NCBI GenBank assembly: GCA_030650795.1
Contig: JAUSDJ010000017.1
Location: 130,699-194,698 of the forward strand
Reading direction: 5' to 3'
DNA: 64,000 bases
From: Actinomycetota bacterium
GTDB taxonomy: Bacteria > Actinomycetota > Actinomycetes > S36-B12
Every line of letters begins with the position of its first letter. Within the stretch, counting starts at the first letter, position 1. The position numbers and the translations under genes were made by a program. The notes beneath the pieces were generated by a model. The model ran no database searches and had not been told where the DNA came from. It saw only the letters and a program-made list of their open reading frames with translations. Of the stretch, positions 1-64,000 are shown in pieces.

Positions 1-1574
1 GGTGGCGGGCAACTGGTGGCCCACTCCAATGAGCTTCCCCAGCCCCAAGGATCGTCTGTATTGACCATTGGCGCGGAGCGAGTCGTGGAGATGACATTCC
101 AGATGAAGAAGATCGAGGAGATGCCGAGTATCGCCGCACCCACGCTGGAGATCATGTTGAGCGTCTGGTAATTGTCGGTTGGAAGATAGTCGCCGTAACG
201 ACGCGGCATGCCTTCAACGCCAAGCCAATGCTGCACAAGGAAGGTCACCTGGAAGCCGATGAACAGCAGCCAGAAGTGGATCTTGCCCAGGCGCTCGTTG
301 AGCATCTTGCCGGTCATCTTGGGCCACCAGTAGTACAGCCCCGCGAAGAACATGAATACGACCGTGCCAAACACGGTGTAGTGGAAGTGCGCGACGACGA
401 AGTAGCTGTCCGACACGTGGAAGTCCAGCGGCGGGGCCGACAAGAGGACGCCTGTCAGGCCGCCGAAAAGGAAGGTGACCAGGAAGCCCATGGTCCACAG
501 CATCGGCGTGTCAAACTGAACTGAGCCCTTCCACATGGTGCCGATCCAGTTGAAGAACTTCACGCCCGTGGGCACGGCTATGAGCATGGTCATGATGGCG
601 AAGAACGGCAGGTACACCGACCCGGTCACATAGAGATGGTGGGCCCAGACGGCCATCGAGAGAGCGCCGATGGCCAGGGTCGCGAACACCAGGCCCTTGT
701 AGCCGAAGATCGGCTTACGCGAGAAGACCGGAATGATCTCGCTGGCAATGCCGAAGAATGGCAAGGCGAGGATGTAGACCTCAGGATGTCCGAAGAACCA
801 GAACAGGTGCTGCCAGAGCATCGCACCGCCGTTCTCCGAGGCGAACACCAAAGAACCGTATTGGCGGTCGATGAATGCCAGCGCCAGAGCGGCGGCGAGC
901 ACCGGGAAGCACAGGATCACGAGCACGCTGGTAACCAGCACGGTCCAGGTGAAGACCGGCATGCGGAACATCGTCATGCCGGGTGCTCGCATGCAGTAGA
1001 TGGTGGTGATGAAGTTGACCGCAGCCAGGATCGTGCCCAGGCCACCCATCGCCAAACCCAGCAGCCACATGCTCCCACCTATCTCCGGAGAGAAGACGGC
1101 GTTGCTCAGCGGTGCATAGGCGAACCAGCCGAAGGCAGCAGCACCACCGGGAGTCAGGAATCCGGCGGCGGCGATCGTGCCGCCGAACAAGAAGAGCCAG
1201 AATCCGAGCATGTTCAAGCGCGGGAAGGCAACGTCGGGTGCGCCGATTTGCAAAGGCATGATGATGTTTCCATAGGCGATGAACAGTGGGGTCGCGAACA
1301 GGAACAGCATCACGGTGCCGTGCATGGTGAAGAGCTGGTTGTATTGCTCAAGTGAGACGATCTGGAGGCCCGGCGCGGTGAGTTCTGCACGCAGCACCAG
1401 CGCCATCGCCCCAGCGCCAAAGAACCAGAAAGTTGACAGCATCAGGTACATGTACCCGATGACCTTGTGGTCGGTGGAGGTGATCCACGAGATAACGATT
1501 GAGCCGAAGGCCTTCTTGGGCTTGGCCGGCTCGAGTGCCTCCGTTTCGACAGGGCGCTCATTCAGAATCGTCAT
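1..1574 (-). CDS. ctaD: cytochrome c oxidase (aa3) subunit I, C-terminus cut by window edge
   Basis: Absent from the ORF track because no stop lies inside the window. My minus-strand translation from ATG 1574 gives [45 protein letters not shown]..., then ...[15 protein letters not shown]... and ...AHHLYVTG.... Its start overlaps the ctaC stop (ATGA). Confidence 0.93.
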
Positions 1575-2386
1575 ACAATCTTCTCCCCTGGCATCTGGCC
1601 GTGGTTGCTGAATGGTTCGGTGTTGAAAGTGCCGGTCTGACCCTTGGCCTTCAACTCGGCGATGTGCGCATCGAAGGTCGCCTTGTCGACCACCTTCACG
1701 GCGAACTGCATGCGCGAATGATCCACACCGCAGAGTTCAGCGCAATGCCCATCGAAGGTTCCGAGCCTGTTCGGCGTCAGTTCGAAGGCATTTGTCTTCC
1801 CAGGGATGACGTCCATCTTGAACAGGAAATTCGGCACCCAGAAGGAGTGAATGACGTCAGGTGAGTTGAGATTGAAGCGGACCTTCTCGTTGATCGGCAG
1901 CCAGAGCGTAGGCCGATCCGTGATGGTGCCCGCACCCTGTGGCATGCCGGTCTCCCAGACATTCTGGTCGAGGTAGTTGAAGCCCCAGCTCCAGCGGTAG
2001 GCGACCACACCGACGGTCTGCTGCTGGTCGTTCTTGAGCGTGAGAAGCTCGCTCTGATCCTTCGCGGTGAACCAGAAGATTCCGACGATCATCACCAATG
2101 GCACGATGGTGTACAGGATCTCGATCGGCAAGTTGTACTTGGTTTGCACCGGAGCGCCAGCCTGTTTCTTGCGTCGGTAGGCCACCGCTGCGAACAGCAT
2201 GAGCCCCCAGGTGAGCAGCCCAACCAGCCACGCGGCAATCCAAGAGCCCTGCCAGAGGTTCTGGATGATCGGCGCTTCCTTGGTTGCCGGTTCAGGCATG
2301 TTAAAGAAGAACACCTCGTTGGCGGTGCAGCCGGACAGGACGATTGCTATCGCAATCGTCCCAAAACCAAGAGCAATTCGCCTCAT
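1571..2386 (-). CDS. ctaC: cytochrome c oxidase subunit II (lipoprotein)
   Basis: ORF 1571..2446(-). CuA motif [17 protein letters not shown]...[14 protein letters not shown]. Start moved to ATG 2386 ([20 protein letters not shown] lipobox; AAGGAG about 10 nt upstream). GTG 2446 is the longest alternative. Confidence 0.9.
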
Positions 2387-2565
2387 CCGGCGAAGGCTCC
2401 TTGGCTGGTGCGCATTCGAACCCACAGGTTGCCTTTCGGTCCACACATCGGGCTAACAGAAACGTTCGTGAGACTAGCGCACCACCCCCTGCCAATGCTC
2501 GTCGGATCAGTGTGATCCGGCGCTCAATTTCCGAAGATTTCAGAACTCCAAGTAGCGTGCTAACC

Positions 2566-3690
2566 ATGTCCGGCCTGCCCCCTGCCCCCGCTGGGTTCCT
2601 GGACGCCGTTGGTGGCTTGCCAATGGCCAGCTCAGTTGCGGCGGCCTACGCCAGGGCGGCCGAACTTGCCTGGGCAGATCCGGTCCGTTTCCATCATCTC
2701 GGGCGCCAGTCAGCGCTCGTTCTAGATACCGCCCGCGCCAGTCTGGCGACCGGGATATCTCATGCAACGGGAGCATCGATCGGTGCTGAGCAGGTCTTCT
2801 TCGCACCGAACATGCGGATGGCTGCGCTCTGGGCTGGGCAGGGTTTTCTCGGGGCTCCCAGTTTTCTGGCGTCGGCCATCGAGACTTTGGCCTTGATCGA
2901 TGGCCTCAGCGAGCATGACCCAGGGCTGCGGACTCTGGGAGTCGACTCTCACGGATTCCTGGATCAGTCAGTGCTGGCCGATCTTGGCCCCTCGGACGGC
3001 CTTGTCCTTGCCCTGCAGGCAGCCAATGTCGAGATCGGAACAAGTCAGGATCTCAATGCCTGTTCGGCTGCCGGCTTTCGTCTGCTCGTCGATGCCAGCC
3101 AATGCCTTGGCAGAATTCCATTGGGGACGAACTGGTCACTGCTGCTTGCAGCAGCCTCAGATTGGGGCGGCCCTGTAGGCGTCGTGGTGCTGGCGGTGCA
3201 GCCAAATACTCGATGGTCCTGCCCTTTGCCCACCGTGGGCGGTTGGATCGGTAGCCGAGCCGATGTGCCCGCAGTCGTTGCGGCGGCCACCGCCCTGGAG
3301 TTGACTTTGCCAGAAGCCCAGCATCAATCAACTCAGCAGTTCGCCCTGATCGATCGTTTACGCACGTCAATTCGGGCGGCAATTTCCGATGTGACTTTTG
3401 CCGGTGACGAACATGCTCGGCTTCCACACATTCTGAATTGCTCAATCCTCTACGTCAGTGGTGAGGCTCTCGTGCTGGAACTGGACCGACGTGGCTTTGC
3501 CGTTGCCACTGGCTCAGCGTGTGTGGCCGACAGCGATCACGCCAGCCATGTACTCGCGGCGATCGGCGGATTCACCGGCGGCAATCTGCGGATCTCGCTC
3601 CCTTTCGATTGCACGGAAGAAACCGCAGACTCCTTTGTCGATGCTCTTGTCGAAGTCGTTGCCGAGTTGCGACGAGGAACTGGGTTGTGA
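2566..3690 (+). CDS. class-V aminotransferase / cysteine desulfurase-like protein lacking any lysine (probably non-canonical)
   Basis: ORF 2344..3690(+). The 5' part overlaps ctaC, so the start is set at ATG 2566 (MSGLPPAPAGF...). NifS/IscS-type C-terminal loop ATGSACVADSDHASHVLAAIG is present. There is no K anywhere in the translation. Confidence 0.75.
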   Translation: MSGLPPAPAGFLDAVGGLPMASSVAAAYARAAELAWADPVRFHHLGRQSALVLDTARASLATGISHATGASIGAEQVFFAPNMRMAALWAGQGFLGAPSFLASAIETLALIDGLSEHDPGLRTLGVDSHGFLDQSVLADLGPSDGLVLALQAANVEIGTSQDLNACSAAGFRLLVDASQCLGRIPLGTNWSLLLAAASDWGGPVGVVVLAVQPNTRWSCPLPTVGGWIGSRADVPAVVAAATALELTLPEAQHQSTQQFALIDRLRTSIRAAISDVTFAGDEHARLPHILNCSILYVSGEALVLELDRRGFAVATGSACVADSDHASHVLAAIGGFTGGNLRISLPFDCTEETADSFVDALVEVVAELRRGTGL

Positions 3691-3956
3691 ACGTCGACCT
3701 CTGGATAGACGAGCGCGGTCGACGCTGCCCGATCCCGGTGATTTCCCTCGCCCGCGCTCAGACCACTTGGTTCCGCGATGACATTGGCGTTGATGAAGTC
3801 GTTGGAATGCTCGCCGACGATCCCGCCGCTGAGTACGACATCCCGGCCTGGTGTCGGCTCAAGGGAGCAGAATTTCTCGGCAGCGTCAATCCGCCTGATG
3901 GCGGATCTGGCATGGGCTACGTCGTTCGATTCAGCGCTTCCAAACACGCTGCCTGA
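3687..3956 (+). CDS. TusA/SirA-family sulfur carrier-like protein
   Basis: In the frame of ORF 3519..3956. GTG 3687 overlaps the upstream stop (GTGA). VNVDLWIDERGRRCPIPV (CPxP) and ADDPAAEYDIPAWC are typical of TusA. Confidence 0.75.
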   Translation: MNVDLWIDERGRRCPIPVISLARAQTTWFRDDIGVDEVVGMLADDPAAEYDIPAWCRLKGAEFLGSVNPPDGGSGMGYVVRFSASKHAA

Positions 3957-4591
3957 CGGCGTGCATCGCGCAACCGAGTCAGATATTCCTCTCGCGGAAT
4001 TTCGGTAACGCCCAAGGTGGCAAGATGATCCGTGCGCCACTGAACGTCAAGCAATCGGGCACCACCACACCGCTGCAGTCTTCGTACCAGTGCAACCATC
4101 GCCACCTTCGAAGCATCGCGCTCGCGGTGAAACATCGACTCCCCAGCGAACAGACCTCCGACCTCGAGGCCATACAAGCCGCCCACAAGGGCTCCCTCGC
4201 GCCACACCTCAACCGAGTGCGCCCATCCAAGGGAGTGCAAGTGGGTGTACGCCTGAATGAAATCCTCATTGATCCACGAATCGATTCGGTCTTCATCACA
4301 GCCGCGCATGACAGCTTCAAATGCCGTATCGAAAGTGACATCGAACTGCGCAACAGACTTGCGCAGAGATTTGCTGATCTTCAAATCCTCAAGGGCCAGG
4401 ATGCCCCGCGGATTCGGCGACCACCAAGCAAGTTCGCCACTAGCCAGGTACATGGGAAAGACACCTCGGCGATACCCCTCCAGCAAGGTTGCGGGTGCAA
4501 GGTCGGCGCCAATGGCAATGACCTCTTGATCTGGTTCGGCCAGCAGTGGATCAGGGAATTTCCATGCGCAGGGCCCCGGATCGATCGGCAC
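3917..4591 (-). CDS. aat: leucyl/phenylalanyl-tRNA--protein transferase
   Basis: ORF with FPMY...WWSPNPRGIL...GGLYGLEVGGLFAGESMF. Confidence 0.88.
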   Translation of the reverse strand: MPIDPGPCAWKFPDPLLAEPDQEVIAIGADLAPATLLEGYRRGVFPMYLASGELAWWSPNPRGILALEDLKISKSLRKSVAQFDVTFDTAFEAVMRGCDEDRIDSWINEDFIQAYTHLHSLGWAHSVEVWREGALVGGLYGLEVGGLFAGESMFHRERDASKVAMVALVRRLQRCGGARLLDVQWRTDHLATLGVTEIPREEYLTRLRDARRQAACLEALNRTT

Positions 4592-4593
4592 GA

Positions 4594-5607
4594 CTAGGGC
4601 TGGGGGCAGGCCACATGTGGGGCGATATCGGCGGCTGCATCGTCACCGAAATTGCGAGCCAGGCGGTTGAGGAAGGCAGCTCGAGACAGCACGTACTCCT
4701 GAGTTCCGACCGTCTCAATGACATAAGCGGCGAGTAGCGAACCCACCTGACCCGCACGCTCATCGCTGAGACCCCATGCCATGCCGGTGAGGAAACCCGA
4801 ACGGTAGGCGTCGCCGACTCCCGTGGGATCAGTGCGACTGTCCTCTAGCGCGATGTCGACGAGAACGGGCTTCTCACCCTTGCGCTCGATGCGCGAGCCG
4901 TTCTTGCCCAGAGTAGTGATGCGCGTTTGGACCATTGACGCAATATCGCGCGTGGTCCAGCCAGTCTTCTGCTCGATCAGTGCGCCTTCGTACTCATTGG
5001 TGAACAAGTACTTCGCACCTTCGATGAGTGGCTTGATCGCGTGTCCGTCCATTCGCGCCAACTGCTGGCTGGGATCGGCGGCGAAGGCATAACCGCGCTG
5101 ACGGCACTCCTGGGTGTGACGGAGCATGGCATCGGGGTCGTTTGCACTGATGAGCACTACGTCAGGTTCACCCGCCACATCAACCACGGGCTTAAGTTCG
5201 ATGTTGCGCGCCTCAGACATCGCCCCCGCGTAGAAGGAGGCGATCTGGTTCTGTTCCTCATCGGTGGTGCAAATGAACCGGGCCGTGTGACGGGTCTCAG
5301 AGACGTGTACCCCGCTGGTATCGACTCCGTGGCGTTGCAGCCACGACTCGTAGTCAGCAAAATCTGAGCCCACAGCTCCCACGAGAACTGGCTTCAAGCC
5401 CAGGCAACCCATGCCGAATGCAATGTTTGGGGCGACCCCACCGCGACGGATCTCAAGATCATCGACAAGGAAAGAGAGCGAGACCTTGTGCAGGGTTTCA
5501 GCCACCAGCGAGTCGGTGAACTTTCCGGGGAATTTCATCAGATGGTCCGTTGCAATGGACCCAGTCACAAAGATCGGCACGGGAAGTGACCCTACTGGGG
5601 AGCCCAT
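4594..5607 (-). CDS. adoK: adenosine kinase (PfkB family)
   Basis: IFVTGSIATDHLMKFPGKF...HKVSLSFLVDDL...DPTGVGDAYRSGFLTG closely resembles mycobacterial AdoK (Rv2202c) as I recall it, in the same genomic context. The start could be GTG 5580. Confidence 0.85.
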   Translation of the reverse strand: MGSPVGSLPVPIFVTGSIATDHLMKFPGKFTDSLVAETLHKVSLSFLVDDLEIRRGGVAPNIAFGMGCLGLKPVLVGAVGSDFADYESWLQRHGVDTSGVHVSETRHTARFICTTDEEQNQIASFYAGAMSEARNIELKPVVDVAGEPDVVLISANDPDAMLRHTQECRQRGYAFAADPSQQLARMDGHAIKPLIEGAKYLFTNEYEGALIEQKTGWTTRDIASMVQTRITTLGKNGSRIERKGEKPVLVDIALEDSRTDPTGVGDAYRSGFLTGMAWGLSDERAGQVGSLLAAYVIETVGTQEYVLSRAAFLNRLARNFGDDAAADIAPHVACPQP

Positions 5608-6284
5608 TTGGAACTGAGAGTCATCGACAGCTGTTGCAGATCGACCTTTTGCGCAGCTTTCACCCGTGGGCGACCATCGATATATACATCGGTCTGGATC
5701 ACGGCATCACCTGCCTGCGAGTACACCGTGAAGGTTACCGTCTTGCCATCTTGCAGCGGATCCTTGCTCTTGAAAACAGTGCTGTCTTGAACCCAGAAAT
5801 TCTGATACTGGCCACCGGGACTGCTGCCATTGGCGTAGGTGTCGGAGACTTTGGGATCTTCATCGACCGGACCGGCCATGGTGCCGGTGCACTTGAGAAC
5901 CTCTTGAGCCAATTGCGTGTAGGCGGCGGCAGCAGCTTCAGCGCTCGGGTAGACGAATACCCGTTCGTTGACACTGGTGAAGACATTCTTCTTTTGCGGC
6001 TTCATCACGTTTTTCGCTGAATACTGCGGCGTCGAAGCAGGTATGAACGCAAGTGGGCCACCCTTGCTATCGGTGCACAGGGTCACATTCTTCACGTAGT
6101 CAATCGGCTTCTTGCTGAAGTCAAAAGAAAACGTCTGCCCAAACGAAGCCGGGACATCGGCGCTGGAAAGCACTCGGGCTTTAGGCGGAACTGCATGTGC
6201 TGGCAGTGCGAAAACGACAGATGCGACCAAGATCAGCGAAGTGCACCCTAGGGATGCACTTCGTGTTCTTAGTCGCATCTGCAA
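5592..6284 (-). CDS. secreted protein of unknown function (signal peptide ...ALPAHA; two Cys)
   Basis: ORF with an N-terminal signal peptide MQMRLRTRSASLGCTSLILVASVVFALPAHA. I recognised no catalytic motif. Confidence 0.7.
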   Translation of the reverse strand: MQMRLRTRSASLGCTSLILVASVVFALPAHAVPPKARVLSSADVPASFGQTFSFDFSKKPIDYVKNVTLCTDSKGGPLAFIPASTPQYSAKNVMKPQKKNVFTSVNERVFVYPSAEAAAAAYTQLAQEVLKCTGTMAGPVDEDPKVSDTYANGSSPGGQYQNFWVQDSTVFKSKDPLQDGKTVTFTVYSQAGDAVIQTDVYIDGRPRVKAAQKVDLQQLSMTLSSKWAPQ

Positions 6285-6315
6285 AAACTATCGATTGCGC
6301 CGAGGAATGTGAGAC

Positions 6316-6678
6316 TTAGTTGAACGAGTCTCCGCAGGCACAGGAACCCGAAGCGTTGGGGTTGTCGATCGTGAAACCCTGCTTCTCGATTGTGTCAACG
6401 AAGTCGATCGTCGCGCCATTGAGGTACGGGGCGCTCATGCGATCGGTGACGACCCCGACGCCGCCAAAGTCCTTCGTGACATCGCCATCAAGACTGCGGT
6501 CATCGAAGAAGAGCTGGTAGCGAAGGCCAGAGCAGCCACCTGGCTGAACGGCTACGCGCAGAGCAAGATCATCGCGACCCTCGGCTTCAAGGAGGGCCTT
6601 GACCTTCGAAGCTGCAGTGCTCGTGAGCACAATGCCGTCAATCGTGGGCACCGTCTGAATCTTGACGTCAGCTGTCAT
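6316..6678 (-). CDS. erpA: HesB/IscA/ErpA-family iron-sulfur cluster insertion protein
   Basis: C-terminal SGSCACGDSFN (CxCGxSF) and internal QPGGCSG. Occupies the Rv2204c-equivalent position. Confidence 0.88.
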   Translation of the reverse strand: MTADVKIQTVPTIDGIVLTSTAASKVKALLEAEGRDDLALRVAVQPGGCSGLRYQLFFDDRSLDGDVTKDFGGVGVVTDRMSAPYLNGATIDFVDTIEKQGFTIDNPNASGSCACGDSFN

Positions 6679-6782
6679 TGCGGTCCTTCCATAGGTGGTT
6701 GCCTGAAGAGTCTACGACAGGGTTAACGCCAGTTCTTCACCTCGCATTCCCGAAATGCCCCATCAATGTGGACAATAGGCAG

Positions 6783-7973
6783 ATGACCGACCTGGCGCTT
6801 GATCCCAAGCCCACTCCTCTGGCTCTGCTCCTGCTCGGACGTAATGCTGATCCCGACAGCGAAAAGGGAGTCGAATGCCCAGGTTCGCTGCCACCGGCCT
6901 CAGATCCTGATCTGGTGGCTCGCGCAGCTGCCGCCAAGGCTCGGCTGGGTGACCGGGTCTTCATTCTGGGGCACCACTACCAGCGCAATGAGGTCATTGA
7001 GTTCGCCGATGTCACGGGCGACTCCTTCAAACTGGCTCAGCAGGCAGCCGCCCATCCAGAAGCTGAGTACATCGTCTTTTGCGGCGTCCACTTCATGGCC
7101 GAGAGCGCGGACATCCTGACTTCTGATCGCCAGCAGGTCGTACTGCCCGATATGGCCGCGGGCTGCTCGATGGCCGACATGGCGGAGATCTCTCAGGTTG
7201 AGGAATGCTGGCGGGTGCTTCAGGAGGCTGGCATCGCCGAAGTCACCGTCCCCATCACTTACATGAATTCAACGGCCGCGATCAAGGCCTTTACCGGCCG
7301 AAATGGCGGCTCCGTGTGCACGTCGAGCAACGCCAAAGCCAGTCTTGAGTGGGCATTCGCGCAAGGCGAGAAGGTGCTCTTCCTTCCCGATCAGCACTTG
7401 GGGCGCAACACTGCCGTGCTCGATCTTGGACTCAGCCTCGATGACTGTGTCATCTATAACCCACGCCTTCCCAACGGTGGATTGACCATCGAGCAACTTC
7501 GCGAGGCAAAGATGATTCTTTGGCGTGGGCATTGCTCCGTGCATGCTCGCTTCACCGCGAAGTCGATTCAAGAGGTACGTGAACAAGTGCCAGGCGTGCA
7601 GGTCATCGTCCATCCTGAGTGCACCCATGAAGTCGTATCTGCTGCGGATGCGGTCGGATCAACTGAAGTCATCATTTCTACGGTTGCCAACGCCGCACCG
7701 GGCAGCGCCTGGGCCATCGGCACAGAACTAAATCTCGTCAAGAGACTGGCACAGGATCATCCCGACAAGCAGATCGTCTTCCTGGATCAAGCGGTCTGCT
7801 TTTGCGCCACGATGAATCGCATTGACCTGCCACACCTCGTTTGGGCTCTTGAATCCCTGGCCGATGGCAATCTGGTCAACCAGATCACCGTGGATCCCGA
7901 AACATCACATTGGGCTCGCGTAGCTCTGGACCGCATGCTCGCGCTGCCCGGCCCAACTACCCGGGCTGACTAG
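6783..7973 (+). CDS. nadA: quinolinate synthase
   Basis: ORF 6678..7973. Start set at ATG 6783 (MTDLALDPK...). Motifs FCGVHFMAE, WRGHCSVHARF, VHPEC. Confidence 0.9.
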   Translation: MTDLALDPKPTPLALLLLGRNADPDSEKGVECPGSLPPASDPDLVARAAAAKARLGDRVFILGHHYQRNEVIEFADVTGDSFKLAQQAAAHPEAEYIVFCGVHFMAESADILTSDRQQVVLPDMAAGCSMADMAEISQVEECWRVLQEAGIAEVTVPITYMNSTAAIKAFTGRNGGSVCTSSNAKASLEWAFAQGEKVLFLPDQHLGRNTAVLDLGLSLDDCVIYNPRLPNGGLTIEQLREAKMILWRGHCSVHARFTAKSIQEVREQVPGVQVIVHPECTHEVVSAADAVGSTEVIISTVANAAPGSAWAIGTELNLVKRLAQDHPDKQIVFLDQAVCFCATMNRIDLPHLVWALESLADGNLVNQITVDPETSHWARVALDRMLALPGPTTRAD

Positions 7974-7992
7974 CCGACTACGCTGCACCATC

Positions 7993-8577
7993 ATGTTTGG
8001 AAGGCAATCGAAGTCGAGCGACCCATCGACCACTTCAGTCGATCAATCGGCAGCTGGCAAGGGTCGCGCCACTCCCAGTCGACGCGAAGCCGAAGCCGCG
8101 CGCAAGCAGCGGGTCAAGGTGCCAGTCACGACCAACACCAAAGAGGGCAAGAAGGCTGCAAAGGAACGCGCCCGCGCAGAGCGCGAACGTTCACGCCGCG
8201 GAATGATGGCCGGCGAGGAACGCTTCATGCCTGCTCGCGATCAAGGACCAGCACGAGCATTCGCCCGAGACTTTGTCGATTCACGCTTCACGATGGCCGA
8301 GTACTTCATCTTGATCGCGGTCGGAGTGCTCGTGCTTGGCTTCATTCCGATTCAACCCATTCAATTCTGGGTGACCATCGTCTTCTTCGCTTTCGCAGCA
8401 CTGCTCGTGATCGACACAATCATCATGGTGTTCATGTTGAATCGCTTGGCGGCCGAGAGTTTTCCCGAGAACAAGGACCGCAAGGGGCTGTCCCTGTACG
8501 CGATCCTTCGCGTGATGCAGTTGCGCCGCCTGCGACTGCCCCCAGCAAGAGTCAAGCGCGGTGGGAAGCCGCGCTAG
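7993..8577 (+). CDS. DUF3043-type membrane protein
   Basis: Basic N-terminus (GKGRATPSRREAEAARKQR...), then PARDQGPARAFARDFVDSR and two TM helices. Matches the actinobacterial DUF3043 pattern as I recall it. Confidence 0.75.
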   Translation: MFGRQSKSSDPSTTSVDQSAAGKGRATPSRREAEAARKQRVKVPVTTNTKEGKKAAKERARAERERSRRGMMAGEERFMPARDQGPARAFARDFVDSRFTMAEYFILIAVGVLVLGFIPIQPIQFWVTIVFFAFAALLVIDTIIMVFMLNRLAAESFPENKDRKGLSLYAILRVMQLRRLRLPPARVKRGGKPR

Positions 8578-8580
8578 CGG

Positions 8581-8793
8581 TTACTCACTTGCTGGCAACA
8601 GGCTCATCGGCCCGTAGATGATGCTGGCACCGTTGAGCAGGCTCACCTGCACAACGCCTTCCTCCACCAGATCGTGCCAGTTCTCGCCTATCCACGTTTC
8701 GGCATCTCCCTGCGTGGGAAATGCCGAATCGTTGGCGAGCACCGACTCTGCGGCAGAGCCATCAGCGGCTTGCGTCTGCCAAGTCCAATCCAT
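8581..8793 (-). CDS. small acidic hypothetical protein (70 aa)
   Basis: ORF 18 nt downstream of the AKR stop, with AAAGGGGA about 8 nt before the ATG. No recognised motif. Confidence 0.55.
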   Translation of the reverse strand: MDWTWQTQAADGSAAESVLANDSAFPTQGDAETWIGENWHDLVEEGVVQVSLLNGASIIYGPMSLLPASE

Positions 8794-8811
8794 GAAAATT
8801 CCCCTTTTGCT

Positions 8812-9813
8812 CTAAGGCCGGGTGGTCGGCGAGATAGTGAGCGCTGGATCTGTCGACACCAGGTCGCCCAGGACGAGATCAATCGTCTGGAGCACATCGG
8901 GCGTGAGTTCAATTTCAGAGGCCTTGGCATTTTCCCGCACCTGCTCGGGTCTTGATGCCCCGACAATTGCCGAGGAGATATTCGGTTGGGCCAGCACCCA
9001 GGCGACTGCGAGTTGAGCGGGGGTGATGCTCAGTTCTTGAGCGATCGGAATGAGGCCTTGCACTGCAGTGAGGACGTCTTCGCGCATCCAGCGGGAGATC
9101 ATGTTCGAGCCGCCACTTTCATCAGTCGCGCGCGATTGCGCAGGTGGAGGCTGACCTGGCAGGTACTTTCCGCTCAACACCCCCTGGGCTATAGGTGAGA
9201 ACACGATCTGTCCAAGTCCGAGCTCAAGGCTCGTAGGAACAACCTCAGCCTCAATCACTCGCCACAACATGTTGTACTGCGGCTGGTTTGAGATGAGTCG
9301 ATCAAATCCCATGTCATCAGCGATCTGCACGGCCGCACGAATTTCATCAGCAGACCATTCAGACACCCCGACGTAGAGCACCTTGCCTTGGCGAACTAAG
9401 TCATCAAATGCCCGAAGGGTTTCTTCCAGAGGAGTCTCGTTGTCGAAACGATGGGCTTGATAGAGATCCACGTAATCCATGTTCAAACGGCGCAAGGAAC
9501 CATTGATCGCCTCGGTGATGTGCTTGCGACTCAAGCCCCGGTCATTCGGGCCACGGCCAGTTGGCCAGAACACTTTGGTGAAGATCTCGAGTTGCTCGCG
9601 TCGCTGACCCTTCAGCGCCTCCCCCAGAACAACTTCAGCACGAGTACCTGCATAGACATCAGCCGTATCGAAGGATGAGATGCCCACATCGAGCGCGGCA
9701 TGAACAGTGGAATGCGCAGTGCTGTCATCCACCTGCGAACCGTGGGTAATCCAGTTGCCAAGGGTGATCTCACTGATTTTTAGGCCGCTGCGACCGAGGT
9801 AGCGATGCTTCAC
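8812..9813 (-). CDS. aldo/keto reductase (Kv-beta-like subfamily)
   Basis: MKHRYLGRSGLKISEITLGNW...FDTADVYA...LYQAHRFD...GASRPEQ. Confidence 0.88.
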   Translation of the reverse strand: MKHRYLGRSGLKISEITLGNWITHGSQVDDSTAHSTVHAALDVGISSFDTADVYAGTRAEVVLGEALKGQRREQLEIFTKVFWPTGRGPNDRGLSRKHITEAINGSLRRLNMDYVDLYQAHRFDNETPLEETLRAFDDLVRQGKVLYVGVSEWSADEIRAAVQIADDMGFDRLISNQPQYNMLWRVIEAEVVPTSLELGLGQIVFSPIAQGVLSGKYLPGQPPPAQSRATDESGGSNMISRWMREDVLTAVQGLIPIAQELSITPAQLAVAWVLAQPNISSAIVGASRPEQVRENAKASEIELTPDVLQTIDLVLGDLVSTDPALTISPTTRP

Positions 9814-9829
9814 ACCGACACCCTAGGAT

Positions 9830-9975
9830 GCGCAGCACAACTTCATCCACGTGCTTGAAATTCAGGGGAAGTCCGGTGAGAGTCCGGCGCTGTCCCGCAA
9901 CCGTGTGCCTCTTTGAGGTGAGTCGGAGCACCTGACAAGCACGAGCGGCTCCATCCGTCGAGGTAACGGAATAGA
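9830..9975 (+). promoter_or_regulatory. cobalamin (B12) riboswitch
   Basis: Core GGGGAAGTCCGGTGAGAGTCCGGCGCTGTCCCGCAACCGTG (9864-9904) and a B12-box-like GAGTCGGAGCACCTGAC (9920-9936), directly upstream of a corrinoid transport/salvage operon. Boundaries are approximate. Confidence 0.85.
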
Positions 9976-10044
9976 GCCCCGAATCGATGGATGCCATCGG
10001 TCTTGCGGGCAATCGTTCACGACCCGCTCACCGAAAGAGAAAAA

Positions 10045-11091
10045 ATGTCACGTCTGACCCGATCCATCATTGGCGTTGCCGGAATCAGCCTGGCGGCTGC
10101 CACGCTCATGAGTCCGGCACTTGCCGCATCAACCAACACTGGTCTGTTCGGTGCGGCTGATCCAACATATGACGGCGTCTACCGCCAGTCGCTGTCGATC
10201 ATCGCCCTACAGCCCCTCAACAAGGTTCCAGCCGCCGCAACGACTTGGCTCAAGTCACAGCAGTGCGCTGACGGCACCTTCGTGTCCTACCGCGCATCAC
10301 TGGACACTCCATGCGCGGCCGCAGATCCTTCCAAGTTCAGCGGCCCTGACTCCAACTCAACGGCCCTCGCTGCAACCGCGTTGCGCGCAGTTCAGGACCA
10401 CGCTCCAGCTGACAGGGCCATCAACGCACTTGTTGCCAAGCAGAATGCAGATGGCGGATGGGGCTACACCCTCGGCGCCACCTCAGATGTGAACTCCACT
10501 GGATTGGTGCTGGCTGCTCTCCACGGAGCCGCAACGCTGCCAGCCAACGCGGCAGCAATGAACAAGGCGCAGGCCTACTTGACCAAGGCTCAGGTTCCCT
10601 GCACCGGAACTGGAACCTTCGGCTTGCCATACCAACCAGGTGGCAAAGCGGACTACCTGGCTTCAGCTCAAGGGCTGATCGGCATCGCCGGCACGCTGCC
10701 TGTTGCAAAACCGGCCAAGTACGCGCCAGTCAAGGGCACGAATTGCAACTCAGAATCTGAAGCACGCGTGTCTGCCTTCTTGGCGAATTCGCTTGTCGCC
10801 AACAAAGGTCAACTCCCGTCGGCAATGGACCCAAATCAGGCTGACTACAACGCGACAGCTGACGCCGTTGTCGCTCTGGCATCTGCCGCCAGAGGGCAAG
10901 AAGGCGTTGTTGCCGGATCGGCACTGCTGAAGCAGCACGTCACCGCTTTCACCCTCTTCGGGCCGAAGTTCAAGGCAGCCGCGGCAGCGACGCTGATCCA
11001 GGTGGCCCAAGCAACCGGAACCAACCCACGAGCATTCGGAAGTGAGAAGACCAACCTGGTCGCCAATCTTCTGAACTCGATCACGAAGTAA
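10045..11091 (+). CDS. exported prenyltransferase/terpenoid-cyclase-repeat (alpha/alpha-toroid) protein
   Basis: ORF 9991..11091. Start set at ATG 10045 (MSRLTRSIIGVAGISLAAATLMSPALA signal). Repeats QQCADGTFVSY and KQNADGGWGY. First gene after the riboswitch. Confidence 0.8.
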   Translation: MSRLTRSIIGVAGISLAAATLMSPALAASTNTGLFGAADPTYDGVYRQSLSIIALQPLNKVPAAATTWLKSQQCADGTFVSYRASLDTPCAAADPSKFSGPDSNSTALAATALRAVQDHAPADRAINALVAKQNADGGWGYTLGATSDVNSTGLVLAALHGAATLPANAAAMNKAQAYLTKAQVPCTGTGTFGLPYQPGGKADYLASAQGLIGIAGTLPVAKPAKYAPVKGTNCNSESEARVSAFLANSLVANKGQLPSAMDPNQADYNATADAVVALASAARGQEGVVAGSALLKQHVTAFTLFGPKFKAAAAATLIQVAQATGTNPRAFGSEKTNLVANLLNSITK

Positions 11092-11136
11092 ATCCAGGCT
11101 GAAGCAGCACGGGCAAAGAACGAGTACGGGCAATTT

Positions 11137-11802
11137 GTGAAGCACACATGTCGACGAGCCGGAGCCACACTCGTGGCCGCGCTCGTCGGCGTGCTGCTTG
11201 CAGCCACCTTCGCGAGCAGCGCGCAGGCAGCGGCCTACCGCTACTGGACATACTGGAAAGCCAGCGACAGTGCCTGGCAGTTCGCGCAAGCCGGGCCAGC
11301 GGGCACCACGCCTGCCGACGGATCTGTTGAGGGCTGGCGCTTCGCTGTCTCATCTACCAGCGGTGACCTTGCAAATGAACCGCGATTCGATGCAACTCAT
11401 GCGTTCATTGACATATGCGGGAACACTGCTGCAATCGAGGGCAAGAAGCGGGTTGCGCTCGTTGTGGATCCCGGTCTTGCTGAGGCCGCACCGTCAGGTG
11501 ATCAGCCCGGACCGCTCAAGACCTACTGCGCCGTGGTGGCAAGCGACGCCAATGGTTATGACGTACTTCGAAGCGTTGGACCAGTACGTGTCGGCAGCGG
11601 ATTGATCTGCGCAATCGACAGCTATCCGACAAGCGGCTGCGCGGATGTGGTGGACCAGACTCAGCTAGGCGATGTCATGAGTACCGCTCCGAGCGTCCAG
11701 GCTGCAACAGCTGACCAATTCAGCGCTGTGCCAGTCATCATTGGTGTGGGCGCGCTGGGTGCACTGGCTGCTCTGGCATGGTGGTTGAGGAGAAGAAGAT
11801 GA
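11137..11802 (+). CDS. exported, C-terminally membrane-anchored protein (SCO2322-like as I recall it; DUF4430-like N-terminal motif)
   Basis: Signal peptide ...ASSAQA. YRYWTYWKASDSAWQFAQAGP...DGSVEGWRFAV. C-terminal TM helix VPVIIGVGALGALAALAWW followed by LRRRR. Confidence 0.75.
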   Translation: MKHTCRRAGATLVAALVGVLLAATFASSAQAAAYRYWTYWKASDSAWQFAQAGPAGTTPADGSVEGWRFAVSSTSGDLANEPRFDATHAFIDICGNTAAIEGKKRVALVVDPGLAEAAPSGDQPGPLKTYCAVVASDANGYDVLRSVGPVRVGSGLICAIDSYPTSGCADVVDQTQLGDVMSTAPSVQAATADQFSAVPVIIGVGALGALAALAWWLRRRR

Positions 11803-12941
11803 AGGCAGCCCTGCAACTGGGCGCGCGCGGATCTGCGCGCTGGTTGCACCCCGGGGCCTGGTGGGTCTGGGCTTTGGGCCTGGCAACTGCGGCCAGCCGA
11901 ACGCTGAACCCACTCTTGCTCGTGCTCATCATTGCCGTAGCTGGCACTGTCGTGAGCGCTCGGAAGCCGGATGCGCCATGGGCCCGCTCATTCATGTTCT
12001 TCGCAAAGCTCGGCATCGCCATCATCGTGGTTCGGATTCTTGTGCAACTGATCTTTGGTGCCGCAATCGGCACCACGACCCTGTTCACCTTGCCGGGTGT
12101 CGATCTGCCCGATTGGATGGCCGGAGTTCGACTTGGCGGCCCCGTAACTTTGGAAAGCCTGCTCTTGGCCTTCTACGACGGATTGCGACTGGCCACCATC
12201 ATCATGTGCATCGGCGCTGCAAACTCCCTGGCCTCACCGAGTCGATTGTTGAAGTCGGTACCCGCGGCGCTATATGAGGTCGGCGTGAGTGTGGTGGTGG
12301 CCTTGACCTTCACCCCGCAGTTGATCGCTGACGTCACCCGAGTGCAATCCGCGCGTCATCTGCGTGGTCGGGCAACCCGCGGACCTCGAGCGATTGCAGG
12401 TGCAGCAATGCCGGTGCTCGAAGGCGCCCTGGAAAGATCCGTGACCTTGGCTGCTGCAATGGACTCACGCGGCTATGGGCGCCGAAGTGACATGAGCAAC
12501 AAGCAGAAGAGGATCAATGCGGGTTTGCTGACTTTCGGACTTGTTGCCGCGTGCATCGGAACCTATGGCTTGGTCTCTGCAGGAACTCCGTGGCTTCTCA
12601 GCGCACCCATGCTGCTGGCCGGACTCGGTTCAAGCTTGCTCGCCATCAGCTGGTCGGCCCGCAATGCAGTTCGCTCGCGATACCGACCTGATCCGTGGTG
12701 GGCTCCAGAATGGGCCGTCGCCGGATCTGGCGTGGCGATAGCCGGCTGCTTCATCAGCGCGGCTTGGTGGTTTCCCGCCGGCTTTGCTACCGAAGTCGAT
12801 CCACCCACCTGGCCAGGACTGCCCGCACTTGCAGTGGTCGGACTACTTCTTGCCCTGACTCCCGCCATCACTGCACCTGAAGTTCCACGGATGTACGCCT
12901 TGCGAACTGAGCATCGGGATCTCGCAGGGGCGGCGGCATGA
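11799..12941 (+). CDS. ECF transporter transmembrane (T) component, CbiQ/EcfT family
   Basis: ORF 11778..12941. ATG 11799 overlaps the upstream stop (ATGA). Multi-TM with coupling motifs SARHLRGR and AMDSRGYG. Confidence 0.85.
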   Translation: MKAALQLGARGSARWLHPGAWWVWALGLATAASRTLNPLLLVLIIAVAGTVVSARKPDAPWARSFMFFAKLGIAIIVVRILVQLIFGAAIGTTTLFTLPGVDLPDWMAGVRLGGPVTLESLLLAFYDGLRLATIIMCIGAANSLASPSRLLKSVPAALYEVGVSVVVALTFTPQLIADVTRVQSARHLRGRATRGPRAIAGAAMPVLEGALERSVTLAAAMDSRGYGRRSDMSNKQKRINAGLLTFGLVAACIGTYGLVSAGTPWLLSAPMLLAGLGSSLLAISWSARNAVRSRYRPDPWWAPEWAVAGSGVAIAGCFISAAWWFPAGFATEVDPPTWPGLPALAVVGLLLALTPAITAPEVPRMYALRTEHRDLAGAAA

Positions 12942-14596
12942 TTCGGTTCGATCACGTGACGGTGACGTATCCCGGTCAAGCACGCCCGGTATTGCAGGAC
13001 GTAAATCTGGAGCTGCTCGAAGGCGAGCTCGTGCTCGTCGTTGGCAGAACGGGGAGCGGTAAAAGCACTCTGTTGCAAGCGATCAATGGGCTAGTGCCCC
13101 ACTTCACCGGTGGCACGCTGAACGGCGAAGTCACCATTGATGGTCGAAGCACGAGCACTCATCCACCTCGCGAACTTGCCGACCTCGTCGGTGTGGTGCC
13201 TCAGGACCCCGCAAGTGGATTTGTAGCCGACACTGTTGAGGAAGAACTGGCGTTCGGCATGGAATGTCTGGGCCTTCGGCCTGAGGTGATGCGCAGGCGA
13301 GTGGAAGAAACCCTTGATCTGCTTGGGCTTGCCGATCTTCGCAATCGCCCCCTGCTTACCTTGTCTGCCGGACAACAACAGCGCGTGGCTATCGGTGCCG
13401 TCCTCGCTGCCCATCCAAAGGTGCTTGTCCTAGATGAGCCAACGTCTGCACTTGACCCGGGGGCTGCTGAAGAAATTCTGGCGGCGCTGCAACGCCTTGT
13501 GCACGATCTCGGCATGACCGTGGTGATGGCCGAACACCGTCTCGAGCGGGTAGTGCAATACGCAGATCGGATCATTGTCGTTCCGGGCGATGCCCAGCAG
13601 ATTGTGATCGGCACTCCGCAGGAAGTCATGCGCGAAGCACCCATTGCGCCACCCGTGGTCGAACTCGGACGGATTGCCGGTTGGACTCCGCTGCCGCTCT
13701 CTGTGCGAGATGCCCGCCGCGCCGCCGGGCCATTGCGAGCGCTACTTGTCGGCCAAGCTCCGCCGTTGCGCGCTGTCCCAAGCCACGGCGCCAACGACAC
13801 CCTTGTTGAAGCAACAGATCTCACCGTTCGATACGGATCGCACTCTGCGCTGCGCAGTATTTCCCTTTCGGTACATCGCGGCGAAGTCGTGGCACTCATG
13901 GGCAGAAATGGCGCTGGAAAATCCACCCTGCTCAACGCGATGGTCGGCTTGCGTACCAGCACTTCTGGCCGCATCACCACCAATGGCAAGGACGCAAGCA
14001 CTCTCAAAGGCTCTGAACTCCTGCAGTCAGTGGGGCTGGTGCCACAAGTTCCCGGTGACCTGCTCGAAGCCACCACTGTCGCCGATGAATGCAAGGCCGC
14101 CGATCGCGACGCCCATGTTGATCCGGGTACCGCCCGAGCCTTGCTTGCCCTGCTTGCTCCCGAAATTCTTGACAGCACCCACCCGCGCGATCTATCCGAA
14201 GGACAACGGCTGTTACTGGCACTTGCAGTCGTCCTGGCCGCGCGGCCTCCGCTATTGCTCTTGGACGAGCCCACTCGGGGATTGGACTACCCAACGAAGC
14301 TTCGCCTGGCCGCCGTCCTTCGCGATCTTGCTGGTGCTGGTCACGCAATCATGCTGGCAACCCACGACGTCGAACTCGCAGCAGAGGTAGCCACGCGTGT
14401 GCTTGTGCTCGCCGAGGGCGAGATTGTTGCTGACGGCACCACGGCCGAAGTCGTGATGTCTTCGCCAATGTTCGCTCCTCAGGTCGCGAAGGTGCTGTCC
14501 CCGCACCCGTGGCTCACGGTTTCCGATGTCATCGCGACGATCGGCCCATTGATTCTGCGAACGCACGCGCCCATAAGTGGCGGAGCAGTGGGATGA
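12938..14596 (+). CDS. ECF transporter ATPase, fused A1-A2 (two ABC domains)
   Basis: Two Walker A motifs (GRTGSGKST, GRNGAGKST) and two signatures (LSAGQQQRV, LSEGQRLLL). ATGA overlap with the T component. Confidence 0.92.
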   Translation: MIRFDHVTVTYPGQARPVLQDVNLELLEGELVLVVGRTGSGKSTLLQAINGLVPHFTGGTLNGEVTIDGRSTSTHPPRELADLVGVVPQDPASGFVADTVEEELAFGMECLGLRPEVMRRRVEETLDLLGLADLRNRPLLTLSAGQQQRVAIGAVLAAHPKVLVLDEPTSALDPGAAEEILAALQRLVHDLGMTVVMAEHRLERVVQYADRIIVVPGDAQQIVIGTPQEVMREAPIAPPVVELGRIAGWTPLPLSVRDARRAAGPLRALLVGQAPPLRAVPSHGANDTLVEATDLTVRYGSHSALRSISLSVHRGEVVALMGRNGAGKSTLLNAMVGLRTSTSGRITTNGKDASTLKGSELLQSVGLVPQVPGDLLEATTVADECKAADRDAHVDPGTARALLALLAPEILDSTHPRDLSEGQRLLLALAVVLAARPPLLLLDEPTRGLDYPTKLRLAAVLRDLAGAGHAIMLATHDVELAAEVATRVLVLAEGEIVADGTTAEVVMSSPMFAPQVAKVLSPHPWLTVSDVIATIGPLILRTHAPISGGAVG

Positions 14597-15393
14597 CACC
14601 GGCAGTTCGCATTGGCAGGCGATCGCTACTCGCAATTCTTGCCACCTCGATCGTCGGTGGCATCGCATTCACGTGGCCACTCTTCGCCGCTCAAGATTCG
14701 ACCGCAGTCGCACATGCCAATGACGCACCTTGGCTGTTCGCGCTCGTGGTTCCACTCTTACTCGCAGTCGTACTCGCGCAATTCACCGATGGCGGCATGG
14801 ATGCAAAGGCGGTGGCTTTGCTCGGTGTGCTCGCTGCAGTGGTCTCCGCGATGCGCCCACTCGGTGGGGGCGCCGCGGGGTTGGAACCGATCTGGGTCAT
14901 CCTTGTGCTCGGAGGTCGAGCCTTGGGGCCTGGCTTCGGCTTCAGCCTTGGCGCCGTATCGCTCTTCGCTTCGGCATTGATGACGGGTGGAGTCGGTCCA
15001 TGGCTGCCGTTCCAGATGCTGGGTGCCGCTTGGGTTGGCTTGGGGGCGGGCCTGCTGCCGCGAGCAAGTGGCAAACGCGAACTTCTGTTGCTGTCTGCAT
15101 ATGGGGCTCTCGCCGCCTTCGCCTACGGGCTGCTGCTCAACTTGTGGTTTTGGCCCTTTAGCGCCGGGCTCCCGTCGGCTATCGCATTTGAGGCGGGCGC
15201 ACCACTAAGTCAGAATCTGCTGGCCTGGATCCACTTCACCATCGTCACAAGTCTTGGCTATGACATTCCGCGCGCAGTGCTCACCGTCGTCCTCATCATG
15301 CTGGCTGGCTCCACGATTCTCACTGCGCTGCGTAGGGCTTCGCGGCGCGCAAACTTCGGTGCCGTCCCCACCTTTGAAGGCGCTGCATTGTGA
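14593..15393 (+). CDS. polytopic membrane protein, probable ECF substrate-specific (S) component (corrinoid?)
   Basis: In the frame of ORF 14509..15393. ATG 14593 overlaps the ATPase stop (ATGA). Highly hydrophobic, about 266 aa. Sits last in the T-A/A-S order. Confidence 0.7.
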   Translation: MTPAVRIGRRSLLAILATSIVGGIAFTWPLFAAQDSTAVAHANDAPWLFALVVPLLLAVVLAQFTDGGMDAKAVALLGVLAAVVSAMRPLGGGAAGLEPIWVILVLGGRALGPGFGFSLGAVSLFASALMTGGVGPWLPFQMLGAAWVGLGAGLLPRASGKRELLLLSAYGALAAFAYGLLLNLWFWPFSAGLPSAIAFEAGAPLSQNLLAWIHFTIVTSLGYDIPRAVLTVVLIMLAGSTILTALRRASRRANFGAVPTFEGAAL

Positions 15394-16802
15394 AGGTTCA
15401 ATTGCTGGGCACTGGATCTGCGGATGGCTGGCCGAATCCATTCTGCGTCTGCGACTCTTGTGAAAGTCAGAGAGCTACCGGCAATGCGCGCGCATCAAGC
15501 TGCGCACTTATCGACAATGAGTTGCTGATCGACTGGGGTCCGACTCTGGCCAATTCCGCCAGCCGGTTCGGACTTTCCTTGAACAAGGTTCATCACATCT
15601 TGTTCACCCATGGTCATGCAGATCACCTCGCTCCTGAATTCCTGTTGTGGCGGTCGTGGATCAGCGACCTGAGAACTCTGCACATCTACGGACCGCCTCT
15701 CGCGATCTCCCGATTTGAACATTGGCTCGATCCGGACGCGCCAGTTGCCTTTCACGCTGTGCAAGCCGGAGATGAATTCACAGCGCGCACCGTGCAGGGC
15801 GATGTCCAAGTGCAAGTGCTGGCAGCGGCTCACGGACATGGCAATGGCGATCCCTTTGCCGATGAGGCCGTGCTCTATGACATCACGGGGGTAGACGGTG
15901 ACCGACTTCTCTATGCCACGGACACCGGTCCGTTGCAAGAACAAACTCTTGAAGCAGTGCGCGATCGCGACTTCACTTTGGTATTGATCGAGGAGACATT
16001 TGGCCGTCATCACACTCATGACACGGGGCATCTCGATCTGAAAACCCTGCCCGACACACTCGAGAATCTTCGGGTGGTCGGCGCGGTCACCAATGCGACC
16101 GATGTCGTCGCTTTCCATCTCAGCCATCACAATCCCCCGATTGCAGAACTCACTCTTGAACTTGCCGAGTTCGGCGCCCGCGCAGTTGATGACGGGACAG
16201 TCATTGACACTCGGACGACCCATGCGGTTCGCACTCTCGTGATTGGTGGAGCTCGCTCAGGCAAGTCAACATTTGCTGAGGCGCTCGCGATGAATCGAGG
16301 GAGAGTGACGTACCTCGCCACAGGCGGGGATCGCCCTGACGATGCCGAATGGCGAGAGCGGGTTGCCACACATCAAGCTCGCAGACCCGTGGCCTGGACA
16401 ACGGTGGAATCCACAGACGTTGTCGGAGTGCTGCGCACCCATGCAGGCGGGACTCTGCTCATCGACTGCATCAGCTTGTGGCTGACAGGTGTGCTCGACG
16501 AGTCCGGCATTTGGAATCGCGAAGTCGCCGACCAACACGACTCACTCGCCAGTATCAACATCAAGATCGATGAACTTGTTGCAGCGGTTCAGGCTTGCGA
16601 AGTTGATTTGATCATGGTCAGCAACGAGGCAGGACAAGGAGTCGTGCCCCCCACCTATGCGGGGCGACTGTTTCGCGATCTGCTCGGCATCACGAACGCC
16701 CGACTGGCCCAGGCGTGTTCTGCGGCCTACTTCATCGTGGCTGGCAGAGTTCTGCCACTCGCGACCGTCGCTTCACTGCTCGCAAAGGACAGTCATGAAT
16801 GA
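15390..16802 (+). CDS. cobU: fusion: PhnP-like MBL-fold metallohydrolase (N) :: adenosylcobinamide kinase/adenosylcobinamide-phosphate guanylyltransferase CobU (C)
   Basis: N-terminus: LLGTGSADGWPNPFCVCDSC and FTHGHADHL (HxHxDH). C-terminus: VIGGARSGKSTFAE P-loop, RVATHQARR, LIDCISLWL, MVSNEAGQGVVP. GTGA overlap with the upstream gene. Confidence 0.85.
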   Translation: MKVQLLGTGSADGWPNPFCVCDSCESQRATGNARASSCALIDNELLIDWGPTLANSASRFGLSLNKVHHILFTHGHADHLAPEFLLWRSWISDLRTLHIYGPPLAISRFEHWLDPDAPVAFHAVQAGDEFTARTVQGDVQVQVLAAAHGHGNGDPFADEAVLYDITGVDGDRLLYATDTGPLQEQTLEAVRDRDFTLVLIEETFGRHHTHDTGHLDLKTLPDTLENLRVVGAVTNATDVVAFHLSHHNPPIAELTLELAEFGARAVDDGTVIDTRTTHAVRTLVIGGARSGKSTFAEALAMNRGRVTYLATGGDRPDDAEWRERVATHQARRPVAWTTVESTDVVGVLRTHAGGTLLIDCISLWLTGVLDESGIWNREVADQHDSLASINIKIDELVAAVQACEVDLIMVSNEAGQGVVPPTYAGRLFRDLLGITNARLAQACSAAYFIVAGRVLPLATVASLLAKDSHE

Positions 16803-17859
16803 GTTGCCACAGGTCAGCATGCCCGATGAGCGGATGCGCGAAGCGGCCATGGCCCGGCAATTGCGATTGACCAAGCCCGCGGGAGCACTTGGCAGGCTTG
16901 AGCCGATCAGCGGATGGGTCAGCGCGGTGCAAGGCAAGTGCCCGCCAAGCAGCTTTGCTCAGCCAACCGTGGTGATCTTCGCTGGTGATCACGGTGTCGC
17001 TACAGCCGCCCGAACATCCGCCTATCCATCCGAAGTCACGGCACAGATGGTGCTCAATTTCATCGCCGGCGGAGCTGCCGTGAACGTACTCGCGCGCCAG
17101 GCCAATGCCTCAGTGCGTGTAGTCGATGTGAGCGTCGACGCAGACCTTTCCTATCTTGCATCGCTTGCACCCGAGGTCGCGCGGCATCGAATTCGACGTA
17201 GCAGCGGATCCATTGATCGGGAGAACGCCATCACAGTCGAGGAGGCACAAGCAGCATTTGATCTAGGTCGCCAGATTGCCGATGAAGAGATCGATAGCGG
17301 TGCCGATCTGCTGATCCCTGGAGACATGGGCATTGGAAACACCACGCCGGCAGCAACTCTCACCGGGCTAGTCACAAGCCTTGATGCCTCCAAAGTCACC
17401 GGCTTGGGAACCGGCATCGATGATCAGACGTGGATGCGCAAATGTGCAGCAGTGCGGGATGCCATGCATCGCGGAAGGCCAGAACTCGGCAACCCCATTG
17501 GACTGCTCGCGTGCGTGGGTGGAGCTGATTTCGCGGCCATGACTGGCTTCCTCGTTCAAGCCGCAATTCGCAAGACGCCGGTTATCTTGGACGGGACGAT
17601 TTCGGGAGCATGCGCGCTGGTTGCCGATCGCATCGACTATCGAGCCAAACTCTGGTGGCTTGCCGGGCATCGATCCTCAGAGCCAGCCCACACGGCTGCG
17701 CTCAACCACCTCGACCTTCAGCCGGTGATCGACTACTCGATGCGGCTTGGCGAAGGAACCGGCGCGCTGCTTGCACTCCCAGTCGTCCAAGCCGCTATCT
17801 CCTTGCTTGCTGAAATGGCAACCTTTGATGAGGCAGGAGTCAGCGAGCAGGATGCCTGA
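16795..17859 (+). CDS. cobT: nicotinate-nucleotide--dimethylbenzimidazole phosphoribosyltransferase
   Basis: ORF 16657..17859. Start ATG 16795 (MNELPQ...). Motifs FAGDHGV, YPSEVTAQM, GDMGIGNTT, RLGEGTGA. Confidence 0.92.
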   Translation: MNELPQVSMPDERMREAAMARQLRLTKPAGALGRLEPISGWVSAVQGKCPPSSFAQPTVVIFAGDHGVATAARTSAYPSEVTAQMVLNFIAGGAAVNVLARQANASVRVVDVSVDADLSYLASLAPEVARHRIRRSSGSIDRENAITVEEAQAAFDLGRQIADEEIDSGADLLIPGDMGIGNTTPAATLTGLVTSLDASKVTGLGTGIDDQTWMRKCAAVRDAMHRGRPELGNPIGLLACVGGADFAAMTGFLVQAAIRKTPVILDGTISGACALVADRIDYRAKLWWLAGHRSSEPAHTAALNHLDLQPVIDYSMRLGEGTGALLALPVVQAAISLLAEMATFDEAGVSEQDA

Positions 17860-18607
17860 TGCACTTCGGCTGGCGATTGGCACCTTGACCCGCTTGCCGG
17901 TTCCGGCTCCTCGCACGGTCTCTGGCTCCACTGCAGCTTGGGCAATGAGCCTTGCTCCGGTCATTGGCGCGCTACTCGCCTTGGTTTGCGGATTGCCCTT
18001 GCTGATTGACGCGAGCTCGTCGGTAACACTGCTGCTTGCGGCTAGTTCGATCGCACTCCTGGCATTCACAACTCGCGCAATCCACCTAGATGGCCTCGCC
18101 GATACTGCTGATGCGCTCGGCAGTGGCAAGCCAGCCGCACAGGCGCTCGAGATCGCTCGAAAATCCGATATCGGACCTTTCGGGGTCATCGTGCTTGTCC
18201 TGAATCTGATGCTGCAAGCCTTTGCGATTGGTGCTTGCGCCGAGGCAGGCCATGCGCTGATCGCTTTCATCGTTGCTGTCACCACTGGTCGAATCGCACT
18301 GACTTGGGCCTGCACTTCGTTCTGGCCGGCGGCCAGGACGGATGGTCTGGGCTCAGTGGTCGCGGGCAGAGTGCCACTTGCCGTGCCAATTTCCTGGGCC
18401 TTGGTGATGTGCATCGGCGCCTACCCCCTGCTGGGGATTGCGGGAGTGCTCGCAGCAGTGATCGGAATGATCGCCGCAACGGGGGTCCTCGTCATTACGC
18501 GACATCGCCTTGGTGGCGTCACCGGCGATGTGCTCGGCTGTGTCATCGAGTGCACAACGACAGCGTGCTTGATCGCGCTTGCTCTACTGCTCCCGCATTT
18601 GGGCTAG
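17852..18607 (+). CDS. cobS: adenosylcobinamide-GDP ribazoletransferase (cobalamin synthase)
   Basis: ORF 17747..18607. Start ATG 17852 (MPDALRLAIGTLTRLPVP). Motifs HLDGLADTADAL and GGVTGDVLG. 8-nt overlap with cobT. Confidence 0.9.
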   Translation: MPDALRLAIGTLTRLPVPAPRTVSGSTAAWAMSLAPVIGALLALVCGLPLLIDASSSVTLLLAASSIALLAFTTRAIHLDGLADTADALGSGKPAAQALEIARKSDIGPFGVIVLVLNLMLQAFAIGACAEAGHALIAFIVAVTTGRIALTWACTSFWPAARTDGLGSVVAGRVPLAVPISWALVMCIGAYPLLGIAGVLAAVIGMIAATGVLVITRHRLGGVTGDVLGCVIECTTTACLIALALLLPHLG

Positions 18608-18632
18608 CAGACGGTCCACATACTCCTACTGA

Positions 18633-19742
18633 TCAGCGAGTTGATGAGGCGATGAATGGCGGCTTGATCACCTGGAAGCGAATCGGCTTGCCACGAACAT
18701 CAACCAAGACGTCGTATCCCGGTTCCACATCTGCATCAAGCAGTGCCAGCGCGATGCCGCACTTCAAGCTTGGTGAAAAAGTGCCGCTCGTGATGTCACC
18801 GATGACCGGTTCCGACAACTCTGCATCGGCCAATCCATGAACGTGCATGTGTGCTCGCGGAATGCCGCGCTCAATTGACTTCAGTCCCCGTAGTTTGCGA
18901 CGAGGGCCATCGGCTCGCTGCTTGATGAGTGCTTCGCGTCCGGTGAACTCCGGCTTGTCCCAACCCACCGCCCAGGAAAGGCCCGCTTCAACAGGTGAGA
19001 TGTCGGGGGCGATGTCCTGCCCATGCAATGGATAGCCCATCTCAAGGCGCAGAGTGTCGCGCGCGCCCAGCCCAGCGGGAATCGCGCTCAGCGACCGGCC
19101 CCGCTCGAGCAGCACATCCCAAACTGAACCAAGGATGATGTTCGGAATGACCAATTCGAAGCCGAGCTCGCCCGTATAGCCGCTTCGACACACGATGATT
19201 GGTTCGCCTCGGTGGCTTGCGCTGACCATCGACATGTATTCCAGTTCGGTCGGCAAGCCGATCGTCTCGAGCAGTGCGCGACTATTCGGACCCTGCACCG
19301 CGATAATTCCGTGCGTGTCGTGATGATTCTCAATCGTGACGCCGGCCGGTGCGCTGTCAGTCAGCAATTGGACGATCGCACCTGCATTCGCAGCATTGGG
19401 CACCATGAAGATTTCGTTGTCGGCCCAGCGATAGACGATCAAGTCATCGACCACGCCACCAAATTCATTGCACAGCATCGTGTACTGAGCGCTGCCGTCG
19501 CCTATGCGATCCAGATCATTGGTGAGCACCGAATTCAGGAAGGCCAGTGCGCCATCACCGTAGATGCGGACCTTGCCCATGTGCGAGACATCGAATATCC
19601 CGACTGCGGTTCGCACCGCTTCGTGCTCGACCAGCACTCCGGTGTATTCGATCGGCATATCCCAGCCACCGAAGTCGGCCATCTTGGCACCCAACTGCAT
19701 GTGCCGACTGTGGAGCGGAGTCTCACGCAATCCTGAGTTCAC
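18633..19742 (-). CDS. gcvT: glycine cleavage system aminomethyltransferase T
   Basis: TPLHSRHMQLGAKMADFGGWDMPIEY...SRSGYTGELGFE. Confidence 0.93.
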   Translation of the reverse strand: MNSGLRETPLHSRHMQLGAKMADFGGWDMPIEYTGVLVEHEAVRTAVGIFDVSHMGKVRIYGDGALAFLNSVLTNDLDRIGDGSAQYTMLCNEFGGVVDDLIVYRWADNEIFMVPNAANAGAIVQLLTDSAPAGVTIENHHDTHGIIAVQGPNSRALLETIGLPTELEYMSMVSASHRGEPIIVCRSGYTGELGFELVIPNIILGSVWDVLLERGRSLSAIPAGLGARDTLRLEMGYPLHGQDIAPDISPVEAGLSWAVGWDKPEFTGREALIKQRADGPRRKLRGLKSIERGIPRAHMHVHGLADAELSEPVIGDITSGTFSPSLKCGIALALLDADVEPGYDVLVDVRGKPIRFQVIKPPFIASSTR

Positions 19743-19815
19743 GGCACGAAGGTACTCGTTCTGCGAAGTAACGAACGCACTGCTCGCGACAAGCAGATCG
19801 GGCTAGGGTTCCGGC

Positions 19816-21297
19816 ATGACTTTGACTGTTGCTTCCACTGCCCCCAATACAACTGCCTGCGATGCCCTGGTCATCGCGATCATGCCGGGCAAGGGCAAGT
19901 CGCTCGCCCTTGCCGCGCACGGTTTAACCGCAGCTCAAGGCAATCGAATTCTCGAATCAGCCGCCTCCGTAGGCGCTTCCGCCAAGGCTGGTGAGTTGAC
20001 GATCATCCCTTCGCCAAGCGGCTTCGCTGCCAAGAAGATCGCACTGCTCGGAATCGGCGACTTTGCCGCAACTGCCGATCTCGAGAGCTTGCGAACTGCC
20101 ATTGGCGAAGCAGTTCGGTCGCTGTCAAGCAACAGGAAGATCGCGATCGTCGCCTCTCCAAGCCACGACCATGTGCTCGCAACTGCACTTGCAGCGCAAT
20201 TGGGTGCGTACTCATTCACCAATTTCAAGGGCAAGGCGAAGCCCAAGACTGCATCGCCAAACATCGTGCTGCTCGTGACGAAGGAAGCGGTCAGCGAAAG
20301 CAAGTCCGCTATCGCCACTGCGGCAGTGCTTTCCGAATCGGTGTATCTGAGCCGTGATCTCGTCAACACTCCCCCAAATGCCTTGACCCCAAATGACCTC
20401 GCTGCTGCGGCAAAGGCTGCAGTGGCTGGATTGCCGGTCAAAGTCACGATCTGGGATGAAAAAGCCCTCAAGCGCGATGGCTGCGGCGGCATCCTGGCTG
20501 TGGGACAGGGTTCAGCCAACCCACCGCGCCTGGTGAAGATGGAGTACTCGCCAACCGGCGCCAAATCCAGTCTGGCCATTGTCGGCAAGGGCATCACCTT
20601 TGACACCGGCGGCATCTCCATCAAGCCCGCTGCTGGCATGGATGAGATGAAGGGCGACATGGGAGGCGCAGCGGCCGTCATCGGCGCAATGCAAGCCATC
20701 GCAAAGCTCGGCATCAAGGTCAAGGTCACTGGCTGGGTCCCAACGGCAGAGAACATGCCCAGCGGCACCGCCCAGCGTCCAGGCGATGTCATCACGATGT
20801 TTGACGGCACGACTGTCGAGGTACTCAATACCGACGCCGAGGGTCGCCTCGTGCTCGCTGATGCCCTCGGCATGGCTGTGTTGGAGAAGCCAGATCTGCT
20901 CATCGACGTAGCCACGCTCACGGGAGCGCAGCGCATTGCCCTGGGCACGCGCACAGCAGGCGTGATGGCCAACAGCGATGACGCACGTTCACTCGTGTGC
21001 GCCGCAGCGCAGGAGGCCGGTGAAGCGGCCTGGCCGATGCCACTGCCGGAGTACCTTCGCGCATCAATTGACTCCCCCACCGCTGATATCGCCAACATCG
21101 GCGACCGCCTCGGTGGCATGCTCTCCGCCGGCATCTTCCTCAAGGAATTCATTCCCGACGGTCAGCCCTGGGTGCATATCGACATCGCCGGACCCTCGTT
21201 CAACGACAAGAGCCCCTATGGCTATACGCCAAAGGGCGGTACGGGCTCAACAGTGCGCACCTTCGTTCAGGTAGCTAGGACGCTTGCGGCAAGATAG
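19816..21297 (+). CDS. pepA: leucyl aminopeptidase (M17)
   Basis: VGKGITFDTGGISIKP...NTDAEGRLVLADAL. Confidence 0.92.
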   Translation: MTLTVASTAPNTTACDALVIAIMPGKGKSLALAAHGLTAAQGNRILESAASVGASAKAGELTIIPSPSGFAAKKIALLGIGDFAATADLESLRTAIGEAVRSLSSNRKIAIVASPSHDHVLATALAAQLGAYSFTNFKGKAKPKTASPNIVLLVTKEAVSESKSAIATAAVLSESVYLSRDLVNTPPNALTPNDLAAAAKAAVAGLPVKVTIWDEKALKRDGCGGILAVGQGSANPPRLVKMEYSPTGAKSSLAIVGKGITFDTGGISIKPAAGMDEMKGDMGGAAAVIGAMQAIAKLGIKVKVTGWVPTAENMPSGTAQRPGDVITMFDGTTVEVLNTDAEGRLVLADALGMAVLEKPDLLIDVATLTGAQRIALGTRTAGVMANSDDARSLVCAAAQEAGEAAWPMPLPEYLRASIDSPTADIANIGDRLGGMLSAGIFLKEFIPDGQPWVHIDIAGPSFNDKSPYGYTPKGGTGSTVRTFVQVARTLAAR

Positions 21298-21352
21298 GCA
21301 GGAGAAATCATCGGCCGAGTAGACGCTCGGCTCAAGATCGCTGGCGGGAGTT

Positions 21353-22723
21353 TTGGTGGCAGACGCTGACCTGGTCATCCTCGGTGGAGGCAGTGGCGGC
21401 TATGCCGCCGCTCTCCGTGCATCCGAACTAGGCAAGAGCGTCATCCTTATCGACAAGGACAAGCTTGGCGGCACCTGCCTGCATCGCGGCTGCATCCCGA
21501 CCAAGGCGCTTCTTCACGCTGCGGAGGTGGCTGATTCTGCGCGCGAGAGCGAGCAGTTCGGCGTCAACGCGACCCTGCATGGCATCGACATGAAGAAGGT
21601 CAACGACTATCGCGATGGTGTTGTTGCGCGCTTGTACAAAGGCCTGCAAGGACTCGTGAAGAGCCGCAATGTGACCTTCGTGGAAGGTGCCGGCCGACTC
21701 GTTGGCCCCAAGACTGTTGAAGTCAATGGACAGCAGTACACCGGAGAGCATCTGATCCTGGCAACCGGCTCGTATGCCCGATCAATCCCTGGCTTGGACA
21801 TCGGCGGACGCATCATGACTTCTGATCAAGCGCTCACCCTTGATTACATCCCCGAGCGCGTCATCGTGCTCGGGGGTGGAGTGATCGGTGTTGAGTTTGC
21901 AAGCGTCTGGAAGTCGTTCGGCTCTGAAGTCACCATCGTCGAGGGCTTGCCGCATCTCGTTCCAAATGAGGACGAGGCAGTTTCCAAGCAGCTTGAGCGC
22001 GCATTCCGCAAGCGCGGCATCAACTTCTCCCTCGGCATCCTTTTTGCCTCAGCCACTCAGGATGACTCCGGAGTGCACGTCACTCTTGAAGACGGCAAGA
22101 CCATAGATGCAGATCTCCTACTGGTGGCCGTGGGTCGTGGGCCGAATGCATCCGGCATGGGCTTTGAGGAACAAGGCGTTGCGATGGACCGCGGTTGGGT
22201 GCTGGTCGACGAACGACTGAACACGAATGTTCCAGGTGTCTTCGCTGTTGGCGACATCACGCCGGGTCTGCAGCTTGCTCATCGTGGCTTCCAACACGGG
22301 ATCTTCGTTGCTGAAGAAATCGCTGGGCTTCGTCCAATGGTGATCGCCGACGTCAACATCCCGAAGGTCACGTACTGCGAACCCGAGGTCGCCAGTGTTG
22401 GTCTGACCGAGGCCCAAGCTCGCGCAGAACATGGTGACAATGTCGCGACCTACGAGTACAACCTCGGCGGCAATGGCAAGAGTCAGATCCTTGGCACTGC
22501 CGGATTCATCAAGCTGGTACAGGTCAAAGAAGGACCAGTTGTCGGTATTCACATGGTCGGCTCACGCATGGGAGAACAGATCGGCGAGGCACAGTTGATC
22601 GTGAACTGGGAAGCGCATCCAGAAGATGTGGCTCGTCTGATTCACGCGCACCCCACGCAAAATGAAGCTATGGGCGAGGCACACCTTGCTCTCGCTGGAA
22701 AACCGCTACACGCACACGCCTGA
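21353..22723 (+). CDS. lpdA: dihydrolipoyl dehydrogenase (E3)
   Basis: [12 protein letters not shown], redox disulfide [14 protein letters not shown]-terminal HAHPTQNEA. Confidence 0.93.
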
Positions 22724-22772
22724 CACACAACCAGATCCGCGATCCGGATCTTCGAAAGGGAGTCGAGTTCAC

Positions 22773-24521
22773 ATGTCGGTCTCAGTCACGATGCCACAGC
22801 TCGGTGAGAGCGTCACCGAAGGAACCGTCACTCGATGGTTGAAGCAGGTGGGCGACACCATCACGGCCGACGAGCCGCTGCTTGAGATCTCGACCGACAA
22901 GGTCGACACCGAGATTCCGGCGCCGGCTTCGGGGGTGCTGCTTGCAATCAGTGCCGCCGAGGACGAGACCGTGCTGGTCGGGGCAGAACTTGGCGTGATC
23001 GGCGCCGCGGACGAGGCCGGTGCCTCCCCGGCTGCGCCCGCTGCACCAGCGCCGGTGGCCGCACCTGAACCAGTAGCCGCTGTTGCCGAGCCGATTGCAG
23101 CGGCACCCGTCCCAGAAGCGCCAATCCCCAGCCCGGCAACGCCGTCTCTCGCAGCTCCTGCCGCAAGCGGTGCGACGGTCAACGTCCTGCTTCCACAACT
23201 TGGCGAAAGCGTCACTGAAGGAACAGTGACCCGCTGGTTGAAGCAGCTTGGCGAAGCCGTCACCGTCGACGAGCCGCTCGTGGAAATCTCCACCGACAAG
23301 GTCGATACCGAACTTCCCTCCCCTGCAACTGGCGTGCTCCTGTCGATTCTCGTAGCCGAAGATGCAACAGCAGAAGTCGGCGCAGTCTTGGGCCTCATCG
23401 GCTCTGCGGACTCGGCGGTGGCTCCTGCTGCGGCTCCCGCAGCACCCGCGCCCGCTGCGACTGTTGCTCCTCCTGCACCTGCGCCAGTTCCAACTCCGGT
23501 TCCAGCTCCAGTGCCCGTTACGGCGGTGCCGGCCCCAGCGGCACCGGTGCCTGTTCCAGTTCCCGTTCCCGCAGCGCTCCCGGCAGCAGCTTCATCTGAT
23601 GGGGAGTCCTATGTGACTCCACTGGTTCGTCGACTTGCGACTCAAAACGGGGTTGACCTCTCATCTGTGGTCGGCACTGGCATCGGCGGCCGGATTCGCA
23701 AGCAGGATGTGCTCGCAGTTGCCGAGGCCAACCCAGCGACACCGGCGACTTCGTCTTCAGCACCAAGTGCGGTTGCAAATACGGCTAGCCCGTCTCCACT
23801 GCGCGGTCACACCGAAAAGATCTCTCGCTTGCGCCGAGTAATTGCCGAGCGCATGGTCGAGTCACTCCACGTTTCTGCACAACTGACCACAGTGCTCGAG
23901 GTCGATGTCACGGCGATCGCGAAATTGCGCAGTCGCGTCAAGGATGACTTCGAAGCCCGCGAAGGAGTCAAGCTCACCTACCTGCCCTTCATCAGCAAGG
24001 CAGCAGTTGAAGCCTTGAAACAATTTCCGATGGTCAACGCTTCCATCGACATGGCCGAGGGCACGATCACGTATCACGATTCCGAGAATCTCGGAATCGC
24101 CGTTGACACTGATCGCGGCCTGCTCGTGCCGGTGATCCGCAATGCTGGCGATCTCAACATCGCCGGACTCTCACGCAGCATCGCCGATCTTGCTGAGCGC
24201 ACTCGCCAGAGCAAGGTCCTACCTGATGAACTCAGTGGGGGCACATTCACCATCACAAACACCGGCAGTCGCGGTGCTCTGTTCGACACACCAATCATCA
24301 ACCAGCCCCAGGTCGCGATCCTTGGCACTGGAGCCATCGTCAAGCGCCCTGTGGTCGTCCCTGACAACACTGGCCAGGAAGTCATCGCCATTCGATCGAT
24401 GATGTACCTCTCCCTGTCCTATGACCATCGCCTCGTCGATGGCGCGGATGCCGCTCGATTCCTGGTCGCTATGAAGGCTCGCCTGGAAGAGGCCTCCTTC
24501 GGGGGCGAACTCGGGCTATAG
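22773..24521 (+). CDS. sucB: dihydrolipoamide acyl(succinyl)transferase E2, two lipoyl domains
   Basis: ORF 22662..24521. Start ATG 22773 after GAAAGGGAG. Lipoyl motif [10 protein letters not shown] occurs twice, with Ala/Pro linkers. [21 protein letters not shown]. Catalytic SYDHRLVDG. Confidence 0.93.
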
Positions 24522-24525
24522 CCCA

Positions 24526-25422
24526 ATGAGAGTTGCGGTCACCGGGTCTACCGGGCTCATCGGAACTGCGCTCATCGCACAACTGCGCCTTGATGGTCAC
24601 GAGGTCAGCCGCCTCGTGCGCAGAGCAGCCACTTCGCCCGACGAGATCACTTGGGATCCCATTGCGGGAACGGTCGATCTCAGTGCCCTCCAAGGCACCG
24701 AAGCTGTCGTTCACCTAGCTGGAGCTGGGGTTGGGGATCATCGATGGTCGGATGCCTATAAGGCGGAGATTCTGAACAGTCGGGTACTCGGCACCCAGAC
24801 CATTGCAAGAGCGATGACTCAATTGGATACGTCGCCTGCTGTGCTCGTCTCCGGTTCGGCCGTCGGCTGGTATGGAGATACCGGCGGACAACTCGTCGAC
24901 GAACAAGCACCCGCAGGCGAAGGCTTTCTGGCCGGTGTCGTCCAGGCGTGGGAGGAAGCAACTTCGGGCGCCAGCGATGCAGGCATCCGAGTCGTGCGAG
25001 CACGCACTGGTCTTGTCGTCGCGCGCGACGGCGGCGCTTGGGCTCGCATGTTTCCGCTCTTTCGATTTGGCGTTGGCGGAAAGCTTGGATCAGGCAGTCA
25101 GTACTGGTCCTGGATCTCGCTGCGCGATGAGATTGCGGCATTGAGTCTTTGCATGACCAACCCGTCTATTTCGGGCGCAGTCAACCTGACTGGACCAAAC
25201 GCAGTGACCAATAGCGAGGCCACTGCTGCAATGGGTCGGGTGATGGGCCGCCCAACCTTGCTTCCGGTGCCCTCAGCGGCCTTAAAAATCGTGCTAGGCG
25301 AGTTCTCCACTGAAGTCCTGGGAAGCATTCGCGTTGCACCCGCGGTCTTGCAGTCGACCGGATTCACCTGGGCTGACACCACCATCGAATCAGCGATCAG
25401 CACCGCTTGGCGGAAGCCTTGA
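24526..25422 (+). CDS. TIGR01777-type NAD-dependent epimerase-family protein (Rv2216-like)
   Basis: MRVAVTGSTGLIGTAL Rossmann fold. Same position after E2 as Rv2216. Confidence 0.8.
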   Translation: MRVAVTGSTGLIGTALIAQLRLDGHEVSRLVRRAATSPDEITWDPIAGTVDLSALQGTEAVVHLAGAGVGDHRWSDAYKAEILNSRVLGTQTIARAMTQLDTSPAVLVSGSAVGWYGDTGGQLVDEQAPAGEGFLAGVVQAWEEATSGASDAGIRVVRARTGLVVARDGGAWARMFPLFRFGVGGKLGSGSQYWSWISLRDEIAALSLCMTNPSISGAVNLTGPNAVTNSEATAAMGRVMGRPTLLPVPSAALKIVLGEFSTEVLGSIRVAPAVLQSTGFTWADTTIESAISTAWRKP

Positions 25423-26669
25423 GCGCTGACGTCGTCATCGTTGGCGCGGGTCTGGCCGGACTCGCAGCTGCCCGTCAACTGTGTCTTGCTGGCGTCGAAG
25501 TGCTGGTACTGGAAGCAGGCGATCAGGTGGGTGGTCGAGTTCGCACAGATTTCGTCGACGGGCTGCAACTGGATCGCGGTTTCCAGGTGTACAACCCTGC
25601 CTATCCAGAAGCAGCAAGGATCCTTGATCATGCCCAACTACGGCTCCGCCCCTTGGCACCCGGCTTGGGGATCCGCCTCGGCAACGGCCGCCTTCTGCGC
25701 CTGGGTGACCCTCGTAGAAGACTGACTTGGGGGCTGCGGGCGCTCGGGCCGGCCAGCGGATCACCGGTGGCCAAGGCACGTCTGGCCCGCTACATCCTGC
25801 ACATTGCTCGTGAATCGCCGACCATCCGTTTGAACGAACCAGATGTCAGCGCGCATGAAGCTCTGACTCAAGCCGGCATCAGCGAAGGGCTTATCGAGCA
25901 GATCCTCGCGCCTTTCCTCACCGGCGTATTCCTCGAGCAAGAATTGGCAACCTCGCGTCGATTCATGGATCTGGCTCTCTTATCGTTCGTGCACGGCAGG
26001 CCATCGTTGCCAGCCAAGGGAATGCAGGCCATCCCCGAGCAGATCCACGCAGCACTGCCATCAGGCACGGTTCGGCTCAATTCTGCAGTTGCCAAGATCA
26101 ACAACAAGTCCGTCATTACGGCTGACGACTCTCGCATTCGCGCCAAACTCGCGATCTTGGCAACTGATCCTTTATCGGCCCAAGCCCTTGCTCCAGGGCT
26201 GCGCGTGCCACTTGGGCGAGCAGTGACCACTTGGTATCACCTTGCTGATCTTCCCTCGCAGCAGCTGACGGCGGGCTTCCCGCTGCTGCTGGTCGATGGT
26301 TCGACAAGTGGCCCAGTCATCAACAGCGTCGCTCTCACCAACGCAGCAGCTTCCTATGCATCCGAGAACCGGGTGCTGATCTCGTCATCGACACTCGGCT
26401 TGGACACCAGCGCAGAAGCGGAGACAGCAGTGCGAACGCATCTCTCGAAGCTCTACGCCGTGCCGACATCGGCTTGGGAGCTGGTGGCGGTGTACCCGAT
26501 TCCCTACGCACTGCCGGCCATGGAACCACCATTCGTTGTAAGCAAGCCTGTTGAACATGGGGGCTTGCTTCTTGCCGGAGACCATCGAGAAACGGGATCA
26601 ATTCAAGGTGCCCTCGTCAGCGGACGCCGGGCCGCTCATCGCGCACTTGAGTTACTGGACTTACGATGA
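25407..26669 (+). CDS. FAD/NAD(P)-dependent oxidoreductase (amine-oxidase / desaturase-like)
   Basis: [18 protein letters not shown]...[12 protein letters not shown] dinucleotide-binding motif. C-terminal [16 protein letters not shown]. Its stop overlaps the lipB start (ATGA). The start may be TTG 25419. Confidence 0.8.
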
Positions 26670-27334
26670 CCGCTGTGCAGATCACCTCGCTAATGCAGGT
26701 CAGGCATCTTGGATTTGGCCCCAATGCGGTCGAATACTCCGCAACTTGGGAACTCCAGCGCCAGATCCACGCAGCAGTGGTCAGTGGCCAAACTCCCGAC
26801 ACCCTGCTGCTTCTCGAACATCGATCGGTCTATACAGCAGGACGTCGCACCGAAGCATTTGAACGCCCCATTGACTCCACACCTGTCGTTGATGTCGATC
26901 GAGGCGGCAAGATCACCTGGCATGGTCCGGGCCAGCTTGTTGGCTATCCCATCCTTCGTCTTGGCAGCCCTGTTGATGTCATCGCGCACGTGCGTCGACT
27001 CGAGCGCATGCTTGCCGATGTGTGTCGCGAGTTCGGGCTTGATGCGCAACAAGTGAAGGGCCGCAGTGGCGTCTGGATCACTCCAAGGCAAGGCGGGTCA
27101 GAGCGCAAGGTCGCAGCGATAGGCATCCGCGTTGCAGAAGGCGTGACGATGCATGGCTTCGCGCTGAATTGCAATTGCGATCTGTCGGCCTTTGATCGGA
27201 TCGTCCCGTGCGGCATCAGTGATGCCGAAGTTACCTCGCTCAGCAATGAACTTGGCCGCAATGTCAGCGTCGAAGAGATAGTGCCTTTAGTTGAAGAACG
27301 CATGCACATGATCCTCCCGGGGTATGCCGCATGA
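26666..27334 (+). CDS. lipB: lipoyl(octanoyl) transferase
   Basis: [18 protein letters not shown]...KVAAIGIRV...PCGI. Confidence 0.92.
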
Positions 27335-28272
27335 GTGCTGATCCAGTATTCGCAGGCACGTCGAACGAGGGTCGTCGGCTCCTGCGCATTGAAGCCCGCA
27401 ACGCTGAAGTGCCGATCGAGCGCAAGCCGAGTTGGATCCGCACCAAACTGCGCACCGGTCCGGAGTACACGCAGATTCGGGATTTGGTGAAACGAGAAGG
27501 CCTGCACACGGTTTGCCAGGAGGCCGGCTGCCCCAATATCTATGAGTGCTGGGAGGATCGCGAGGCAACCTTCCTCATCGGAGGCGAGCAGTGCACCCGA
27601 CGTTGCGACTTCTGCCAGATTCACACCGGCAAACCGCTACCGCTTGATCGTGATGAACCGCGTCGTGTTGCCGAATCAGTTCAGTCGATGCAATTGCGAT
27701 ACGCAACCGTCACCGGCGTCACGCGAGATGATCTCGACGATGAGGGCGCTTGGCTGTGGGCCGAAACCATTCGTCAAATTCGGGCACTGAATCCGAGCAC
27801 TGGCATCGAAGTGCTGATCCCAGATTTCTCGGGCAAGCCAGCGCTGCTTGCCGAGGTCTTTTCGCAAAGTCCAGAGGTGCTGGCCCACAATCTTGAAACA
27901 GTGCCTCGCATCTTCAAGCGAATCCGTCCCGCCTTCGATTACGTGCGCAGTCTGGACGTCATCAGTCAGGCCCGCGCCGCGGGATTGGTAACGAAGAGCA
28001 ATCTCATTCTTGGACTGGGCGAAGAGATCCTAGAGATCGAGCAAGCACTTCGTGATCTCCACTTGGCCGGCTGCGAGCTGGTGACCATCACCCAATACCT
28101 GCGACCTTCCAGCGTGCATCACCCGGTCGAACGCTGGGTGCGTCCAGAGGAGTTTGTCGAGTTCGAGGCCCTTGCCACCTCGATCGGATTCGCGGGTGTG
28201 CTGAGCGGTCCGCTTGTGCGATCAAGCTACCGAGCTGGCCGGCTATACGAGCAAGCCATGGCCGCCCGCTAA
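27331..28272 (+). CDS. lipA: lipoyl synthase (radical SAM)
   Basis: [13 protein letters not shown] and [10 protein letters not shown] clusters. ATGA overlap with lipB. Confidence 0.95.
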
Positions 28273-28309
28273 GTCCGGGCTCCCTCAGCGACCAATACGA
28301 TCAGGCCTC

Positions 28310-28987
28310 ATGTTCAAGAGAATTCGCCAATCCTTCTCAACGATTGCCCAGAACTGGTCGATGGCTCAAAAGGTCCACCGGCTATTGGCCTTGGAAATTG
28401 CCGGGTTCTTCATCGCTGGTGCAGTCGTCGTCGGGGTGCCGATTGCCTACTTCCTCAACCTGCCAACAGCCATCCTGCTTGCCATTCCGGCCGGTTCTGT
28501 CGCCGGCGTGTTCTGGTTCAGCCGACGCGCAATGTCCGCGGCATACTCTTCCATCGAAGGTCAGCCCGGCGCCGCTGCTGCAGTTGTTCAAAACCTCCGC
28601 GGAGGCTGGCAGGTGACCCCTGGCGTTGCGGTGAACAAGAACCAAGACCTCATCAGCCGGGTGGTAGGCAAGCCCGGCGTGATTCTGATTTCTGAAGGCC
28701 CCAGCAGCCGAGTGATTCCGATGCTGGCTGCAGAGCGGCGCAAGACCGCGCGATGGGTGCCAGATATTCCTATCTACGAACTGCAGGTTGGCGATGAGAC
28801 AGGCCAAATCAAACTGTCAAAGTTGCAGCGCTCCTTGACCAAGCTTCCCCGCAACCTGCGGGGCGGCGAGATCACTGAAATGCGACGTCGCCTCGACGCG
28901 GTAAGTCAGGTCGGCGGCGGACTACCTGTGCCCAAAGGCCCCATGCCCACCAGTGCCCGACAGGTTCGCCGGCGCCGGGGCGCCTAG
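28310..28987 (+). CDS. DUF4191-type membrane protein (Rv2219-like)
   Basis: ORF 28214..28987. Start ATG 28310 (MFKRIRQSFSTIAQNW...). Two TM helices. Conserved position after lipA. Confidence 0.75.
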   Translation: MFKRIRQSFSTIAQNWSMAQKVHRLLALEIAGFFIAGAVVVGVPIAYFLNLPTAILLAIPAGSVAGVFWFSRRAMSAAYSSIEGQPGAAAAVVQNLRGGWQVTPGVAVNKNQDLISRVVGKPGVILISEGPSSRVIPMLAAERRKTARWVPDIPIYELQVGDETGQIKLSKLQRSLTKLPRNLRGGEITEMRRRLDAVSQVGGGLPVPKGPMPTSARQVRRRRGA

Positions 28988-28996
28988 TTCACTGGT

Positions 28997-29533
28997 CTAG
29001 TTCGCGCGATACCGGATGGCAACGCTGCCGACCGCACGGTCATGCAGGCCTCGGCCCTGCGAGTCCAAGACGACCGCTGGGATCACGAAGCAGATCAGCA
29101 GGGTTCGTAAGGCAATACGCCACAGCGACAAGCGCACTCCATGGAGATCAACGACTTCCACCCGCAAGAGGCGTTGCCCAAAACTGCTGGCGAAGAACCA
29201 GGTGAACAAGGTGATCTCGGCGAAGAAGACCAGCAGAATCGGAATGGCTGCGTTCTCGCTCCACGGGCGCAAGCCTGGAAAAATCACTGAGGCGACCAAC
29301 AAGCTGGTTACCCAATCGATGGTGATTGCCGCGAGCCGCCGGCCAAGGCCGGCAAGCTCGCCGGGCAGCGCGATTGGGACGGGGGAAGTCACCTGGGAAC
29401 CGTAGTGGGCCGCAATCTGCTCACGGCGATCGGCATGTGGCTGCCGCGAGCCGACTACTAGAGTGCTGATCGTTCCTGGGCCCTTGGCCCACCCGAGAGT
29501 GAAAGTCCCCATGTGGGCCACGAGACGCACCAT
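28997..29533 (-). CDS. RDD-family membrane protein
   Basis: [15 protein letters not shown] and ...[10 protein letters not shown] typical of the RDD family. Start uncertain (29533 or 29512). Confidence 0.75.
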
Positions 29534-29550
29534 CTGGTGCAGGAGGTGTC

Positions 29551-30975
29551 ATGTTCAGCAATGCCGAGGAAGCGCTCAAGTACGTCAAGAACGAGGGCAT
29601 CGAATTCATTGATGTTCGCTTCATCGATCTGCCCGGAGTGATGCAGCACTTCAACATGCCGGCGGTGTCCTTCGACGAGAGCGTCTTCGAGGACGGTCTC
29701 ATGTTCGACGGATCCTCGATTCGCGGATTCCAAGCCATCCACGAATCCGACATGAAATTGATCCCGGATCCGGCAACTGCCTACCTTGATCCATTTCGCA
29801 AGGCCAAGACCCTGGTGATGAACTTCTCGATTCGCGATCCGTTCACCAACGAGCCCTACGGTCGCGATCCGCGCAGCGTGGCAGCCAATGCCGAGGCCTA
29901 CCTCACATCAACAGGCATTGCCGACACGGTGTACTTCGGGCCAGAAGCCGAGTTCTACGTCTTCGATGAAGTGCGTTTTGACTCCAACCAACACGAGTCG
30001 TACTACCACATTGACTCCATCGAGGCTGCTTGGAACACCGGGCGCATCGAGGAGGGCGGCAACCTTGGCTACAAGACTCCATACAAGGGCGGCTACTTCC
30101 CAGTGCCACCCGTTGATCACTTTGCAGACATTCGCGATGACATGGTCACCAAGTTGCTCGGCGTCGGGCTGACAGTCGAGCGTTCACACCATGAGGTCGG
30201 CACTGCAGGTCAAGGCGAGATCAACTACAAGTTCAACACACTGCAGCACGCCGCCGATGAGGTCATGCTGTTCAAGTACATCATCAAGAACGTGGCCTGG
30301 GAGCATGGAAAGAGCGCGACCTTCATGCCCAAGCCACTCTTCGGTGACAACGGATCCGGCATGCACTGCCACCAGTCGTTGTGGAAGGACGGCAAGCCGC
30401 TGTTCTACGACGAGCGCGGCTACGGCGGACTGTCGGACATCGCTCGTTGGTACATCGGTGGCCTACTTCACCACGCACCATCGCTCTTGGCATTCACCAA
30501 TCCAACAGTCAATAGTTATCACCGCCTCGTGCCTGGCTACGAAGCTCCGGTAAACCTCGTCTACTCCGCTCGCAATCGCTCGGCGTGCATTCGCATCCCA
30601 GTGTCGGGCAACAATCCCAAGGCCAAGCGCATCGAATTCCGCGTGCCTGATCCTTCAGCAAATCCCTACCTCGCATTTGCCGCCCAGCTCATGGCTGGCA
30701 TCGACGGGATCAGGAACAAGATCGAACCGCTTGCACCTGTCGACAAGGATCTTTACGAACTCCCACCTGACGAGCACGCGGCAATTCCGCAGGTTCCGGC
30801 CTCACTGGGCGAGGCGCTCACGGCCCTTGAAGCCGACAACGAGTATCTGCAGGCGGGTGGGGTGTTCCCTCTTGATCTGATCGAGACCTGGATCGACTAC
30901 AAGCGGAGCAAGGAGATCGAGCCAATCCAATTGCGCCCGCATCCATATGAGTTCAACCTCTATTACGACATCTAG
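29551..30975 (+). CDS. glnA: glutamine synthetase type I
   Basis: [21 protein letters not shown]. Adenylylation-loop region ...NLYELPP.... RBS CAGGAGG. Confidence 0.95.
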
Positions 30976-31003
30976 GCAAGAACCGCGTTTCACGCTTCGA
31001 CAT

Positions 31004-31037
31004 GAAATGGAGTGGGCCTTCGGGTCCACTCCATTTC
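31004..31037 (+). terminator. stem-loop terminator candidate after glnA
   Basis: GAAATGGAGTGGGCC-TTCG-GGTCCACTCCATTTC: 15-bp stem (one G-U) with a TTCG loop, 28 nt after the stop. No strong U-tract. Confidence 0.6.
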
Positions 31038-31116
31038 ATCTTCCTATGGCAGTATGAAAAGCAGTCGAGCAAAGGGGTGGCATGGTCGTGTGCGCTAGCC
31101 ACACTGGAGCCTAGAC

Positions 31117-32406
31117 ATGCGCACGGTCATCAAGCGAACCTCACTCATTCTTGCTGCCCTACTGGTCGCGGCATTGGTATTTGTCGGTTGGTCCATTTAC
31201 AGCGCGATGGACCAGAGACCCGGCGAACCATTTCAAGTCGTAGCTGCAACGTGGATGCGCGACCATCACATGGGCGCCGTGGTTGCGCGCATGGAGGACT
31301 TCTACTACCAGTACATCAACAAACCTGAAGTCGGCGGAAGGCCAAAGATCTCTGCGAGTTTTGGCCCGGGTGAGGTGACACCACCACCAAGCCCAGCTGC
31401 TTCGCCATCACCAAGTGCATCGATCCCATCCACGCCCTCCCCGAGCCCAACATCGAGTTCTCCAGCCTCCGCTCTACCGACCACCCCTCCTGACTTCAAC
31501 TTCTCCCCTGGACCAAGACCCACGACTGACCCGGGTGCAGTCACCCACCTCAGCCCCCCAGTTGATCTCATTTCGCCCGTTGCCGTTCCCGAGCCATTGG
31601 AAGGTGTCTGGCAAGGCGTCGGCAGCAAGGTTGATGGGCAGCACGCGGTGTATGTCACGCGCGTGCGCACTGACAATGTCCACACCAGTTATTACGCGAC
31701 GGCAATGTGGCTGGACACCTCACTTCTGAACTCAATGTTCGTGCCGGGATATGAAGAGCCCAAGGGCGGAGCAAATCCATTCAACGGAGCACTGCCGCAA
31801 GAGCTCTGGCCCCTCGTGATGGCCAACACCAATGGTGCATTCCGACTCGAGGACACGCGTGCCGGATATTGGTACGACGGCCAGATGGTCCATCCTCTGG
31901 AAAAGGGCCGCGCCTCAGCGGTCTTCTATCGCGACGGGCAAGTCTTCATCGGCAGATGGGGGAGAAATCTCAGCTTGACTCCGGACATGATCGCCGTGCG
32001 GCAGAACTTGGATTTGATCGTTGATCACGGTCAGTCAAAGGTCAACGGACCCGAGTACAACGTCAACTGGGGTGCCACAACGGACAAGGAGAATCTTGCG
32101 TGGCGGGCGGGCATGGGCCAACGCGCTGACGGCAGTCTGGTGTATGTCGTTGGCCAAGCACTGTCAGCTCAGAGCCTCGCAGACACTTTGGTTGCAACTG
32201 GAGTGCAGCGAGCGATGGTGCTCGACATGAATGAGTACTGGTCGGCCGGCTTCTTCTTCAATCACCAGCGAGATGGCGATCCCATTTGTCACAAGCTCGA
32301 CCCGGACACATCTGGTCCTTGCGATCGATTCCTGCATTCCTTCGCTCGGGACAGCTTCCAGTTTCTCGCGGCGTATCCACTGACCAAGCGTCACCCCGCG
32401 TCGTAG
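31117..32406 (+). CDS. membrane-anchored extracellular protein with Pro/Ser-rich linker; possibly phosphodiester glycosidase (DUF2233/NAGPA-like)
   Basis: N-terminal TM helix TSLILAALLVAALVFVGW and linker PPPSPAASPSPSASIPSTPSPSPTSSSPAS. The C-terminal domain assignment is from memory of similar actinobacterial proteins and is weak. Confidence 0.6.
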   Translation: MRTVIKRTSLILAALLVAALVFVGWSIYSAMDQRPGEPFQVVAATWMRDHHMGAVVARMEDFYYQYINKPEVGGRPKISASFGPGEVTPPPSPAASPSPSASIPSTPSPSPTSSSPASALPTTPPDFNFSPGPRPTTDPGAVTHLSPPVDLISPVAVPEPLEGVWQGVGSKVDGQHAVYVTRVRTDNVHTSYYATAMWLDTSLLNSMFVPGYEEPKGGANPFNGALPQELWPLVMANTNGAFRLEDTRAGYWYDGQMVHPLEKGRASAVFYRDGQVFIGRWGRNLSLTPDMIAVRQNLDLIVDHGQSKVNGPEYNVNWGATTDKENLAWRAGMGQRADGSLVYVVGQALSAQSLADTLVATGVQRAMVLDMNEYWSAGFFFNHQRDGDPICHKLDPDTSGPCDRFLHSFARDSFQFLAAYPLTKRHPAS

Positions 32407-35400
32407 AAGACTCGCTCCATAACATTGCGCGCGCGACGGGTGATGCGCTGGTAGTCCTCCAGCACTCGGCCGGAGTCCTCTGGCGAGTAGCCGAGCACAT
32501 ATGCAATCCCCCGCAGTTCACGAATATCAGTTGGGACAAGATCGGAGGCATGCGCTCGCACCAACATCACAGCGTCACGAATGCGCGCGGCGAACTGCCA
32601 GGCCGTGCGCAAGTAGTCGACATCTTCGCGAAGGATGAGCCCGGCCTGGCAGGCAGCTTCGAGGGCTTCCAATGTTCGAGTGGTGCGAAGACCGGGAACT
32701 GCGTAGGCGTGCTGCAACTGCAGCAGTTGCGCTACCCATTCAACATCGCTGAGGCCACCGCGGCCGAGTTTGGTGTGCAGATTCGGGTCCGCGCCGCGAG
32801 GAAGTCGTTCTGACTCCATGCGCGCCTTCAGCCGTCTGATTTCGCGCACCTGATCTGGTTCCAGGCCCGCAGCCGGATAGCGCAGCGGAGCGATGATCCC
32901 TTCGAAGCGAGCACCGAGTTCAGCATCGCCAGCAACGAACACTGCGCGAAGCAAGGCTTGCGATTCCCATCCCGCCGACCATCGCGCGTAATAGGCCGCG
33001 TACGAATCAAGACTGCGTACCAACGGTCCCTGTCTGCCTTCGGGACGCAGATCAGCGTCAATCACCAGTTGCGGGTCGTTGCTCTGCGCCATCAATCGCT
33101 TGCGCATGTCATTGGCCACCTGAAATGCAAGCCGGCCGGCAGTCTCTGGATCAGCGCCCTCATGTGGGTCATAGACAAACATGACATCCACATCACTACC
33201 CAGTCCCAGTTCATGCCCACCAAATCGTCCCATCGCGATCACCGAAAAGGCGAAGGGCAAGGGGGCTTGGAATTCGGTGGCTACGACACTGAGCGAGACC
33301 CCAAGGGCGCCAACAAGAGTTGCAGCAGAGACGTCCGTCAATGCTAGTTCCACTGCATCGACGTCACTGAGGTGCAACAGCTGGGCCGCCGAAATTCGAA
33401 AGAGCTCACGCCGACGCAGCGCTCGAACAGCAGCTACCGCCCGGTCTGGCTCGTCATATCTGCCGATGGCGGCCTGCACTTCGGCAATGAGGTTCGCGCG
33501 TGAGCGCGGTCTGAGCTCCTGATCATCAACCAGCATGGCGACACTGTCAGGGGCACGAAGCAACAGATCAGTTGCATAACGACTGCTCGCCAGGAGTTGT
33601 GCCATCCGCTCCGCGGCCACCGACTCGTCTCGCAACAGACCCAGATACCAATGGGTAGAGCCCAGCGCTTCGCTCACTCGACGAAATCCGAGCAATCCAC
33701 CGTCTGGCTCTGGTGCGTTTGCGAACCAGCCCAAGAGAACGGGCAACAAGGTGCGCTGAATTGAAGCTCGGCGGCTGACACCGACAGTGAGTGCCTCGAT
33801 GTGGCGCAAAGCGCCGGGTGGGTCTTGGTAGCCCAGTACGCGCAGTCGTTCTTCCGCGGCTTGAGGCGTGAGCCGGGCTGAGCCGGCATCAAGGCGAGCC
33901 ACCGCCAGTAGCAATGGCCGATAGAACAGCTTCTCGTGCAGCCTTCGCACCTCGAGTGCATGACGCTTCCAGACGGCGACGAGCTCATTTACAGGATCAC
34001 TGCGGTAGCCCATCGACCTCCCCAGGCGGCGAAGTTCCATGTCGGTGTCGGGCATGGTGTGCGTGCGACGCAGTCGGAACAGTTGGATGCGATGTTCAAG
34101 AGTGCGAAGGAAGGAATAGGCCTCGCCGAGAGTTGAAGCATCAGCTCTGCCGACATATCCCCACGTCGCCAGGGATTCCAGCGCTTCCAGCGTTGTTCGG
34201 CTCCGGATGAGGACGTCACTTCGGCCATGCACGAGCTGGAGCAGTTGCACAGCAAACTCCACATCCCGAAGGCCACCGGGAGCAAGTTTGAGTTCACGCG
34301 CTCCGATCCGGCTAGGGATATTCGCCTCGACACGGCGACGCATAGCTTGGGCGTCCTCGACAAAGCCTTCGTGTTCAACTGCGCTCCAGACAAAGGGAGC
34401 TACGGCTTCCACATAGCGCTCGCCGAGCACCTGATCTCCCGCTGCATATCTGGCCTTCAAAAGAGCCTGGAACTCCCATGTCTTCGCCCAGCGCTCGTAG
34501 TAGTCCACATGCGAGTCAATCGTGCGCACCAAGGCTCCCTGTCTGCCTTCAGGTCGCAGATTCGGATCAACCTCCCAGATGCGTCCCTCCTGAGTGGTCT
34601 CATTGCAGGCGCGCATAAGTCCAGTTGCGAGCAAGGTGGCCGTTCGCAAGGCCGCATCTTCATCACCATCGATTGATTCCGCAACGAAGATGACGTCGAC
34701 ATCGCTGACGTAGTTGAGTTCGCGACCACCACACTTGCCCATTCCGATGACTGCGAATCGACAATCAGCGAACTCGGCAGGCACGCCCGCTCGAGCGATC
34801 GCCACACCTGCCTCAAGTACAGCGTCGGCCAGGTCGGACAACCATGTCGCAACCAACTTCATCGGTGCCAGCTGCGAGAGATCACGACTTGCGATACCCA
34901 AGAGTTCACGACGATACGCGATGCGCAATGCGTCCAGGGTCGCTGTTGAGTCATCGCGAGATGGTGCGAGCTCATTATTCGCATCTGCGCCAACAGCAGT
35001 GAGCAAGCGGGACCGCACTTCTGTCGCGATTGGTGTGCGAGCCAGGGCTTCCCCATCCATCAGCACCTCAACCTGCTTTGGATGCCGCACGAGGAAATCG
35101 CCGAGAGCTTCGGACATCCCGAGAACATCCAGCAGCCGACCGCGGAAGTCCTGATCCGATCGAAACAGGGACTTGGCCCGCGCATCGCAGCATTCAAAGA
35201 AGCGCTCAAGCATTCTGAGTGCAAGGTCTGGGTCAGCAACACCGCTCAGGCTCGCCAACAGATCCAGGTCGGGTCCATCAAGGACAAGCGCGACGGCTGG
35301 ACGCTGAAGGATCTGCTCAGCTCGATCGACATCGACAATGCCGAGGCGAACTAGGCGACTGGCCGGCGAAGAGTGGCGTCCGCTACCTACCCCCTCGCTC

Positions 35401-35411
35401 ATGGAAACCAT
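32391..35411 (-). CDS. glnE: bifunctional glutamine synthetase adenylyltransferase/adenylyl-removing enzyme
   Basis: 1006 aa with duplicated nucleotidyltransferase motifs GMGKCGGRELNYVSDVDVIFV and AMGRFGGHELGLGSDVDVMFVY. Confidence 0.93.
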   Translation of the reverse strand: MVSMSEGVGSGRHSSPASRLVRLGIVDVDRAEQILQRPAVALVLDGPDLDLLASLSGVADPDLALRMLERFFECCDARAKSLFRSDQDFRGRLLDVLGMSEALGDFLVRHPKQVEVLMDGEALARTPIATEVRSRLLTAVGADANNELAPSRDDSTATLDALRIAYRRELLGIASRDLSQLAPMKLVATWLSDLADAVLEAGVAIARAGVPAEFADCRFAVIGMGKCGGRELNYVSDVDVIFVAESIDGDEDAALRTATLLATGLMRACNETTQEGRIWEVDPNLRPEGRQGALVRTIDSHVDYYERWAKTWEFQALLKARYAAGDQVLGERYVEAVAPFVWSAVEHEGFVEDAQAMRRRVEANIPSRIGARELKLAPGGLRDVEFAVQLLQLVHGRSDVLIRSRTTLEALESLATWGYVGRADASTLGEAYSFLRTLEHRIQLFRLRRTHTMPDTDMELRRLGRSMGYRSDPVNELVAVWKRHALEVRRLHEKLFYRPLLLAVARLDAGSARLTPQAAEERLRVLGYQDPPGALRHIEALTVGVSRRASIQRTLLPVLLGWFANAPEPDGGLLGFRRVSEALGSTHWYLGLLRDESVAAERMAQLLASSRYATDLLLRAPDSVAMLVDDQELRPRSRANLIAEVQAAIGRYDEPDRAVAAVRALRRRELFRISAAQLLHLSDVDAVELALTDVSAATLVGALGVSLSVVATEFQAPLPFAFSVIAMGRFGGHELGLGSDVDVMFVYDPHEGADPETAGRLAFQVANDMRKRLMAQSNDPQLVIDADLRPEGRQGPLVRSLDSYAAYYARWSAGWESQALLRAVFVAGDAELGARFEGIIAPLRYPAAGLEPDQVREIRRLKARMESERLPRGADPNLHTKLGRGGLSDVEWVAQLLQLQHAYAVPGLRTTRTLEALEAACQAGLILREDVDYLRTAWQFAARIRDAVMLVRAHASDLVPTDIRELRGIAYVLGYSPEDSGRVLEDYQRITRRARNVMERVFYDAG

Positions 35412-35437
35412 TCAACCGTGAGAGCTGGATACCGGAG

Positions 35438-36775
35438 CTACAGACGGGGCAAGTACTGGTCAAGCTCCCATTGGCTTACCTGTCCGCGGTAGTTATCCCA
35501 TTCGGCCTTCTTGTTACGCAGGAAGAAGTCGAAGACATGCTCGCCAAGGGTCTCGGCCACCAGTTCTGAGCGTTCCATTACCTCAAGTGCTTGGCCCAGG
35601 CTTGCGGGCAGGGCCTTCATCCCCAGCGCCCTGCGCTCTGACTCGGTCAGTGCCCAGACATCCTCTTCTGCACCTGCAGGTAACTCGTAACCCTCTTCTA
35701 TGCCCTTCAAGCCGGCAGCCAGGATGACTGCGTAGGCGAGGTAGGGGTTGGCCGCACTATCAAGGGCGCGGTACTCAATGCGGGTGCTGTTGCCCTTGGA
35801 GGGCTTGTACATCGGCACACGGATCAAGGCAGAACTGTTGTTGTGCCCCCAGCAAGCCCAGGCCGGGGCCTCCGCGCCACCGAGTAGGCGCTTATAGGAG
35901 TTCACCCACTGATTCGTGACAGCCGTGATCTCTGGCGCGTGCTGCAACAAACCAGCGATGAAGGCGCGACCAAGCTTCGAGAGCTGCAGAGGGGCTCCAG
36001 CTTCGTAGAAGACATTGCGGTCACCCTCGAACAGCGAAAGATGCGTGTGCATTCCAGAACCGGGGTGCTGGGTGAACGGCTTGGGCATGAATGTTGCGAA
36101 CATCCCTTGCTCCAGCGCAACCTCCTGCATGACCAGACGGAAGGTCATGAGGTTGTCCGACGTGGTCAGCGCATCGGCATACCGAAGATCGATCTCCTGC
36201 TGCCCAGGTCCGCCCTCGTGATGTGAGAACTCAACTGAGATGCCCATCTGCTCAAGCATCATGATCGCCTGGCGGCGGAAATCCGCGGACTGTCCGTGCG
36301 GAGTGTTATCGAAGTAGCCGTAAGAGTCAGCAGGCTCAGGAAGCTCACCAAGCTTGTGTCGACCTTGCAGCAGGTAGAACTCAACCTCAGGATGCACGTA
36401 GAAAGTGAAACCGAGATCGGCAGCGCGAGTCAGCGTTCGCTTGAGAACAAAGCGCGGATCGGCGTACGAGGCGCTGCCATCGGGCATCTGGATGTCGCAG
36501 AACAATCGCGCAGCACCAGGGCCTTCACTTCGCCAAGGCAGCAGTGAGAAAGTGCCCGGATCTGGCTTGGCGATCATGTCGGATTCGTAAACGCGCGTGA
36601 AGCCTTCAATCGCCGAGCCGTCAAAGCCGATGCCTTCAGCAAACGCGCCTTCCAGTTCCGCCGGAGCAATTGCAACCGACTTCAGTGTGCCGAGCACATC
36701 GGTGAACCAGAGACGAACGAATCGAATATCTCGCTCCTCGATCGTGCGCAGCACAAATTCGGCCTGCTTATCCAT
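35438..36775 (-). CDS. glnA2: glutamine synthetase family protein (GlnA2-type)
   Basis: FMPKPFTQHPGSGMHTHLSLF. Conserved position next to glnE. Confidence 0.9.
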   Translation of the reverse strand: MDKQAEFVLRTIEERDIRFVRLWFTDVLGTLKSVAIAPAELEGAFAEGIGFDGSAIEGFTRVYESDMIAKPDPGTFSLLPWRSEGPGAARLFCDIQMPDGSASYADPRFVLKRTLTRAADLGFTFYVHPEVEFYLLQGRHKLGELPEPADSYGYFDNTPHGQSADFRRQAIMMLEQMGISVEFSHHEGGPGQQEIDLRYADALTTSDNLMTFRLVMQEVALEQGMFATFMPKPFTQHPGSGMHTHLSLFEGDRNVFYEAGAPLQLSKLGRAFIAGLLQHAPEITAVTNQWVNSYKRLLGGAEAPAWACWGHNNSSALIRVPMYKPSKGNSTRIEYRALDSAANPYLAYAVILAAGLKGIEEGYELPAGAEEDVWALTESERRALGMKALPASLGQALEVMERSELVAETLGEHVFDFFLRNKKAEWDNYRGQVSQWELDQYLPRL

Positions 36776-36899
36776 GTGGCGTTGACCTCCCGATAACGCA
36801 CGCCCGTCTCGAACAGACTGTACGTGGTCCCATTTTGCCCCTTGAAGTGTTACAGGCGTATGACATGAAGCCTGGACAATGGGTCGATACCCTCAGTGA

Positions 36900-38615
36900 A
36901 TGCCCACTTTGCGACTCGCCCTTGCTCAGGCAAACGCCACGGTTGGGGACCTCGAGGGCAATTCTCAGAAGATCTTGGATATGGCTGTCCAAGCGGGCGC
37001 TGCCGGCGCTCATCTCATCGCCTTTCCGGAAATGATGCTCACGGGATACCCAGTTGAGGATCTGGCCCTTCGTCCGTCCTATCAACATGCGTCCATTTCT
37101 GCACTTGACCGTCTGGCTGGCGATCTCGTTTCCGCCGGGCTGGGTGAACTGGTCACGGTCGTGGGATATCTCGATTGCGTTGACACCGGTCCTTCACATG
37201 CCCAAGTCTCCTCGCCGGTCAATGCCGCAGCCGTACTTCACCAAGGCCGCATCGTGGCGCGTTACATCAAGCACCACCTTCCCAACTACGGGGTCTTCGA
37301 CGAAGCTCGGTATTTTCTGCCTGGAACCACTCCAACGCATCTGCGCATCGGCGGCACGACCATCACTCTGGCTATTTGCGAGGATCTGTGGCGCACTGGT
37401 GGTCCGGTCGAATGGGCGCGTGAAGTCTCGTCCTCGCTCTTGCTCGTGCTGAATGCATCTCCATACGAACGTAACAAGACCGACGTGCGCAGGACACTCT
37501 GCAGCGAGCGCGCAATCGAGGCAGGCTGCGCCGTCGCTTACGTGAATCTGGTCGGTGGCCAGGATGAACTTGTCTTCGATGGCGATTCGCTGGTTGTGAA
37601 TGCCAAGGGCAAAGTTGTCGCCCGTGGCGCACAATTCGTGGAAGAGCTCGTCATTGTTGATCTGGCAATGCCCGAATCGCAGATCCATGACGATGTCACC
37701 CAACTCGCCGGTCAACTGAATACCGAAGAGCCAGCTGAAACTGGCGAGATCCGCGAACGTCTGCCGGAGTTTGACGAGATCTACTCAGCGTTGGTTTGCG
37801 GCCTCGCAGACTACGTGAACAAGAACCATTTCAAGAGTGTGATCCTGGGTTTGAGCGGAGGCATTGACTCTGCGCTTGTCGCCGCCCTTGCATGCGATGC
37901 CATCGGCGCAGATCGGGTGTACGCCGTATCCATGCCGAGCGTGTATTCGTCAGAACATTCCAAGGATGACGCGGCGGATATGGCAGAACGCACCGGATTA
38001 CACCTGCGCACTGTTCCGATTGCTCCCATGGTGGACGCATTCATGGGCTCACTGCACTTGACTGGGCTTGCCGAAGAAAACTTGCAAGCACGAGTGCGCG
38101 GAACGACGCTGATGGGCATCTCCAACCAGGAGGGCCACCTAGTGTTGACCACTGGCAATAAGAGCGAGCTGTCAGTTGGCTACTCAACGCTGTATGGCGA
38201 CAGTGTTGGTGGCTTCGCTCCGATCAAGGATGTTCCCAAGATGCTGGTGTGGGAGTTGTCCCGCTGGCGCAATGCGAATGCGGCCGAACTCGGCCAGACT
38301 CCGCCTATCCCACCGAGCAGCATTGAAAAGCCGCCGAGCGCTGAACTGCGTCCAGATCAAAAGGACTCTGATTCCCTTCCCGACTACCCAGTTCTTGATG
38401 CGCTGCTGGAGGGCTATGTGGCTTCCGACCACGGCTCAGCGCAGTTGATTGACGCTGGATTTGACCCGGCCATGGTCGATCGCATCATCCGATTGACAGA
38501 TGGTGCTGAGTACAAGCGTCGGCAATCCCCGCCAGGCACCAAGATCTCCCTGCGTGCCTTCGGCCGGGATCGGCGCCTGCCGATCACCAATGCCTGGCGC
38601 GAGGGTCGTTCCTGA
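36900..38615 (+). CDS. nadE: glutamine-dependent NAD+ synthetase
   Basis: N-terminal CN-hydrolase domain (AICEDLW) plus C-terminal LGLSGGIDSALVAAL PP-loop. Confidence 0.92.
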   Translation: MPTLRLALAQANATVGDLEGNSQKILDMAVQAGAAGAHLIAFPEMMLTGYPVEDLALRPSYQHASISALDRLAGDLVSAGLGELVTVVGYLDCVDTGPSHAQVSSPVNAAAVLHQGRIVARYIKHHLPNYGVFDEARYFLPGTTPTHLRIGGTTITLAICEDLWRTGGPVEWAREVSSSLLLVLNASPYERNKTDVRRTLCSERAIEAGCAVAYVNLVGGQDELVFDGDSLVVNAKGKVVARGAQFVEELVIVDLAMPESQIHDDVTQLAGQLNTEEPAETGEIRERLPEFDEIYSALVCGLADYVNKNHFKSVILGLSGGIDSALVAALACDAIGADRVYAVSMPSVYSSEHSKDDAADMAERTGLHLRTVPIAPMVDAFMGSLHLTGLAEENLQARVRGTTLMGISNQEGHLVLTTGNKSELSVGYSTLYGDSVGGFAPIKDVPKMLVWELSRWRNANAAELGQTPPIPPSSIEKPPSAELRPDQKDSDSLPDYPVLDALLEGYVASDHGSAQLIDAGFDPAMVDRIIRLTDGAEYKRRQSPPGTKISLRAFGRDRRLPITNAWREGRS

Positions 38616-38624
38616 CTACTCCGG

Positions 38625-40316
38625 CTATTCGGTCTGCTCGTACTCCTGAGCGGCCTCCGCGGCGTATGCAGCGCCCTCTTCCTTGACGAGCTCGTCCATC
38701 GGATCCACCGGCGGTCCGACCGGTGCTGCGCCCTGCGTGGGCGGGGTGATCATCGGCAGCCCGAAGCCCACCAAGAGCGCAGCGATTACCACGATGGTGA
38801 GTGACAGGAAGGTAGTGATGTGCGACGCAGAGAGATAGGCATCAAAGGCACTGTTCTGGAACTGTGTGACCAGTGAGGCCGGCAATCCCTGAAGGTGCCC
38901 GATGACTGCGAGCGTGGCAGGCAAGGACTCCGACGCAGCCTCCTGCACAGGTGCTGGCACAGGCACGGGGGAAGCTGCGAACACGGCATCCAGATTCAGG
39001 GCATAGCGCGTGGCAAGCACGGTGCCAACGATGGCCACGCCTAATGCGCCACCGACCTGACGCACAGCGTTCTGCACTGCTGAACCCGCACCAACCTTGC
39101 TCAGCGGCAGAACGTTCTGCAGCAAAGTAGACGCAGGAGCGATGACATTTCCCATGCCGAAGCCGAAGATGAAGAAGACGATGAGTGCCATCCAGATCGG
39201 TGTGTCCACTCGAATCAACAGCAAGCCGATCAAGGCGATCACCACAAGAACCAGGCCGGTCGTCATCACCCTGCGATAGCCGAAACGGATGACCATGCCA
39301 CCGCTTCGCGGGGCGGCAAGCAGCTGACCGACTGCGAAAGGCAGAAAGCACAGCCCAGCAGCAAGGGTGTCCATTCCGCGGATCAGCTGGAAGTAGAACG
39401 GCAAGGTGAAGGTGATGCCTGACATCGCGAAGAAGGTCAAGGTCACCGCTGAGAGGGCGATGGAATAGCCGCGGTTCTTGAACAGGCTCATGTCGAAGCT
39501 CGCGTGATCACTGCGGATCTCCAGAATCACGAAGACGGCCAGGATGATCGTGCCGAGCACGATCGGCACCAGCACAGGCGCCACCAGCCAGGCCTTGGTC
39601 TCAGACGCATGCACGATGCCGTAGACCAGCAGGAACATGCCCGTCGCTGAGATCAGCAGGCCGGGGACGTCCAACTTGCCCGCATGCGGATTCTTCGTTT
39701 CGGGGACGATCCTCCAGATGAAGAACAGGCCGACAATCACGATCGGCACATTGATGAGGAATACCGAACCAAACTGATTGCCGATCAGCCACTCGGTCCA
39801 ATGTGGGTTCTTCAGAAGGATGCCGCCGAGCACCGGACCAAGAGCGATGGCCGCGCCAACGCCACCGGCCCACATGCCGATTGCCTTGCCACGCTCGTGC
39901 GGAGGAAAGACAACGGTGATGATCGCCAAGGTCGTTGGCATGACCGCCGCGCCGCCGATGCCCATAACGGCCCGCCAACCGATCAGCATGCCTCCACTCG
40001 TGGAGAAGGCACACACCAATGAGGCCGCTCCGAATACGAACATGCCAGCCATCAGTACGAGCTTTCGTCCGTATTTGTCGCCTAAGACACCCATCGTGAA
40101 CAGCAATGCGGCGAAGGTCAGGATGTAGGAGTCAATGGCCCAGACAAGTTCCCCCTGGCTGGCATTGAGATCACGCTGGATCGTGGGCAGCGCAATGTTC
40201 AAGATTGTGTTGTCCAGGACCACGACGAGAAGGCTCACAACAAGTACTGCGAGGATCGGCCATCTGCGTGGGTGGCCCTCCCCTGAAGTCACCCAGGAAT
40301 CCATGCAGTGCCCCAT
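38625..40316 (-). CDS. MFS transporter, DHA2 (14-TMS, EmrB/QacA-like)
   Basis: 563 aa, polytopic, GVLGDKYGRKLVLMAG motif. Confidence 0.85.
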   Translation of the reverse strand: MGHCMDSWVTSGEGHPRRWPILAVLVVSLLVVVLDNTILNIALPTIQRDLNASQGELVWAIDSYILTFAALLFTMGVLGDKYGRKLVLMAGMFVFGAASLVCAFSTSGGMLIGWRAVMGIGGAAVMPTTLAIITVVFPPHERGKAIGMWAGGVGAAIALGPVLGGILLKNPHWTEWLIGNQFGSVFLINVPIVIVGLFFIWRIVPETKNPHAGKLDVPGLLISATGMFLLVYGIVHASETKAWLVAPVLVPIVLGTIILAVFVILEIRSDHASFDMSLFKNRGYSIALSAVTLTFFAMSGITFTLPFYFQLIRGMDTLAAGLCFLPFAVGQLLAAPRSGGMVIRFGYRRVMTTGLVLVVIALIGLLLIRVDTPIWMALIVFFIFGFGMGNVIAPASTLLQNVLPLSKVGAGSAVQNAVRQVGGALGVAIVGTVLATRYALNLDAVFAASPVPVPAPVQEAASESLPATLAVIGHLQGLPASLVTQFQNSAFDAYLSASHITTFLSLTIVVIAALLVGFGLPMITPPTQGAAPVGPPVDPMDELVKEEGAAYAAEAAQEYEQTE

Positions 40317-40424
40317 TTCTTATCTGTAAAGACCTGACACTATGGGTTGGTCCAAACGGCCTGGCTGTGTCATGATTTATCTGTCCGGGGACTGCGCCCG
40401 CAGCCTCGAGATAGGAGCCCTTAG

Positions 40425-41261
40425 ATGGACGTCTCGTCCTCAACCTTGTATGGCTGTGTCAGTAACCGACGTTTCACCATGCGCGACCTGCAAGCTGCGA
40501 CCAATCGCGGCGAGCGCTGGGCCATGATCACCGCATACGACGCCCTCACTGCTGGCATCTTCGAGACCGCGGGCATCCCCGCCATTCTCGTTGGCGATTC
40601 AGCTGCCTCTGTTGTGTACGGGCACACCACTACTCTTCCCGTCACCGTTGATGACCTCCTTCCATTGGTGCAGGGAGTCGTCCGCGGTACGAGCCAGGCT
40701 TTGGTCATCGCTGACATGCCTTTTGGTTCGTATCAGGCATCTCCTGCACAAGCACTCGACACAGCAGCACGCTTCATGAAAGAAGGCGGCGCTCACGCAG
40801 TCAAACTTGAAGGCGGCGCTGCAGTACTGCCCCAAATTGAACTGCTCGCAAACGCCGGCATCCCAGTGATCGGACATCTCGGACTCACGCCGCAGTCCGT
40901 CAACTTGTTCGGCGGCTACCGAGTGCAAGGTCGCGGCGAACAAGGCGAACTGCTCATGCAGGATGCCAAGGCAATGGAATCTGCCGGAGCCGCAGGACTC
41001 GTGCTTGAAGTTGTGCCCAGCTCACTTGCAACCAAGGTCAGCGAAATCCTCACTATCCCGACAATCGGCATCGGTGCCGGCGCCAATACCGATGCTCAGG
41101 TCATCGTGTGGCAGGACCTTCTTGGCCTGACAGCAGATCCCGCGCCGAAGTTCGTGCGGCGTTACGCCGATCTGCGCACAGTGATGACAGACGCAGTGCG
41201 CGCCTGGGCAACGGACGTGTACACCGGCGAGTACCCAGCTGAGGAACACTCGTACAACTAG
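40425..41261 (+). CDS. panB: 3-methyl-2-oxobutanoate hydroxymethyltransferase
   Basis: MITAYD...LVGDSAASVVYGH...AVKLEGG...GHLGLTPQ. Confidence 0.92.
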   Translation: MDVSSSTLYGCVSNRRFTMRDLQAATNRGERWAMITAYDALTAGIFETAGIPAILVGDSAASVVYGHTTTLPVTVDDLLPLVQGVVRGTSQALVIADMPFGSYQASPAQALDTAARFMKEGGAHAVKLEGGAAVLPQIELLANAGIPVIGHLGLTPQSVNLFGGYRVQGRGEQGELLMQDAKAMESAGAAGLVLEVVPSSLATKVSEILTIPTIGIGAGANTDAQVIVWQDLLGLTADPAPKFVRRYADLRTVMTDAVRAWATDVYTGEYPAEEHSYN

Positions 41262-41956
41262 TCGACGTCGGTGACGCGAATACCTGAGTGGGCCTTGTAC
41301 CGACGATTGATCGAGATTAAATTCGCAGTAAAGGTCTCAATCTGTCCGCAATTGCGCAAACGCCCTGCGTAGATACCACGAATCCCGGAAATACGTGTGG
41401 CGAGTTCTTGCACGAGGTCGGTGGCCTCTCGATCATCGCCGACGACCAAGACATCGGTATCGATGGTGGCAACATCTGGATCGAGCAATAGAACTGCCGA
41501 AATATGGTGAAAGGCCCCAACAACTCGACTCTCAGCGAGAATCGAAGCCGCTTGCTGCGCTGCCGATCCTTCTGGCACCGGCAATGCAAAGGCGCCCTGC
41601 TTGTCGAACCCAAGTGGATTGACACAATCCACAACGATCTTGCCAGCGAGTTGAGTAACTAAACCCTGAAGTAGTTGCGCGTGACCATCCCACGGCACAG
41701 CGACGATCACGACATCTGATTGCGATGCACAGTCTTCATTTGACCGACCAAGAATTCCGCTGCCAATCTCATCCGCAATGCCTTGCGCACGAGCCGCATC
41801 GCGCGAACCGATGATCACTTGCTGTCCTGACATTGCAAGTCTGCGCGCAAGCCCACGACCTTGCTCACCAGTGCCACCAAGCACTCCGATGGTCAATGTT
41901 GAAACATCAAGTTGTTGTTGCACGTCACTGTGTGCAGCAGTTGAGTCTGTTGTCAT
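41258..41956 (-). CDS. npdG: NADPH-dependent F420 reductase-family oxidoreductase
   Basis: IGVLGGTGEQGRGLARRLAMSGQQVIIGSRD Rossmann fold. Size and pattern fit NpdG/FNO. Confidence 0.75.
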   Translation of the reverse strand: MTTDSTAAHSDVQQQLDVSTLTIGVLGGTGEQGRGLARRLAMSGQQVIIGSRDAARAQGIADEIGSGILGRSNEDCASQSDVVIVAVPWDGHAQLLQGLVTQLAGKIVVDCVNPLGFDKQGAFALPVPEGSAAQQAASILAESRVVGAFHHISAVLLLDPDVATIDTDVLVVGDDREATDLVQELATRISGIRGIYAGRLRNCGQIETFTANLISINRRYKAHSGIRVTDVD

Positions 41957-42105
41957 GACGTTGGATCATGCCAGAAATACAAAGAACGTTTTGACACGAT
42001 TGCACTTGTGAATGTGTATGTACTAGAGATTTATGCAATGCTCTGTCAGAGTTTTCATTGAAGGACTCCGCTAGGGATGCAGAGTCCGACTACACAGGAG
42101 GCACA

Positions 42106-42519
42106 GTGGCAGTCGCAAAGAAGGCAGTGAAGAAGGCTCCGGCCCGCAAGACTGCAGCGAAGAAGGCAGTCAAGAAGGCTCCGGCCCGCAAGACCGCAGC
42201 AAAGCGCGTTGCAAAGAAGGCTCCGGTTCGCAAGACCGCAGCAAAGAAGGCAGTCAAGAAGGCTCCGGTTCGCAAGACCGCAGCGAAGAAGGCAGTGAAG
42301 AAGGCTCCGGTTCGCAAGACCGCAGCAAAGCGCACCGTCAAGAAGGCAGTCAAGAAGACTGCGGCGAAGCGCACCGTGAAGAAGGCAGTCAAGAAGACCG
42401 CCGTCAAGCGCACCGCGAAGAAGGCAGTCAAGAGGGCTCCAGCCAAGAAGGCTCCGGCCCGCAAGACTGCAGCGAAGCGCGTTGCAAAGAAGGCGCCAGC
42501 ACGTAAGGCTGCACGCTAG
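42106..42519 (+). CDS. Lys/Ala-rich tandem-repeat histone H1-like DNA-binding protein
   Basis: In the frame of ORF 42058..42519. GTG 42106 lies 5 nt after AGGAGG. The product is almost entirely AKKAVKKAP(A/V)RKTA repeats. A strong terminator follows. Confidence 0.8.
42115..42516 (+). repeat. coding tandem repeat, 42-nt (14-aa) period, degenerating to 39-nt units
   Basis: Five AKKAVKKAP[AV]RKTA / [14 protein letters not shown] units, then two [13 protein letters not shown] units, then variants. Confidence 0.9.
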
Positions 42520-42541
42520 ACACAACCGTCAGAACATCAAT

Positions 42542-42576
42542 AAGGCCCGCACCTTTCGGTGCGGGCCTTATTGATT
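42542..42576 (+). terminator. rho-independent terminator
   Basis: AAGGCCCGCACC-TTTC-GGTGCGGGCCTT: perfect 12-bp stem followed by a T-rich ATTGATT tail. Confidence 0.75.
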
Positions 42577-42723
42577 CCTAAAGAATGAACGCTTAGCCAT
42601 CATCTCCATCGAACTGCATTGCTATCGCGCGCAGTGGCCATCGCCGCATGGGCCTCAGCCCGCGTCGCGTACGGACCCATGACTAATCCCGTCTTCGAGG
42701 TAGCGGAACCTAGACTGCTCCCT

Positions 42724-43587
42724 ATGTCAACGGTTATTCCACCCGCGCCGGTGCGCCCGGGTCGTGTCACTGCAAAGCGTGCAGTTCCGCAGAGCATTGT
42801 CCGACCCGAATATGTCGGCAAGCCTGGTCCCGCACAGTTCACCGGTTCAGAGGTTAAGGATGCCGAGACGATCGAGTTGATGCGTATCTCTGGACACCTC
42901 GGTGCGCAGACTCTTGCCGAAGTCGGCCGCAACATTCGCCCGGGCATCACCACTGACGCTCTAGATGCCATCGCGCATGAATTCATCTGCGATCACGGCG
43001 CCTACCCATCACCACTTGAGTACAAGGGATTTCCAAAATCGATCTGCACCTCCGTCAACGAGGTCATCTGCCACGGCATTCCAGACACCACGGAGCTGCG
43101 CGAAGGAGACATCTGCAATATCGATGTCACTGTCTTCATCGGTGGAGTCCACGGCGACACCAATGCGACCTTTCCCGTTGGCGAGGTTTCTGAGGAAGCC
43201 GCATTGCTGATTGAGCGCACTCACGAGGCCATGAACCGGGCAATCAAGGCTGTCGCACCCGGTCGACCAATCAATGTCATCGGTCGCGTCATCGAGAGTT
43301 ACGCGAAGAGATTCGACTACGGCGTGATCCGCGACTTCACAGGCCACGGAATTGGGACGACATTTCATTCCGGCTTGGTGATCCCGCATTACGACGATCC
43401 GAACGCAGATCTGATTATGGCTTCGGGCATGACCTTCACTATCGAGCCGATGATCTCTCTTGGTACCTACGACTACGAGATCTGGAACGATGGTTGGACT
43501 GTGGTCACCGCCGATCGCAAACTGACAGCACAATTCGAACACACTGTCCTTGTCACAAATGACGGAGTAGAGGTACTGACCAAATGA
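42724..43587 (+). CDS. map: type I methionine aminopeptidase (class Ic, N-terminal extension)
   Basis: ORF 42619..43587. Start set at ATG 42724 ([15 protein letters not shown]...VRPEYVGKP). Motifs [39 protein letters not shown]. Confidence 0.9.
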
Positions 43588-44384
43588 CGACCATCCCGAC
43601 CATTCCGAGCAACCCTTGGCCGGCGGTCACGAACCCATGGCCAACTGATGTGCACACCCTCGCGCTCGACATTGGTGGCACCGGGTTCAAGGCTTCGGTT
43701 CTTGACGAGAACGGCGCGATGGTCGTCGACGAAGTGCGTGTGGCCACTCCATATCCGTGCACTCCCGAGATCTTCCTCTCAACCGTCCTGGAATTGGTCA
43801 AGCCTCTTCCCCCAGCCCATCGCGTCACCGTTGGCTTTCCAGGCCTGATCCGCAATGGCCTCGTGCTCGAGGTGCCTTCGCTCTCGCGTCGGGTTCGCAA
43901 TGGCGAGCGAGATAAGCAACTGGCCAAGACCTGGACGGGCTTTGATCTACGCACCGCAATTGCCACCGCAATGAGCCTTCCAACAAAGGTCGCCAACGAT
44001 GCCGACGTCCAGGGCTGCGCAGTTGTCCAAGGCAAGGGCCTGGAATTCGTGTTGACTCTTGGAACCGGCGTTGGCACCTCGCTGTTTCAAGATGGTCAAC
44101 TCCTCCCCCATCTTGAGCTCTCGCACGGCCCCTACGACGACACGATGACGATCGATATCGCGATCGGTGATTTCCAGCTTCGGCACATAGGTGTGGATGC
44201 CTGGCTGATCAAAGTGCGAAAGGCGATCGGCTATTTCGATGCGATGATCACTTTTGATCACCTCTATGTAGGTGGAGGCAATGCCCGCCTCCTCATCGAC
44301 GCCGACACCGGCCCCAAGGGCTCCCTGGTTTCCAATGAGAACGGAATCCTTGGTGGAATCCGCATCTGGGAACTTGACGCATAA
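43584..44384 (+). CDS. ppgK: polyphosphate glucokinase / ROK-family kinase
   Basis: [19 protein letters not shown], size about 265 aa. ATGA overlap with map. Confidence 0.8.
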
Positions 44385-44452
44385 ACACAAATAGCTGCGA
44401 TTGAACGGCATATGAAGTTTCGATTTCAACTATTTCGGCGTATCATTGCTTC

Positions 44453-44911
44453 ATGACCCAATGGCTCACTGCAGAGCAACAGCAGTCTTGGCGTGCGTGG
44501 ATCCAAGCGACCACTCTCCTGCCCGAATACCTGGGTCGGGATCTCCAATGTGAGAGCGGATTGACCCTGCCTGACTATGAAATTCTGGTGCGGCTCTCTG
44601 AATCGCCCGACCGCCGCATTCGCATGAGCGAATTGGCTGAACGCACTCTGGCTTCCCGTAGTCGCCTCTCGCATCAGGTCGATCGCATGGAGAAAGCGGG
44701 CTTGGTCAGCCGCGAATCCTGCGCCGATGACCGACGCGGCTCCTTCGCCGTGCTCACCGACCAGGGCTGGCAATGTCTGGTTGCCGCTGCCCCGACCCAC
44801 GTCAATAGTGTGCGCAATCATCTCGTGGACGTCCTGACTCCCGAGGAGTTCGAAGCCCTCGGACGTATGTGCGCAAAGGTGAACGAACACCTGCAAACAC
44901 TGACCCAATGA
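44453..44911 (+). CDS. MarR-family transcriptional regulator
   Basis: LTLPDYEILVRLSESPDRRIRMSELAERTLASRSRLSHQVDRMEKAGLVSRE...DRRG winged HTH. Confidence 0.88.
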   Translation: MTQWLTAEQQQSWRAWIQATTLLPEYLGRDLQCESGLTLPDYEILVRLSESPDRRIRMSELAERTLASRSRLSHQVDRMEKAGLVSRESCADDRRGSFAVLTDQGWQCLVAAAPTHVNSVRNHLVDVLTPEEFEALGRMCAKVNEHLQTLTQ

Positions 44912-44927
44912 TCACTAGACTCCTCCG

Positions 44928-46307
44928 GTGATCAATTTCGAGACCTCGTACACAGCCCGTATCCGTACCACTCCAGAAGTCCACGCCTCGGGAGTTCTCA
45001 CGCATGCCGTGACCTCGCTCGAAGGTGTTGTGACCGGGATGGATGTTGTCGAGCCAGGCCACGACTATGTGGTCTTGGAACTCACCTGCCTGCTCGGCGG
45101 TGACGATGCAGCCGAACGACTCGCCGAAGCCCTCACAGCTGTCTCTGAATGCCAAGTTGAGCATGTCAGCGATTCTGTTCTGCTCATCCACGCGGGCGGC
45201 AAGCTCGAGGTGCGGGCAACAGTGCCGATGAGCAATCGCATTGAGCTTGCCCGTGCCTACACACCCGGCGTGGCACGCGTCTGCCTGGCCATTGCTGAAG
45301 ATCCATCGTTGGCGCGCGAACTCACGATCAAGCGCAACACTGTCGCCGTCGTCACTGACGGTTCAGCCATTCTTGGCCTCGGCAATCTCGGACCTGAAGC
45401 ATCCATGCCAGTCATGGAGGGCAAGGCAGCACTGTTCAAGCGCTTTGCAAACATCGATGCATGGCCCATTGCACTTGCTACCAATGACGTCGATGAAATC
45501 GTGCGAACAGTTCAGTTGATCGCCCCCGGCTTCGGCGGCATCAATCTTGAGGACATCTCAGCTCCACGTTGCTTCGAGGTCGAGCGTCGTCTTCGCGAGA
45601 CTCTCGACATTCCCGTGATGCACGACGATCAGCACGGAACCGCCGTCGTGGTGCTTGCAGCACTTAGCAACGCTGCTCGCTTTGTCAAGAAGGACCTCGC
45701 AAAACTTCGCATCGTCATGGTTGGCGCTGGGGCCGCTGGCGCAGCCGTTGCTCATTTGCTCATGAAGGCCGGAGTCACCGACATTGTGCTCTTCGACTCC
45801 AGGGGTGCACTGCACATGGATCGCGAATTCAGCGATGCCGATAAGAAGGATCTGGCCAGTCGCACGAACCCACGCAATGTGTCGAGCAACCTCCCAGATG
45901 CCATGGTCGACGCCGATGTCTTCATTGGTGTCTCACAGCCCGGCATGATCACTGCTGAGGACGTCTCCCGCATGGCCAAGGACTCGATCGTATTTGCGCT
46001 GGCCAACCCCACGCCAGAGATCGATCCCATAGAGGCGCATAAGTTCGCCGCCGTGGTTGCCACTGGTCGCAGTGACTACCCCAACCAGATCAACAACGTG
46101 CTCGCCTTCCCAGGTATCTTCCGCGGGATGCTCGACAGTGGCGCGCACGTCATCACCGACGAGGTCCTGGTCGCCGCGGCAAATGCCATTGCCGACGTCG
46201 TGACCGAGGATCTGCTCTCGGCCGCATACATCATCCCCAGCGTGTTCGACGAGCATGTGGCTCCAGCTGTGGCCGCTGCCGTGGCAGCTGCTGCGAACCC
46301 GAGCTGA
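44928..46307 (+). CDS. NAD(P)-dependent malic enzyme with N-terminal ACT-like domain
   Basis: AYTPGVARVC...VTDGSAILGLGNLGPEASMPVMEGKAALFK...GINLEDI...GAGAAG. Confidence 0.88.
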   Translation: MINFETSYTARIRTTPEVHASGVLTHAVTSLEGVVTGMDVVEPGHDYVVLELTCLLGGDDAAERLAEALTAVSECQVEHVSDSVLLIHAGGKLEVRATVPMSNRIELARAYTPGVARVCLAIAEDPSLARELTIKRNTVAVVTDGSAILGLGNLGPEASMPVMEGKAALFKRFANIDAWPIALATNDVDEIVRTVQLIAPGFGGINLEDISAPRCFEVERRLRETLDIPVMHDDQHGTAVVVLAALSNAARFVKKDLAKLRIVMVGAGAAGAAVAHLLMKAGVTDIVLFDSRGALHMDREFSDADKKDLASRTNPRNVSSNLPDAMVDADVFIGVSQPGMITAEDVSRMAKDSIVFALANPTPEIDPIEAHKFAAVVATGRSDYPNQINNVLAFPGIFRGMLDSGAHVITDEVLVAAANAIADVVTEDLLSAAYIIPSVFDEHVAPAVAAAVAAAANPS

Positions 46308-46353
46308 AACCACTTAGCCAACTGAGACTCCACTCCTCTTGGGGAGGGACCAG

Positions 46354-46638
46354 ATGCCCACGTACACGGTCGTGAGAGTGCGCAAGGAGTGGTCAGATGA
46401 TCAGAGCCATCGGCACATCGAGGGTGTCCTGACCGATGCGAATGTGTACTACAGCTGCCAACAGGTCGCCACGAGCATCGACGCTGGCGGCATTTGGCAC
46501 ACCAGTGTCGAAGGCTATTCAGCCAGAATCTCAATCCAGGGCTACTGCTCGATCCGCGCTTGTCTGGCCAAGCCCTATCTCAGGACCAATCCCGACAGCT
46601 TCGACTTGGACAATCTGGAGAACCTGCCCGAGGGCTAA
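46354..46638 (+). CDS. DUF3892-like small protein
   Basis: ORF 46339..46638. ATG 46354 after GGGGAGGG. The RKEWSDDQSHRHIEGV pattern recalls DUF3892. Confidence 0.6.
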   Translation: MPTYTVVRVRKEWSDDQSHRHIEGVLTDANVYYSCQQVATSIDAGGIWHTSVEGYSARISIQGYCSIRACLAKPYLRTNPDSFDLDNLENLPEG

Positions 46639-47067
46639 TCAGGCAATGGACTCCGGAGCAAACACAGGCACGACGTAATCGCCGCCTGGAAGCTTCTCGA
46701 AGACCACCTGCAGGCGCATATCACAAGCAATCGCCGACGGATCGATCCCGACAATGCGGGTGGGCAGCCGCAAACCAGGCTGCTCATCAAGCTCAACCAA
46801 GCCCACCGCATACGGCAGATCCTCGGTGTATCCGGAGATGGCCGGGTGGTGTTGAACGATGAACGAATACAAGGTGCCGGTGCCTGCGACCTCTTCAAAT
46901 GAAGTCGGGCCAGCGCACACTCGACATCGCTCGAGTGGGGGCATGTGCCAAAGCCCACACTGCTGACAGCGGCACATCGCCAACCTGCCCTCTGCCGTGG
47001 CTTGCCAGAACTCGGCAGTGTCCGCGTCAGGCGCAGGCTGCGGCGGGTACGCGACAGTTTCCGTCAT
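46639..47067 (-). CDS. Zn-ribbon/OB-fold protein (DUF35 family)
   Basis: CRCQQCGLWHMPPLERCRVCAG four-Cys ribbon followed by an OB-fold-like segment. ATGA-type overlap with the upstream thiolase-like gene. Confidence 0.8.
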   Translation of the reverse strand: MTETVAYPPQPAPDADTAEFWQATAEGRLAMCRCQQCGLWHMPPLERCRVCAGPTSFEEVAGTGTLYSFIVQHHPAISGYTEDLPYAVGLVELDEQPGLRLPTRIVGIDPSAIACDMRLQVVFEKLPGGDYVVPVFAPESIA

Positions 47068-48212
47068 AGTTGACTCGTTCCGTAGACAAGAGCGCCACCA
47101 AATGGCCCTGCTCCGGAGGTGACCAGGGCCGTCTCGGCCCCGTCGACCTGGCGGTCCTCGGCGTCCCCGCGCAGCTGCAAAACGGCCTCGTAGTGGTGAT
47201 TCATCCCGTGGATGTAACCCTCCGAGAGCAGACCGCCATGCGGGTTGACGACGACATCACCCCCATAGGTGGCGCGACCCTCGCGGAAGTAGTCGCCGAC
47301 CTCACCCTTTTCGCAGAAGCCGAAGTCTTCGAAGGTCGCCATCACCGTGAAGGTGAAGCAGTCGTACATGCACGCAACATCAATGTCATTGGGCCCTAGC
47401 CCCGTTCGAGCCCACAACTTCGGCGCCGTATCGCGCGAGAACATCGTGGTCATGTCGTCCCACTGGTAGGGCGATCCAGCGAATCGGTTTGCATCGGCGG
47501 CCCCCAAGATGAAGGCAGATTTGTGTGGCAGGTCCTTTGCGCGCTCTGCAGAGGTGATCACAATTGCAACTGCGCCGTCCACCTCGTATGTGCAGTCGAA
47601 CAGGCGGAAGGGATCGCAGATCCAGCGACTGGCGAGGTAGTCGTCGATGGTGATCAGATCACGTCCGATGGCATGTGGATTGGCCGCCGCATGGGCCCGC
47701 TGTTGAACAGCAATGGCACCAAGATCCTCGCTCGTCGAGCCATATTCGAATTGGTGACGACGCGCATACATCGCGAACCATTGCGGAGGCACCATGTATC
47801 CATGCGGTGCCGCGAACTGCCCCTCACCACTTGCCTCAATACTCCCGAAAGCCTTGCCATAGCGAGTATCCGAGCCAAGGACGCGGTATGCGACAACCAC
47901 ATCCGCCTGGCCGGAGAGCACGGCCGTGGCTGCGCTCGTCACCGTCGTCGTAACGATGTTGCCACCTCCAGCGATGCTGAGCGACCAGCCGAGATCCTCA
48001 ACTCCGATTGCGTGCGCCACCTGACTGGGACCAGCTGATCCATTGGTCCCAAAGCAAGTCATGCCATCGACATCAGCTGGCGTAAGGCCACAATCGGCGA
48101 GGGCTTCGCGCGCCGCCTCGGCCGCCATGGCCAAAGTGGTGCGACCGGACTTGCGCACGTATTTCGTGCGACCAATCCCCACCACGGCTGCATCTTGCAA
48201 CATTCGGTTCAT
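47064..48212 (-). CDS. thiolase-like / SCP-x-type lipid-transfer protein
   Basis: 382 aa with VVGIGRTKY, a thiolase-fold length and C-terminal GGLLSEGYIHGMN. Paired with DUF35. Confidence 0.8.
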   Translation of the reverse strand: MNRMLQDAAVVGIGRTKYVRKSGRTTLAMAAEAAREALADCGLTPADVDGMTCFGTNGSAGPSQVAHAIGVEDLGWSLSIAGGGNIVTTTVTSAATAVLSGQADVVVAYRVLGSDTRYGKAFGSIEASGEGQFAAPHGYMVPPQWFAMYARRHQFEYGSTSEDLGAIAVQQRAHAAANPHAIGRDLITIDDYLASRWICDPFRLFDCTYEVDGAVAIVITSAERAKDLPHKSAFILGAADANRFAGSPYQWDDMTTMFSRDTAPKLWARTGLGPNDIDVACMYDCFTFTVMATFEDFGFCEKGEVGDYFREGRATYGGDVVVNPHGGLLSEGYIHGMNHHYEAVLQLRGDAEDRQVDGAETALVTSGAGPFGGALVYGTSQL

Positions 48213-48340
48213 TGATCGCTCCCCTGCTCAAGGCCAAAGATTCGTGCAGTGACTGACCTCACTTGAATGTATGTGCGAGCTGAGCCGGTGTCTACCGCTT
48301 TGCGCGACTGCGCCAGGAATGCGTGCGCGAACTTCTGATG

Positions 48341-48713
48341 GGGGACGAGTTGGCCTGTAAGCCGGGTTCTGTCTCGGCATAGCCGAGGGTGATCATCCAT
48401 CTGCGACCACTGTTGCCAGTGGCCTGGTGCGGCCTACCCACAGACATTGAGCGGGCAGCTCGTCTGCGCAGATCGCAAGCGATCCTCTTGGCCTTGCTCC
48501 AGGTGGGGTTTACCTAGCCGCAGCAGTCACCTGCCGCGCTGGTGGTCTCTTACACCACCGTTTCACCCTTACCTCGATTGCTCGAGGCGGTCTGTTTTCT
48601 GTGGCACTGTCCCGCGGGTCACCCCGGGTGGGCGTTACCCACCACCTCAGCCCTGTGGAGCCCGGACTTTCCTCGACACTTTCGTGCCGCGATCACCCGG
48701 CCAACTCGTCCGC
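48341..48713 (-). ncRNA. rnpB: RNase P RNA, bacterial type A
   Basis: The minus strand reads CGGACGAGTTGGCCGGGTGATCGCGGCACGAAAGTGTCGAGGAAAGTCCGGGCTCCACAGGGC...GGTAAGGGTGAAACGGTGGTGTAAGAGACCACC...GACAGAACCCGGCTTACAGGCCAACTCGTCCCC. P1 is formed by GACGAGTTGGCC/GGCCAACTCGTC. Ends are approximate. Confidence 0.93.
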
Positions 48714-48759
48714 CGCAAGGCTATGGCTTTGAGGAGCCTTGGTCCAACCACAGCCAGGC

Positions 48760-49140
48760 TTAAGGGATCAGACAGGCCTGGGGCCATAGATCGGCAGGTA
48801 TCTCGGCATCGGCCGGGCGAGAGTCATCTGCCGAAGGAGAGCCACACACGCTTTCTGGTGCTTTCAGGATCCAATTCTGGCCACTTCGGGCGAAGACGAA
48901 TACCTGCTTTGCTGGCTTGGATCCCTCGTCAGTGACGCTGGCTTGGACAAGCGCCCACTGCCCCGAGCAGTCGAGTTTGTCAAAGGAATCAAGGTGGCTT
49001 TGTGATTCGTGCAGGAACGCGTCGATGGTGGTCTGAAGGCTTGCTTGATTGCAGGCTGCTAAAGGCGGCGAGTCAGCCGACGAGCTGCATCCGGCCAAGC
49101 ACAGCGCTGCCGCGCTTGCAATGAGCAACAAGACCTTCAC
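48760..49140 (-). CDS. lipoprotein of unknown function
   Basis: MKVLLLIASAAALCLAGCSS lipobox. Confidence 0.75.
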   Translation of the reverse strand: MKVLLLIASAAALCLAGCSSSADSPPLAACNQASLQTTIDAFLHESQSHLDSFDKLDCSGQWALVQASVTDEGSKPAKQVFVFARSGQNWILKAPESVCGSPSADDSRPADAEIPADLWPQACLIP

Positions 49141-49184
49141 CGCTCCACCATCTCATATGACGATGGCCTAACGTCTGGACCACC

Positions 49185-49976
49185 ATGCTGATCCTGCTGC
49201 CGCCAAGTGAAGCCAAATCAGCGCCGGTCACCAGCCTTCCCTCAGCCCTCTCCTTCGACGAACTGAGTGCAGTTCGCCAACGAGTACGACGTGCGCTGAT
49301 CAAAATGAGCAGCGGCAATCAAGCGCGAGCGAGCAAGGCCTTGGGCCTGGGGCACACGCAATTGGATCAGCTTGCGATGAATGCCAAACTCGATACTGCT
49401 GCATGCGGGCCAGCGATCGATGTCTACTCAGGCGTTGTGTTCGAGGCACTCGCCGCCGACAGCATGACCCTGATTCAACGCAAGCGAATGCACGATCATG
49501 TAGTGATCGCAACTGGCTTGTACGGCCTGGTACGCCCTTTGGATTCAATCGCGCCGTATCGACTGAGCGCGAATTCGAAGGTCACGGGCCTGCCAACTTT
49601 GCCGAGTCTGTGGCGCAAACCGATTGCTCGCATTCTCGAAAGTTCAGGCGGCCCGATCCTTGACCTGCGTTCGCAGGCATATGTGACCCTCGCGCCGATC
49701 CCCCGGGATTGCCTGTCACGATCGATTTCGGTGCGTGTGCTCCAAGAACAAGACGGAAAGCGCTCAGTTGTGAGCCACTTCAACAAGGCGACCAAGGGCG
49801 CTCTTGTCGGCGCCTTGATTCGCAAAGGTGAATTGCCCGCGTCACTTCCAGTGCTGCTGAAGCAGCTGAGGGTGCTCGGCTACGAATGCGAGCTTCAGGA
49901 ACTACCCAATGCCGCAGCGCGGCTGGACATCATCACGCACTACACACCGGGGAAGGTGTCGACTTCACGCAAGTGA
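49185..49976 (+). CDS. yaaA: YaaA-family (DUF328) peroxide stress protein
   Basis: MLILLPPSEAK...YSGVVFEAL...LRSQAY. Confidence 0.85.
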   Translation: MLILLPPSEAKSAPVTSLPSALSFDELSAVRQRVRRALIKMSSGNQARASKALGLGHTQLDQLAMNAKLDTAACGPAIDVYSGVVFEALAADSMTLIQRKRMHDHVVIATGLYGLVRPLDSIAPYRLSANSKVTGLPTLPSLWRKPIARILESSGGPILDLRSQAYVTLAPIPRDCLSRSISVRVLQEQDGKRSVVSHFNKATKGALVGALIRKGELPASLPVLLKQLRVLGYECELQELPNAAARLDIITHYTPGKVSTSRK

Positions 49977-51148
49977 CCAGACTCCGCGAATCCGTGCAAG
50001 GAGTTATTGCCATCGGGAAACCACGTCAAAGTTGATATCGAGCAAGGCCGCAACTCCATGCGGTACACACTCTCGACGGGAGCGTCGATCGTGATCGCTA
50101 CGAGTAGTTTGATCGGACTCACATGCGAGACCACCAGAATGCTCTTGCTAGGAAATGAGTAGATGAGTTCACGGCGTGCGCGAGCAACACGTTCTTGCAC
50201 CTGAGTGAAGGACTCCCCACCCGGTGGCGCATAGTCAACTGATTCCAGCCACTCTCGCAATTCATCGGGCCACTTGGACTGCACATCAGCGAAGGTGAGG
50301 CCATCCCAGTCCCCGAAGGCACATTCGGCGAGGTCGTCCATCACGACCAGCTCGTTGGCCAGATCACCGCTGAGAATTGCTGCTGTTTGGCGAGTACGAA
50401 GCAATGGCGAACTGACAACCAGATCGAATTTGAATCTGGCGGCAAGCTCGTGTGCGGCGGCTTGGGCCTGAGCCTCGCCAATTGCGGCGAGTCCTGGATC
50501 TGCCCCGCCACGGCCGCTGAATCGCCTCTCGAGACTGAATTGGGTTGCGCCGTGACGCACCAGCACAGCTGTGGTGGGTGTTTCCATCTCTTCCCAGCCG
50601 ACCATCTTGTTTGGCGCTCGCTGCTCCCGGGCAATCGCACCTTGTGCGAAGGCTTCCTCGGCGTCACCGATGACATCGACTGCATCCTGCACCAAGAGGC
50701 CTGAGTCAAAGATGCGCTTGATCAGCGCATTGCCGCCGTCTTGTACTTGATCGAGGACTTCATTGACGAGGGAATCGGCATGAGCATTCGCTGATCGCGG
50801 AACCCAGGTGTAGGTGACTTGCCCCGGAGGGAAGATGGCGCGCACTTGCAGAGCAAGCTCGCGCATGTCTGGGTGCTTGATCTTCCAGCGCCCACTCATC
50901 TGCTCCACGATCAGCTTGGAATCAAGCCGGACCTCGACGACAGCAGTGGAATCAAGTTCGTACGCATGCGCCAAGCCCGCGAGTGCACCGCGATACTCGG
51001 CAACATTGTTCGTGGCCAAGCCGATGTGCTCGGCCAACTCAGCAAGGACTGCACTGGTAGCAGCATCCTTGACAACAGCGCCATATGCGGCCGGCCCTGG
51101 ATTGCCTCTCGAGCCGCCATCAGCTTCAACGATAAAGGCTCGACTCAT
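49940..51148 (-). CDS. bifunctional RNase H / CobC-like histidine phosphatase (Rv2228c-like)
   Basis: ORF 49940..51199. Start set at ATG 51148 (MSRAFIVEADGGSRGNPGPAAYG...NNVAEYRG = RNase HI), then VLVRHGATQFS...RFSGRGG histidine-phosphatase RHG motif. ATGA overlap with the upstream gene. Confidence 0.88.
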   Translation of the reverse strand: MSRAFIVEADGGSRGNPGPAAYGAVVKDAATSAVLAELAEHIGLATNNVAEYRGALAGLAHAYELDSTAVVEVRLDSKLIVEQMSGRWKIKHPDMRELALQVRAIFPPGQVTYTWVPRSANAHADSLVNEVLDQVQDGGNALIKRIFDSGLLVQDAVDVIGDAEEAFAQGAIAREQRAPNKMVGWEEMETPTTAVLVRHGATQFSLERRFSGRGGADPGLAAIGEAQAQAAAHELAARFKFDLVVSSPLLRTRQTAAILSGDLANELVVMDDLAECAFGDWDGLTFADVQSKWPDELREWLESVDYAPPGGESFTQVQERVARARRELIYSFPSKSILVVSHVSPIKLLVAITIDAPVESVYRMELRPCSISTLTWFPDGNNSLHGFAESGHLREVDTFPGV

Positions 51149-51891
51149 TGCAGTCCGGACTCCGCTGTGCGCACCAGGATCCGGCGGCATTCCTCGCATC
51201 GAACAACCTCGTCCGGATCAATCGATCGCAGTCGTTCGAGTTCATTCGGCGGAAGCTGAATTCGACAACCCTCACACTGTCCACGGTGGAGATGCGCAGC
51301 CCCAACCCCGTTCTGATCAGCCCTGATCTTCTCGTATAGCGACAGCAGGTCCGTAGGAATGCGGCTGGCCAGTTCTTTGCGATCAACCACCACGACATCG
51401 CGCTCAACATCAATCTCGGCAACGAGCGCCGCCACCGCACTTGTCAACGACTCGCGAACAGCCAGCGCTTCCTCATGCTGCGAAGCGAGCTGACGGACGG
51501 CCGCTTGGGCGCCCTCCACTCGCTCCATGACTTCGAGTTCAATATCTTCAAGCTCAGACTGCCTGCGCGCCAGTGAGACCAATTCATGCTGAAGATTCTG
51601 CAACTGCTTGGGATCCCCGATCGATCCGGAATCCAACAGGAGTTGATCCTTGACTGCGCGCTCGCGAACCTGATCGACATCTGCATCGGCTCGCGCCTGA
51701 TCGCGTTCCAGATCGCCGGCGATCACTCGGGCGGCAACATGTTCATCATGCAGTCGCTGAATTCGCTGATTCAGATCGGCCAGCTCCTGCTTCTGCGGGA
51801 GCGTGCGATCACGGTGCTCGAGTTGAGTGGAGCGGGTATCCAATCGCTGTAAGTCAAGAAGCAACTTCTGCGCAGCGGCTTCGGCCTTCAT
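51145..51891 (-). CDS. coiled-coil C4 zinc-ribbon protein (COG1579, Rv2229c-like)
   Basis: ORF 51145..51957. Start ATG 51891 (MKAEAAAQKLL...). C-terminal CEGCRIQLPP...VRCEECRRIL. Confidence 0.82.
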   Translation of the reverse strand: MKAEAAAQKLLLDLQRLDTRSTQLEHRDRTLPQKQELADLNQRIQRLHDEHVAARVIAGDLERDQARADADVDQVRERAVKDQLLLDSGSIGDPKQLQNLQHELVSLARRQSELEDIELEVMERVEGAQAAVRQLASQHEEALAVRESLTSAVAALVAEIDVERDVVVVDRKELASRIPTDLLSLYEKIRADQNGVGAAHLHRGQCEGCRIQLPPNELERLRSIDPDEVVRCEECRRILVRTAESGLQ

Positions 51892-52721
51892 TGCGCACTC
51901 CGCTGCGTGACACTCTCGTGATGTGCAGTCCAAGGATCCGTTGGGGTTGTAGAGCAATGCACGATGATGGTCATACCTTCCTGTGCCAGATCAGATATCA
52001 ACTGTTGGGCCGCAAGTTGCAGCCAAGGCCATTCGCTTGCCCAGTGCGCCACGTCGATGAGCGCACAGCCACCCTCTGCCAGATGATCCTGAGCCCGATG
52101 GTGTCGCAGATCGGCCGTGACGAACACGTCAGCACGAGAGCCCAGACTAACGAGCAGCGAATCGCCTGCACCGCCACAGACTGCGACGGTGCGCAGGATT
52201 GTCTGGGGATCCCCTGCGATGCGAACTCCATGCTTGGTCGCAGGCAGTTGCGCCGCCACAAGCGCACTGAATTCTGCAAGAGTGGTCGGCTCGGCGAGCA
52301 GACCGATGCGTCCGGTGCCGGTGTCGTCGGACAGCGGATCGATTGGTCGCATCTGAGTGAGCCCAAGAGTGACCCCGAGCGCATCTGAAACTCCGGGATT
52401 GGCATGGTCTGCATTGGTATGCGCAGCGGCCAAGGCGATGCCATTGCCGATAAGTGAGTGGATCAGCCGACCCTTTGCCGTCACCGCAGCCACCCCGTGA
52501 ACTCCCCGAAGGAAGAGTGGATGGTGCGTGATGATCATCGAGAAACCGCCTTCGATGGCCTCATCAAGCACTCTCTGGACGGGATCAATGGCAAAGAGCA
52601 CTCGCTCCACAGGAGCACTGGGATCTCCACAGATCAATCCCACGGCATCCCAGTCGGCGGCCAGGCTGACAGGGTTTCGTCGCTCTATCGCTGCGAGAAC
52701 TTGAGCGACGTTGGCGAACAT
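51888..52721 (-). CDS. Nif3-like dinuclear metal centre protein
   Basis: DWDAVGLICGDP...MIITHHPLFLRG...AAHTNAD. Confidence 0.88.
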   Translation of the reverse strand: MFANVAQVLAAIERRNPVSLAADWDAVGLICGDPSAPVERVLFAIDPVQRVLDEAIEGGFSMIITHHPLFLRGVHGVAAVTAKGRLIHSLIGNGIALAAAHTNADHANPGVSDALGVTLGLTQMRPIDPLSDDTGTGRIGLLAEPTTLAEFSALVAAQLPATKHGVRIAGDPQTILRTVAVCGGAGDSLLVSLGSRADVFVTADLRHHRAQDHLAEGGCALIDVAHWASEWPWLQLAAQQLISDLAQEGMTIIVHCSTTPTDPWTAHHESVTQRSAQ

Positions 52722-52726
52722 TCCCC

Positions 52727-52775
52727 AAGGTTACCTGCGGGCACTGGTCGACACTTCGCACCGACGGGTAACCTT
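52727..52775. repeat. 9-bp perfect inverted repeat AAGGTTACC / GGTAACCTT with 31-nt spacer
   Basis: Read directly, with arms at 52727-52735 and 52767-52775. Lies between the Nif3 operon start and tRNA-Val. Confidence 0.8.
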
Positions 52776-52784
52776 GTTCGGCTC

Positions 52785-52860
<76 letters not shown>

Positions 52861-52873
52861 TTTGTGCTGAGTC

Positions 52874-52893
52874 GAAGTTCGCCAGGCGACTTC
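52874..52893. terminator. weak hairpin between tRNA-Val and the convergent GT2 gene
   Basis: GAAGTTCG-CCAGG-CGACTTC, an imperfect stem with one bulge. Confidence 0.25.
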
Positions 52894-52949
52894 ACAATTC
52901 TTGGCCTGCCGGAGAATGCGCCTACAAGCGTGATGCCTCCGATTCGCAG

Positions 52950-54236
52950 CTATTTAGCGATGGATTCCCTGGCAGTTTTCACCCAACCTCGTTGGCCTCG
53001 TATGAGCCGGTATAGGCCCAGGAAGGCCACCGGCCACATCAGCCAGATGTAGACCATGTAGGGCACAAATGCCTTGAGGCTGGCCAACCCTCCGCGCCAA
53101 CCGCGCCCTCGTGCGACCACGAGCACGCCAAGACTTACCGGACCCAAGGCAAGCACGACCATCACAACGGTCAACCAGACGTTGCTCACTGGTAGATATG
53201 GGTAACCAAAGCCGATCCACAACACCATTCCCGAGATCACCGCGACGCCAACAATCAGTGTGAGCACCGGCAGTAGCAGGCTGACGAGGGCATCGAGGCG
53301 TCGAATGCCGAGAAGGTGGTGAGCATTGAGGCGTCGCAAGCTTCCAACGACCTGGAGGTTGCCCTGCATCCATCGCGTGCGTTGCTTGTAAAGCCGCTTC
53401 AGGCTGTTGAGCCCCTGCTGATCGACGTGCGTGAAGGCCTCTTGCTCGCCGAACCAACCTCGCGATAGCAGCCGAAGGCCGAGCTCCTGATCTTCAGTGA
53501 GGTAGTGCGACCAGGGCCCCTCATCATCCGCGACTGACTCCAGGGCAGCGAGCCGATTGAACTGGCCATTGCCGCCCATGAATGCCGCCCCCCAGCGCGA
53601 ACGTCCGGCTTGGTACAGCCCACCAAATACCTCGAATTCAAGTTGCTGCATTCTTGTAAGGAAACTCGATCGGTTGTAGATGCGCACATTTACCTGAACA
53701 CCGCCGACCCGCGGATTGTCGAAATGACGTCCCACGTGTACTGGCGCTGTAGTTGCCAAGCGGCCATCAGCATCAACGATGCCGACAATCACTTGTTCTG
53801 GCGTCCACGTTCGATATTCATCGCGACTCAACAAATCGCGCAACAGGAATTGATATGCATCATCGAGTGCAGCGGCCTTCCCTCTGCGAGCATTCGGAGC
53901 AACCCTGGTGTGCACGATCAGATCAGGTCCGCCGATTTGTTCAAGCACTTCGCCAGTGTTGTCATCGGAGCCATCATTGATGACGATGATGATCTTGTTC
54001 GTTGCCTCGACAGCTCTTAGTCTCGCAACGCTGTCTGCGATGGTCACTGCTTCGTTCAAGGCAGGCACCAAGAAGGCCCAGAGGTAGGCCGCCTCATTGC
54101 CTGAGGGTCGCGCGCGCCAGTCTTTGACGTATCCACTTCCAGCGGCATACAGGACCACGGTCCATGTCGCACCCAAGAGCACACTGATGATGGCCACGTA
54201 ATAGCCCAACCAGACCAGCCACGTCAGAAGGACCAT
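52950..54236 (-). CDS. membrane-embedded processive family-2 glycosyltransferase (cellulose/chitin/PNAG-synthase-like, no PilZ domain)
   Basis: NDGSDDN, VDADG, TEDQELGLRL and QRTRW (QxxRW) motifs. N-terminal TM helices and a C-terminal TM bundle. Confidence 0.88.
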   Translation of the reverse strand: MVLLTWLVWLGYYVAIISVLLGATWTVVLYAAGSGYVKDWRARPSGNEAAYLWAFLVPALNEAVTIADSVARLRAVEATNKIIIVINDGSDDNTGEVLEQIGGPDLIVHTRVAPNARRGKAAALDDAYQFLLRDLLSRDEYRTWTPEQVIVGIVDADGRLATTAPVHVGRHFDNPRVGGVQVNVRIYNRSSFLTRMQQLEFEVFGGLYQAGRSRWGAAFMGGNGQFNRLAALESVADDEGPWSHYLTEDQELGLRLLSRGWFGEQEAFTHVDQQGLNSLKRLYKQRTRWMQGNLQVVGSLRRLNAHHLLGIRRLDALVSLLLPVLTLIVGVAVISGMVLWIGFGYPYLPVSNVWLTVVMVVLALGPVSLGVLVVARGRGWRGGLASLKAFVPYMVYIWLMWPVAFLGLYRLIRGQRGWVKTARESIAK

Positions 54237-54245
54237 GCTGAATTC

Positions 54246-56237
54246 CTAGCCCGTCGTGGAGGCACCAGGTAGCTCCGGTGCAGGTGCTTGAGGCTTGGTC
54301 CTACTCCACACGATCAGACCAATGATGAGGAACGCAGTGGCAATCAAAATCACGATCAGGAAACTGCGCCCACTCGTACTGGCATCGGGGGATGTCGGCA
54401 ACACAATCTCCTGCAACTGGCCAGTGGCGCCCATGGACACGACCTGTCCAGTGAGCTGTGTCCATCTGCCGGTTCCAGTCGCAATCTGGTTGGCGAACTG
54501 TTCGTTCAGTTGCAAGGCTGTCTTGCCCGCAGTAGAGGCGGGATCAGTAGGGATCGGACCAAAAATTGCGATGTCGCGCTTGTCTGCGAAGAACGCTTGA
54601 GCAAGAGCCAGCGGACCGGGTAAAGCCGCTGTGAATCGCGGTGCCGGATTTCCTACAGAGATGAGGTCATTTATTGTGAGCGGCGCACCCAGGGAGTCCG
54701 TTTCCGACGCTCCTGCGCCAACCAACAGCCCTGCGACTCGAGCAGTCTCGAAGTCGTTGGCGGTCACGAGATTGACTGCGAGTTGTTCAGGAGTGGATGA
54801 CTCCAGAGCGGCGATCAAGTCACCCGCTTGCTGCAGCAAAGATGCCGGATCGCCAGCAGACCCAAATGCGATTGGCACTATTGCGCCAAGCACCTGCGGG
54901 AATCTCTGGAAGCCCGGCGGCACAGAATCTCCAAAACTAGGCGTCACATAGCTTTGCTTTGTGTCAATGTCGAGCCGAGCTGACAAGGGTTGGGGTGTGC
55001 ACCTCCCCGAAGCTGGCACGTACGAAAAGTCGATCGTCAGTTGGTTATCACGATTGAGCTGCTCAGATGAGATCGAGAGCAGTGGATTTAACTTCGTCGT
55101 ATCCGACATTCCGATCGAATCAATCAGCGTGCCATTCCAGAGGAAGTCAACACGACCGGCTGCTCCCTCGGGCAGCGGGGTAATGACGCCGGCCAGACTG
55201 ATTTGCACAGACGAGAGCGACTGCCCGAAGGCTGGCTGGTTGATTGCGATAACGCTCTGCAGCTGGCCAACGCCGCTCATCGAGATCCTCGAGGCGCCCA
55301 GATCAAAGAGCGAGGTCTTGCCCGTTGCGGGGGCCCAATCTGGAGTGCCCGCCACATGCTCCAAACGCTTTCCCTCGAACAGCGAAAGCGCCGGATCAGC
55401 GAGTGCGAAGGCAGTACCGGCCAAGGCCTCTGGCGCGCCGGTCAAGTACAGCGCACCATCAGGACGCACCTCGAGAGTTCCGCCAGCTGAAGTGGCGGAA
55501 GCGGTTACCGACGGCCCGGGCGAAGCGGTCACACCCGCTTCATCAGTGGCTTGCACGACAACCGTGCGGTTGAGGAAGTCGTCATCTGGAGAAGAGTTTG
55601 AGACGAGCAATTTCACAACAGTTGGCACGGGGTAGAGATGCACGAGCGCGGCCACTGCATCCAACGCGGCCTGCTGTTCGGCGACGCTCGCCTTGGTTCC
55701 GACTTGCACAGTCAGTTGCGATAGCCCCGGCGATAAGAAGGTGCCAATCGAGGTAGGAGGCGTGACCGGATGAGAGTAGGTCAGGACTGCATTGTCCAGA
55801 GATGCCGTCGATGTACTGTCGATGAAGCAATCATCATGCGCATCCAACTGCACATACATGCCAATGACCGCCACGCCGCGTTCAACATCATCGGCATTCG
55901 CGACTGCGTGGATTGCACCACCTGATCGCGTCGGAACCTGCGCAATGCGGCGGCCATTGATGGTGACAATGATCGTTCCGTCATATGTGAAGGTGCTCCG
56001 GACCGTTCCATCAAACACAATCGGTGTTGCGCTATCGGGCAGAGTCACTGCGACTGTAGACGAACCACCAGCGCCCTTCACACTCAGCACATATGGAAGT
56101 TTCGCAGTTGCTACAGATTCAGGAGTGACTGCTTGGTTTGCGCCCCAGGCCGCACCAGACATACCAACACCCATCGCGACGAGGAGGCAGAGCGCGCCGT
56201 AGCGCCGCACAAGCTCTGGGGTTGAACGCGCGCGCAC
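54246..56237 (-). CDS. large exported protein with single C-terminal TM anchor; BcsB-like synthase accessory subunit (inferred)
   Basis: Signal peptide ...GMSGAAWGA. Two similar modules (…IIVTINGRRIAQV…AHDDCFIDSTSTASLDNAVLTY and …FLWNGTLIDSI…NQLTIDFSYVPASGRCTPQP…). C-terminal TM FLIVILIATAFLIIGLIVW. 9-nt gap to the GT2 gene. Confidence 0.65.
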   Translation of the reverse strand: MRARSTPELVRRYGALCLLVAMGVGMSGAAWGANQAVTPESVATAKLPYVLSVKGAGGSSTVAVTLPDSATPIVFDGTVRSTFTYDGTIIVTINGRRIAQVPTRSGGAIHAVANADDVERGVAVIGMYVQLDAHDDCFIDSTSTASLDNAVLTYSHPVTPPTSIGTFLSPGLSQLTVQVGTKASVAEQQAALDAVAALVHLYPVPTVVKLLVSNSSPDDDFLNRTVVVQATDEAGVTASPGPSVTASATSAGGTLEVRPDGALYLTGAPEALAGTAFALADPALSLFEGKRLEHVAGTPDWAPATGKTSLFDLGASRISMSGVGQLQSVIAINQPAFGQSLSSVQISLAGVITPLPEGAAGRVDFLWNGTLIDSIGMSDTTKLNPLLSISSEQLNRDNQLTIDFSYVPASGRCTPQPLSARLDIDTKQSYVTPSFGDSVPPGFQRFPQVLGAIVPIAFGSAGDPASLLQQAGDLIAALESSTPEQLAVNLVTANDFETARVAGLLVGAGASETDSLGAPLTINDLISVGNPAPRFTAALPGPLALAQAFFADKRDIAIFGPIPTDPASTAGKTALQLNEQFANQIATGTGRWTQLTGQVVSMGATGQLQEIVLPTSPDASTSGRSFLIVILIATAFLIIGLIVWSRTKPQAPAPELPGASTTG

Positions 56238-56239
56238 AG

Positions 56240-57580
56240 TTATGAGTTCCGATCGCCGGCGAGAATGGATTCATTTGATTCGAAGGCGTAGCCCGCGTCC
56301 TTGAGAACCGACTCCCTATTGAAAGCTGGCCCAAACTGCTGAGGTGCGGGGCCGTTGAAGATCAAATACTCGAAGGCTTGAACGATCCGCTCTGCCGCCA
56401 AGCCATCGCCAAACGGATTCTGCGCTCCTCTCATGAGCGCATAGGCGGCTGGATCGTTCAGCAGATGCAAAGCCTCGGCCGCGATGACGTCTGGATTCGT
56501 GCCGACCATCTTCAACGTTCCGGCGATGACTCCTTCCGCACGCTCGGTTGTGTCACGCGTCACGAGCACCGGAGTCCCCACGCTCGGACCTTCTTCCTGA
56601 ATTCCACCGGAATCAGTGATCGCCAACTTTGCGAGCTTTAATAGACGCGCAAAAGTGACGTAATCGAGAGCGTCGGTGAGGATCACATTTGGCAGCGACT
56701 CGAGCGGAGGTTGTAGGTACGCGCGCACGCGTGGATTGGGATGCAACGGCAGCACGAACGTGACATCTGGCCGGGCTGAGGCGATTCGGCGCACTCCTTC
56801 GGCAATCCCTTGGAGTCCTTCGCCCCAGTTTTCCCGACGATGAGCAGTCACCACAACGACTTCGCGTCCATCGTCCAGACCCTCAAGACGGGGATCTGGC
56901 CAAGGTAATTCAAGAGAAGCTGCCCACTTGAGCGCATCCACCCCTGTATTACCAGTCACAAAAATGGTGTCAGGATCAACACCTTCGGACACGAGCGAAT
57001 CGCGATTCTCGCTCGTTGGTGACAAATGGAGCGAGGCAATGCAGCTCAGCAGCGTGCGGTTGAGCTCTTCGGGAAATGGTGAGTTGCGATTGCCCGTGCG
57101 CAAGCCGGCCTCGATGTGAATGACGGGCAGACGGGCTTGAATCGATGCGAGCCCTGCCGCGAATGCCGAAGTCGTGTCGCCATGGACCACGACGAAACCA
57201 GGGAATCGGCGAAGACCCTCTTGCGAACCGGCTCCCATGCGCGGGCGCGATCGTCGTTCTGGTCCGCCACGGAACTCCACGAGAAGTTGATCAATGCCTT
57301 TCATGGTTGCCACACAAACGTCATTGATCGTTTGCCCTGGCTGCCCAATGGCGAGGTCAGCGTGGGGAGTGACACCTGCGAACGCCAGAACTGGATCCAC
57401 AAGATCGCGATGCTGACCAGTGGTCACAACAAAAGCTTCGATAGAAGGAGAAGCCCGCAGCGCGCGAAGGATGGGAACGAGCTTGATGGCCTCTGGTCTG
57501 GTGCCGATCACAATCAGGCAGCGCACCTTGGGTTGACCCGAACCCCGCCGGTCCTTGCCTTCTGAATTCTCCTGCTCCAC
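56240..57580 (-). CDS. wecB: UDP-N-acetylglucosamine 2-epimerase (non-hydrolysing)
   Basis: VIGTRPEAIKLVPI...VVVHGDTTS...HIEAGLRT...GGIQEE. The start may be GTG 57526 rather than GTG 57580. Contains an Arg-rich insertion of about 20 aa. Confidence 0.88.
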   Translation of the reverse strand: MEQENSEGKDRRGSGQPKVRCLIVIGTRPEAIKLVPILRALRASPSIEAFVVTTGQHRDLVDPVLAFAGVTPHADLAIGQPGQTINDVCVATMKGIDQLLVEFRGGPERRSRPRMGAGSQEGLRRFPGFVVVHGDTTSAFAAGLASIQARLPVIHIEAGLRTGNRNSPFPEELNRTLLSCIASLHLSPTSENRDSLVSEGVDPDTIFVTGNTGVDALKWAASLELPWPDPRLEGLDDGREVVVVTAHRRENWGEGLQGIAEGVRRIASARPDVTFVLPLHPNPRVRAYLQPPLESLPNVILTDALDYVTFARLLKLAKLAITDSGGIQEEGPSVGTPVLVTRDTTERAEGVIAGTLKMVGTNPDVIAAEALHLLNDPAAYALMRGAQNPFGDGLAAERIVQAFEYLIFNGPAPQQFGPAFNRESVLKDAGYAFESNESILAGDRNS

Positions 57581-57616
57581 AGCGCAAGTATGTCGGAGTC
57601 ATTGAAATCGCGCCGC

Positions 57617-58087
57617 TTAAGTGAGGGCGGCCATTGCCGCTTCGTAACTGCTCAGCTCGCGTTCCTCTGCTGGCCCATTGAGCACAGCCCACGCGATACG
57701 GCCTTCGAGATCAATCAGAAAGCTGCCACGCATCGCGAAGCCCTTGTCTTCCAAGAACACTCCGTACTGACGACTTACCTCTCCGTGCGGCCAGAAGTCG
57801 CTCAAGAGATCAAAGCTGATGCGAGCGCGAGTCGCGAATTCAGCAAGTGCATAGGGATTGTCGCAAGAAACACCGAAGACGTTCACCCCACGTTCGTGAA
57901 AACGGTCGATGAACGAATCAAGGGCAGCAAGCTCACTCGTGCAGACCTCAGTGAAGGCAAATGGAAAGAACACAAGCAATGCGGCCTGCCTCTCGCGAAA
58001 GTCGCTGAGTCGCACCTTGCCACCACGGTGGTCTGGCAATTGAAAATCAGGAGCAAGCGAACCAACCGAAAGTCCAAGCGCCGTCAT
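57617..58087 (-). CDS. ahpE: peroxiredoxin (AhpE-like 1-Cys/Bcp family)
   Basis: ORF 57617..58204. Start set at ATG 58087 ([19 protein letters not shown]...). Peroxidatic motif [12 protein letters not shown]. Confidence 0.85.
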
Positions 58088-58100
58088 TGCAGATTGGCGA

Positions 58101-58538
58101 CTAGCGCTTTGCGCGAGGGGCCACCAGCCGAGTGCCCTGCCAATTGGAGCCGGCACTGATCGTGCTGGTCTGCTGCAAGCCTGCCGTGGGGGCGGCGTCG
58201 GCAATGTCCTCGGGCTCGATATGCCCGTCGCGACCGGGCTTGGGAGTCATCAGCCAGACCACACCGTGATCGGCGAGCAGGTGAATTGCATCCATCAGCG
58301 CATCAATGAGGTCGCCATCCTCGTCACGCCACCACATCAGCACAACGTCTACGACATCATCGAAGTCCTCGTCGACCAACTCGTCATCGATGACTGTCTC
58401 AATCGAGGTGCGCAGATCCAAATCGACGTCATCGTCGAAGCCGACCTCCTGCACAGTCATGCCAGCCTCAATCCCCAGCCGGACCGCACGTTGCCGTGCT
58501 CCATCCTGATCCGCTGCGGCGGCCACCAGACTCTCCAT
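58101..58538 (-). CDS. DUF3052-type acidic protein (Rv2239c-like)
   Basis: [19 protein letters not shown]... pattern, in the conserved position between ahpE and aceE. Confidence 0.75.
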
Positions 58539-58652
58539 TCCTCGTCAATGCAGGCCGGAGCCTGCTCATGGGCCGCTAGTTCACCGGACCGAGGGCAGAA
58601 TGGCAAGTGGGAGCGCCGAAGAACTCCGGATTCTCCCCCAACTTCACCAAAG

Positions 58653-61472
58653 TTGAACCTCGTACGCAAGGATGAGGGTCGGTACACCACCGTCATTCGG
58701 CAACCCGGCGATCCCGGAATCCGACCAAGCGAAGGGTCCGAACAATTGACACCCGCACGCGACCGTGAAGCGCTCCTCTCCGGAGGACTTCCGACTCAAT
58801 ACGTCGATATAGACGCCGAGGAAACAGGCGAATGGATCGACTCATTCGACAATCTCGTCATCAATAGCGGCAACAACCGAGCTCGCTACATCATGTTGTC
58901 GCTACTTCGAAGAGCGGCCGAGCGAAATGTCGGTGTGCCGAGTCTGCGCAGCACTGACTACATCAACAGCATCCCGCCGCAGCAGGAACCGACTTTCCCC
59001 GGCGATGAGTCAATCGAGCACCGCATCCGGCAGATCATCCGCTGGAACGCCGCGATGATGGTGCACCGAGCCCAACGTCCAGGCGTGGGAGTCGGCGGGC
59101 ATATCTCTAGTTACGCTTCCAGCGCGACCCTGATCGAAGTTGGCTTCAATCACTTTTTCCGCGGACCAGACCACAGTGGCGGCGGCGACCAGGTCTTCTT
59201 CCAAGGCCATGCCTCCCCCGGTATTTACGCGCGAGCATTTCTTGAAGGTCGCCTGACGGCCACTCAGCTCGATGGCTTCCGCCAAGAGGCATCTGGCCCT
59301 GGGCTGCCGTCCTATCCGCATCCCCGGCTCATGCCCGACTTCTGGCAGTTCCCGACGGTCTCCATGGGCATCGGCCCGCTGAATGCGATCTACCAGGCGC
59401 GCTACAACAAATACCTCGCACACCGAGGCATCAAAGACACCTCCGATCAAAATGTCTGGGCCTTTCTGGGTGACGGTGAGATGGACGAAGTCGACGCAGT
59501 AGGTGCGTTGACACTGGCCGCCAGAGAAGAACTCGACAATCTGGTCTTCGTAGTCAATTGCAATCTGCAGCGCCTCGATGGTCCTGTCCGCGGCAATGGC
59601 AAGATCATTCAAGAACTCGAAAGCCTCTTCCGTGGAGCAGGCTGGAATGTGCTGAAAGTGGTTTGGGGACGCAAGTGGGATGACCTCCTTGCCGCAGACC
59701 GCGAAGGTGCCCTTGTGAATCTGATGAACAACACCGTCGATGGCGATTTTCAGACCTTCAAGGCCGAAGACGGCGCTTTCGTTCGCGAACACTTCTTTGG
59801 ACGCGATCCACGGACTGCGAAATTGGTTGAGAACTGGAGCGACGACGACATCTGGGCCTTGCGTCGCGGTGGTCACGACTATCGCAAGATGTACGCCGCA
59901 TACAACGCGGCGATGCAGGTCAAGGGTCAACCAACAGTGATCCTGGCCAAGACTGTCAAGGGCTGGTCGCTGGGTTCGCACTTCGAAGGTCGCAACTCAA
60001 CCCACCAGATGAAGAAGCTCACCTTGGAAGACCTTCTCGGCTTCCGTGATCGCATGCAGATTCCGATTCCCGACAGCGAGATGGATCCCTACCTTCCGCC
60101 GTACTACCACCCAGGCCCAGACGACGAAGCCGTGCAATATGTGCAACACGCGCGCCGCCGGCTCGGAGGGCCAGTGCCTTCCCGCAGAGTCATCAATGAG
60201 CCATTGGTACTGCCGCCGATTTCTTCGTACGAAGTTGCCAAGCGTGGCTCTGGCAATCAAGAGGTCGCCACCACCATGGCCTTCGTTCGGCTGCTCAAGG
60301 ATCTGATGAAGGATCCCAATATCGGCCATCGATTTGTTCCGATCATTCCCGATGAAGCTCGTACCTTCGGCATGGATTCGCTGTTCCCGACAGCGAAGAT
60401 CTACTCCCCGCACGGTCAGCAATACATGTCAGTCGACCGCGATCTCGTGCTCTCGTACAAGGAGTCTGAGACCGGCCAGATCTTGCATGAGGGCATCAAC
60501 GAGGCTGGGTCTACAGCTTCGTTCACTGCGGTAGGCACCTCATACGCAACCCATGGTCAGCCGATGATCCCGATCTACATCTTCTATTCCATGTTCGGTT
60601 TTCAAAGAACAGGCGATGCCTTCTGGGCGGCCATGGATCAAATGGCACGTGGCTTCGTTCTTGGAGCAACTGCGGGTCGCACGACATTGAACGGTGAGGG
60701 CTTGCAGCACCAAGATGGCCATTCGCTCTTGCTAGCAAGCACGAATCCGGGCGTTGTCGCCTACGACGCGGCATACGCGTATGAGATCGCGCATATCTTC
60801 CGCGACGGATTGCGAAGGATGTACGGCGAGAGTCCTGAGAATATCTACTACTACCTGACCCTCTATAACGAGCCGTACAGGCAACCAGTTGAACCAGAAG
60901 ACGTCGATGTCGATGGCATCCTGCGTGGCATGCATCTGTTGCGTGAGGCAGCAGGTGAGGGGCCACGTGTGCAATTGCTTGCAAGCGGAGTTGGCGTCAA
61001 CTGGGCGCTTCGCGCAAGTGATCTGCTGCGCGATGAGTGGGGCGTGCAAGCTGATGTGTGGTCGGTTACTTCCTGGAATGAACTTCGTCGCGATGGCCTG
61101 AAAGTTGATCGTCACAACCTGCTGAATCCAGAGGGCGAACTCCAGACTGCCTACGTCTCACAGCGTCTGGCCGGCCGTGAAGGTCCAGTCATCGCAGTGT
61201 CTGACTACATGCGAGCGGTGCAGGATCAGATTCGCGAATGGGTCGAGCAGCCATTTGTCTCGCTCGGCACCGACGGCTGGGGCATGTCTGACACTCGCGG
61301 TGCTTTGCGTCGACATTTCCTTGTCGATGCTGAATCGATTGTTGTGCAATCACTCAGCATGCTGAGCAAGCACCACGACTTTGATCGTGCGCGCGTGTCT
61401 GAGGCGATCGTGCGCTATCAATTGCACGATCCAAGTGCAGCCGCCGCCGGCAACACGGAAGGCTCTGGCTGA
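58653..61472 (+). CDS. aceE: pyruvate dehydrogenase E1 component (homodimeric type)
   Basis: ORF 58221..61472. Its 5' part is antisense to the DUF3052 gene. Motifs [36 protein letters not shown]. The start is provisionally TTG 58653, as there is no in-frame ATG nearby. Confidence 0.88.
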
Positions 61473-61473
61473 A

Positions 61474-62607
61474 ATGGCCAACGATCCCAAGCGGTTCTTG
61501 CGGTACCTCGAAGAGGAACGCAAGGCCGCTATGCTCTATCGATCCCTCGCCGCAAGTCTTGAAGGAGAGCGGCAGGAAGCTCTGTTCGAGTTGGCAGATA
61601 TTGAAGATCGGCACGCGCGCCACTGGATTGCCAAACTCACCGAGGCAGGCATTGCAGTGCCTGAATCCCCGACGACGATGCAGCCCGACGATGCAGCCCT
61701 GGTCGCGCGCGCGAACGCTCTTGGGGTCGAGGATGTACTGGCACACCTTGAGCAGGCCGAATCAGCGGCAACCTCGCTCTATGGCGATGAGCCTGAGGCT
61801 CCCGATTCCATGGTGCGGGAAGAGGCCTGGCACGTGGAGGCCTTCCAGCGGATGCGCTCTGACGAGCCAGTCCTGCCCATTCGCGGAGCGCTGCGCGCTC
61901 CTGGTCCGGACAACATGGAGCCCTGGCATCGCGGGGACAACTCCGGAAGCACGCGAGCAGCCGTGTTCGGGATCAGTGACGGACTCGTATCGAACACTGC
62001 CTTGATCATGGGTTTTGCGGGTGCCAATCCCGATAGCAAGACCATCTTGTTCGCTGGTTTCGCTGGCCTGCTTGCCGGGGCGTTCTCGATGGCAGCTGGC
62101 GAATATGTCAGTGTTGCGAGCCAGCGCGATCTGTTCCGCCGTGACATCGAGCGCGAGGCAATCGAGATCGCCACCAAACCCGAGGAAGAGCAGAAGGAGC
62201 TTGAGCTCATCTACCGGGCAAAGGGCGTCCCGCGCGACGTTGCCGAAGCCACAGCCGCCAGCATCATGCAGGATCCCAAGAAGGCTCTCGATACCTTGGC
62301 GCGTGAGGAACTTGGGCTCAATCCTGATGACCTTGGTGCTCCCATCCGAGTCGCGGTATCCAGTTTCAGCGCTTTCACCGTTGGAGCTTTTGTTCCGGTA
62401 TTGCCGTACTTGATCACCTCAGGCACGCTCGCACTTTGGTTGACGATTGTCTTGTCGACAATTGCTTTGCTGATTGTCGGTGGCATTGTCGGGCGACTAT
62501 CTGGAAGGGGTGTGGTGTTCAGTGCGTTCCGCCAGTTCTTATGGGGCGCAGGTGCGGCTGCAGTCACCTTCATCGTCGGTACTCTCATCGGCGTGAACGC
62601 CAGTTGA
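61474..62607 (+). CDS. erythrin-VIT1 (MbfA-like) ferritin-like domain + VIT1/CCC1 iron transporter
   Basis: ORF 61381..62607. Start ATG 61474 (MANDPKRFLRYLEEERKAAMLYRSLA...EDRHARHW = rubrerythrin-like), then the VIT1 membrane domain (GISDGLVSN...AGEYVSV). Confidence 0.82.
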   Translation: MANDPKRFLRYLEEERKAAMLYRSLAASLEGERQEALFELADIEDRHARHWIAKLTEAGIAVPESPTTMQPDDAALVARANALGVEDVLAHLEQAESAATSLYGDEPEAPDSMVREEAWHVEAFQRMRSDEPVLPIRGALRAPGPDNMEPWHRGDNSGSTRAAVFGISDGLVSNTALIMGFAGANPDSKTILFAGFAGLLAGAFSMAAGEYVSVASQRDLFRRDIEREAIEIATKPEEEQKELELIYRAKGVPRDVAEATAASIMQDPKKALDTLAREELGLNPDDLGAPIRVAVSSFSAFTVGAFVPVLPYLITSGTLALWLTIVLSTIALLIVGGIVGRLSGRGVVFSAFRQFLWGAGAAAVTFIVGTLIGVNAS

Positions 62608-62608
62608 C

Positions 62609-63748
62609 GTGACGGCAATCCCTCTCCCGCTCCAACTTGTGCGCTCGACCAGCGGGCTAACGACTGCAGCGACCCAGCGCATGGAAGCCGAGTTTCCTTG
62701 GTACCGCGATCTTGGCGCACAAGAACGTTCCTGGGTCGGGCTCGTTGCGCAAGCGGGCATTACGGCATTCGTGGATTGGTACGAACAACCTGAGCGGGTT
62801 GTTGAGATCACCGCAGGAGTGTTCGGATCTGCTCCGCGTGAACTGGCTCGAGTGATATCGCTGGAGCAAACAGTCTCACTCGTGCGCACCACGATCGACG
62901 TTGTCGAAGAAGCCATCGAGAACATCGCCGATGAGCAGACGCGCATCCCTTTGCGGGAGGCCGTCTTGCGGTACTCGCGTGAGATCGCCTTCTCGGCCGC
63001 AGGTGTCTATGCGCGCGCCGCAGAAGCGCGCGGAGCCTGGGATGCCAGAGTAGAAGCCCTGGTCGTGGACGCCTTTGTGCGCGGCGATCTCGACAGCACT
63101 GTCCTGAGCCGAGTGAGCGCACTTGGCTGGTCGGGGCAGGGTTCAGTGATGCTGATCGCGGGTTCTCCACCCTTAGGGGAGCCAGAAATCGCCCTCGCGA
63201 TTCTTCGTCGAGCTGCCACCAACCATGGAGTAGATCTGCTGACCGGGATTCACGGTTCAACCATGCTGGCGATCATCGGAAAAGTCAGCGCGACTTCGAG
63301 AACAGCCCGAGTGCTCACTGCCCACTTCGGTCCGGGCCCAGTTGTGACCAGCGATGAACTCGCGGGTTTAGATCAAGTGCCAGATGCCGCCCGAATCACC
63401 ATGCAGTCACTCAAACTTGCTCATGCCTGGCTGCAAGCCCCGCGCCCGGTTTCCACGCATGAACTGCTACCCGAACGCGCCTTGGCCGGAGATCTGGACG
63501 CCCAGGATGAACTGGTTGATCGGATCTACGCTGTGCTGTCCGCTGAACCAAACCTCCTGCAAACCTTGGCCTGCTTCTTGGAGGAATCCCCATCCTTGGA
63601 GGGGACCGCCCGGCAGCTGTTCATCCACCCCAATACCGTGCGATACCGCTTGCGCCGAGTCACCGAGCTCACTGGCCTATCCGCTCAGGATCCCCGCGAT
63701 GCCTACTCCCTGCGAATTGCGCTCACTTTGGGTCGCGTTCAGCAATAG
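62609..63748 (+). CDS. PucR/CdaR-family transcriptional regulator (Rv2242/FasR-like position upstream of fabD)
   Basis: C-terminal HTH LFIHPNTVRYRLRRVTELTGL. Lies directly upstream of fabD. Confidence 0.82.
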   Translation: MTAIPLPLQLVRSTSGLTTAATQRMEAEFPWYRDLGAQERSWVGLVAQAGITAFVDWYEQPERVVEITAGVFGSAPRELARVISLEQTVSLVRTTIDVVEEAIENIADEQTRIPLREAVLRYSREIAFSAAGVYARAAEARGAWDARVEALVVDAFVRGDLDSTVLSRVSALGWSGQGSVMLIAGSPPLGEPEIALAILRRAATNHGVDLLTGIHGSTMLAIIGKVSATSRTARVLTAHFGPGPVVTSDELAGLDQVPDAARITMQSLKLAHAWLQAPRPVSTHELLPERALAGDLDAQDELVDRIYAVLSAEPNLLQTLACFLEESPSLEGTARQLFIHPNTVRYRLRRVTELTGLSAQDPRDAYSLRIALTLGRVQQ

Positions 63749-63892
63749 TTGAATTCGGCAGGATTCCGGGGATTTGAGGCACCGATTACTGGTGGACATC
63801 CGCATTCTTTGTAGGAAACCTCTAAGTTATGCCCCATGACATTGGCGGCCGCAACCTCGCATCGGACACCCACTGGCCGACAGGCTTAGCAG

Positions 63893-64000
63893 GTGCTCGC
63901 AATCCTCGCTCCGGGTCAAGGAGCCCAGACTCCGGGCATGCTGAGCCCTTGGCTGGAGCTGTCAGGCGTCGCCGATCATCTGGCCCGACTCTCGGAGGCT
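63893..64000 (+). CDS. fabD: malonyl CoA-ACP transacylase, N-terminal fragment (runs off window)
   Basis: My translation from GTG 63893 gives VLAILAPGQGAQTPGMLSPWLELSGVADHL... Confidence 0.8.
   Translation, partial: MLAILAPGQGAQTPGMLSPWLELSGVADHLARLSEA

What the first reader, a model, noticed from the sequence alone, without database searches (positions are those of the whole stretch)
2566..3956. Lysine-free NifS/IscS-like protein coupled to a TusA-like CPxP protein, divergent from ctaC-ctaD
The 374-aa product has the class-V aminotransferase/cysteine desulfurase layout and keeps the persulfide-loop cysteine (ATGSACVADSDHASHVLAAIG). However, I count no lysine in it, and none in the 448-aa maximal ORF either. 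IscS/NifS/SufS carry the PLP Schiff-base lysine in the motif S-x-H-K-x-x-G-P-x-G. By eye, the matching segment here reads AAASDWGGPVG. Without that lysine a canonical internal aldimine is impossible, so this is probably not an ordinary PLP desulfurase. Its stop overlaps (GTGA) the start of an 89-aa TusA/SirA-type protein with an intact CPxP cysteine (RGRRCPIPV). Possible roles are a persulfide relay or acceptor, a pseudoenzyme partner of a true desulfurase, or a thiol/metal-handling role linked to oxidase biogenesis. All of these are speculative.
Basis: partly seen in the sequence, partly recalled or inferred. Interest (0 to 1): 0.6.

Follow-up and report, generated by a model that had tools for sequence, protein, structure and literature searches.

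The report
Lysine-less cysteine desulfurase relative with TusA partner
This gene encodes a well-conserved relative of the sulfur-mobilising enzyme IscS/NifS that has lost the lysine and most other residues that hold its vitamin-B6 cofactor but keeps its sulfur-carrying cysteine. It therefore probably works as a non-catalytic sulfur-handling partner, and many freshwater and soil actinobacteria carry the same variant, annotated in databases as an ordinary "cysteine desulfurase".

Summary
ORF 2566-3690 (+) encodes a 374-aa class-I (IscS/NifS) cysteine-desulfurase homologue with no lysine. The PLP Schiff-base lysine column holds Asp199.

T76, H104, N155, S203 and H205 (E. coli IscS numbering) are also replaced. 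The loop Cys (C319), the substrate Arg (R342) and D176 (=D180) are kept. The AF2 model is confident (pLDDT 94.5) and matches IscS/NFS1 structures at TM 0.85.

The stop overlaps (GTGA) the start of an 89-aa TusA-family protein with its CPxP cysteine.

This is not strain-specific decay:
- dN/dS is about 0.1.
- At least 82 sequence clusters lack the lysine.
- About 125 of the 148 nearest 50%-identity representatives lack it, while C328 and R354 stay about 97% invariant.

All loci examined sit in the same place: divergent from ctaC-ctaD, near erpA and nadA. Syntenic orthologues in Kitasatospora, Nocardioides, Actinomadura and others keep H104 and SAHKWGGP. In Kitasatospora the enzyme is fused to the TusA domain. 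The lysine was lost at least three times.

The closest precedent is archaeal A. fulgidus IscS (Lys to Asp, inactive, IscU partner), which belongs to a separate lineage.

Best reading: a PLP-free pseudo-desulfurase that acts through its loop cysteine. The exact role is unknown.

The parts
2566..3690 (+). Lysine-less IscS/NifS-like gene (374 aa). Key codons: Asp199 (in place of the PLP lysine) at 3160-3162; loop Cys319 at 3520-3522; Arg342 (=R354) at 3589-3591; clade-specific Cys349 at 3610-3612.
   Evidence: Pfam PF00266 41.9 bits. NCBIfam NifS 122.6 bits against a cut-off of 530. Best PDB sequence matches are cysteine desulfurases. 0 Lys. Column analysis. AF2 pLDDT 94.5. Foldseek TM 0.85 to IscS/NFS1/AfIscS. 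dN/dS about 0.1.
3687..3956 (+). TusA-family sulfur-carrier-like gene (89 aa). GTG start overlaps the upstream stop (GTGA). CPxP cysteine Cys14 at 3726-3728. Second TusA motif DDPAAEYDIPAWC.
   Evidence: Pfam TusA 39.4 bits against a cut-off of 28.6. Aligns to E. coli TusA 1dcj/3lvj_C across the Cys motif. Adjacent in 74 of 80 genome loci, always with CPxP. Fused to the desulfurase in Kitasatospora. dN/dS 0.18-0.20.
2366..2565 (.). Divergent ctaC / NifS-like intergenic region, unusually conserved. It holds the perfect palindrome CGGATCA-GTG-TGATCCG at 2503-2519. A TANNNT-type hexamer TAGCGT sits at 2553-2558, 7 nt before the ATG at 2566, which suggests a leaderless mRNA.
   Evidence: About 90% identity among four relatives whose flanking genes have dS about 1-2. 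The palindrome and the CCAAGTA[GC]CGTG-N7-ATG arrangement are also present in L001 (and the latter in L002), at 56-58% protein identity. No Rfam match; fold z-score -0.55.
1571..2365 (-). ctaC (cytochrome c oxidase subunit II), divergent neighbour. The likely start is the ATG at 2365 (264 aa, AAGGAG 9 nt upstream) rather than the GTG at 2446.
   Evidence: Pfam COX2. Homologues are called at 264-271 aa. Divergent ctaC found in 80 of 80 related loci.
3..1574 (-). ctaD (cytochrome c oxidase subunit I), truncated by the window edge.
   Evidence: Pfam COX1 528 bits.
3917..4591 (-). aat (leucyl/phenylalanyl-tRNA-protein transferase), convergent. Its 3' end overlaps the TusA-like gene by 40 nt.
   Evidence: Pfam and NCBIfam equivalog above cut-off. 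Same overlap in L081 and L083.
4594..5607 (-). PfkB-family kinase, a conserved member of the block.
   Evidence: PfkB-family kinase models of NCBIfam, all far below their cut-offs; Pfam PF00294 (PfkB) on the orthologous genes of related loci. Present in most related loci.
6316..6678 (-). ErpA/IscA-type Fe-S cluster carrier gene, a conserved member of the block.
   Evidence: NCBIfam TIGR00049 117 bits against a cut-off of 58.8. Present in most related loci. Immediately follows the Lys-less gene in Demequina.
6783..7973 (+). nadA (quinolinate synthase, a [4Fe-4S] enzyme), a conserved member of the block.
   Evidence: Pfam NadA in related loci. tblastn hits in most of the 80 loci.

Best explanation
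The gene encodes a pseudo-desulfurase. It descends from an actinobacterial class-I (IscS/NifS-type) cysteine desulfurase and still adopts that fold. It can no longer form the PLP internal aldimine, because Lys is replaced by Asp199. It has also lost most of the cofactor pocket (T76, H104, N155, S203, H205). It therefore almost certainly neither binds PLP nor cleaves cysteine.

What selection has kept is the flexible-loop cysteine (C319 = IscS C328), the active-site arginine (R342 = R354) and Asp176 (= D180). In this lineage a translationally coupled TusA-type carrier with its reactive cysteine is kept as well.

The most likely mechanism is as follows. The protein works as a cofactor-less sulfur-handling adaptor. 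Its loop cysteine receives or holds sulfane sulfur (or ligates a nascent Fe-S cluster) that a genuine desulfurase elsewhere in the genome has mobilised. It then exchanges that sulfur with the TusA-like protein, as E. coli IscS does with TusA.

Shown here: homology and fold, loss of the lysine and pocket, purifying selection, conserved synteny, and the genetic link to TusA (adjacency, coupling, natural fusion).

Inferred: absence of PLP, absence of desulfurase activity, direction and source of sulfur flow, and the final acceptor.
For: Fold and homology:
- PF00266 is above its cut-off.
- NifS/IscS models score far below their equivalog cut-offs: 122 against 530, 76 against 548.
- AF2 pLDDT is 94.5, with only the Cys loop 318-324 disordered, as in IscS.
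- Foldseek TM is 0.85 to NFS1, Mtb IscS, AfIscS and the EcIscS-TusA complex.

Loss of the cofactor site:
- K206 is Asp199.
- T76, E77, H104, N155, S203, H205 and T243 are replaced here and across the clade.
- E156, S326, C328 and R354 are 100% conserved and D180 is 92% conserved in the 82-member Lys-less clade.
- The window protein has no lysine at all, so none can compensate.

Not a pseudogene:
- dN/dS is 0.09-0.13, against 0.005-0.11 for the neighbours.
- About 125 of the 148 nearest 50%-identity representatives lack the Lys, yet keep C328 (145/148) and R354 (142/148).

Orthology:
- All loci examined share ctaC (divergent), pfkB, erpA and nadA.
- 64 of 80 genome loci keep H104 and SAHKWGGP.

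TusA link:
- Adjacent in 74 of 80 loci, with CPxP invariant.
- 4-nt overlap in the window, L081, L083, L001 and L002.
- In-frame desulfurase-TusA fusion in Kitasatospora.

Precedent: A. fulgidus IscS (Lys to Asp) has no desulfurase activity but donates its loop Cys to a [2Fe-2S] cluster on IscU (PMC7585200; PDB 4eb5/4hvk/4r5f).
Against: - No biochemical data exist for any member.
- The TusA-like gene is missing from 6 of 24 Lys-less loci, against 1 of 64 Lys-bearing loci (Fisher P = 0.0014, not corrected for phylogeny). The retained function therefore cannot depend strictly on TusA.
- D180 and R354 are both retained, which could mean that a small ligand, or even a cofactor, is still bound.
- The sulfur donor is unknown. 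No other desulfurase lies in the 64-kb window, and the rest of the genome could not be searched.
- dN is higher than in the neighbours (0.19-0.22), which indicates relaxed constraint.
- The counts of independent losses rest on neighbour-joining trees of divergent sequences.
Confidence: 0.5

Rival explanations
1. AfIscS-like structural role in Fe-S cluster assembly. The dead desulfurase acts as a docking platform, and its loop cysteine is a ligand for a cluster built on a partner. Candidate partners are the nearby ErpA-type carrier, NadA, or the TusA-like protein. It does not carry persulfide sulfur.
For: - The A. fulgidus IscS precedent (PDB 4eb5).
- erpA and nadA are conserved in the same block. 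erpA directly follows the Lys-less gene in Demequina and lies two genes away in L086.
- B. subtilis NifS builds the NadA cluster directly (PMC13066941).
- A Cys specific to the Lys-less clade (C349, 70 of 82) appears where Lys-bearing orthologues have T/A/V.
Against: - No IscU/NifU-type scaffold appears among the called genes of any of the ten loci with precomputed gene calls (L081-L090).
- AfIscS keeps the rest of its PLP pocket and loses R354. This clade does the opposite.
- Synteny with erpA and nadA may simply be an ancestral actinobacterial gene order.
Confidence: 0.2
2. Regulatory or sensor pseudoenzyme. The vestigial pocket (D180, R354, loop Cys) binds cysteine, a low-molecular-weight persulfide or another carboxylate. 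The protein then modulates a true desulfurase (possibly by heterodimerising with it) or titrates TusA.
For: - D180 (92-98%) and R354 (about 97%) are retained across very divergent Lys-less sequences, although the rest of the pocket varies freely.
- Class-I desulfurases are obligate dimers (established knowledge).
- TusA is known to modulate IscS activity in E. coli (references).
Against: There is no direct evidence. D180 may be kept only as a salt-bridge partner for the Arg that appears at pocket positions 76, 104 or 205. Such an Arg is present in 71-81% of Lys-less proteins against about 12% of Lys-bearing ones.
Confidence: 0.13
3. Role tied to cytochrome aa3 oxidase (ctaC/ctaD) biogenesis or regulation, for example thiol or metal handling for the oxidase.
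For: Divergent adjacency to ctaC in all 80 genome-scan loci and in the five later loci (L081-L085, L087, L088, L090) that extend upstream; L086 and L089 stop too short to show it. The shared intergenic region is highly conserved and carries a palindrome.
Against: - The protein is cytoplasmic-type, with no signal peptide or transmembrane segment evident in the sequence, whereas the CuA domain of CtaC lies outside the membrane.
- No known oxidase assembly factor is IscS-like (established knowledge).
- By recollection only, mycobacteria and corynebacteria keep ctaC without this gene. This was not tested here.
Confidence: 0.1
4. Still a catalytic enzyme that uses a non-covalently bound PLP or another cofactor or nucleophile.
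For: D180, Q183 (65%) and R354 are kept. Some Lys-less lineages still keep H104 and T76: Jatrophihabitans-type, Propionibacteriaceae-type, and 27 of the representatives.
Against: The window protein lacks the Lys and also T76, H104, N155, S203, H205 and T243, and it has no lysine anywhere. The replacement residue is highly variable (S, D, A, T, G, L, M), which is not expected of a catalytic position.
Confidence: 0.05
5. A decaying gene with no function.
For: It has the highest dN among the genes compared (0.19-0.22).
Against: - The ORF is intact in every relative.
- dN/dS is about 0.1.
- Motifs stay invariant over sequences down to about 30% identity.
- The start and promoter-like elements are conserved.
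Confidence: 0.02

Closest known systems
Archaeoglobus fulgidus IscS (AF0564; PDB 4EB5, 4HVK; D199K mutant 4R5F) and Methanosarcina acetivorans IscS1
   Same: Class-I IscS fold with the PLP lysine replaced (also by Asp, coincidentally also residue 199). No desulfurase activity is reported for AfIscS. The loop cysteine is kept and used as a [2Fe-2S] ligand.
   Different: This is a separate lineage. AfIscS-like proteins (motif SSN-D/Q/S-x-YGP) keep GATE and H104 and lose R354. The actinobacterial clade loses T76, H104 and N155 and keeps R354. AfIscS pairs with IscU. This protein pairs with a TusA-type protein and sits beside ctaC. The actinobacterial clade nests inside a Lys-bearing actinobacterial orthogroup.
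E. coli IscS-TusA sulfur relay (PDB 3LVJ)
   Same: A class-I desulfurase fold plus a TusA-family partner with a CPxP cysteine. Structural match at TM 0.85. The TusA-like protein aligns to E. coli TusA across both motifs.
   Different: E. coli IscS is a PLP enzyme that generates the persulfide itself. Here the lysine and the pocket are gone. The TusA-like protein scores 29 bits against the TusA equivalog cut-off of 78. No TusBCDE or MnmA genes lie nearby.
Lys-bearing syntenic orthologues in Kitasatospora, Nocardioides, Actinomadura, Nonomuraea, Actinoplanes, Jiangella and Kribbella (uncharacterised)
   Same: Same genomic position (ctaC divergent; TusA, pfkB, erpA, nadA). 36-41% identity. Same W after the Lys column, same Cys loop and Arg.
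   Different: They keep T76, H104, S203, H205 (or Arg at 205) and K206, so they look like working desulfurases. In Kitasatospora the enzyme is fused to TusA.
Bacillus subtilis dedicated desulfurase-acceptor pairs (NifS-NadA, YrvO-MnmA, NifZ-ThiI)
   Same: The concept of a class-I desulfurase paralogue dedicated to one acceptor and encoded beside it. nadA lies in the same block here.
   Different: All the B. subtilis enzymes are described as active cysteine desulfurases (cysteine sulfurtransferases) (PMC8300815; PMC13066941) and so should keep the lysine; their sequences were not examined here. No evidence links this protein to NadA other than proximity.

Membership tests
Class-V aminotransferase fold / class-I (IscS/NifS) cysteine desulfurase superfamily (homology) | Significant profile match and the fold | tested here: met
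   PF00266 41.9 bits against a cut-off of 21.5. AF2 pLDDT 94.5. Foldseek TM 0.85, E 1e-30, to IscS/NFS1.
Functional PLP-dependent cysteine desulfurase (IscS/NifS) | Schiff-base lysine (E. coli IscS K206) in S-x-H-K-x-x-G-P | tested here: not met
   Asp199 is in that column, and the protein has no lysine at all.
Functional PLP-dependent cysteine desulfurase (IscS/NifS) | PLP-pocket residues T76 (phosphate), H104 (ring stacking), N155, S203, H205, T243 | tested here: not met
   The query has R84, T107, V155, A196, S198 and R231. These positions are variable across the clade.
Functional PLP-dependent cysteine desulfurase (IscS/NifS) | Asp contacting the pyridine N1 (D180) | tested here: met
   D176 in the query. 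92-98% conserved in Lys-less sequences.
Functional PLP-dependent cysteine desulfurase (IscS/NifS) | Mobile-loop persulfide cysteine (C328, GSAC) and substrate-carboxylate arginine (R354) | tested here: met
   C319 and R342. Invariant in 82 of 82 clade members, and 145/148 and 142/148 of the representatives.
Functional PLP-dependent cysteine desulfurase (IscS/NifS) | Score above the curated equivalog cut-offs (NifS TIGR03402, IscS TIGR02006/NF010611) | tested here: not met
   122.6 against 530.75; 74.5 against 643.2; 76.3 against 548.
Functional PLP-dependent cysteine desulfurase (IscS/NifS) | PLP binding and cysteine desulfuration activity | not testable with these tools
   Needs purified protein.
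AfIscS-type Lys-less IscS (archaeal IscS2 paired with IscU) | Lys replaced (Asp in AfIscS) with the remaining pocket (GATE, H104) intact, and R354 replaced | tested here: not met
   The Lys to Asp change is shared. However, the pocket is degenerate here and R354 is kept. AfIscS has SSNDIYGP, ATEAN, VEH and LLLTLGR.
AfIscS-type Lys-less IscS (archaeal IscS2 paired with IscU) | Adjacent IscU scaffold gene; phylogenetic membership | tested here: not met
   No NifU/IscU gene is called in the ten loci with gene calls. The clade nests within the actinobacterial ctaC-adjacent orthogroup.
TusA family (PF01206) for ORF 3687-3956 | Profile match above the gathering score and the reactive Cys in CPxP | tested here: met
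   39.4 bits against 28.6. RGRRCPIPV aligns to E. coli TusA LGLRCPEPV. CPxP is present in all 74 neighbours.
TusA equivalog (E. coli TusA of the Tus/MnmA tRNA-thiolation relay) | Score above NF001423 cut-off; TusBCDE/MnmA context | tested here: not met
   29.1 bits against 78. No such genes appear in the neighbourhood gene calls.

The most novel reading that the evidence does not exclude
The ctaC-adjacent IscS-like orthogroup of aerobic Actinomycetota may have a core function that never needed PLP chemistry. That would explain why the lysine and the pocket were discarded again and again while C328, R354 and D180 stay fixed.

The Lys-less proteins would then be a new class of cofactor-less sulfur or Fe-S factor. 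One version is a protein that binds cysteine persulfide or another low-molecular-weight persulfide through D180 and R354 and takes the sulfane sulfur onto the loop cysteine. Another is a protein that ligates a cluster with C319 and the clade-specific C349. Either would feed ErpA, NadA or the respiratory chain, with TusA as an optional partner.
Probability: 0.15. Interest if true: 0.8.

Novelty: new variant of a known kind. Interest (0 to 1): 0.55.

Why it matters
Cysteine desulfurases are the entry point of sulfur into Fe-S clusters, thio-cofactors and tRNA. Only a few catalytically dead relatives are known: archaeal AfIscS, and M. acetivorans IscS1, which also lacks the lysine.

This work shows a second, independent and much larger group of dead relatives in bacteria:
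- It is spread through freshwater Nanopelagicales-type lineages, Propionibacteriaceae, Jatrophihabitans and Micrococcales (including the cultured Demequina sediminis).
- It always sits at the same conserved position beside the cytochrome oxidase genes.
- It arose by repeated loss of the lysine from an enzyme that other actinomycetes keep, sometimes fused to TusA.

If true, this has three consequences:
- It flags systematic mis-annotation. These proteins are labelled "PLP-dependent enzyme" or "cysteine desulfurase IscS", which inflates the inferred sulfur-mobilising capacity of abundant uncultured actinobacteria.
- It offers a natural series (Lys-bearing, Lys-less with pocket, Lys-less without pocket, with or without TusA) for asking what an IscS scaffold does besides catalysis.
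- It gives a tractable route to the unknown function of the conserved desulfurase-TusA module of actinomycetes.

Tried and rejected
- Pseudogene or strain-specific decay was rejected on dN/dS and clade-wide conservation.
- Membership of the AfIscS group was rejected. The remote Lys-less hits (P0085, P0087 and similar, motif SN-x-FYGP) are the AfIscS-like group. They differ from this clade at T76, H104 and R354.
- A compensating lysine elsewhere was rejected, because the protein has none.
- A known RNA element in the conserved ctaC / NifS-like intergenic region was sought. There was no Rfam match, and the fold is no better than shuffles.
- The sigma-70 consensus scan found no promoter. An actinobacterial TANNNT hexamer 7 nt before the ATG fits a leaderless start instead.
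- A search for another desulfurase in the window found none.
- Literature searches found nothing on this family. The terms tried were SCO2157, cysteine desulfurase + TusA + Actinobacteria/ctaC, inactive desulfurase homologues, and TusA + Streptomyces + fusion.
- Counting independent losses gave at least 3 on the first neighbour-joining tree and 9 on the wider sample. I trust only "at least three", because fast-evolving Lys-less sequences distort neighbour-joining trees.
- A residue-level look at the model's pocket, and the distance between C349 and C319, could not be done. Model coordinates are not exposed.
Full report
**1. What is in the sequence**

- ORF 2566-3690 (+) encodes 374 aa with no lysine. 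The maximal 448-aa ORF from 2344 has none either.
- The TGA stop (3688-3690) overlaps the GTG start (3687) of an 89-aa ORF, 3687-3956.
- Upstream and divergent lie ctaC (1571-2365/2446, Pfam COX2) and ctaD (3-1574, COX1 528 bits, cut by the window edge).
- Downstream lie a convergent aat (3917-4591), a PfkB kinase (4594-5607), a PknH_C-like ORF, an ErpA-type Fe-S carrier (6316-6678) and nadA.

**2. Family and fold**

- The 374-aa protein matches Pfam Aminotran_5 (41.9 bits, cut-off 21.5).
- It reaches only 122.6 bits on NCBIfam NifS (cut-off 530) and 74-76 bits on the IscS equivalogs (cut-offs 548-643).
- Its best matches among solved structures are class-I cysteine desulfurases, including A. 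fulgidus IscS 4eb5.
- An AlphaFold2 model built on a 53-sequence family alignment has mean pLDDT 94.5 and pTM 0.92. Only residues 318-324, the persulfide loop, fall below 50, as expected for the mobile loop of class-I enzymes.
- Foldseek places the model with human NFS1, M. tuberculosis IscS, AfIscS and the E. coli IscS-TusA complex at TM about 0.85.

**3. The active site**

I use E. coli IscS numbering.

| IscS position | Window protein |
|---|---|
| K206 | D199 |
| H205 | S198 |
| S203 | A196 |
| H104 | T107 |
| T76 | R84 |
| N155 | V155 |
| T243 | R231 |

Retained residues are D180 (D176), Q183 (Q179), E156, S326, C328 (C319) and R354 (R342). With no lysine anywhere in the chain, no other residue can take over the Schiff base.

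**4. Not a local accident**

- The indexed protein search returned 84 family members down to 34% identity, all but three of which (P0075, P0077, P0080) lack the lysine. The consensus is A-R-D-W-G/A-G-P.
- dN/dS against two relatives at 70-75% identity is 0.09-0.13 for this gene and 0.18-0.20 for the TusA-like gene. Neighbours give 0.005-0.11. dS is saturated, so these are rough values, but they are clearly far below 1.
- The exhaustive search of 50%-identity representatives gave 121 clusters at E below 1e-30.
- Among the best 148 representatives, only 20 carry the lysine. The others carry S, D, A, T, G, L, M and so on. C328 is present in 145 and R354 in 142.
- D180 is retained in 92-98% of Lys-less sequences.
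- An Arg or Lys appears at pocket positions 76, 104 or 205 in 71-81% of Lys-less proteins, against about 12% of Lys-bearing ones. This suggests the empty pocket is filled and salt-bridged (inference).
- Residues specific to the Lys-less clade include W227 and a new cysteine, C349 (70 of 82). Lys-bearing orthologues have R and T/A/V at those positions.

**5. Orthology and history**

- A scan of one genome per species returned at least 565 relatives. The 80 best loci are nearly all labelled Actinomycetota; the two exceptions (L003, L010) look mislabelled (section 11).
- All 80 have a divergent ctaC. 74 have the TusA-like gene directly downstream, always with CPxP. Most have pfkB, erpA and nadA nearby.
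- 64 of the 80 keep T76, H104, S203, H205 (Arg in eight of them) and K206 (SAHKWGGP). These are Kitasatospora, Nocardioides, Actinomadura, Nonomuraea, Actinoplanes, Catellatospora, Jiangella, Kribbella, Microbispora and others.
- The Lys-less loci fall into several groups:
  - Nanopelagicales-type (R-D/G-W; H104 also lost).
  - Propionibacteriaceae MAGs (WAGAFGGP; H104 kept).
  - Jatrophihabitans-type (DAR-S/T-WGG; H104 and T76 kept).
  - L067.
- Parsimony on a neighbour-joining tree gives at least three losses. A wider sample gives nine, which I treat as an upper-side estimate.
- More distant Lys-less representatives sit in the same block:
  - Demequina sediminis (Micrococcales, cultured, annotated "cysteine desulfurase IscS"): ctaF-ctaD-ctaC | gene | erpA, glxK | nadA, DUF3043, aldo-keto reductase.
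  - Five metagenomic contigs show the same arrangement.
- The Lys-bearing enzyme is therefore ancestral, and the window gene is its positional orthologue.

**6. The TusA link**

- The 89-aa product matches Pfam TusA (39.4 against 28.6). It aligns to E. coli TusA over both the G-x-R-C-P-x-P and DDP...DIP-x-x-C motifs.
- It does not reach the E. coli TusA equivalog cut-off (29 against 78).
- In ten Kitasatospora loci, as judged from ORF length and in-frame TusA hits, the desulfurase and the TusA domain form one ORF; I confirmed this by translation in two of them, L025 and L055. That is classical gene-fusion evidence for a functional pair.
- The TusA-like gene is absent from 6 of 24 Lys-less loci but from only 1 of 64 Lys-bearing loci (Fisher P = 0.0014, not phylogenetically corrected).
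- Once catalysis is lost, TusA seems to become dispensable in some lineages while the IscS-like protein is still kept.

**7. Mechanism**

What is shown:
- An IscS fold without the lysine or the cofactor pocket.
- Strict retention of the loop Cys, R354 and D180.
- Purifying selection.
- A genetic link to TusA.

What I infer:
- The protein binds no PLP and cannot desulfurate cysteine.
- It works through its loop cysteine as a sulfur relay or adaptor with the TusA-like carrier.
- The sulfur is mobilised by another enzyme. By established knowledge, Actinomycetota generally carry SufS. This could not be checked for this genome, and none lies in the window.

I put about 0.9 on "not a PLP desulfurase" and about 0.35-0.4 on the relay role specifically. 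The overall confidence of 0.5 reflects both.

Rivals:
- An AfIscS-like role as cluster ligand or platform. erpA and nadA proximity, the new C349 and the B. subtilis NifS-NadA precedent speak for it.
- A ligand-sensing or regulatory pseudoenzyme.
- An oxidase-linked role.
- Residual non-canonical catalysis.
- Decay.

**8. Comparison with what is known**

- The concept is known. A. fulgidus IscS has Asp in place of the lysine and no desulfurase activity, and it gives its loop Cys to a [2Fe-2S] cluster on IscU. M. acetivorans IscS1 also lacks the lysine (PMC7585200).
- A second Lys-less group among my remote hits (SN-x-F/L-YGP) is that AfIscS-type group. P0095 matches 4eb5 at E 1e-101. It keeps GATE and H104 and loses R354.
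- The actinobacterial clade has a different origin, shows the opposite retention pattern, and has a different partner.
- I found no paper describing it, nor its Lys-bearing ctaC-adjacent orthologues.

Hence my classification: a new variant of a known kind.

**9. Qualification on "lysine-free"**

Against neighbouring proteins (3.2% Lys), zero Lys in 374 aa is very unlikely (P about 6e-6). However, Lys-bearing orthologues have only 1-6 Lys in total. The complete absence therefore adds little beyond the loss of the catalytic residue.

**10. Start site and regulation (side finding)**

- The 200-bp region between ctaC and this gene is about 90% identical among four relatives whose coding regions are saturated at synonymous sites.
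- It contains a perfect palindrome, CGGATCA-GTG-TGATCCG (2503-2519). The palindrome is also found as GCCGGATC-N5-GATCCGGC in L001, at 58% protein identity.
- It also contains a TA[GC]CGT hexamer exactly 7 nt before the start codon in the window, L081, L083, L001 and L002. This fits a leaderless mRNA starting at the ATG at 2566 and supports that start.
- On the other strand, AAGGAG lies 9 nt before the ATG at 2365. That favours a 264-aa CtaC over the 291-aa GTG ORF.
- No Rfam family matches, and folding is unremarkable.

**11. Verdict**

A widespread set of actinobacterial proteins annotated as "cysteine desulfurase" are recurrently evolved, conserved, cofactor-less relatives of a desulfurase-TusA module. 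Their function remains unknown.

Interest is moderate to high for specialists in sulfur trafficking and Fe-S biogenesis. It is tempered by the archaeal precedent and by the lack of any functional data.

Noticed in passing
window 2366-2565: The ctaC / NifS-like intergenic region is about 90% identical among relatives whose genes have dS about 1-2. It holds a perfect palindrome, CGGATCA-GTG-TGATCCG, at 2503-2519, also present in L001. It also holds a conserved TA[GC]CGT hexamer 7 nt before the ATG, which suggests a leaderless mRNA and an unknown DNA-binding regulator.
   Followed up: partly
window 2365-2446 (-): ctaC probably starts at the ATG at 2365 (264 aa, AAGGAG 9 nt upstream, matching the 264-271 aa gene calls in relatives). 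The GTG at 2446 of the 291-aa ORF is less likely. The conserved block 2400-2483 would then be the ctaC 5' UTR.
   Followed up: partly
window 3917-3956: The TusA-like gene (+) and aat (-) converge and overlap by 40 nt at their 3' ends. The same overlap is seen in L081 and L083.
   Followed up: no
L018, L025, L031, L032, L033, L047, L055, L056, L071, L078 (about 6001-7400): In Kitasatospora the Lys-bearing orthologue and the TusA domain form a single 453-493-aa ORF, a natural desulfurase-TusA fusion. I found no description of it in the searched literature.
   Followed up: yes
P0085, P0087-P0089, P0091, P0095, P0097, P0099, P0101, P0103, P0111, P0112, P0115, P0117: A second, unrelated Lys-less NifS-like group appears among the remote hits (motif SN-x-F/L-YGP, R354 replaced by V/L/C, lysine-rich proteins). 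P0095 matches A. fulgidus IscS 4eb5 at E 1e-101, so this is the AfIscS-type group. It appears to be common in metagenomes.
   Followed up: partly
window 3610-3612 (Cys349) and 3244-3246 (Trp227): Some residues are conserved only in the Lys-less clade: C349 (70 of 82; T/A/V in Lys-bearing orthologues), W227 (R in Lys-bearing), E245 and G338. Conversely, a Cys conserved in Lys-bearing orthologues (TFSCLYV) is lost. Spatial relations could not be checked.
   Followed up: partly
L085 (Demequina sediminis, 7001-8134); P0001, P0005, P0021, P0145: Public annotations call Lys-less members "cysteine desulfurase IscS", "cysteine desulfurase family protein" or "aminotransferase class V-fold PLP-dependent enzyme". 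These names are probably wrong with respect to catalysis and the cofactor.
   Followed up: partly
L003 (CAMAWO010000027.1) and L010 (JANWJC010000165.1): These contigs are labelled "Bifidobacterium breve" MAG and "Acidobacteria bacterium" MAG. Both carry the full Nanopelagicales-type block (ctaC, NifS-like, TusA, aat, pfkB, and in L003 also erpA and nadA) at 55-91% identity to the window. The taxonomic labels look like binning or labelling errors.
   Followed up: no
window 5592-6284 (-): A 230-aa ORF with a weak PknH_C-like extracellular domain sits between pfkB and erpA. This slot is variable among relatives (one or two such genes, or glycerate kinase).
   Followed up: no
window 9991-30975: The rest of the window carries ECF/CbiQ-type transporter genes, cobU and cobT, gcvT, pepA, lpdA, an E2 acyltransferase, lipB, lipA and glnA. 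By recollection this order resembles the M. tuberculosis Rv2200c-Rv2220 region. Two ORFs (9991-11091 and 11137-11802) have no Pfam match.
   Followed up: partly

What the first reader, a model, noticed from the sequence alone, without database searches (positions are those of the whole stretch)
15390..16802. PhnP-like metallo-beta-lactamase domain fused to CobU: candidate corrinoid remodelling enzyme
This is a single 470-aa ORF. The N-terminal ~270 aa has a PhnP-type MBL signature: a Cys-rich Zn knuckle GTGSADGWPNPFCVCDSC and HxHxDH as FTHGHADHL. PhnP itself is a phosphodiesterase. The C-terminal ~180 aa is a complete CobU, with P-loop GGARSGKS and THQARR, which contains a His at the position I would expect for the guanylylation residue. 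Canonical CobU proteins are about 170-200 aa stand-alone enzymes. The gene sits between the ECF S component and cobT-cobS, and both junctions overlap. This leads to a speculative but testable idea. The MBL domain could cleave the nucleotide-loop phosphodiester of imported non-cognate cobamides such as pseudocobalamin, yielding cobinamide-phosphate. The fused CobU would then activate this to Cbi-GDP, and CobS would add alpha-ribazole. That would be a CbiZ-independent remodelling route.
Basis: partly seen in the sequence, partly recalled or inferred. Interest (0 to 1): 0.65.

Follow-up and report, generated by a model that had tools for sequence, protein, structure and literature searches.

The report
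Candidate new vitamin B12 remodelling enzyme
A conserved actinobacterial gene fuses a PhnP-like phosphodiesterase to the B12-salvage enzyme CobU, and the same phosphodiesterase also sits unfused at the end of B12-importer operons, so it is probably an unrecognised enzyme that cuts the lower-ligand loop off imported B12 analogues so they can be rebuilt into usable cobalamin.

Summary
Window 15390-16802 (+) is one 470-aa gene: an N-terminal PhnP-like metallo-beta-lactamase (MBL) domain joined by a short linker to a complete CobU. It lies in an AdoCbl-riboswitch operon (ECF importer, MBL-CobU, CobT, CobS) in which every junction from the T component to CobS overlaps by 4-8 nt. It is not an artefact: relatives were found in 389 species genomes, and 76 of 79 loci examined have both halves in one uninterrupted frame. 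All PhnP catalytic residues that could be aligned are present and invariant, but the protein is not PhnP (40 bits against a cut-off of 272). New evidence: unfused orthologues (48% identical; Dietzia, Nocardia, metagenomes) are the last, overlapping gene of cobalamin-riboswitch BtuF-BtuC-BtuD operons in 5 of 5 representatives. This MBL clade is therefore tied to corrinoid import through two unrelated transporter types, the genomic signature reported for CbiR and (from memory) CbiZ. The main rival, a missing CobC phosphatase, is weakened because the window encodes an Rv2228c-type RNase H/CobC-like protein. The proposed chemistry is already known from CbiR (2020); only the catalyst family and the CobU fusion would be new. 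No biochemistry exists. Best reading: cobamide nucleotide-loop phosphodiesterase feeding CobU (confidence about 0.55).

The parts
9837..9981 (+). AdoCbl riboswitch aptamer at the head of the operon
   Evidence: Rfam RF01482, 65.3 bits against a gathering score of 50, full-length match. Orthologous operons carry a cobalamin-clan riboswitch at the same place in 10 of 10 Nanopelagicales-type loci tested, counting the window.
10045..11091 (+). SCO2321-family protein (weak terpene-cyclase-like alpha/alpha-toroid repeats), first gene after the riboswitch; function unknown, possibly an accessory corrinoid-binding component (inference)
   Evidence: NCBIfam NF053823, E 1.7e-60 but 205 bits, below the cut-off of 300. 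Weak SQHop_cyclase and Prenyltrans hits. Gene call; the mechanical ORF starts at 9991. Conserved upstream of the ECF genes in related loci.
11173..11802 (+). SCO2322-family protein, function unknown
   Evidence: NCBIfam NF040672, 163.9 bits against a cut-off of 85; PF28005 in the precomputed annotation; conserved in related loci.
11799..12941 (+). ECF transporter T (CbiQ-type) component
   Evidence: Pfam CbiQ, 30.2 bits against 25; gene call; 4-nt overlaps with both neighbours.
12938..14596 (+). ECF transporter fused double ATPase (A-A')
   Evidence: Two ABC_tran domains, E 1.3e-59. ECF_ATPase TIGR04521 and TIGR04520 score about 314 bits, just below their cut-offs.
14593..15393 (+). ECF transporter S (substrate-specific) component; substrate inferred to be a corrinoid
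   Evidence: Pfam ECF_trnsprt, 31.8 bits against 30.7; gene call; its stop overlaps the start of the fusion gene (GTGA).
15390..16802 (+). MBL-CobU fusion gene (470 aa), the finding itself
   Evidence: AF2 model: mean pLDDT 86.7, pTM 0.72.
15390..16205 (+). PhnP-like MBL phosphoesterase domain (residues 1-272). Cys knuckle C19/C21/C24; H74-x-H76-x-D78-H79; H148; D178; H214/D216; H243/H246
   Evidence: All listed residues are invariant in 31 fusions of 49-79% identity to the window protein. They align with PhnP C21/C23/C26, H76/H78/D80/H81, D164, H200/D202 and H222/H225; H148 was not covered by that alignment. Nearest solved folds are 6b9v, 3qh8/3md7, YhfI, PhnP, RNase Z and Apyc1. Mean pairwise identity is 57.6%, slightly above the CobU half.
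16206..16232 (+). Short, poorly conserved interdomain linker (residues 273-281)
   Evidence: Mean pairwise identity 28% with no invariant column; 16-22 residues between the conserved D268 and G286 columns in 30 of 31 sequences, 28 in one. Strand 271-273 is followed by strand 281-286 in the model.
16233..16802 (+). CobU domain (adenosylcobinamide kinase / AdoCbi-P guanylyltransferase), residues 282-470, plus stop codon
   Evidence: Pfam CobU covers profile positions 1-167 of 168. P-loop G286-S293 and H328 are invariant. H328 aligns with His46 of 1c9k. Foldseek target TM-score 0.86 to 1c9k.
16795..17859 (+). CobT (NaMN:DMB phosphoribosyltransferase)
   Evidence: Pfam DBI_PRT 417 bits; TIGR03160 402.7 bits against 319.3; the start overlaps the fusion gene by 8 nt.
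17852..18607 (+). CobS (cobamide synthase), last gene of the operon
   Evidence: Pfam CobS 140 bits against 23.2; gene call; followed by the convergent gcvT.
49940..51199 (-). Rv2228c-type RNase H / CobC-like histidine phosphatase, about 33 kb away: the likely provider of the final dephosphorylation step, so that step is not 'missing'
   Evidence: NF005567 462 bits against 326; TIGR03162 ribazole_cobC 128 bits, below its cut-off of 163. His_Phos_1 E 8e-50. PDB 3hst (Rv2228c) E 1.5e-41; CobC chains 6e4b and 6nru about 3e-17.

Best explanation
The N-terminal domain is a binuclear-metal phosphodiesterase of the PhnP branch of the MBL superfamily. In one actinobacterial clade it has been recruited to process imported corrinoids. 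Proposed sequence of events: when AdoCbl is scarce the riboswitch turns the operon on; the ECF transporter imports complete cobamides (for example pseudocobalamin) as well as cobinamide; the MBL domain hydrolyses the phosphodiester of the nucleotide loop and releases the unwanted lower-ligand riboside; the corrinoid product (cobinamide-phosphate, or cobinamide if the other P-O bond is cut) goes to the covalently attached CobU, which phosphorylates it if needed and guanylylates it to AdoCbi-GDP; CobT activates DMB, CobS joins the two, and the Rv2228c-type CobC-like phosphatase removes the 5'-phosphate. Shown here: the domain architecture, intact catalytic residues in both halves, operon structure and riboswitch, conservation of the fusion, and the linkage of the unfused orthologue to BtuFCD importers. 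Inferred: the substrate (a cobamide), which bond is cut, hand-over to CobU, and what the transporters carry.
For: (1) Catalytic competence. Every PhnP residue covered by the profile alignment (C21/C23/C26, H76/H78/D80/H81, D164, H200/D202, H222/H225) has an invariant counterpart in 31 fusions. The roles of those PhnP residues (metal ligands, general acid His200, structural Zn site) are from my memory. The MBL half is as conserved as the CobU half: 57.6% against 54.4% mean pairwise identity. (2) Family chemistry. The nearest solved folds are all phosphoester or phosphoanhydride hydrolases acting on ribose-phosphate or nucleotide substrates: PhnP, 6b9v, the Brucella GMP-binding protein, YhfI, RNase Z, Apyc1 and PDE1 (PMC3169410). 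(3) Near-obligate fusion to CobU, whose substrates are exactly the possible corrinoid products of loop hydrolysis: 76 of 79 loci are in one frame, and relatives occur in 389 species genomes. (4) Position. The gene overlaps the corrinoid-importer S gene upstream and CobT downstream, under an AdoCbl riboswitch. The ECF S gene lies directly upstream in 74 of 80 related loci. A riboswitch is present in 10 of 10 Nanopelagicales-type loci tested. (5) Independent context. Unfused orthologues (Dietzia P0403 is 48% identical over the full length, E 1e-80) nest inside the fusion clade. They are the fourth, overlapping gene of Peripla_BP_2 - FecCD - ABC_tran operons in 5 of 5 representatives, each preceded by an RF00174 riboswitch, with no biosynthetic gene in the operon. 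(6) Transporter and loop-assembly adjacency is how the known remodelling hydrolase CbiR was recognised: 80% of cbiR homologues lie next to cobamide biosynthesis genes and 25% next to transporters, 'similarly to some cbiZ homologs' (PMC7733943). (7) The loop-hydrolysis route through CobU and CobS works in vivo for CbiR. (8) A CobC-type phosphatase is already encoded in the window, and no CbiZ, CbiR (AP_endonuc_2) or ring-synthesis gene appeared among the window proteins scanned.
Against: There is no biochemical or genetic datum for any member of this clade. The wider clade is not B12-specific: group-2 relatives in Paenibacillaceae and Chloroflexota, and a deep-branching stand-alone member, have no corrinoid neighbours. 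In Rhodococcus, Prescottella and [Mycobacterium] crassicus the fusion lacks these cob and transporter neighbours and no riboswitch was detected; the Rhodococcus neighbours scanned are not cob genes. Mycolicibacillus has an unfused copy with no cob context. PhnP-family relatives also cleave phosphoanhydrides (PMC3169410), so a pyrophosphatase activity is possible. Cobinamide salvage alone would already explain importer + CobU + CobT + CobS, so remodelling is not required by the operon. Only 2 of 9 Nocardioidaceae-type loci show a riboswitch at threshold. Whole genomes could not be searched, so anticorrelation with CbiZ and CbiR is untested. How the enzyme would spare the cell's own cobalamin is unknown.
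Confidence: 0.55

Rival explanations
1. The MBL domain is a non-orthologous replacement of CobC. It would dephosphorylate AdoCbl-5'-phosphate or alpha-ribazole-5'-phosphate, completing the CobU-CobT-CobS nucleotide-loop pathway encoded in the operon.
For: The operon encodes CobU, CobT and CobS but no phosphatase. No strict histidine-phosphatase signature was found within about 10 kb of the fusion in the fetched loci, although that pattern also missed the window's own CobC-like gene. Fusing enzymes of one pathway is common. One PhnP-family structure is described as a 'diphosphatase' (6b9v).
Against: The window itself encodes an Rv2228c-type RNase H/CobC-like phosphatase (NF005567 462 bits against 326; CobC structures at about 3e-17), and Rv2228c is the predicted alpha-ribazole phosphatase of M. 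tuberculosis (PMC12713380). The unfused orthologue rides on BtuFCD importer operons that contain no CobS or CobT, a context that fits a role in processing imports rather than finishing synthesis. PhnP-type MBL enzymes are diesterases, and monoesterase activity is unusual in this fold (my own knowledge).
Confidence: 0.1
2. The MBL domain is a nucleotide pyrophosphatase acting on a pathway dinucleotide or nucleotide. Candidates are alpha-DMB adenine dinucleotide (giving alpha-ribazole-P), AdoCbi-GDP (proofreading or recycling), or GTP/GDP/PPi to pull the guanylyltransferase reaction forward.
For: The Brucella PhnP-family protein copurifies with GMP and cleaves GMPPNP between the alpha and beta phosphates (PMC3169410). 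6b9v is titled a diphosphatase. CobU uses GTP and releases PPi. An alpha-DAD intermediate that could be cleaved to alpha-RP is mentioned in PMC12713380.
Against: This does not explain the unfused form in importer-only operons, nor the Nocardioidaceae-type loci that lack CobT next to the fusion. Hydrolysing AdoCbi-GDP or GTP next to CobU would be futile. Inorganic pyrophosphatase is ubiquitous (my own knowledge).
Confidence: 0.12
3. The MBL domain processes imported corrinoids in some other way than loop phosphodiester hydrolysis. It might release corrinoid from a carrier or conjugate, act on a different ester bond, or serve as a cytoplasmic acceptor or chaperone for the transporter.
For: Linkage to two importer types under riboswitch control shows only that it acts with corrinoid import. 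Two of three group-2 relatives also follow ABC importers of other substrates, which suggests a general theme of hydrolysing what was imported.
Against: The only phosphodiester in a cobamide is in the nucleotide loop (my own knowledge). The catalytic residues are invariant, so a purely binding role is unlikely. The fusion to CobU in particular points to cobinamide or cobinamide-phosphate as the product.
Confidence: 0.1
4. The MBL domain has no corrinoid-specific role. It would be a generic phosphodiesterase or RNase-like housekeeping domain that happened to fuse to CobU in an actinobacterial ancestor and has been carried along.
For: The fusion in Rhodococcus and relatives lies among unrelated genes without a riboswitch. 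Mycolicibacillus and deep-branching or group-2 relatives have non-B12 contexts. One source names a Rhodococcus ruber member 'Ribonuclease BN'.
Against: A passenger would not be re-found, unfused, as the overlapping last gene of cobalamin-riboswitch BtuFCD operons in 5 of 5 cases. It would also not stay as conserved as CobU, with every catalytic residue invariant, across relatives found in 389 species genomes.
Confidence: 0.08

Closest known systems
CbiR (Akkermansia muciniphila Amuc_1679), cobamide phosphodiesterase, AP endonuclease 2 / TIM-barrel superfamily (Mok et al. 2020, PMC7733943)
   Same: It has the function proposed here: metal-dependent hydrolysis of the nucleotide-loop phosphoribosyl bond to give Cbi-P plus the alpha-riboside, followed by rebuilding through CobU and CobS. 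It also has the same genomic signature: adjacency to nucleotide-loop assembly genes (80%) and to transporters (25%).
   Different: The fold and ancestry are unrelated: TIM barrel PF01261 against MBL PF12706, with no PF01261 hit on the fusion. CbiR is stand-alone, whereas this enzyme is usually fused to CobU. CbiR activity is demonstrated; this one is only predicted. Taxonomy also differs: the paper puts 76% of CbiR homologues in Chlorobi, Chloroflexi and Proteobacteria, whereas this clade is in Actinomycetota.
CbiZ (adenosylcobinamide amidohydrolase; Rhodobacter sphaeroides, archaea)
   Same: It initiates cobamide remodelling or salvage and is often encoded next to corrinoid transporters (PMC7733943; PMC12931638).
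   Different: CbiZ cuts the amide bond of the aminopropanol linker to give cobyric acid (my own knowledge), so CbiB and CobD are needed to rebuild. It belongs to a different family (PF01955), which does not hit the fusion.
PhnP (E. coli, PDB 3g1p), 5-phosphoribosyl 1,2-cyclic phosphate phosphodiesterase of the C-P lyase pathway
   Same: It is the closest characterised homologue by profile (E 4.9e-12) and among the top folds. It shares the N-terminal CxCxxC knuckle, HxHxDH, the bridging Asp, the His200/Asp202 pair and the H-x-S-H motif. Its substrate is a phosphodiester on an alpha-configured ribosyl (my own knowledge).
   Different: The fusion scores only 40 bits against the TIGR03307 cut-off of 272 and is about 23% identical. 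There are no phn genes nearby. It is fused to CobU and sits in B12 operons.
CobU (Salmonella enterica, PDB 1cbu/1c9k) and other solved CobU proteins (8ykc, 9vis, 7tm8)
   Same: The C-terminal half is a complete CobU: full-length Pfam match, P-loop, His46 equivalent, and target TM-score 0.75-0.86.
   Different: Canonical CobU is a stand-alone protein of about 180-200 aa. Here it carries a 272-aa N-terminal hydrolase. The NCBIfam equivalog score (157) falls just below the cut-off (161).
Uncharacterised PhnP-family proteins with solved structures: 6b9v ('new diphosphatase from the PhnP family') and Brucella melitensis BAB1_1016 (3md7, 3qh8; binds GMP/AMP)
   Same: These are the best structural matches to the MBL half (Foldseek E about 1e-13). 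The Brucella protein has a di-Mn centre with a nucleotide phosphate bound.
   Different: Identity is 18-20%. They are stand-alone with no corrinoid context reported, and the activity described is on phosphoanhydrides rather than diesters.

Membership tests
CobU (PF02283; adenosylcobinamide kinase / AdoCbi-P guanylyltransferase) | Full-length match to the family profile above the curated threshold | tested here: met
   Pfam CobU 165.4 bits against 27, covering profile positions 1-167 of 168. Note that the NCBIfam equivalog NF004469 gives 157 bits against a cut-off of 161, marginally below.
CobU (PF02283) | P-loop GxxxxGKS for NTP binding, and the His that is guanylylated (His46 of Salmonella CobU; the role is from my memory) | tested here: met
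   G286-G-A-R-S-G-K-S293 and H328 are invariant in 31 sequences. H328 aligns with His46 of 1c9k.
CobU (PF02283) | CobU fold | tested here: met
   Foldseek target TM-score 0.86 to 1c9k_A and 0.79 to 8ykc_A, E about 1e-12.
CobU (PF02283) | Kinase and guanylyltransferase activities | not testable with these tools
   This needs an enzyme assay or complementation of a cobU mutant.
MBL superfamily, Lactamase_B_2 (PF12706) | Profile match above threshold, plus the HxHxDH motif and the downstream His/Asp/His metal ligands | tested here: met
   56.3 bits against 27. H74, H76, D78, H79, H148, D178 and H243 are invariant. The model has the MBL fold.
PhnP (TIGR03307, equivalog) | Score above the curated equivalog cut-off | tested here: not met
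   40.3 bits against 272.25. Stand-alone relatives score 36-81 bits.
PhnP (TIGR03307) | Encoded within a phn (C-P lyase) operon | tested here: not met
   The neighbours are ECF transporter genes, cobT and cobS. The 80 related loci show the same neighbours rather than another operon.
PhnP (TIGR03307) | Catalytic residues and the CxCxxC...H structural Zn site | tested here: met
   PhnP C21/C23/C26, H76/H78/D80/H81, D164, H200/D202 and H222/H225 align with C19/C21/C24, H74/H76/D78/H79, D178, H214/D216 and H243/H246. So it works like a PhnP-type diesterase but is not PhnP.
CbiR (cobamide phosphodiesterase, AP_endonuc_2 PF01261) | Homology to the AP endonuclease 2 TIM-barrel family | tested here: not met
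   No PF01261 hit on the fusion at E up to 0.01; the fold is MBL. It is a possible functional analogue, not a member.
CbiR (functional class: cobamide remodelling hydrolase) | Encoded next to nucleotide-loop assembly genes and/or corrinoid transporters | tested here: met
   ECF S gene, MBL-CobU, CobT, CobS in the window. The ECF S gene is upstream in 74 of 80 loci. Unfused form in riboswitch-BtuFCD operons in 5 of 5 cases.
CbiR (functional class) | Hydrolysis of cobamides to Cbi-P plus the alpha-riboside | not testable with these tools
   This needs HPLC-MS assays of purified protein.
CbiZ (PF01955) | Homology to the CbiZ amidohydrolase family | tested here: not met
   No such Pfam hit on the fusion or on any window protein scanned.
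CobC (histidine phosphatase, PF00300 / TIGR03162) | His_Phos_1 fold with the RHG motif | tested here: not met
   The fusion has no His_Phos_1 hit. A separate CobC-like protein is encoded at 49940-51199 (-).
Cobalamin-riboswitch regulon | A cobalamin-clan riboswitch upstream on the same strand, with no intervening terminator-separated unit | tested here: met
   RF01482 at 9837-9981, followed by eight same-strand genes. The six junctions from the T component to CobS overlap by 4-8 nt. Termination or readthrough was not tested.

The most novel reading that the evidence does not exclude
This MBL clade is a third, convergently evolved family of cobamide-remodelling hydrolases, after CbiZ and CbiR. 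It exists either fused to CobU, so that the corrinoid product is handed directly to guanylylation, or as the terminal gene of BtuFCD importer operons. It is widespread in abundant freshwater Nanopelagicales-type actinobacteria and in soil Nocardioidaceae and Mycobacteriales. That would let them convert cyanobacterial pseudocobalamin and other non-cognate cobamides into cobalamin, in lineages currently scored only as 'cobinamide salvagers' or 'B12 dependents'.
Probability: 0.5. Interest if true: 0.8.

Novelty: new variant of a known kind. Interest (0 to 1): 0.68.

Why it matters
Cobamide remodelling decides which organisms can use which B12 analogues, and so it shapes cross-feeding in lakes, soils and guts. 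A February 2026 review lists only CbiZ, CbiR and certain CobS enzymes as remodelling catalysts (PMC12931638). Genome-based predictions of B12 ecology depend on recognising such genes.

If this MBL domain is a cobamide phosphodiesterase, hundreds of actinobacterial species would gain the predicted ability to remodel complete cobamides such as pseudocobalamin. That includes relatives of the most abundant freshwater bacterioplankton. Their gene is currently annotated merely as 'bifunctional adenosylcobinamide kinase/guanylyltransferase'.

It would also be a clean example of convergent evolution of one reaction on three unrelated folds, and of a hydrolase fused to the enzyme that uses its product. 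The hypothesis can be tested directly, because cultured hosts carry either the fused form (Rhodococcus, Prescottella, Nocardioides, Mycolicibacter) or the unfused form (Dietzia, Nocardia).

Tried and rejected
(1) Frameshift or two-gene artefact: rejected. 76 of 79 loci have both halves in one uninterrupted frame. In the three exceptions (one MAG series) the halves are in different frames, and in L047 several neighbouring genes are split too.

(2) Bona fide PhnP: rejected. The score is 40 bits against a cut-off of 272, and there is no phn context.

(3) Antibiotic beta-lactamase: no support. Only the generic Lactamase_B model hits, at 19.8 bits, below its cut-off of 22.7, and the structural neighbours are phosphoesterases.

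(4) Horizontally acquired island: rejected. GC is uniform at about 59% and the operon sits among core housekeeping genes (ctaC ... gcvT, pepA, lpd, sucB, lipB, lipA, glnA, glnE). From memory this resembles the M. tuberculosis Rv2200-Rv2230 region, where cobT-cobS occupy the same place.

(5) Strict PROSITE-type scan for a CobC histidine phosphatase ([LIVMF]xRHG[EQ]xxxN) in the window and 81 loci: zero hits. This was a false negative for the window, whose CobC-like protein has VRHGAT, so the negative result for the other loci should not be relied on.

(6) Looking for a B12 link in the wider MBL clade (group 2; Paenibacillaceae, Anaerolineales): none in 3 of 3 loci. One deep-branching stand-alone member also has none.

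(7) Sequence similarity of the SCO2321-like and SCO2322-like proteins to known B12 binders (transcobalamin and similar): none. Only terpene-cyclase repeats came up.

(8) Literature searches for any report of an MBL-CobU fusion or an MBL remodelling enzyme: none found. The 2024 Villa and Escalante-Semerena review is not held.

Full report
**Observation**

Window 15390-16802 (+) is a single 470-aa ORF with a GTG start. Pfam places Lactamase_B_2 at residues 45-227 (E 4e-15) and a full-length CobU domain at 282-456 (E 1e-48).

The start codon overlaps the stop of the upstream ECF S-component gene (GTGA). The CobT ATG at 16795 overlaps the last codons of the fusion (ATGAATGA). With the gene calls of an identical public contig, the operon reads as follows:
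- AdoCbl riboswitch, 9837-9981 (RF01482, 65 bits)
- SCO2321-like protein
- SCO2322-family protein
- ECF T component
- ECF double ATPase
- ECF S component
- MBL-CobU
- CobT
- CobS

Every junction from the T component to CobS overlaps by 4-8 nt. The convergent gcvT gene closes the unit. The rest of the window is core actinobacterial chromosome with uniform GC of about 59%, so the operon is native.

**The fusion is real and conserved**

A search of about 5.8 billion proteins returned 2398 significant hits. Nearly all of the 120 best are 457-497 aa with both domains, down to 49% identity. NCBI names them only 'bifunctional adenosylcobinamide kinase/adenosylcobinamide-phosphate guanylyltransferase'.

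Scanning one genome per species (185,579 species) with the MBL half alone found relatives in 389 genomes. The 80 best are Actinomycetota wherever the record title is informative. They include Nanopelagicales-type lake MAGs, Nocardioidaceae, and cultured Rhodococcus, Prescottella, Nocardioides and [Mycobacterium] crassicus.

In 76 of 79 loci the MBL and CobU parts are in one frame with no stop. The three exceptions come from one MAG series; their halves are in different frames, and in L047 the neighbouring genes are also split.

Both halves are under similar constraint. Mean pairwise identity is 57.6% for the MBL half (62 invariant columns) and 54.4% for CobU (46 invariant columns). The linker is short and unconserved.

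**What the two halves are**

The C-terminal half is a complete CobU:
- invariant P-loop G286-S293;
- invariant H328, aligned with His46 of Salmonella CobU; that His46 is the guanylylated residue is from my memory;
- target TM-score of 0.86 to 1c9k.

The AF2 model is confident (pLDDT 86.7, pTM 0.72).

The N-terminal half is most like the PhnP branch of the MBL superfamily. The best solved folds are 6b9v ('diphosphatase from the PhnP family'), a Brucella protein crystallised with GMP/AMP, YhfI, PhnP, RNase Z, Apyc1 and PDE1. All of these are phosphoester or phosphoanhydride hydrolases of ribose-phosphate or nucleotide substrates.

A profile alignment to E. coli PhnP maps its residues C21/C23/C26, H76/H78/D80/H81, D164, H200/D202 and H222/H225 onto C19/C21/C24, H74/H76/D78/H79, D178, H214/D216 and H243/H246 of the fusion. 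All of these are invariant in the 31-sequence alignment. Their roles in PhnP (metal ligands, general acid, structural Zn site) are from my memory of the PhnP structural papers.

The protein is nevertheless not PhnP. It scores 40 bits against the equivalog cut-off of 272, and there are no phn genes nearby. No curated family covers it or its relatives.

**Context of the fusion**

In 74 of the 80 related loci the ECF S gene lies directly upstream. CobS follows wherever the contig extends, apart from L044 and the three Mycobacteriales loci. CobT lies between them in the Nanopelagicales-type loci but is absent from the locus in the Nocardioidaceae type.

A cobalamin-clan riboswitch heads the operon in 10 of 10 Nanopelagicales-type loci tested, counting the window. 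It reaches threshold in only 2 of 9 Nocardioidaceae-type loci.

In Rhodococcus, Prescottella and [Mycobacterium] crassicus the fusion lacks these cob and transporter neighbours, and no riboswitch was detected. In Rhodococcus sp. ACT016 the neighbours are a Cys/Met PLP enzyme, a rhodanese, a serine beta-lactamase and a HAD hydrolase.

**The decisive new evidence: unfused orthologues**

An exhaustive profile search of 1.84 billion representative proteins found stand-alone relatives of about 270 aa. They fall into two groups.

The distant group (Anaerolineales, Paenibacillus, Cohnella, Clostridiales) has no corrinoid neighbours in 3 of 3 loci. In two of those loci the gene follows carbohydrate-type ABC importer genes. 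One deep-branching stand-alone member also has none. The wider clade is therefore not B12-specific.

The close, actinobacterial group keeps the family signatures and nests inside the fusion clade in a neighbour-joining tree, beside the Rhodococcus and Prescottella fusions. The Dietzia protein is 48% identical to the window's MBL half over its full length (E 1e-80).

Five independent representatives were examined: Dietzia kunjamensis, Nocardia vermiculata and three metagenomic clusters. In every one the gene is the fourth gene of a Peripla_BP_2 - FecCD - ABC_tran (BtuF-BtuC-BtuD type) operon, and it starts on the last base of the ATPase gene. All five operons are preceded by an RF00174 cobalamin riboswitch. 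None contains a cobamide biosynthetic gene.

One orthologous MBL clade is thus attached to corrinoid import through two unrelated transporter families, with or without CobU. At one Rhodococcus locus the same gene occurs with CobU (450 aa) or without it (310 aa) in different strains.

**Mechanism**

A cobamide contains a single phosphodiester. It links the aminopropanol arm to the 3'-oxygen of the alpha-riboside of the lower ligand (my own knowledge). A PhnP-type diesterase that travels with corrinoid importers, and is usually welded to the enzyme that uses cobinamide and cobinamide-phosphate, is most simply explained as the enzyme that opens that loop. The fused CobU then makes AdoCbi-GDP, CobT activates DMB and CobS rebuilds cobalamin.

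This is what CbiR of Akkermansia does (AdoCbl to AdoCbi-P plus alpha-ribazole). CbiR was recognised by the same genomic signature: 80% of its homologues lie next to cobamide biosynthesis genes, and 25% lie next to transporters, 'similarly to some cbiZ homologs' (PMC7733943). What would be new is a third, unrelated catalyst and its fusion to CobU.

A February 2026 review lists only CobS of V. cholerae, CbiZ and CbiR as remodelling catalysts (PMC12931638). Four literature searches found no mention of an MBL-type enzyme or of this fusion. [quoted passage not shown]

**Rivals**

The strongest prior rival was that the MBL replaces the 'missing' CobC phosphatase. However, the window encodes an Rv2228c-type RNase H/CobC-like protein at 49940-51199 (-):
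- NF005567 at 462 bits against a cut-off of 326;
- His_Phos_1 at E 8e-50;
- CobC structures at about 3e-17.

Rv2228c is the predicted alpha-ribazole phosphatase of M. tuberculosis (PMC12713380). An importer-only operon is also an odd home for the last biosynthetic step.

A pyrophosphatase role (alpha-DAD, AdoCbi-GDP or GTP) is suggested by the Brucella relative, which cleaves GMPPNP between the alpha and beta phosphates (PMC3169410). It does not explain the BtuFCD context or the loci without CobT.

A generic passenger domain is contradicted by the conservation and by the independent importer linkage.

I put the loop-phosphodiesterase reading at about 0.55, the CobC-like role at 0.10, a pyrophosphatase at 0.12, other processing of imported corrinoids at 0.10 and an unrelated function at 0.08.

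**Limits**

- Everything about substrate and bond is inference; no member of the clade has been assayed.
- Whole genomes could not be searched, so co-occurrence with CbiZ, CbiR, a stand-alone CobU or ring synthesis is unknown.
- Cobinamide salvage alone would justify importer + CobU + CobT + CobS.
- The fusion also occurs in non-cob contexts.
- The neighbour-joining tree is approximate.
- The interdomain geometry of the model could not be inspected.

**Verdict**

The finding is a new variant (new catalyst family and architecture) of a known kind of system, cobamide salvage and remodelling. It can be tested directly in cultured Rhodococcus, Nocardioides, Dietzia or Nocardia.

Noticed in passing
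window 49940-51199 (-): RNase H + histidine-phosphatase (CobC-like) fusion, the orthologue of M. tuberculosis Rv2228c (NF005567, 462 bits). It is flanked by a CT398-like/Zn-ribbon gene (51145-51957) and a NIF3 gene (51888-52721); from memory this matches the Rv2229c-Rv2230c neighbourhood. Its RHG motif is VRHGAT, which a strict PROSITE-type pattern misses.
   Followed up: yes
window 10045-11091 and 11173-11802 (+): The two genes between the AdoCbl riboswitch and the ECF transporter genes are an SCO2321-like protein with weak terpene-cyclase-like alpha/alpha-toroid repeats and an SCO2322-family protein. Both are conserved upstream of the ECF module in most related loci; SCO2321 is not detected in the Nocardioidaceae type. 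They might be extracytoplasmic corrinoid-binding accessories. From memory, transcobalamin also has an alpha/alpha-barrel domain, but no sequence similarity to known B12 binders was found.
   Followed up: partly
L034 13291-14064 (+); similar hits in L024, L032, L041, L042, L053, L063, L076: In several related loci a short (about 257 aa) divergent CobT-like ORF (37-43% identity to part of CobT) follows CobS. It is absent from the window, where gcvT follows CobS directly. Its function is unknown.
   Followed up: no
L058 (Rhodococcus sp. ACT016) against L088 (Rhodococcus sp. SGAir0479): At the same chromosomal locus (Cys_Met_Meta_PP upstream, serine beta-lactamase and HAD hydrolase downstream), one strain has the MBL-CobU fusion (450 aa) and the other an MBL-only gene (310 aa). 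This is a recent gain or loss of the CobU half.
   Followed up: partly
L017, L022, L031 against the window, L002, L010, L024, L028 against L046: Orthologous operons are headed by different cobalamin-clan riboswitch classes: AdoCbl-II (RF01689), AdoCbl (RF01482) or Cobalamin (RF00174).
   Followed up: no
L013, L014, L016, L020: Lake MAG contigs titled 'Bifidobacterium breve' carry the Nanopelagicales-type operon at 55-60% identity to the window. The taxonomic label in the records looks wrong.
   Followed up: no
L082 (Cohnella soli) and L083 (metagenome): Distant stand-alone relatives of the MBL domain sit directly after ABC importer genes of other kinds (SBP_bac_1 plus two BPD_transp_1 genes; or a permease plus an ABC ATPase with a TOBE_2 domain). 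This suggests a broader theme in which this MBL clade hydrolyses an imported phosphodiester; the substrates are unknown.
   Followed up: partly
window 48342-48708 (-) and 52785-52858 (+): Bacterial RNase P RNA class A (309 bits) and one tRNA gene. Both are ordinary.
   Followed up: no
window 54246-56237 (-), 31117-32406 (+), 636-1355 (+): Three sizeable ORFs (663, 429 and 239 aa) have no Pfam match at the thresholds used.
   Followed up: no
L065 (Nocardioides dubius), L044: These are variants of the operon. N. dubius has MBL-CobU and CobS next to gcvT and pepA but no ECF module within 10 kb upstream. L044 has the ECF module and MBL-CobU followed directly by gcvT, with no CobS.
   Followed up: no
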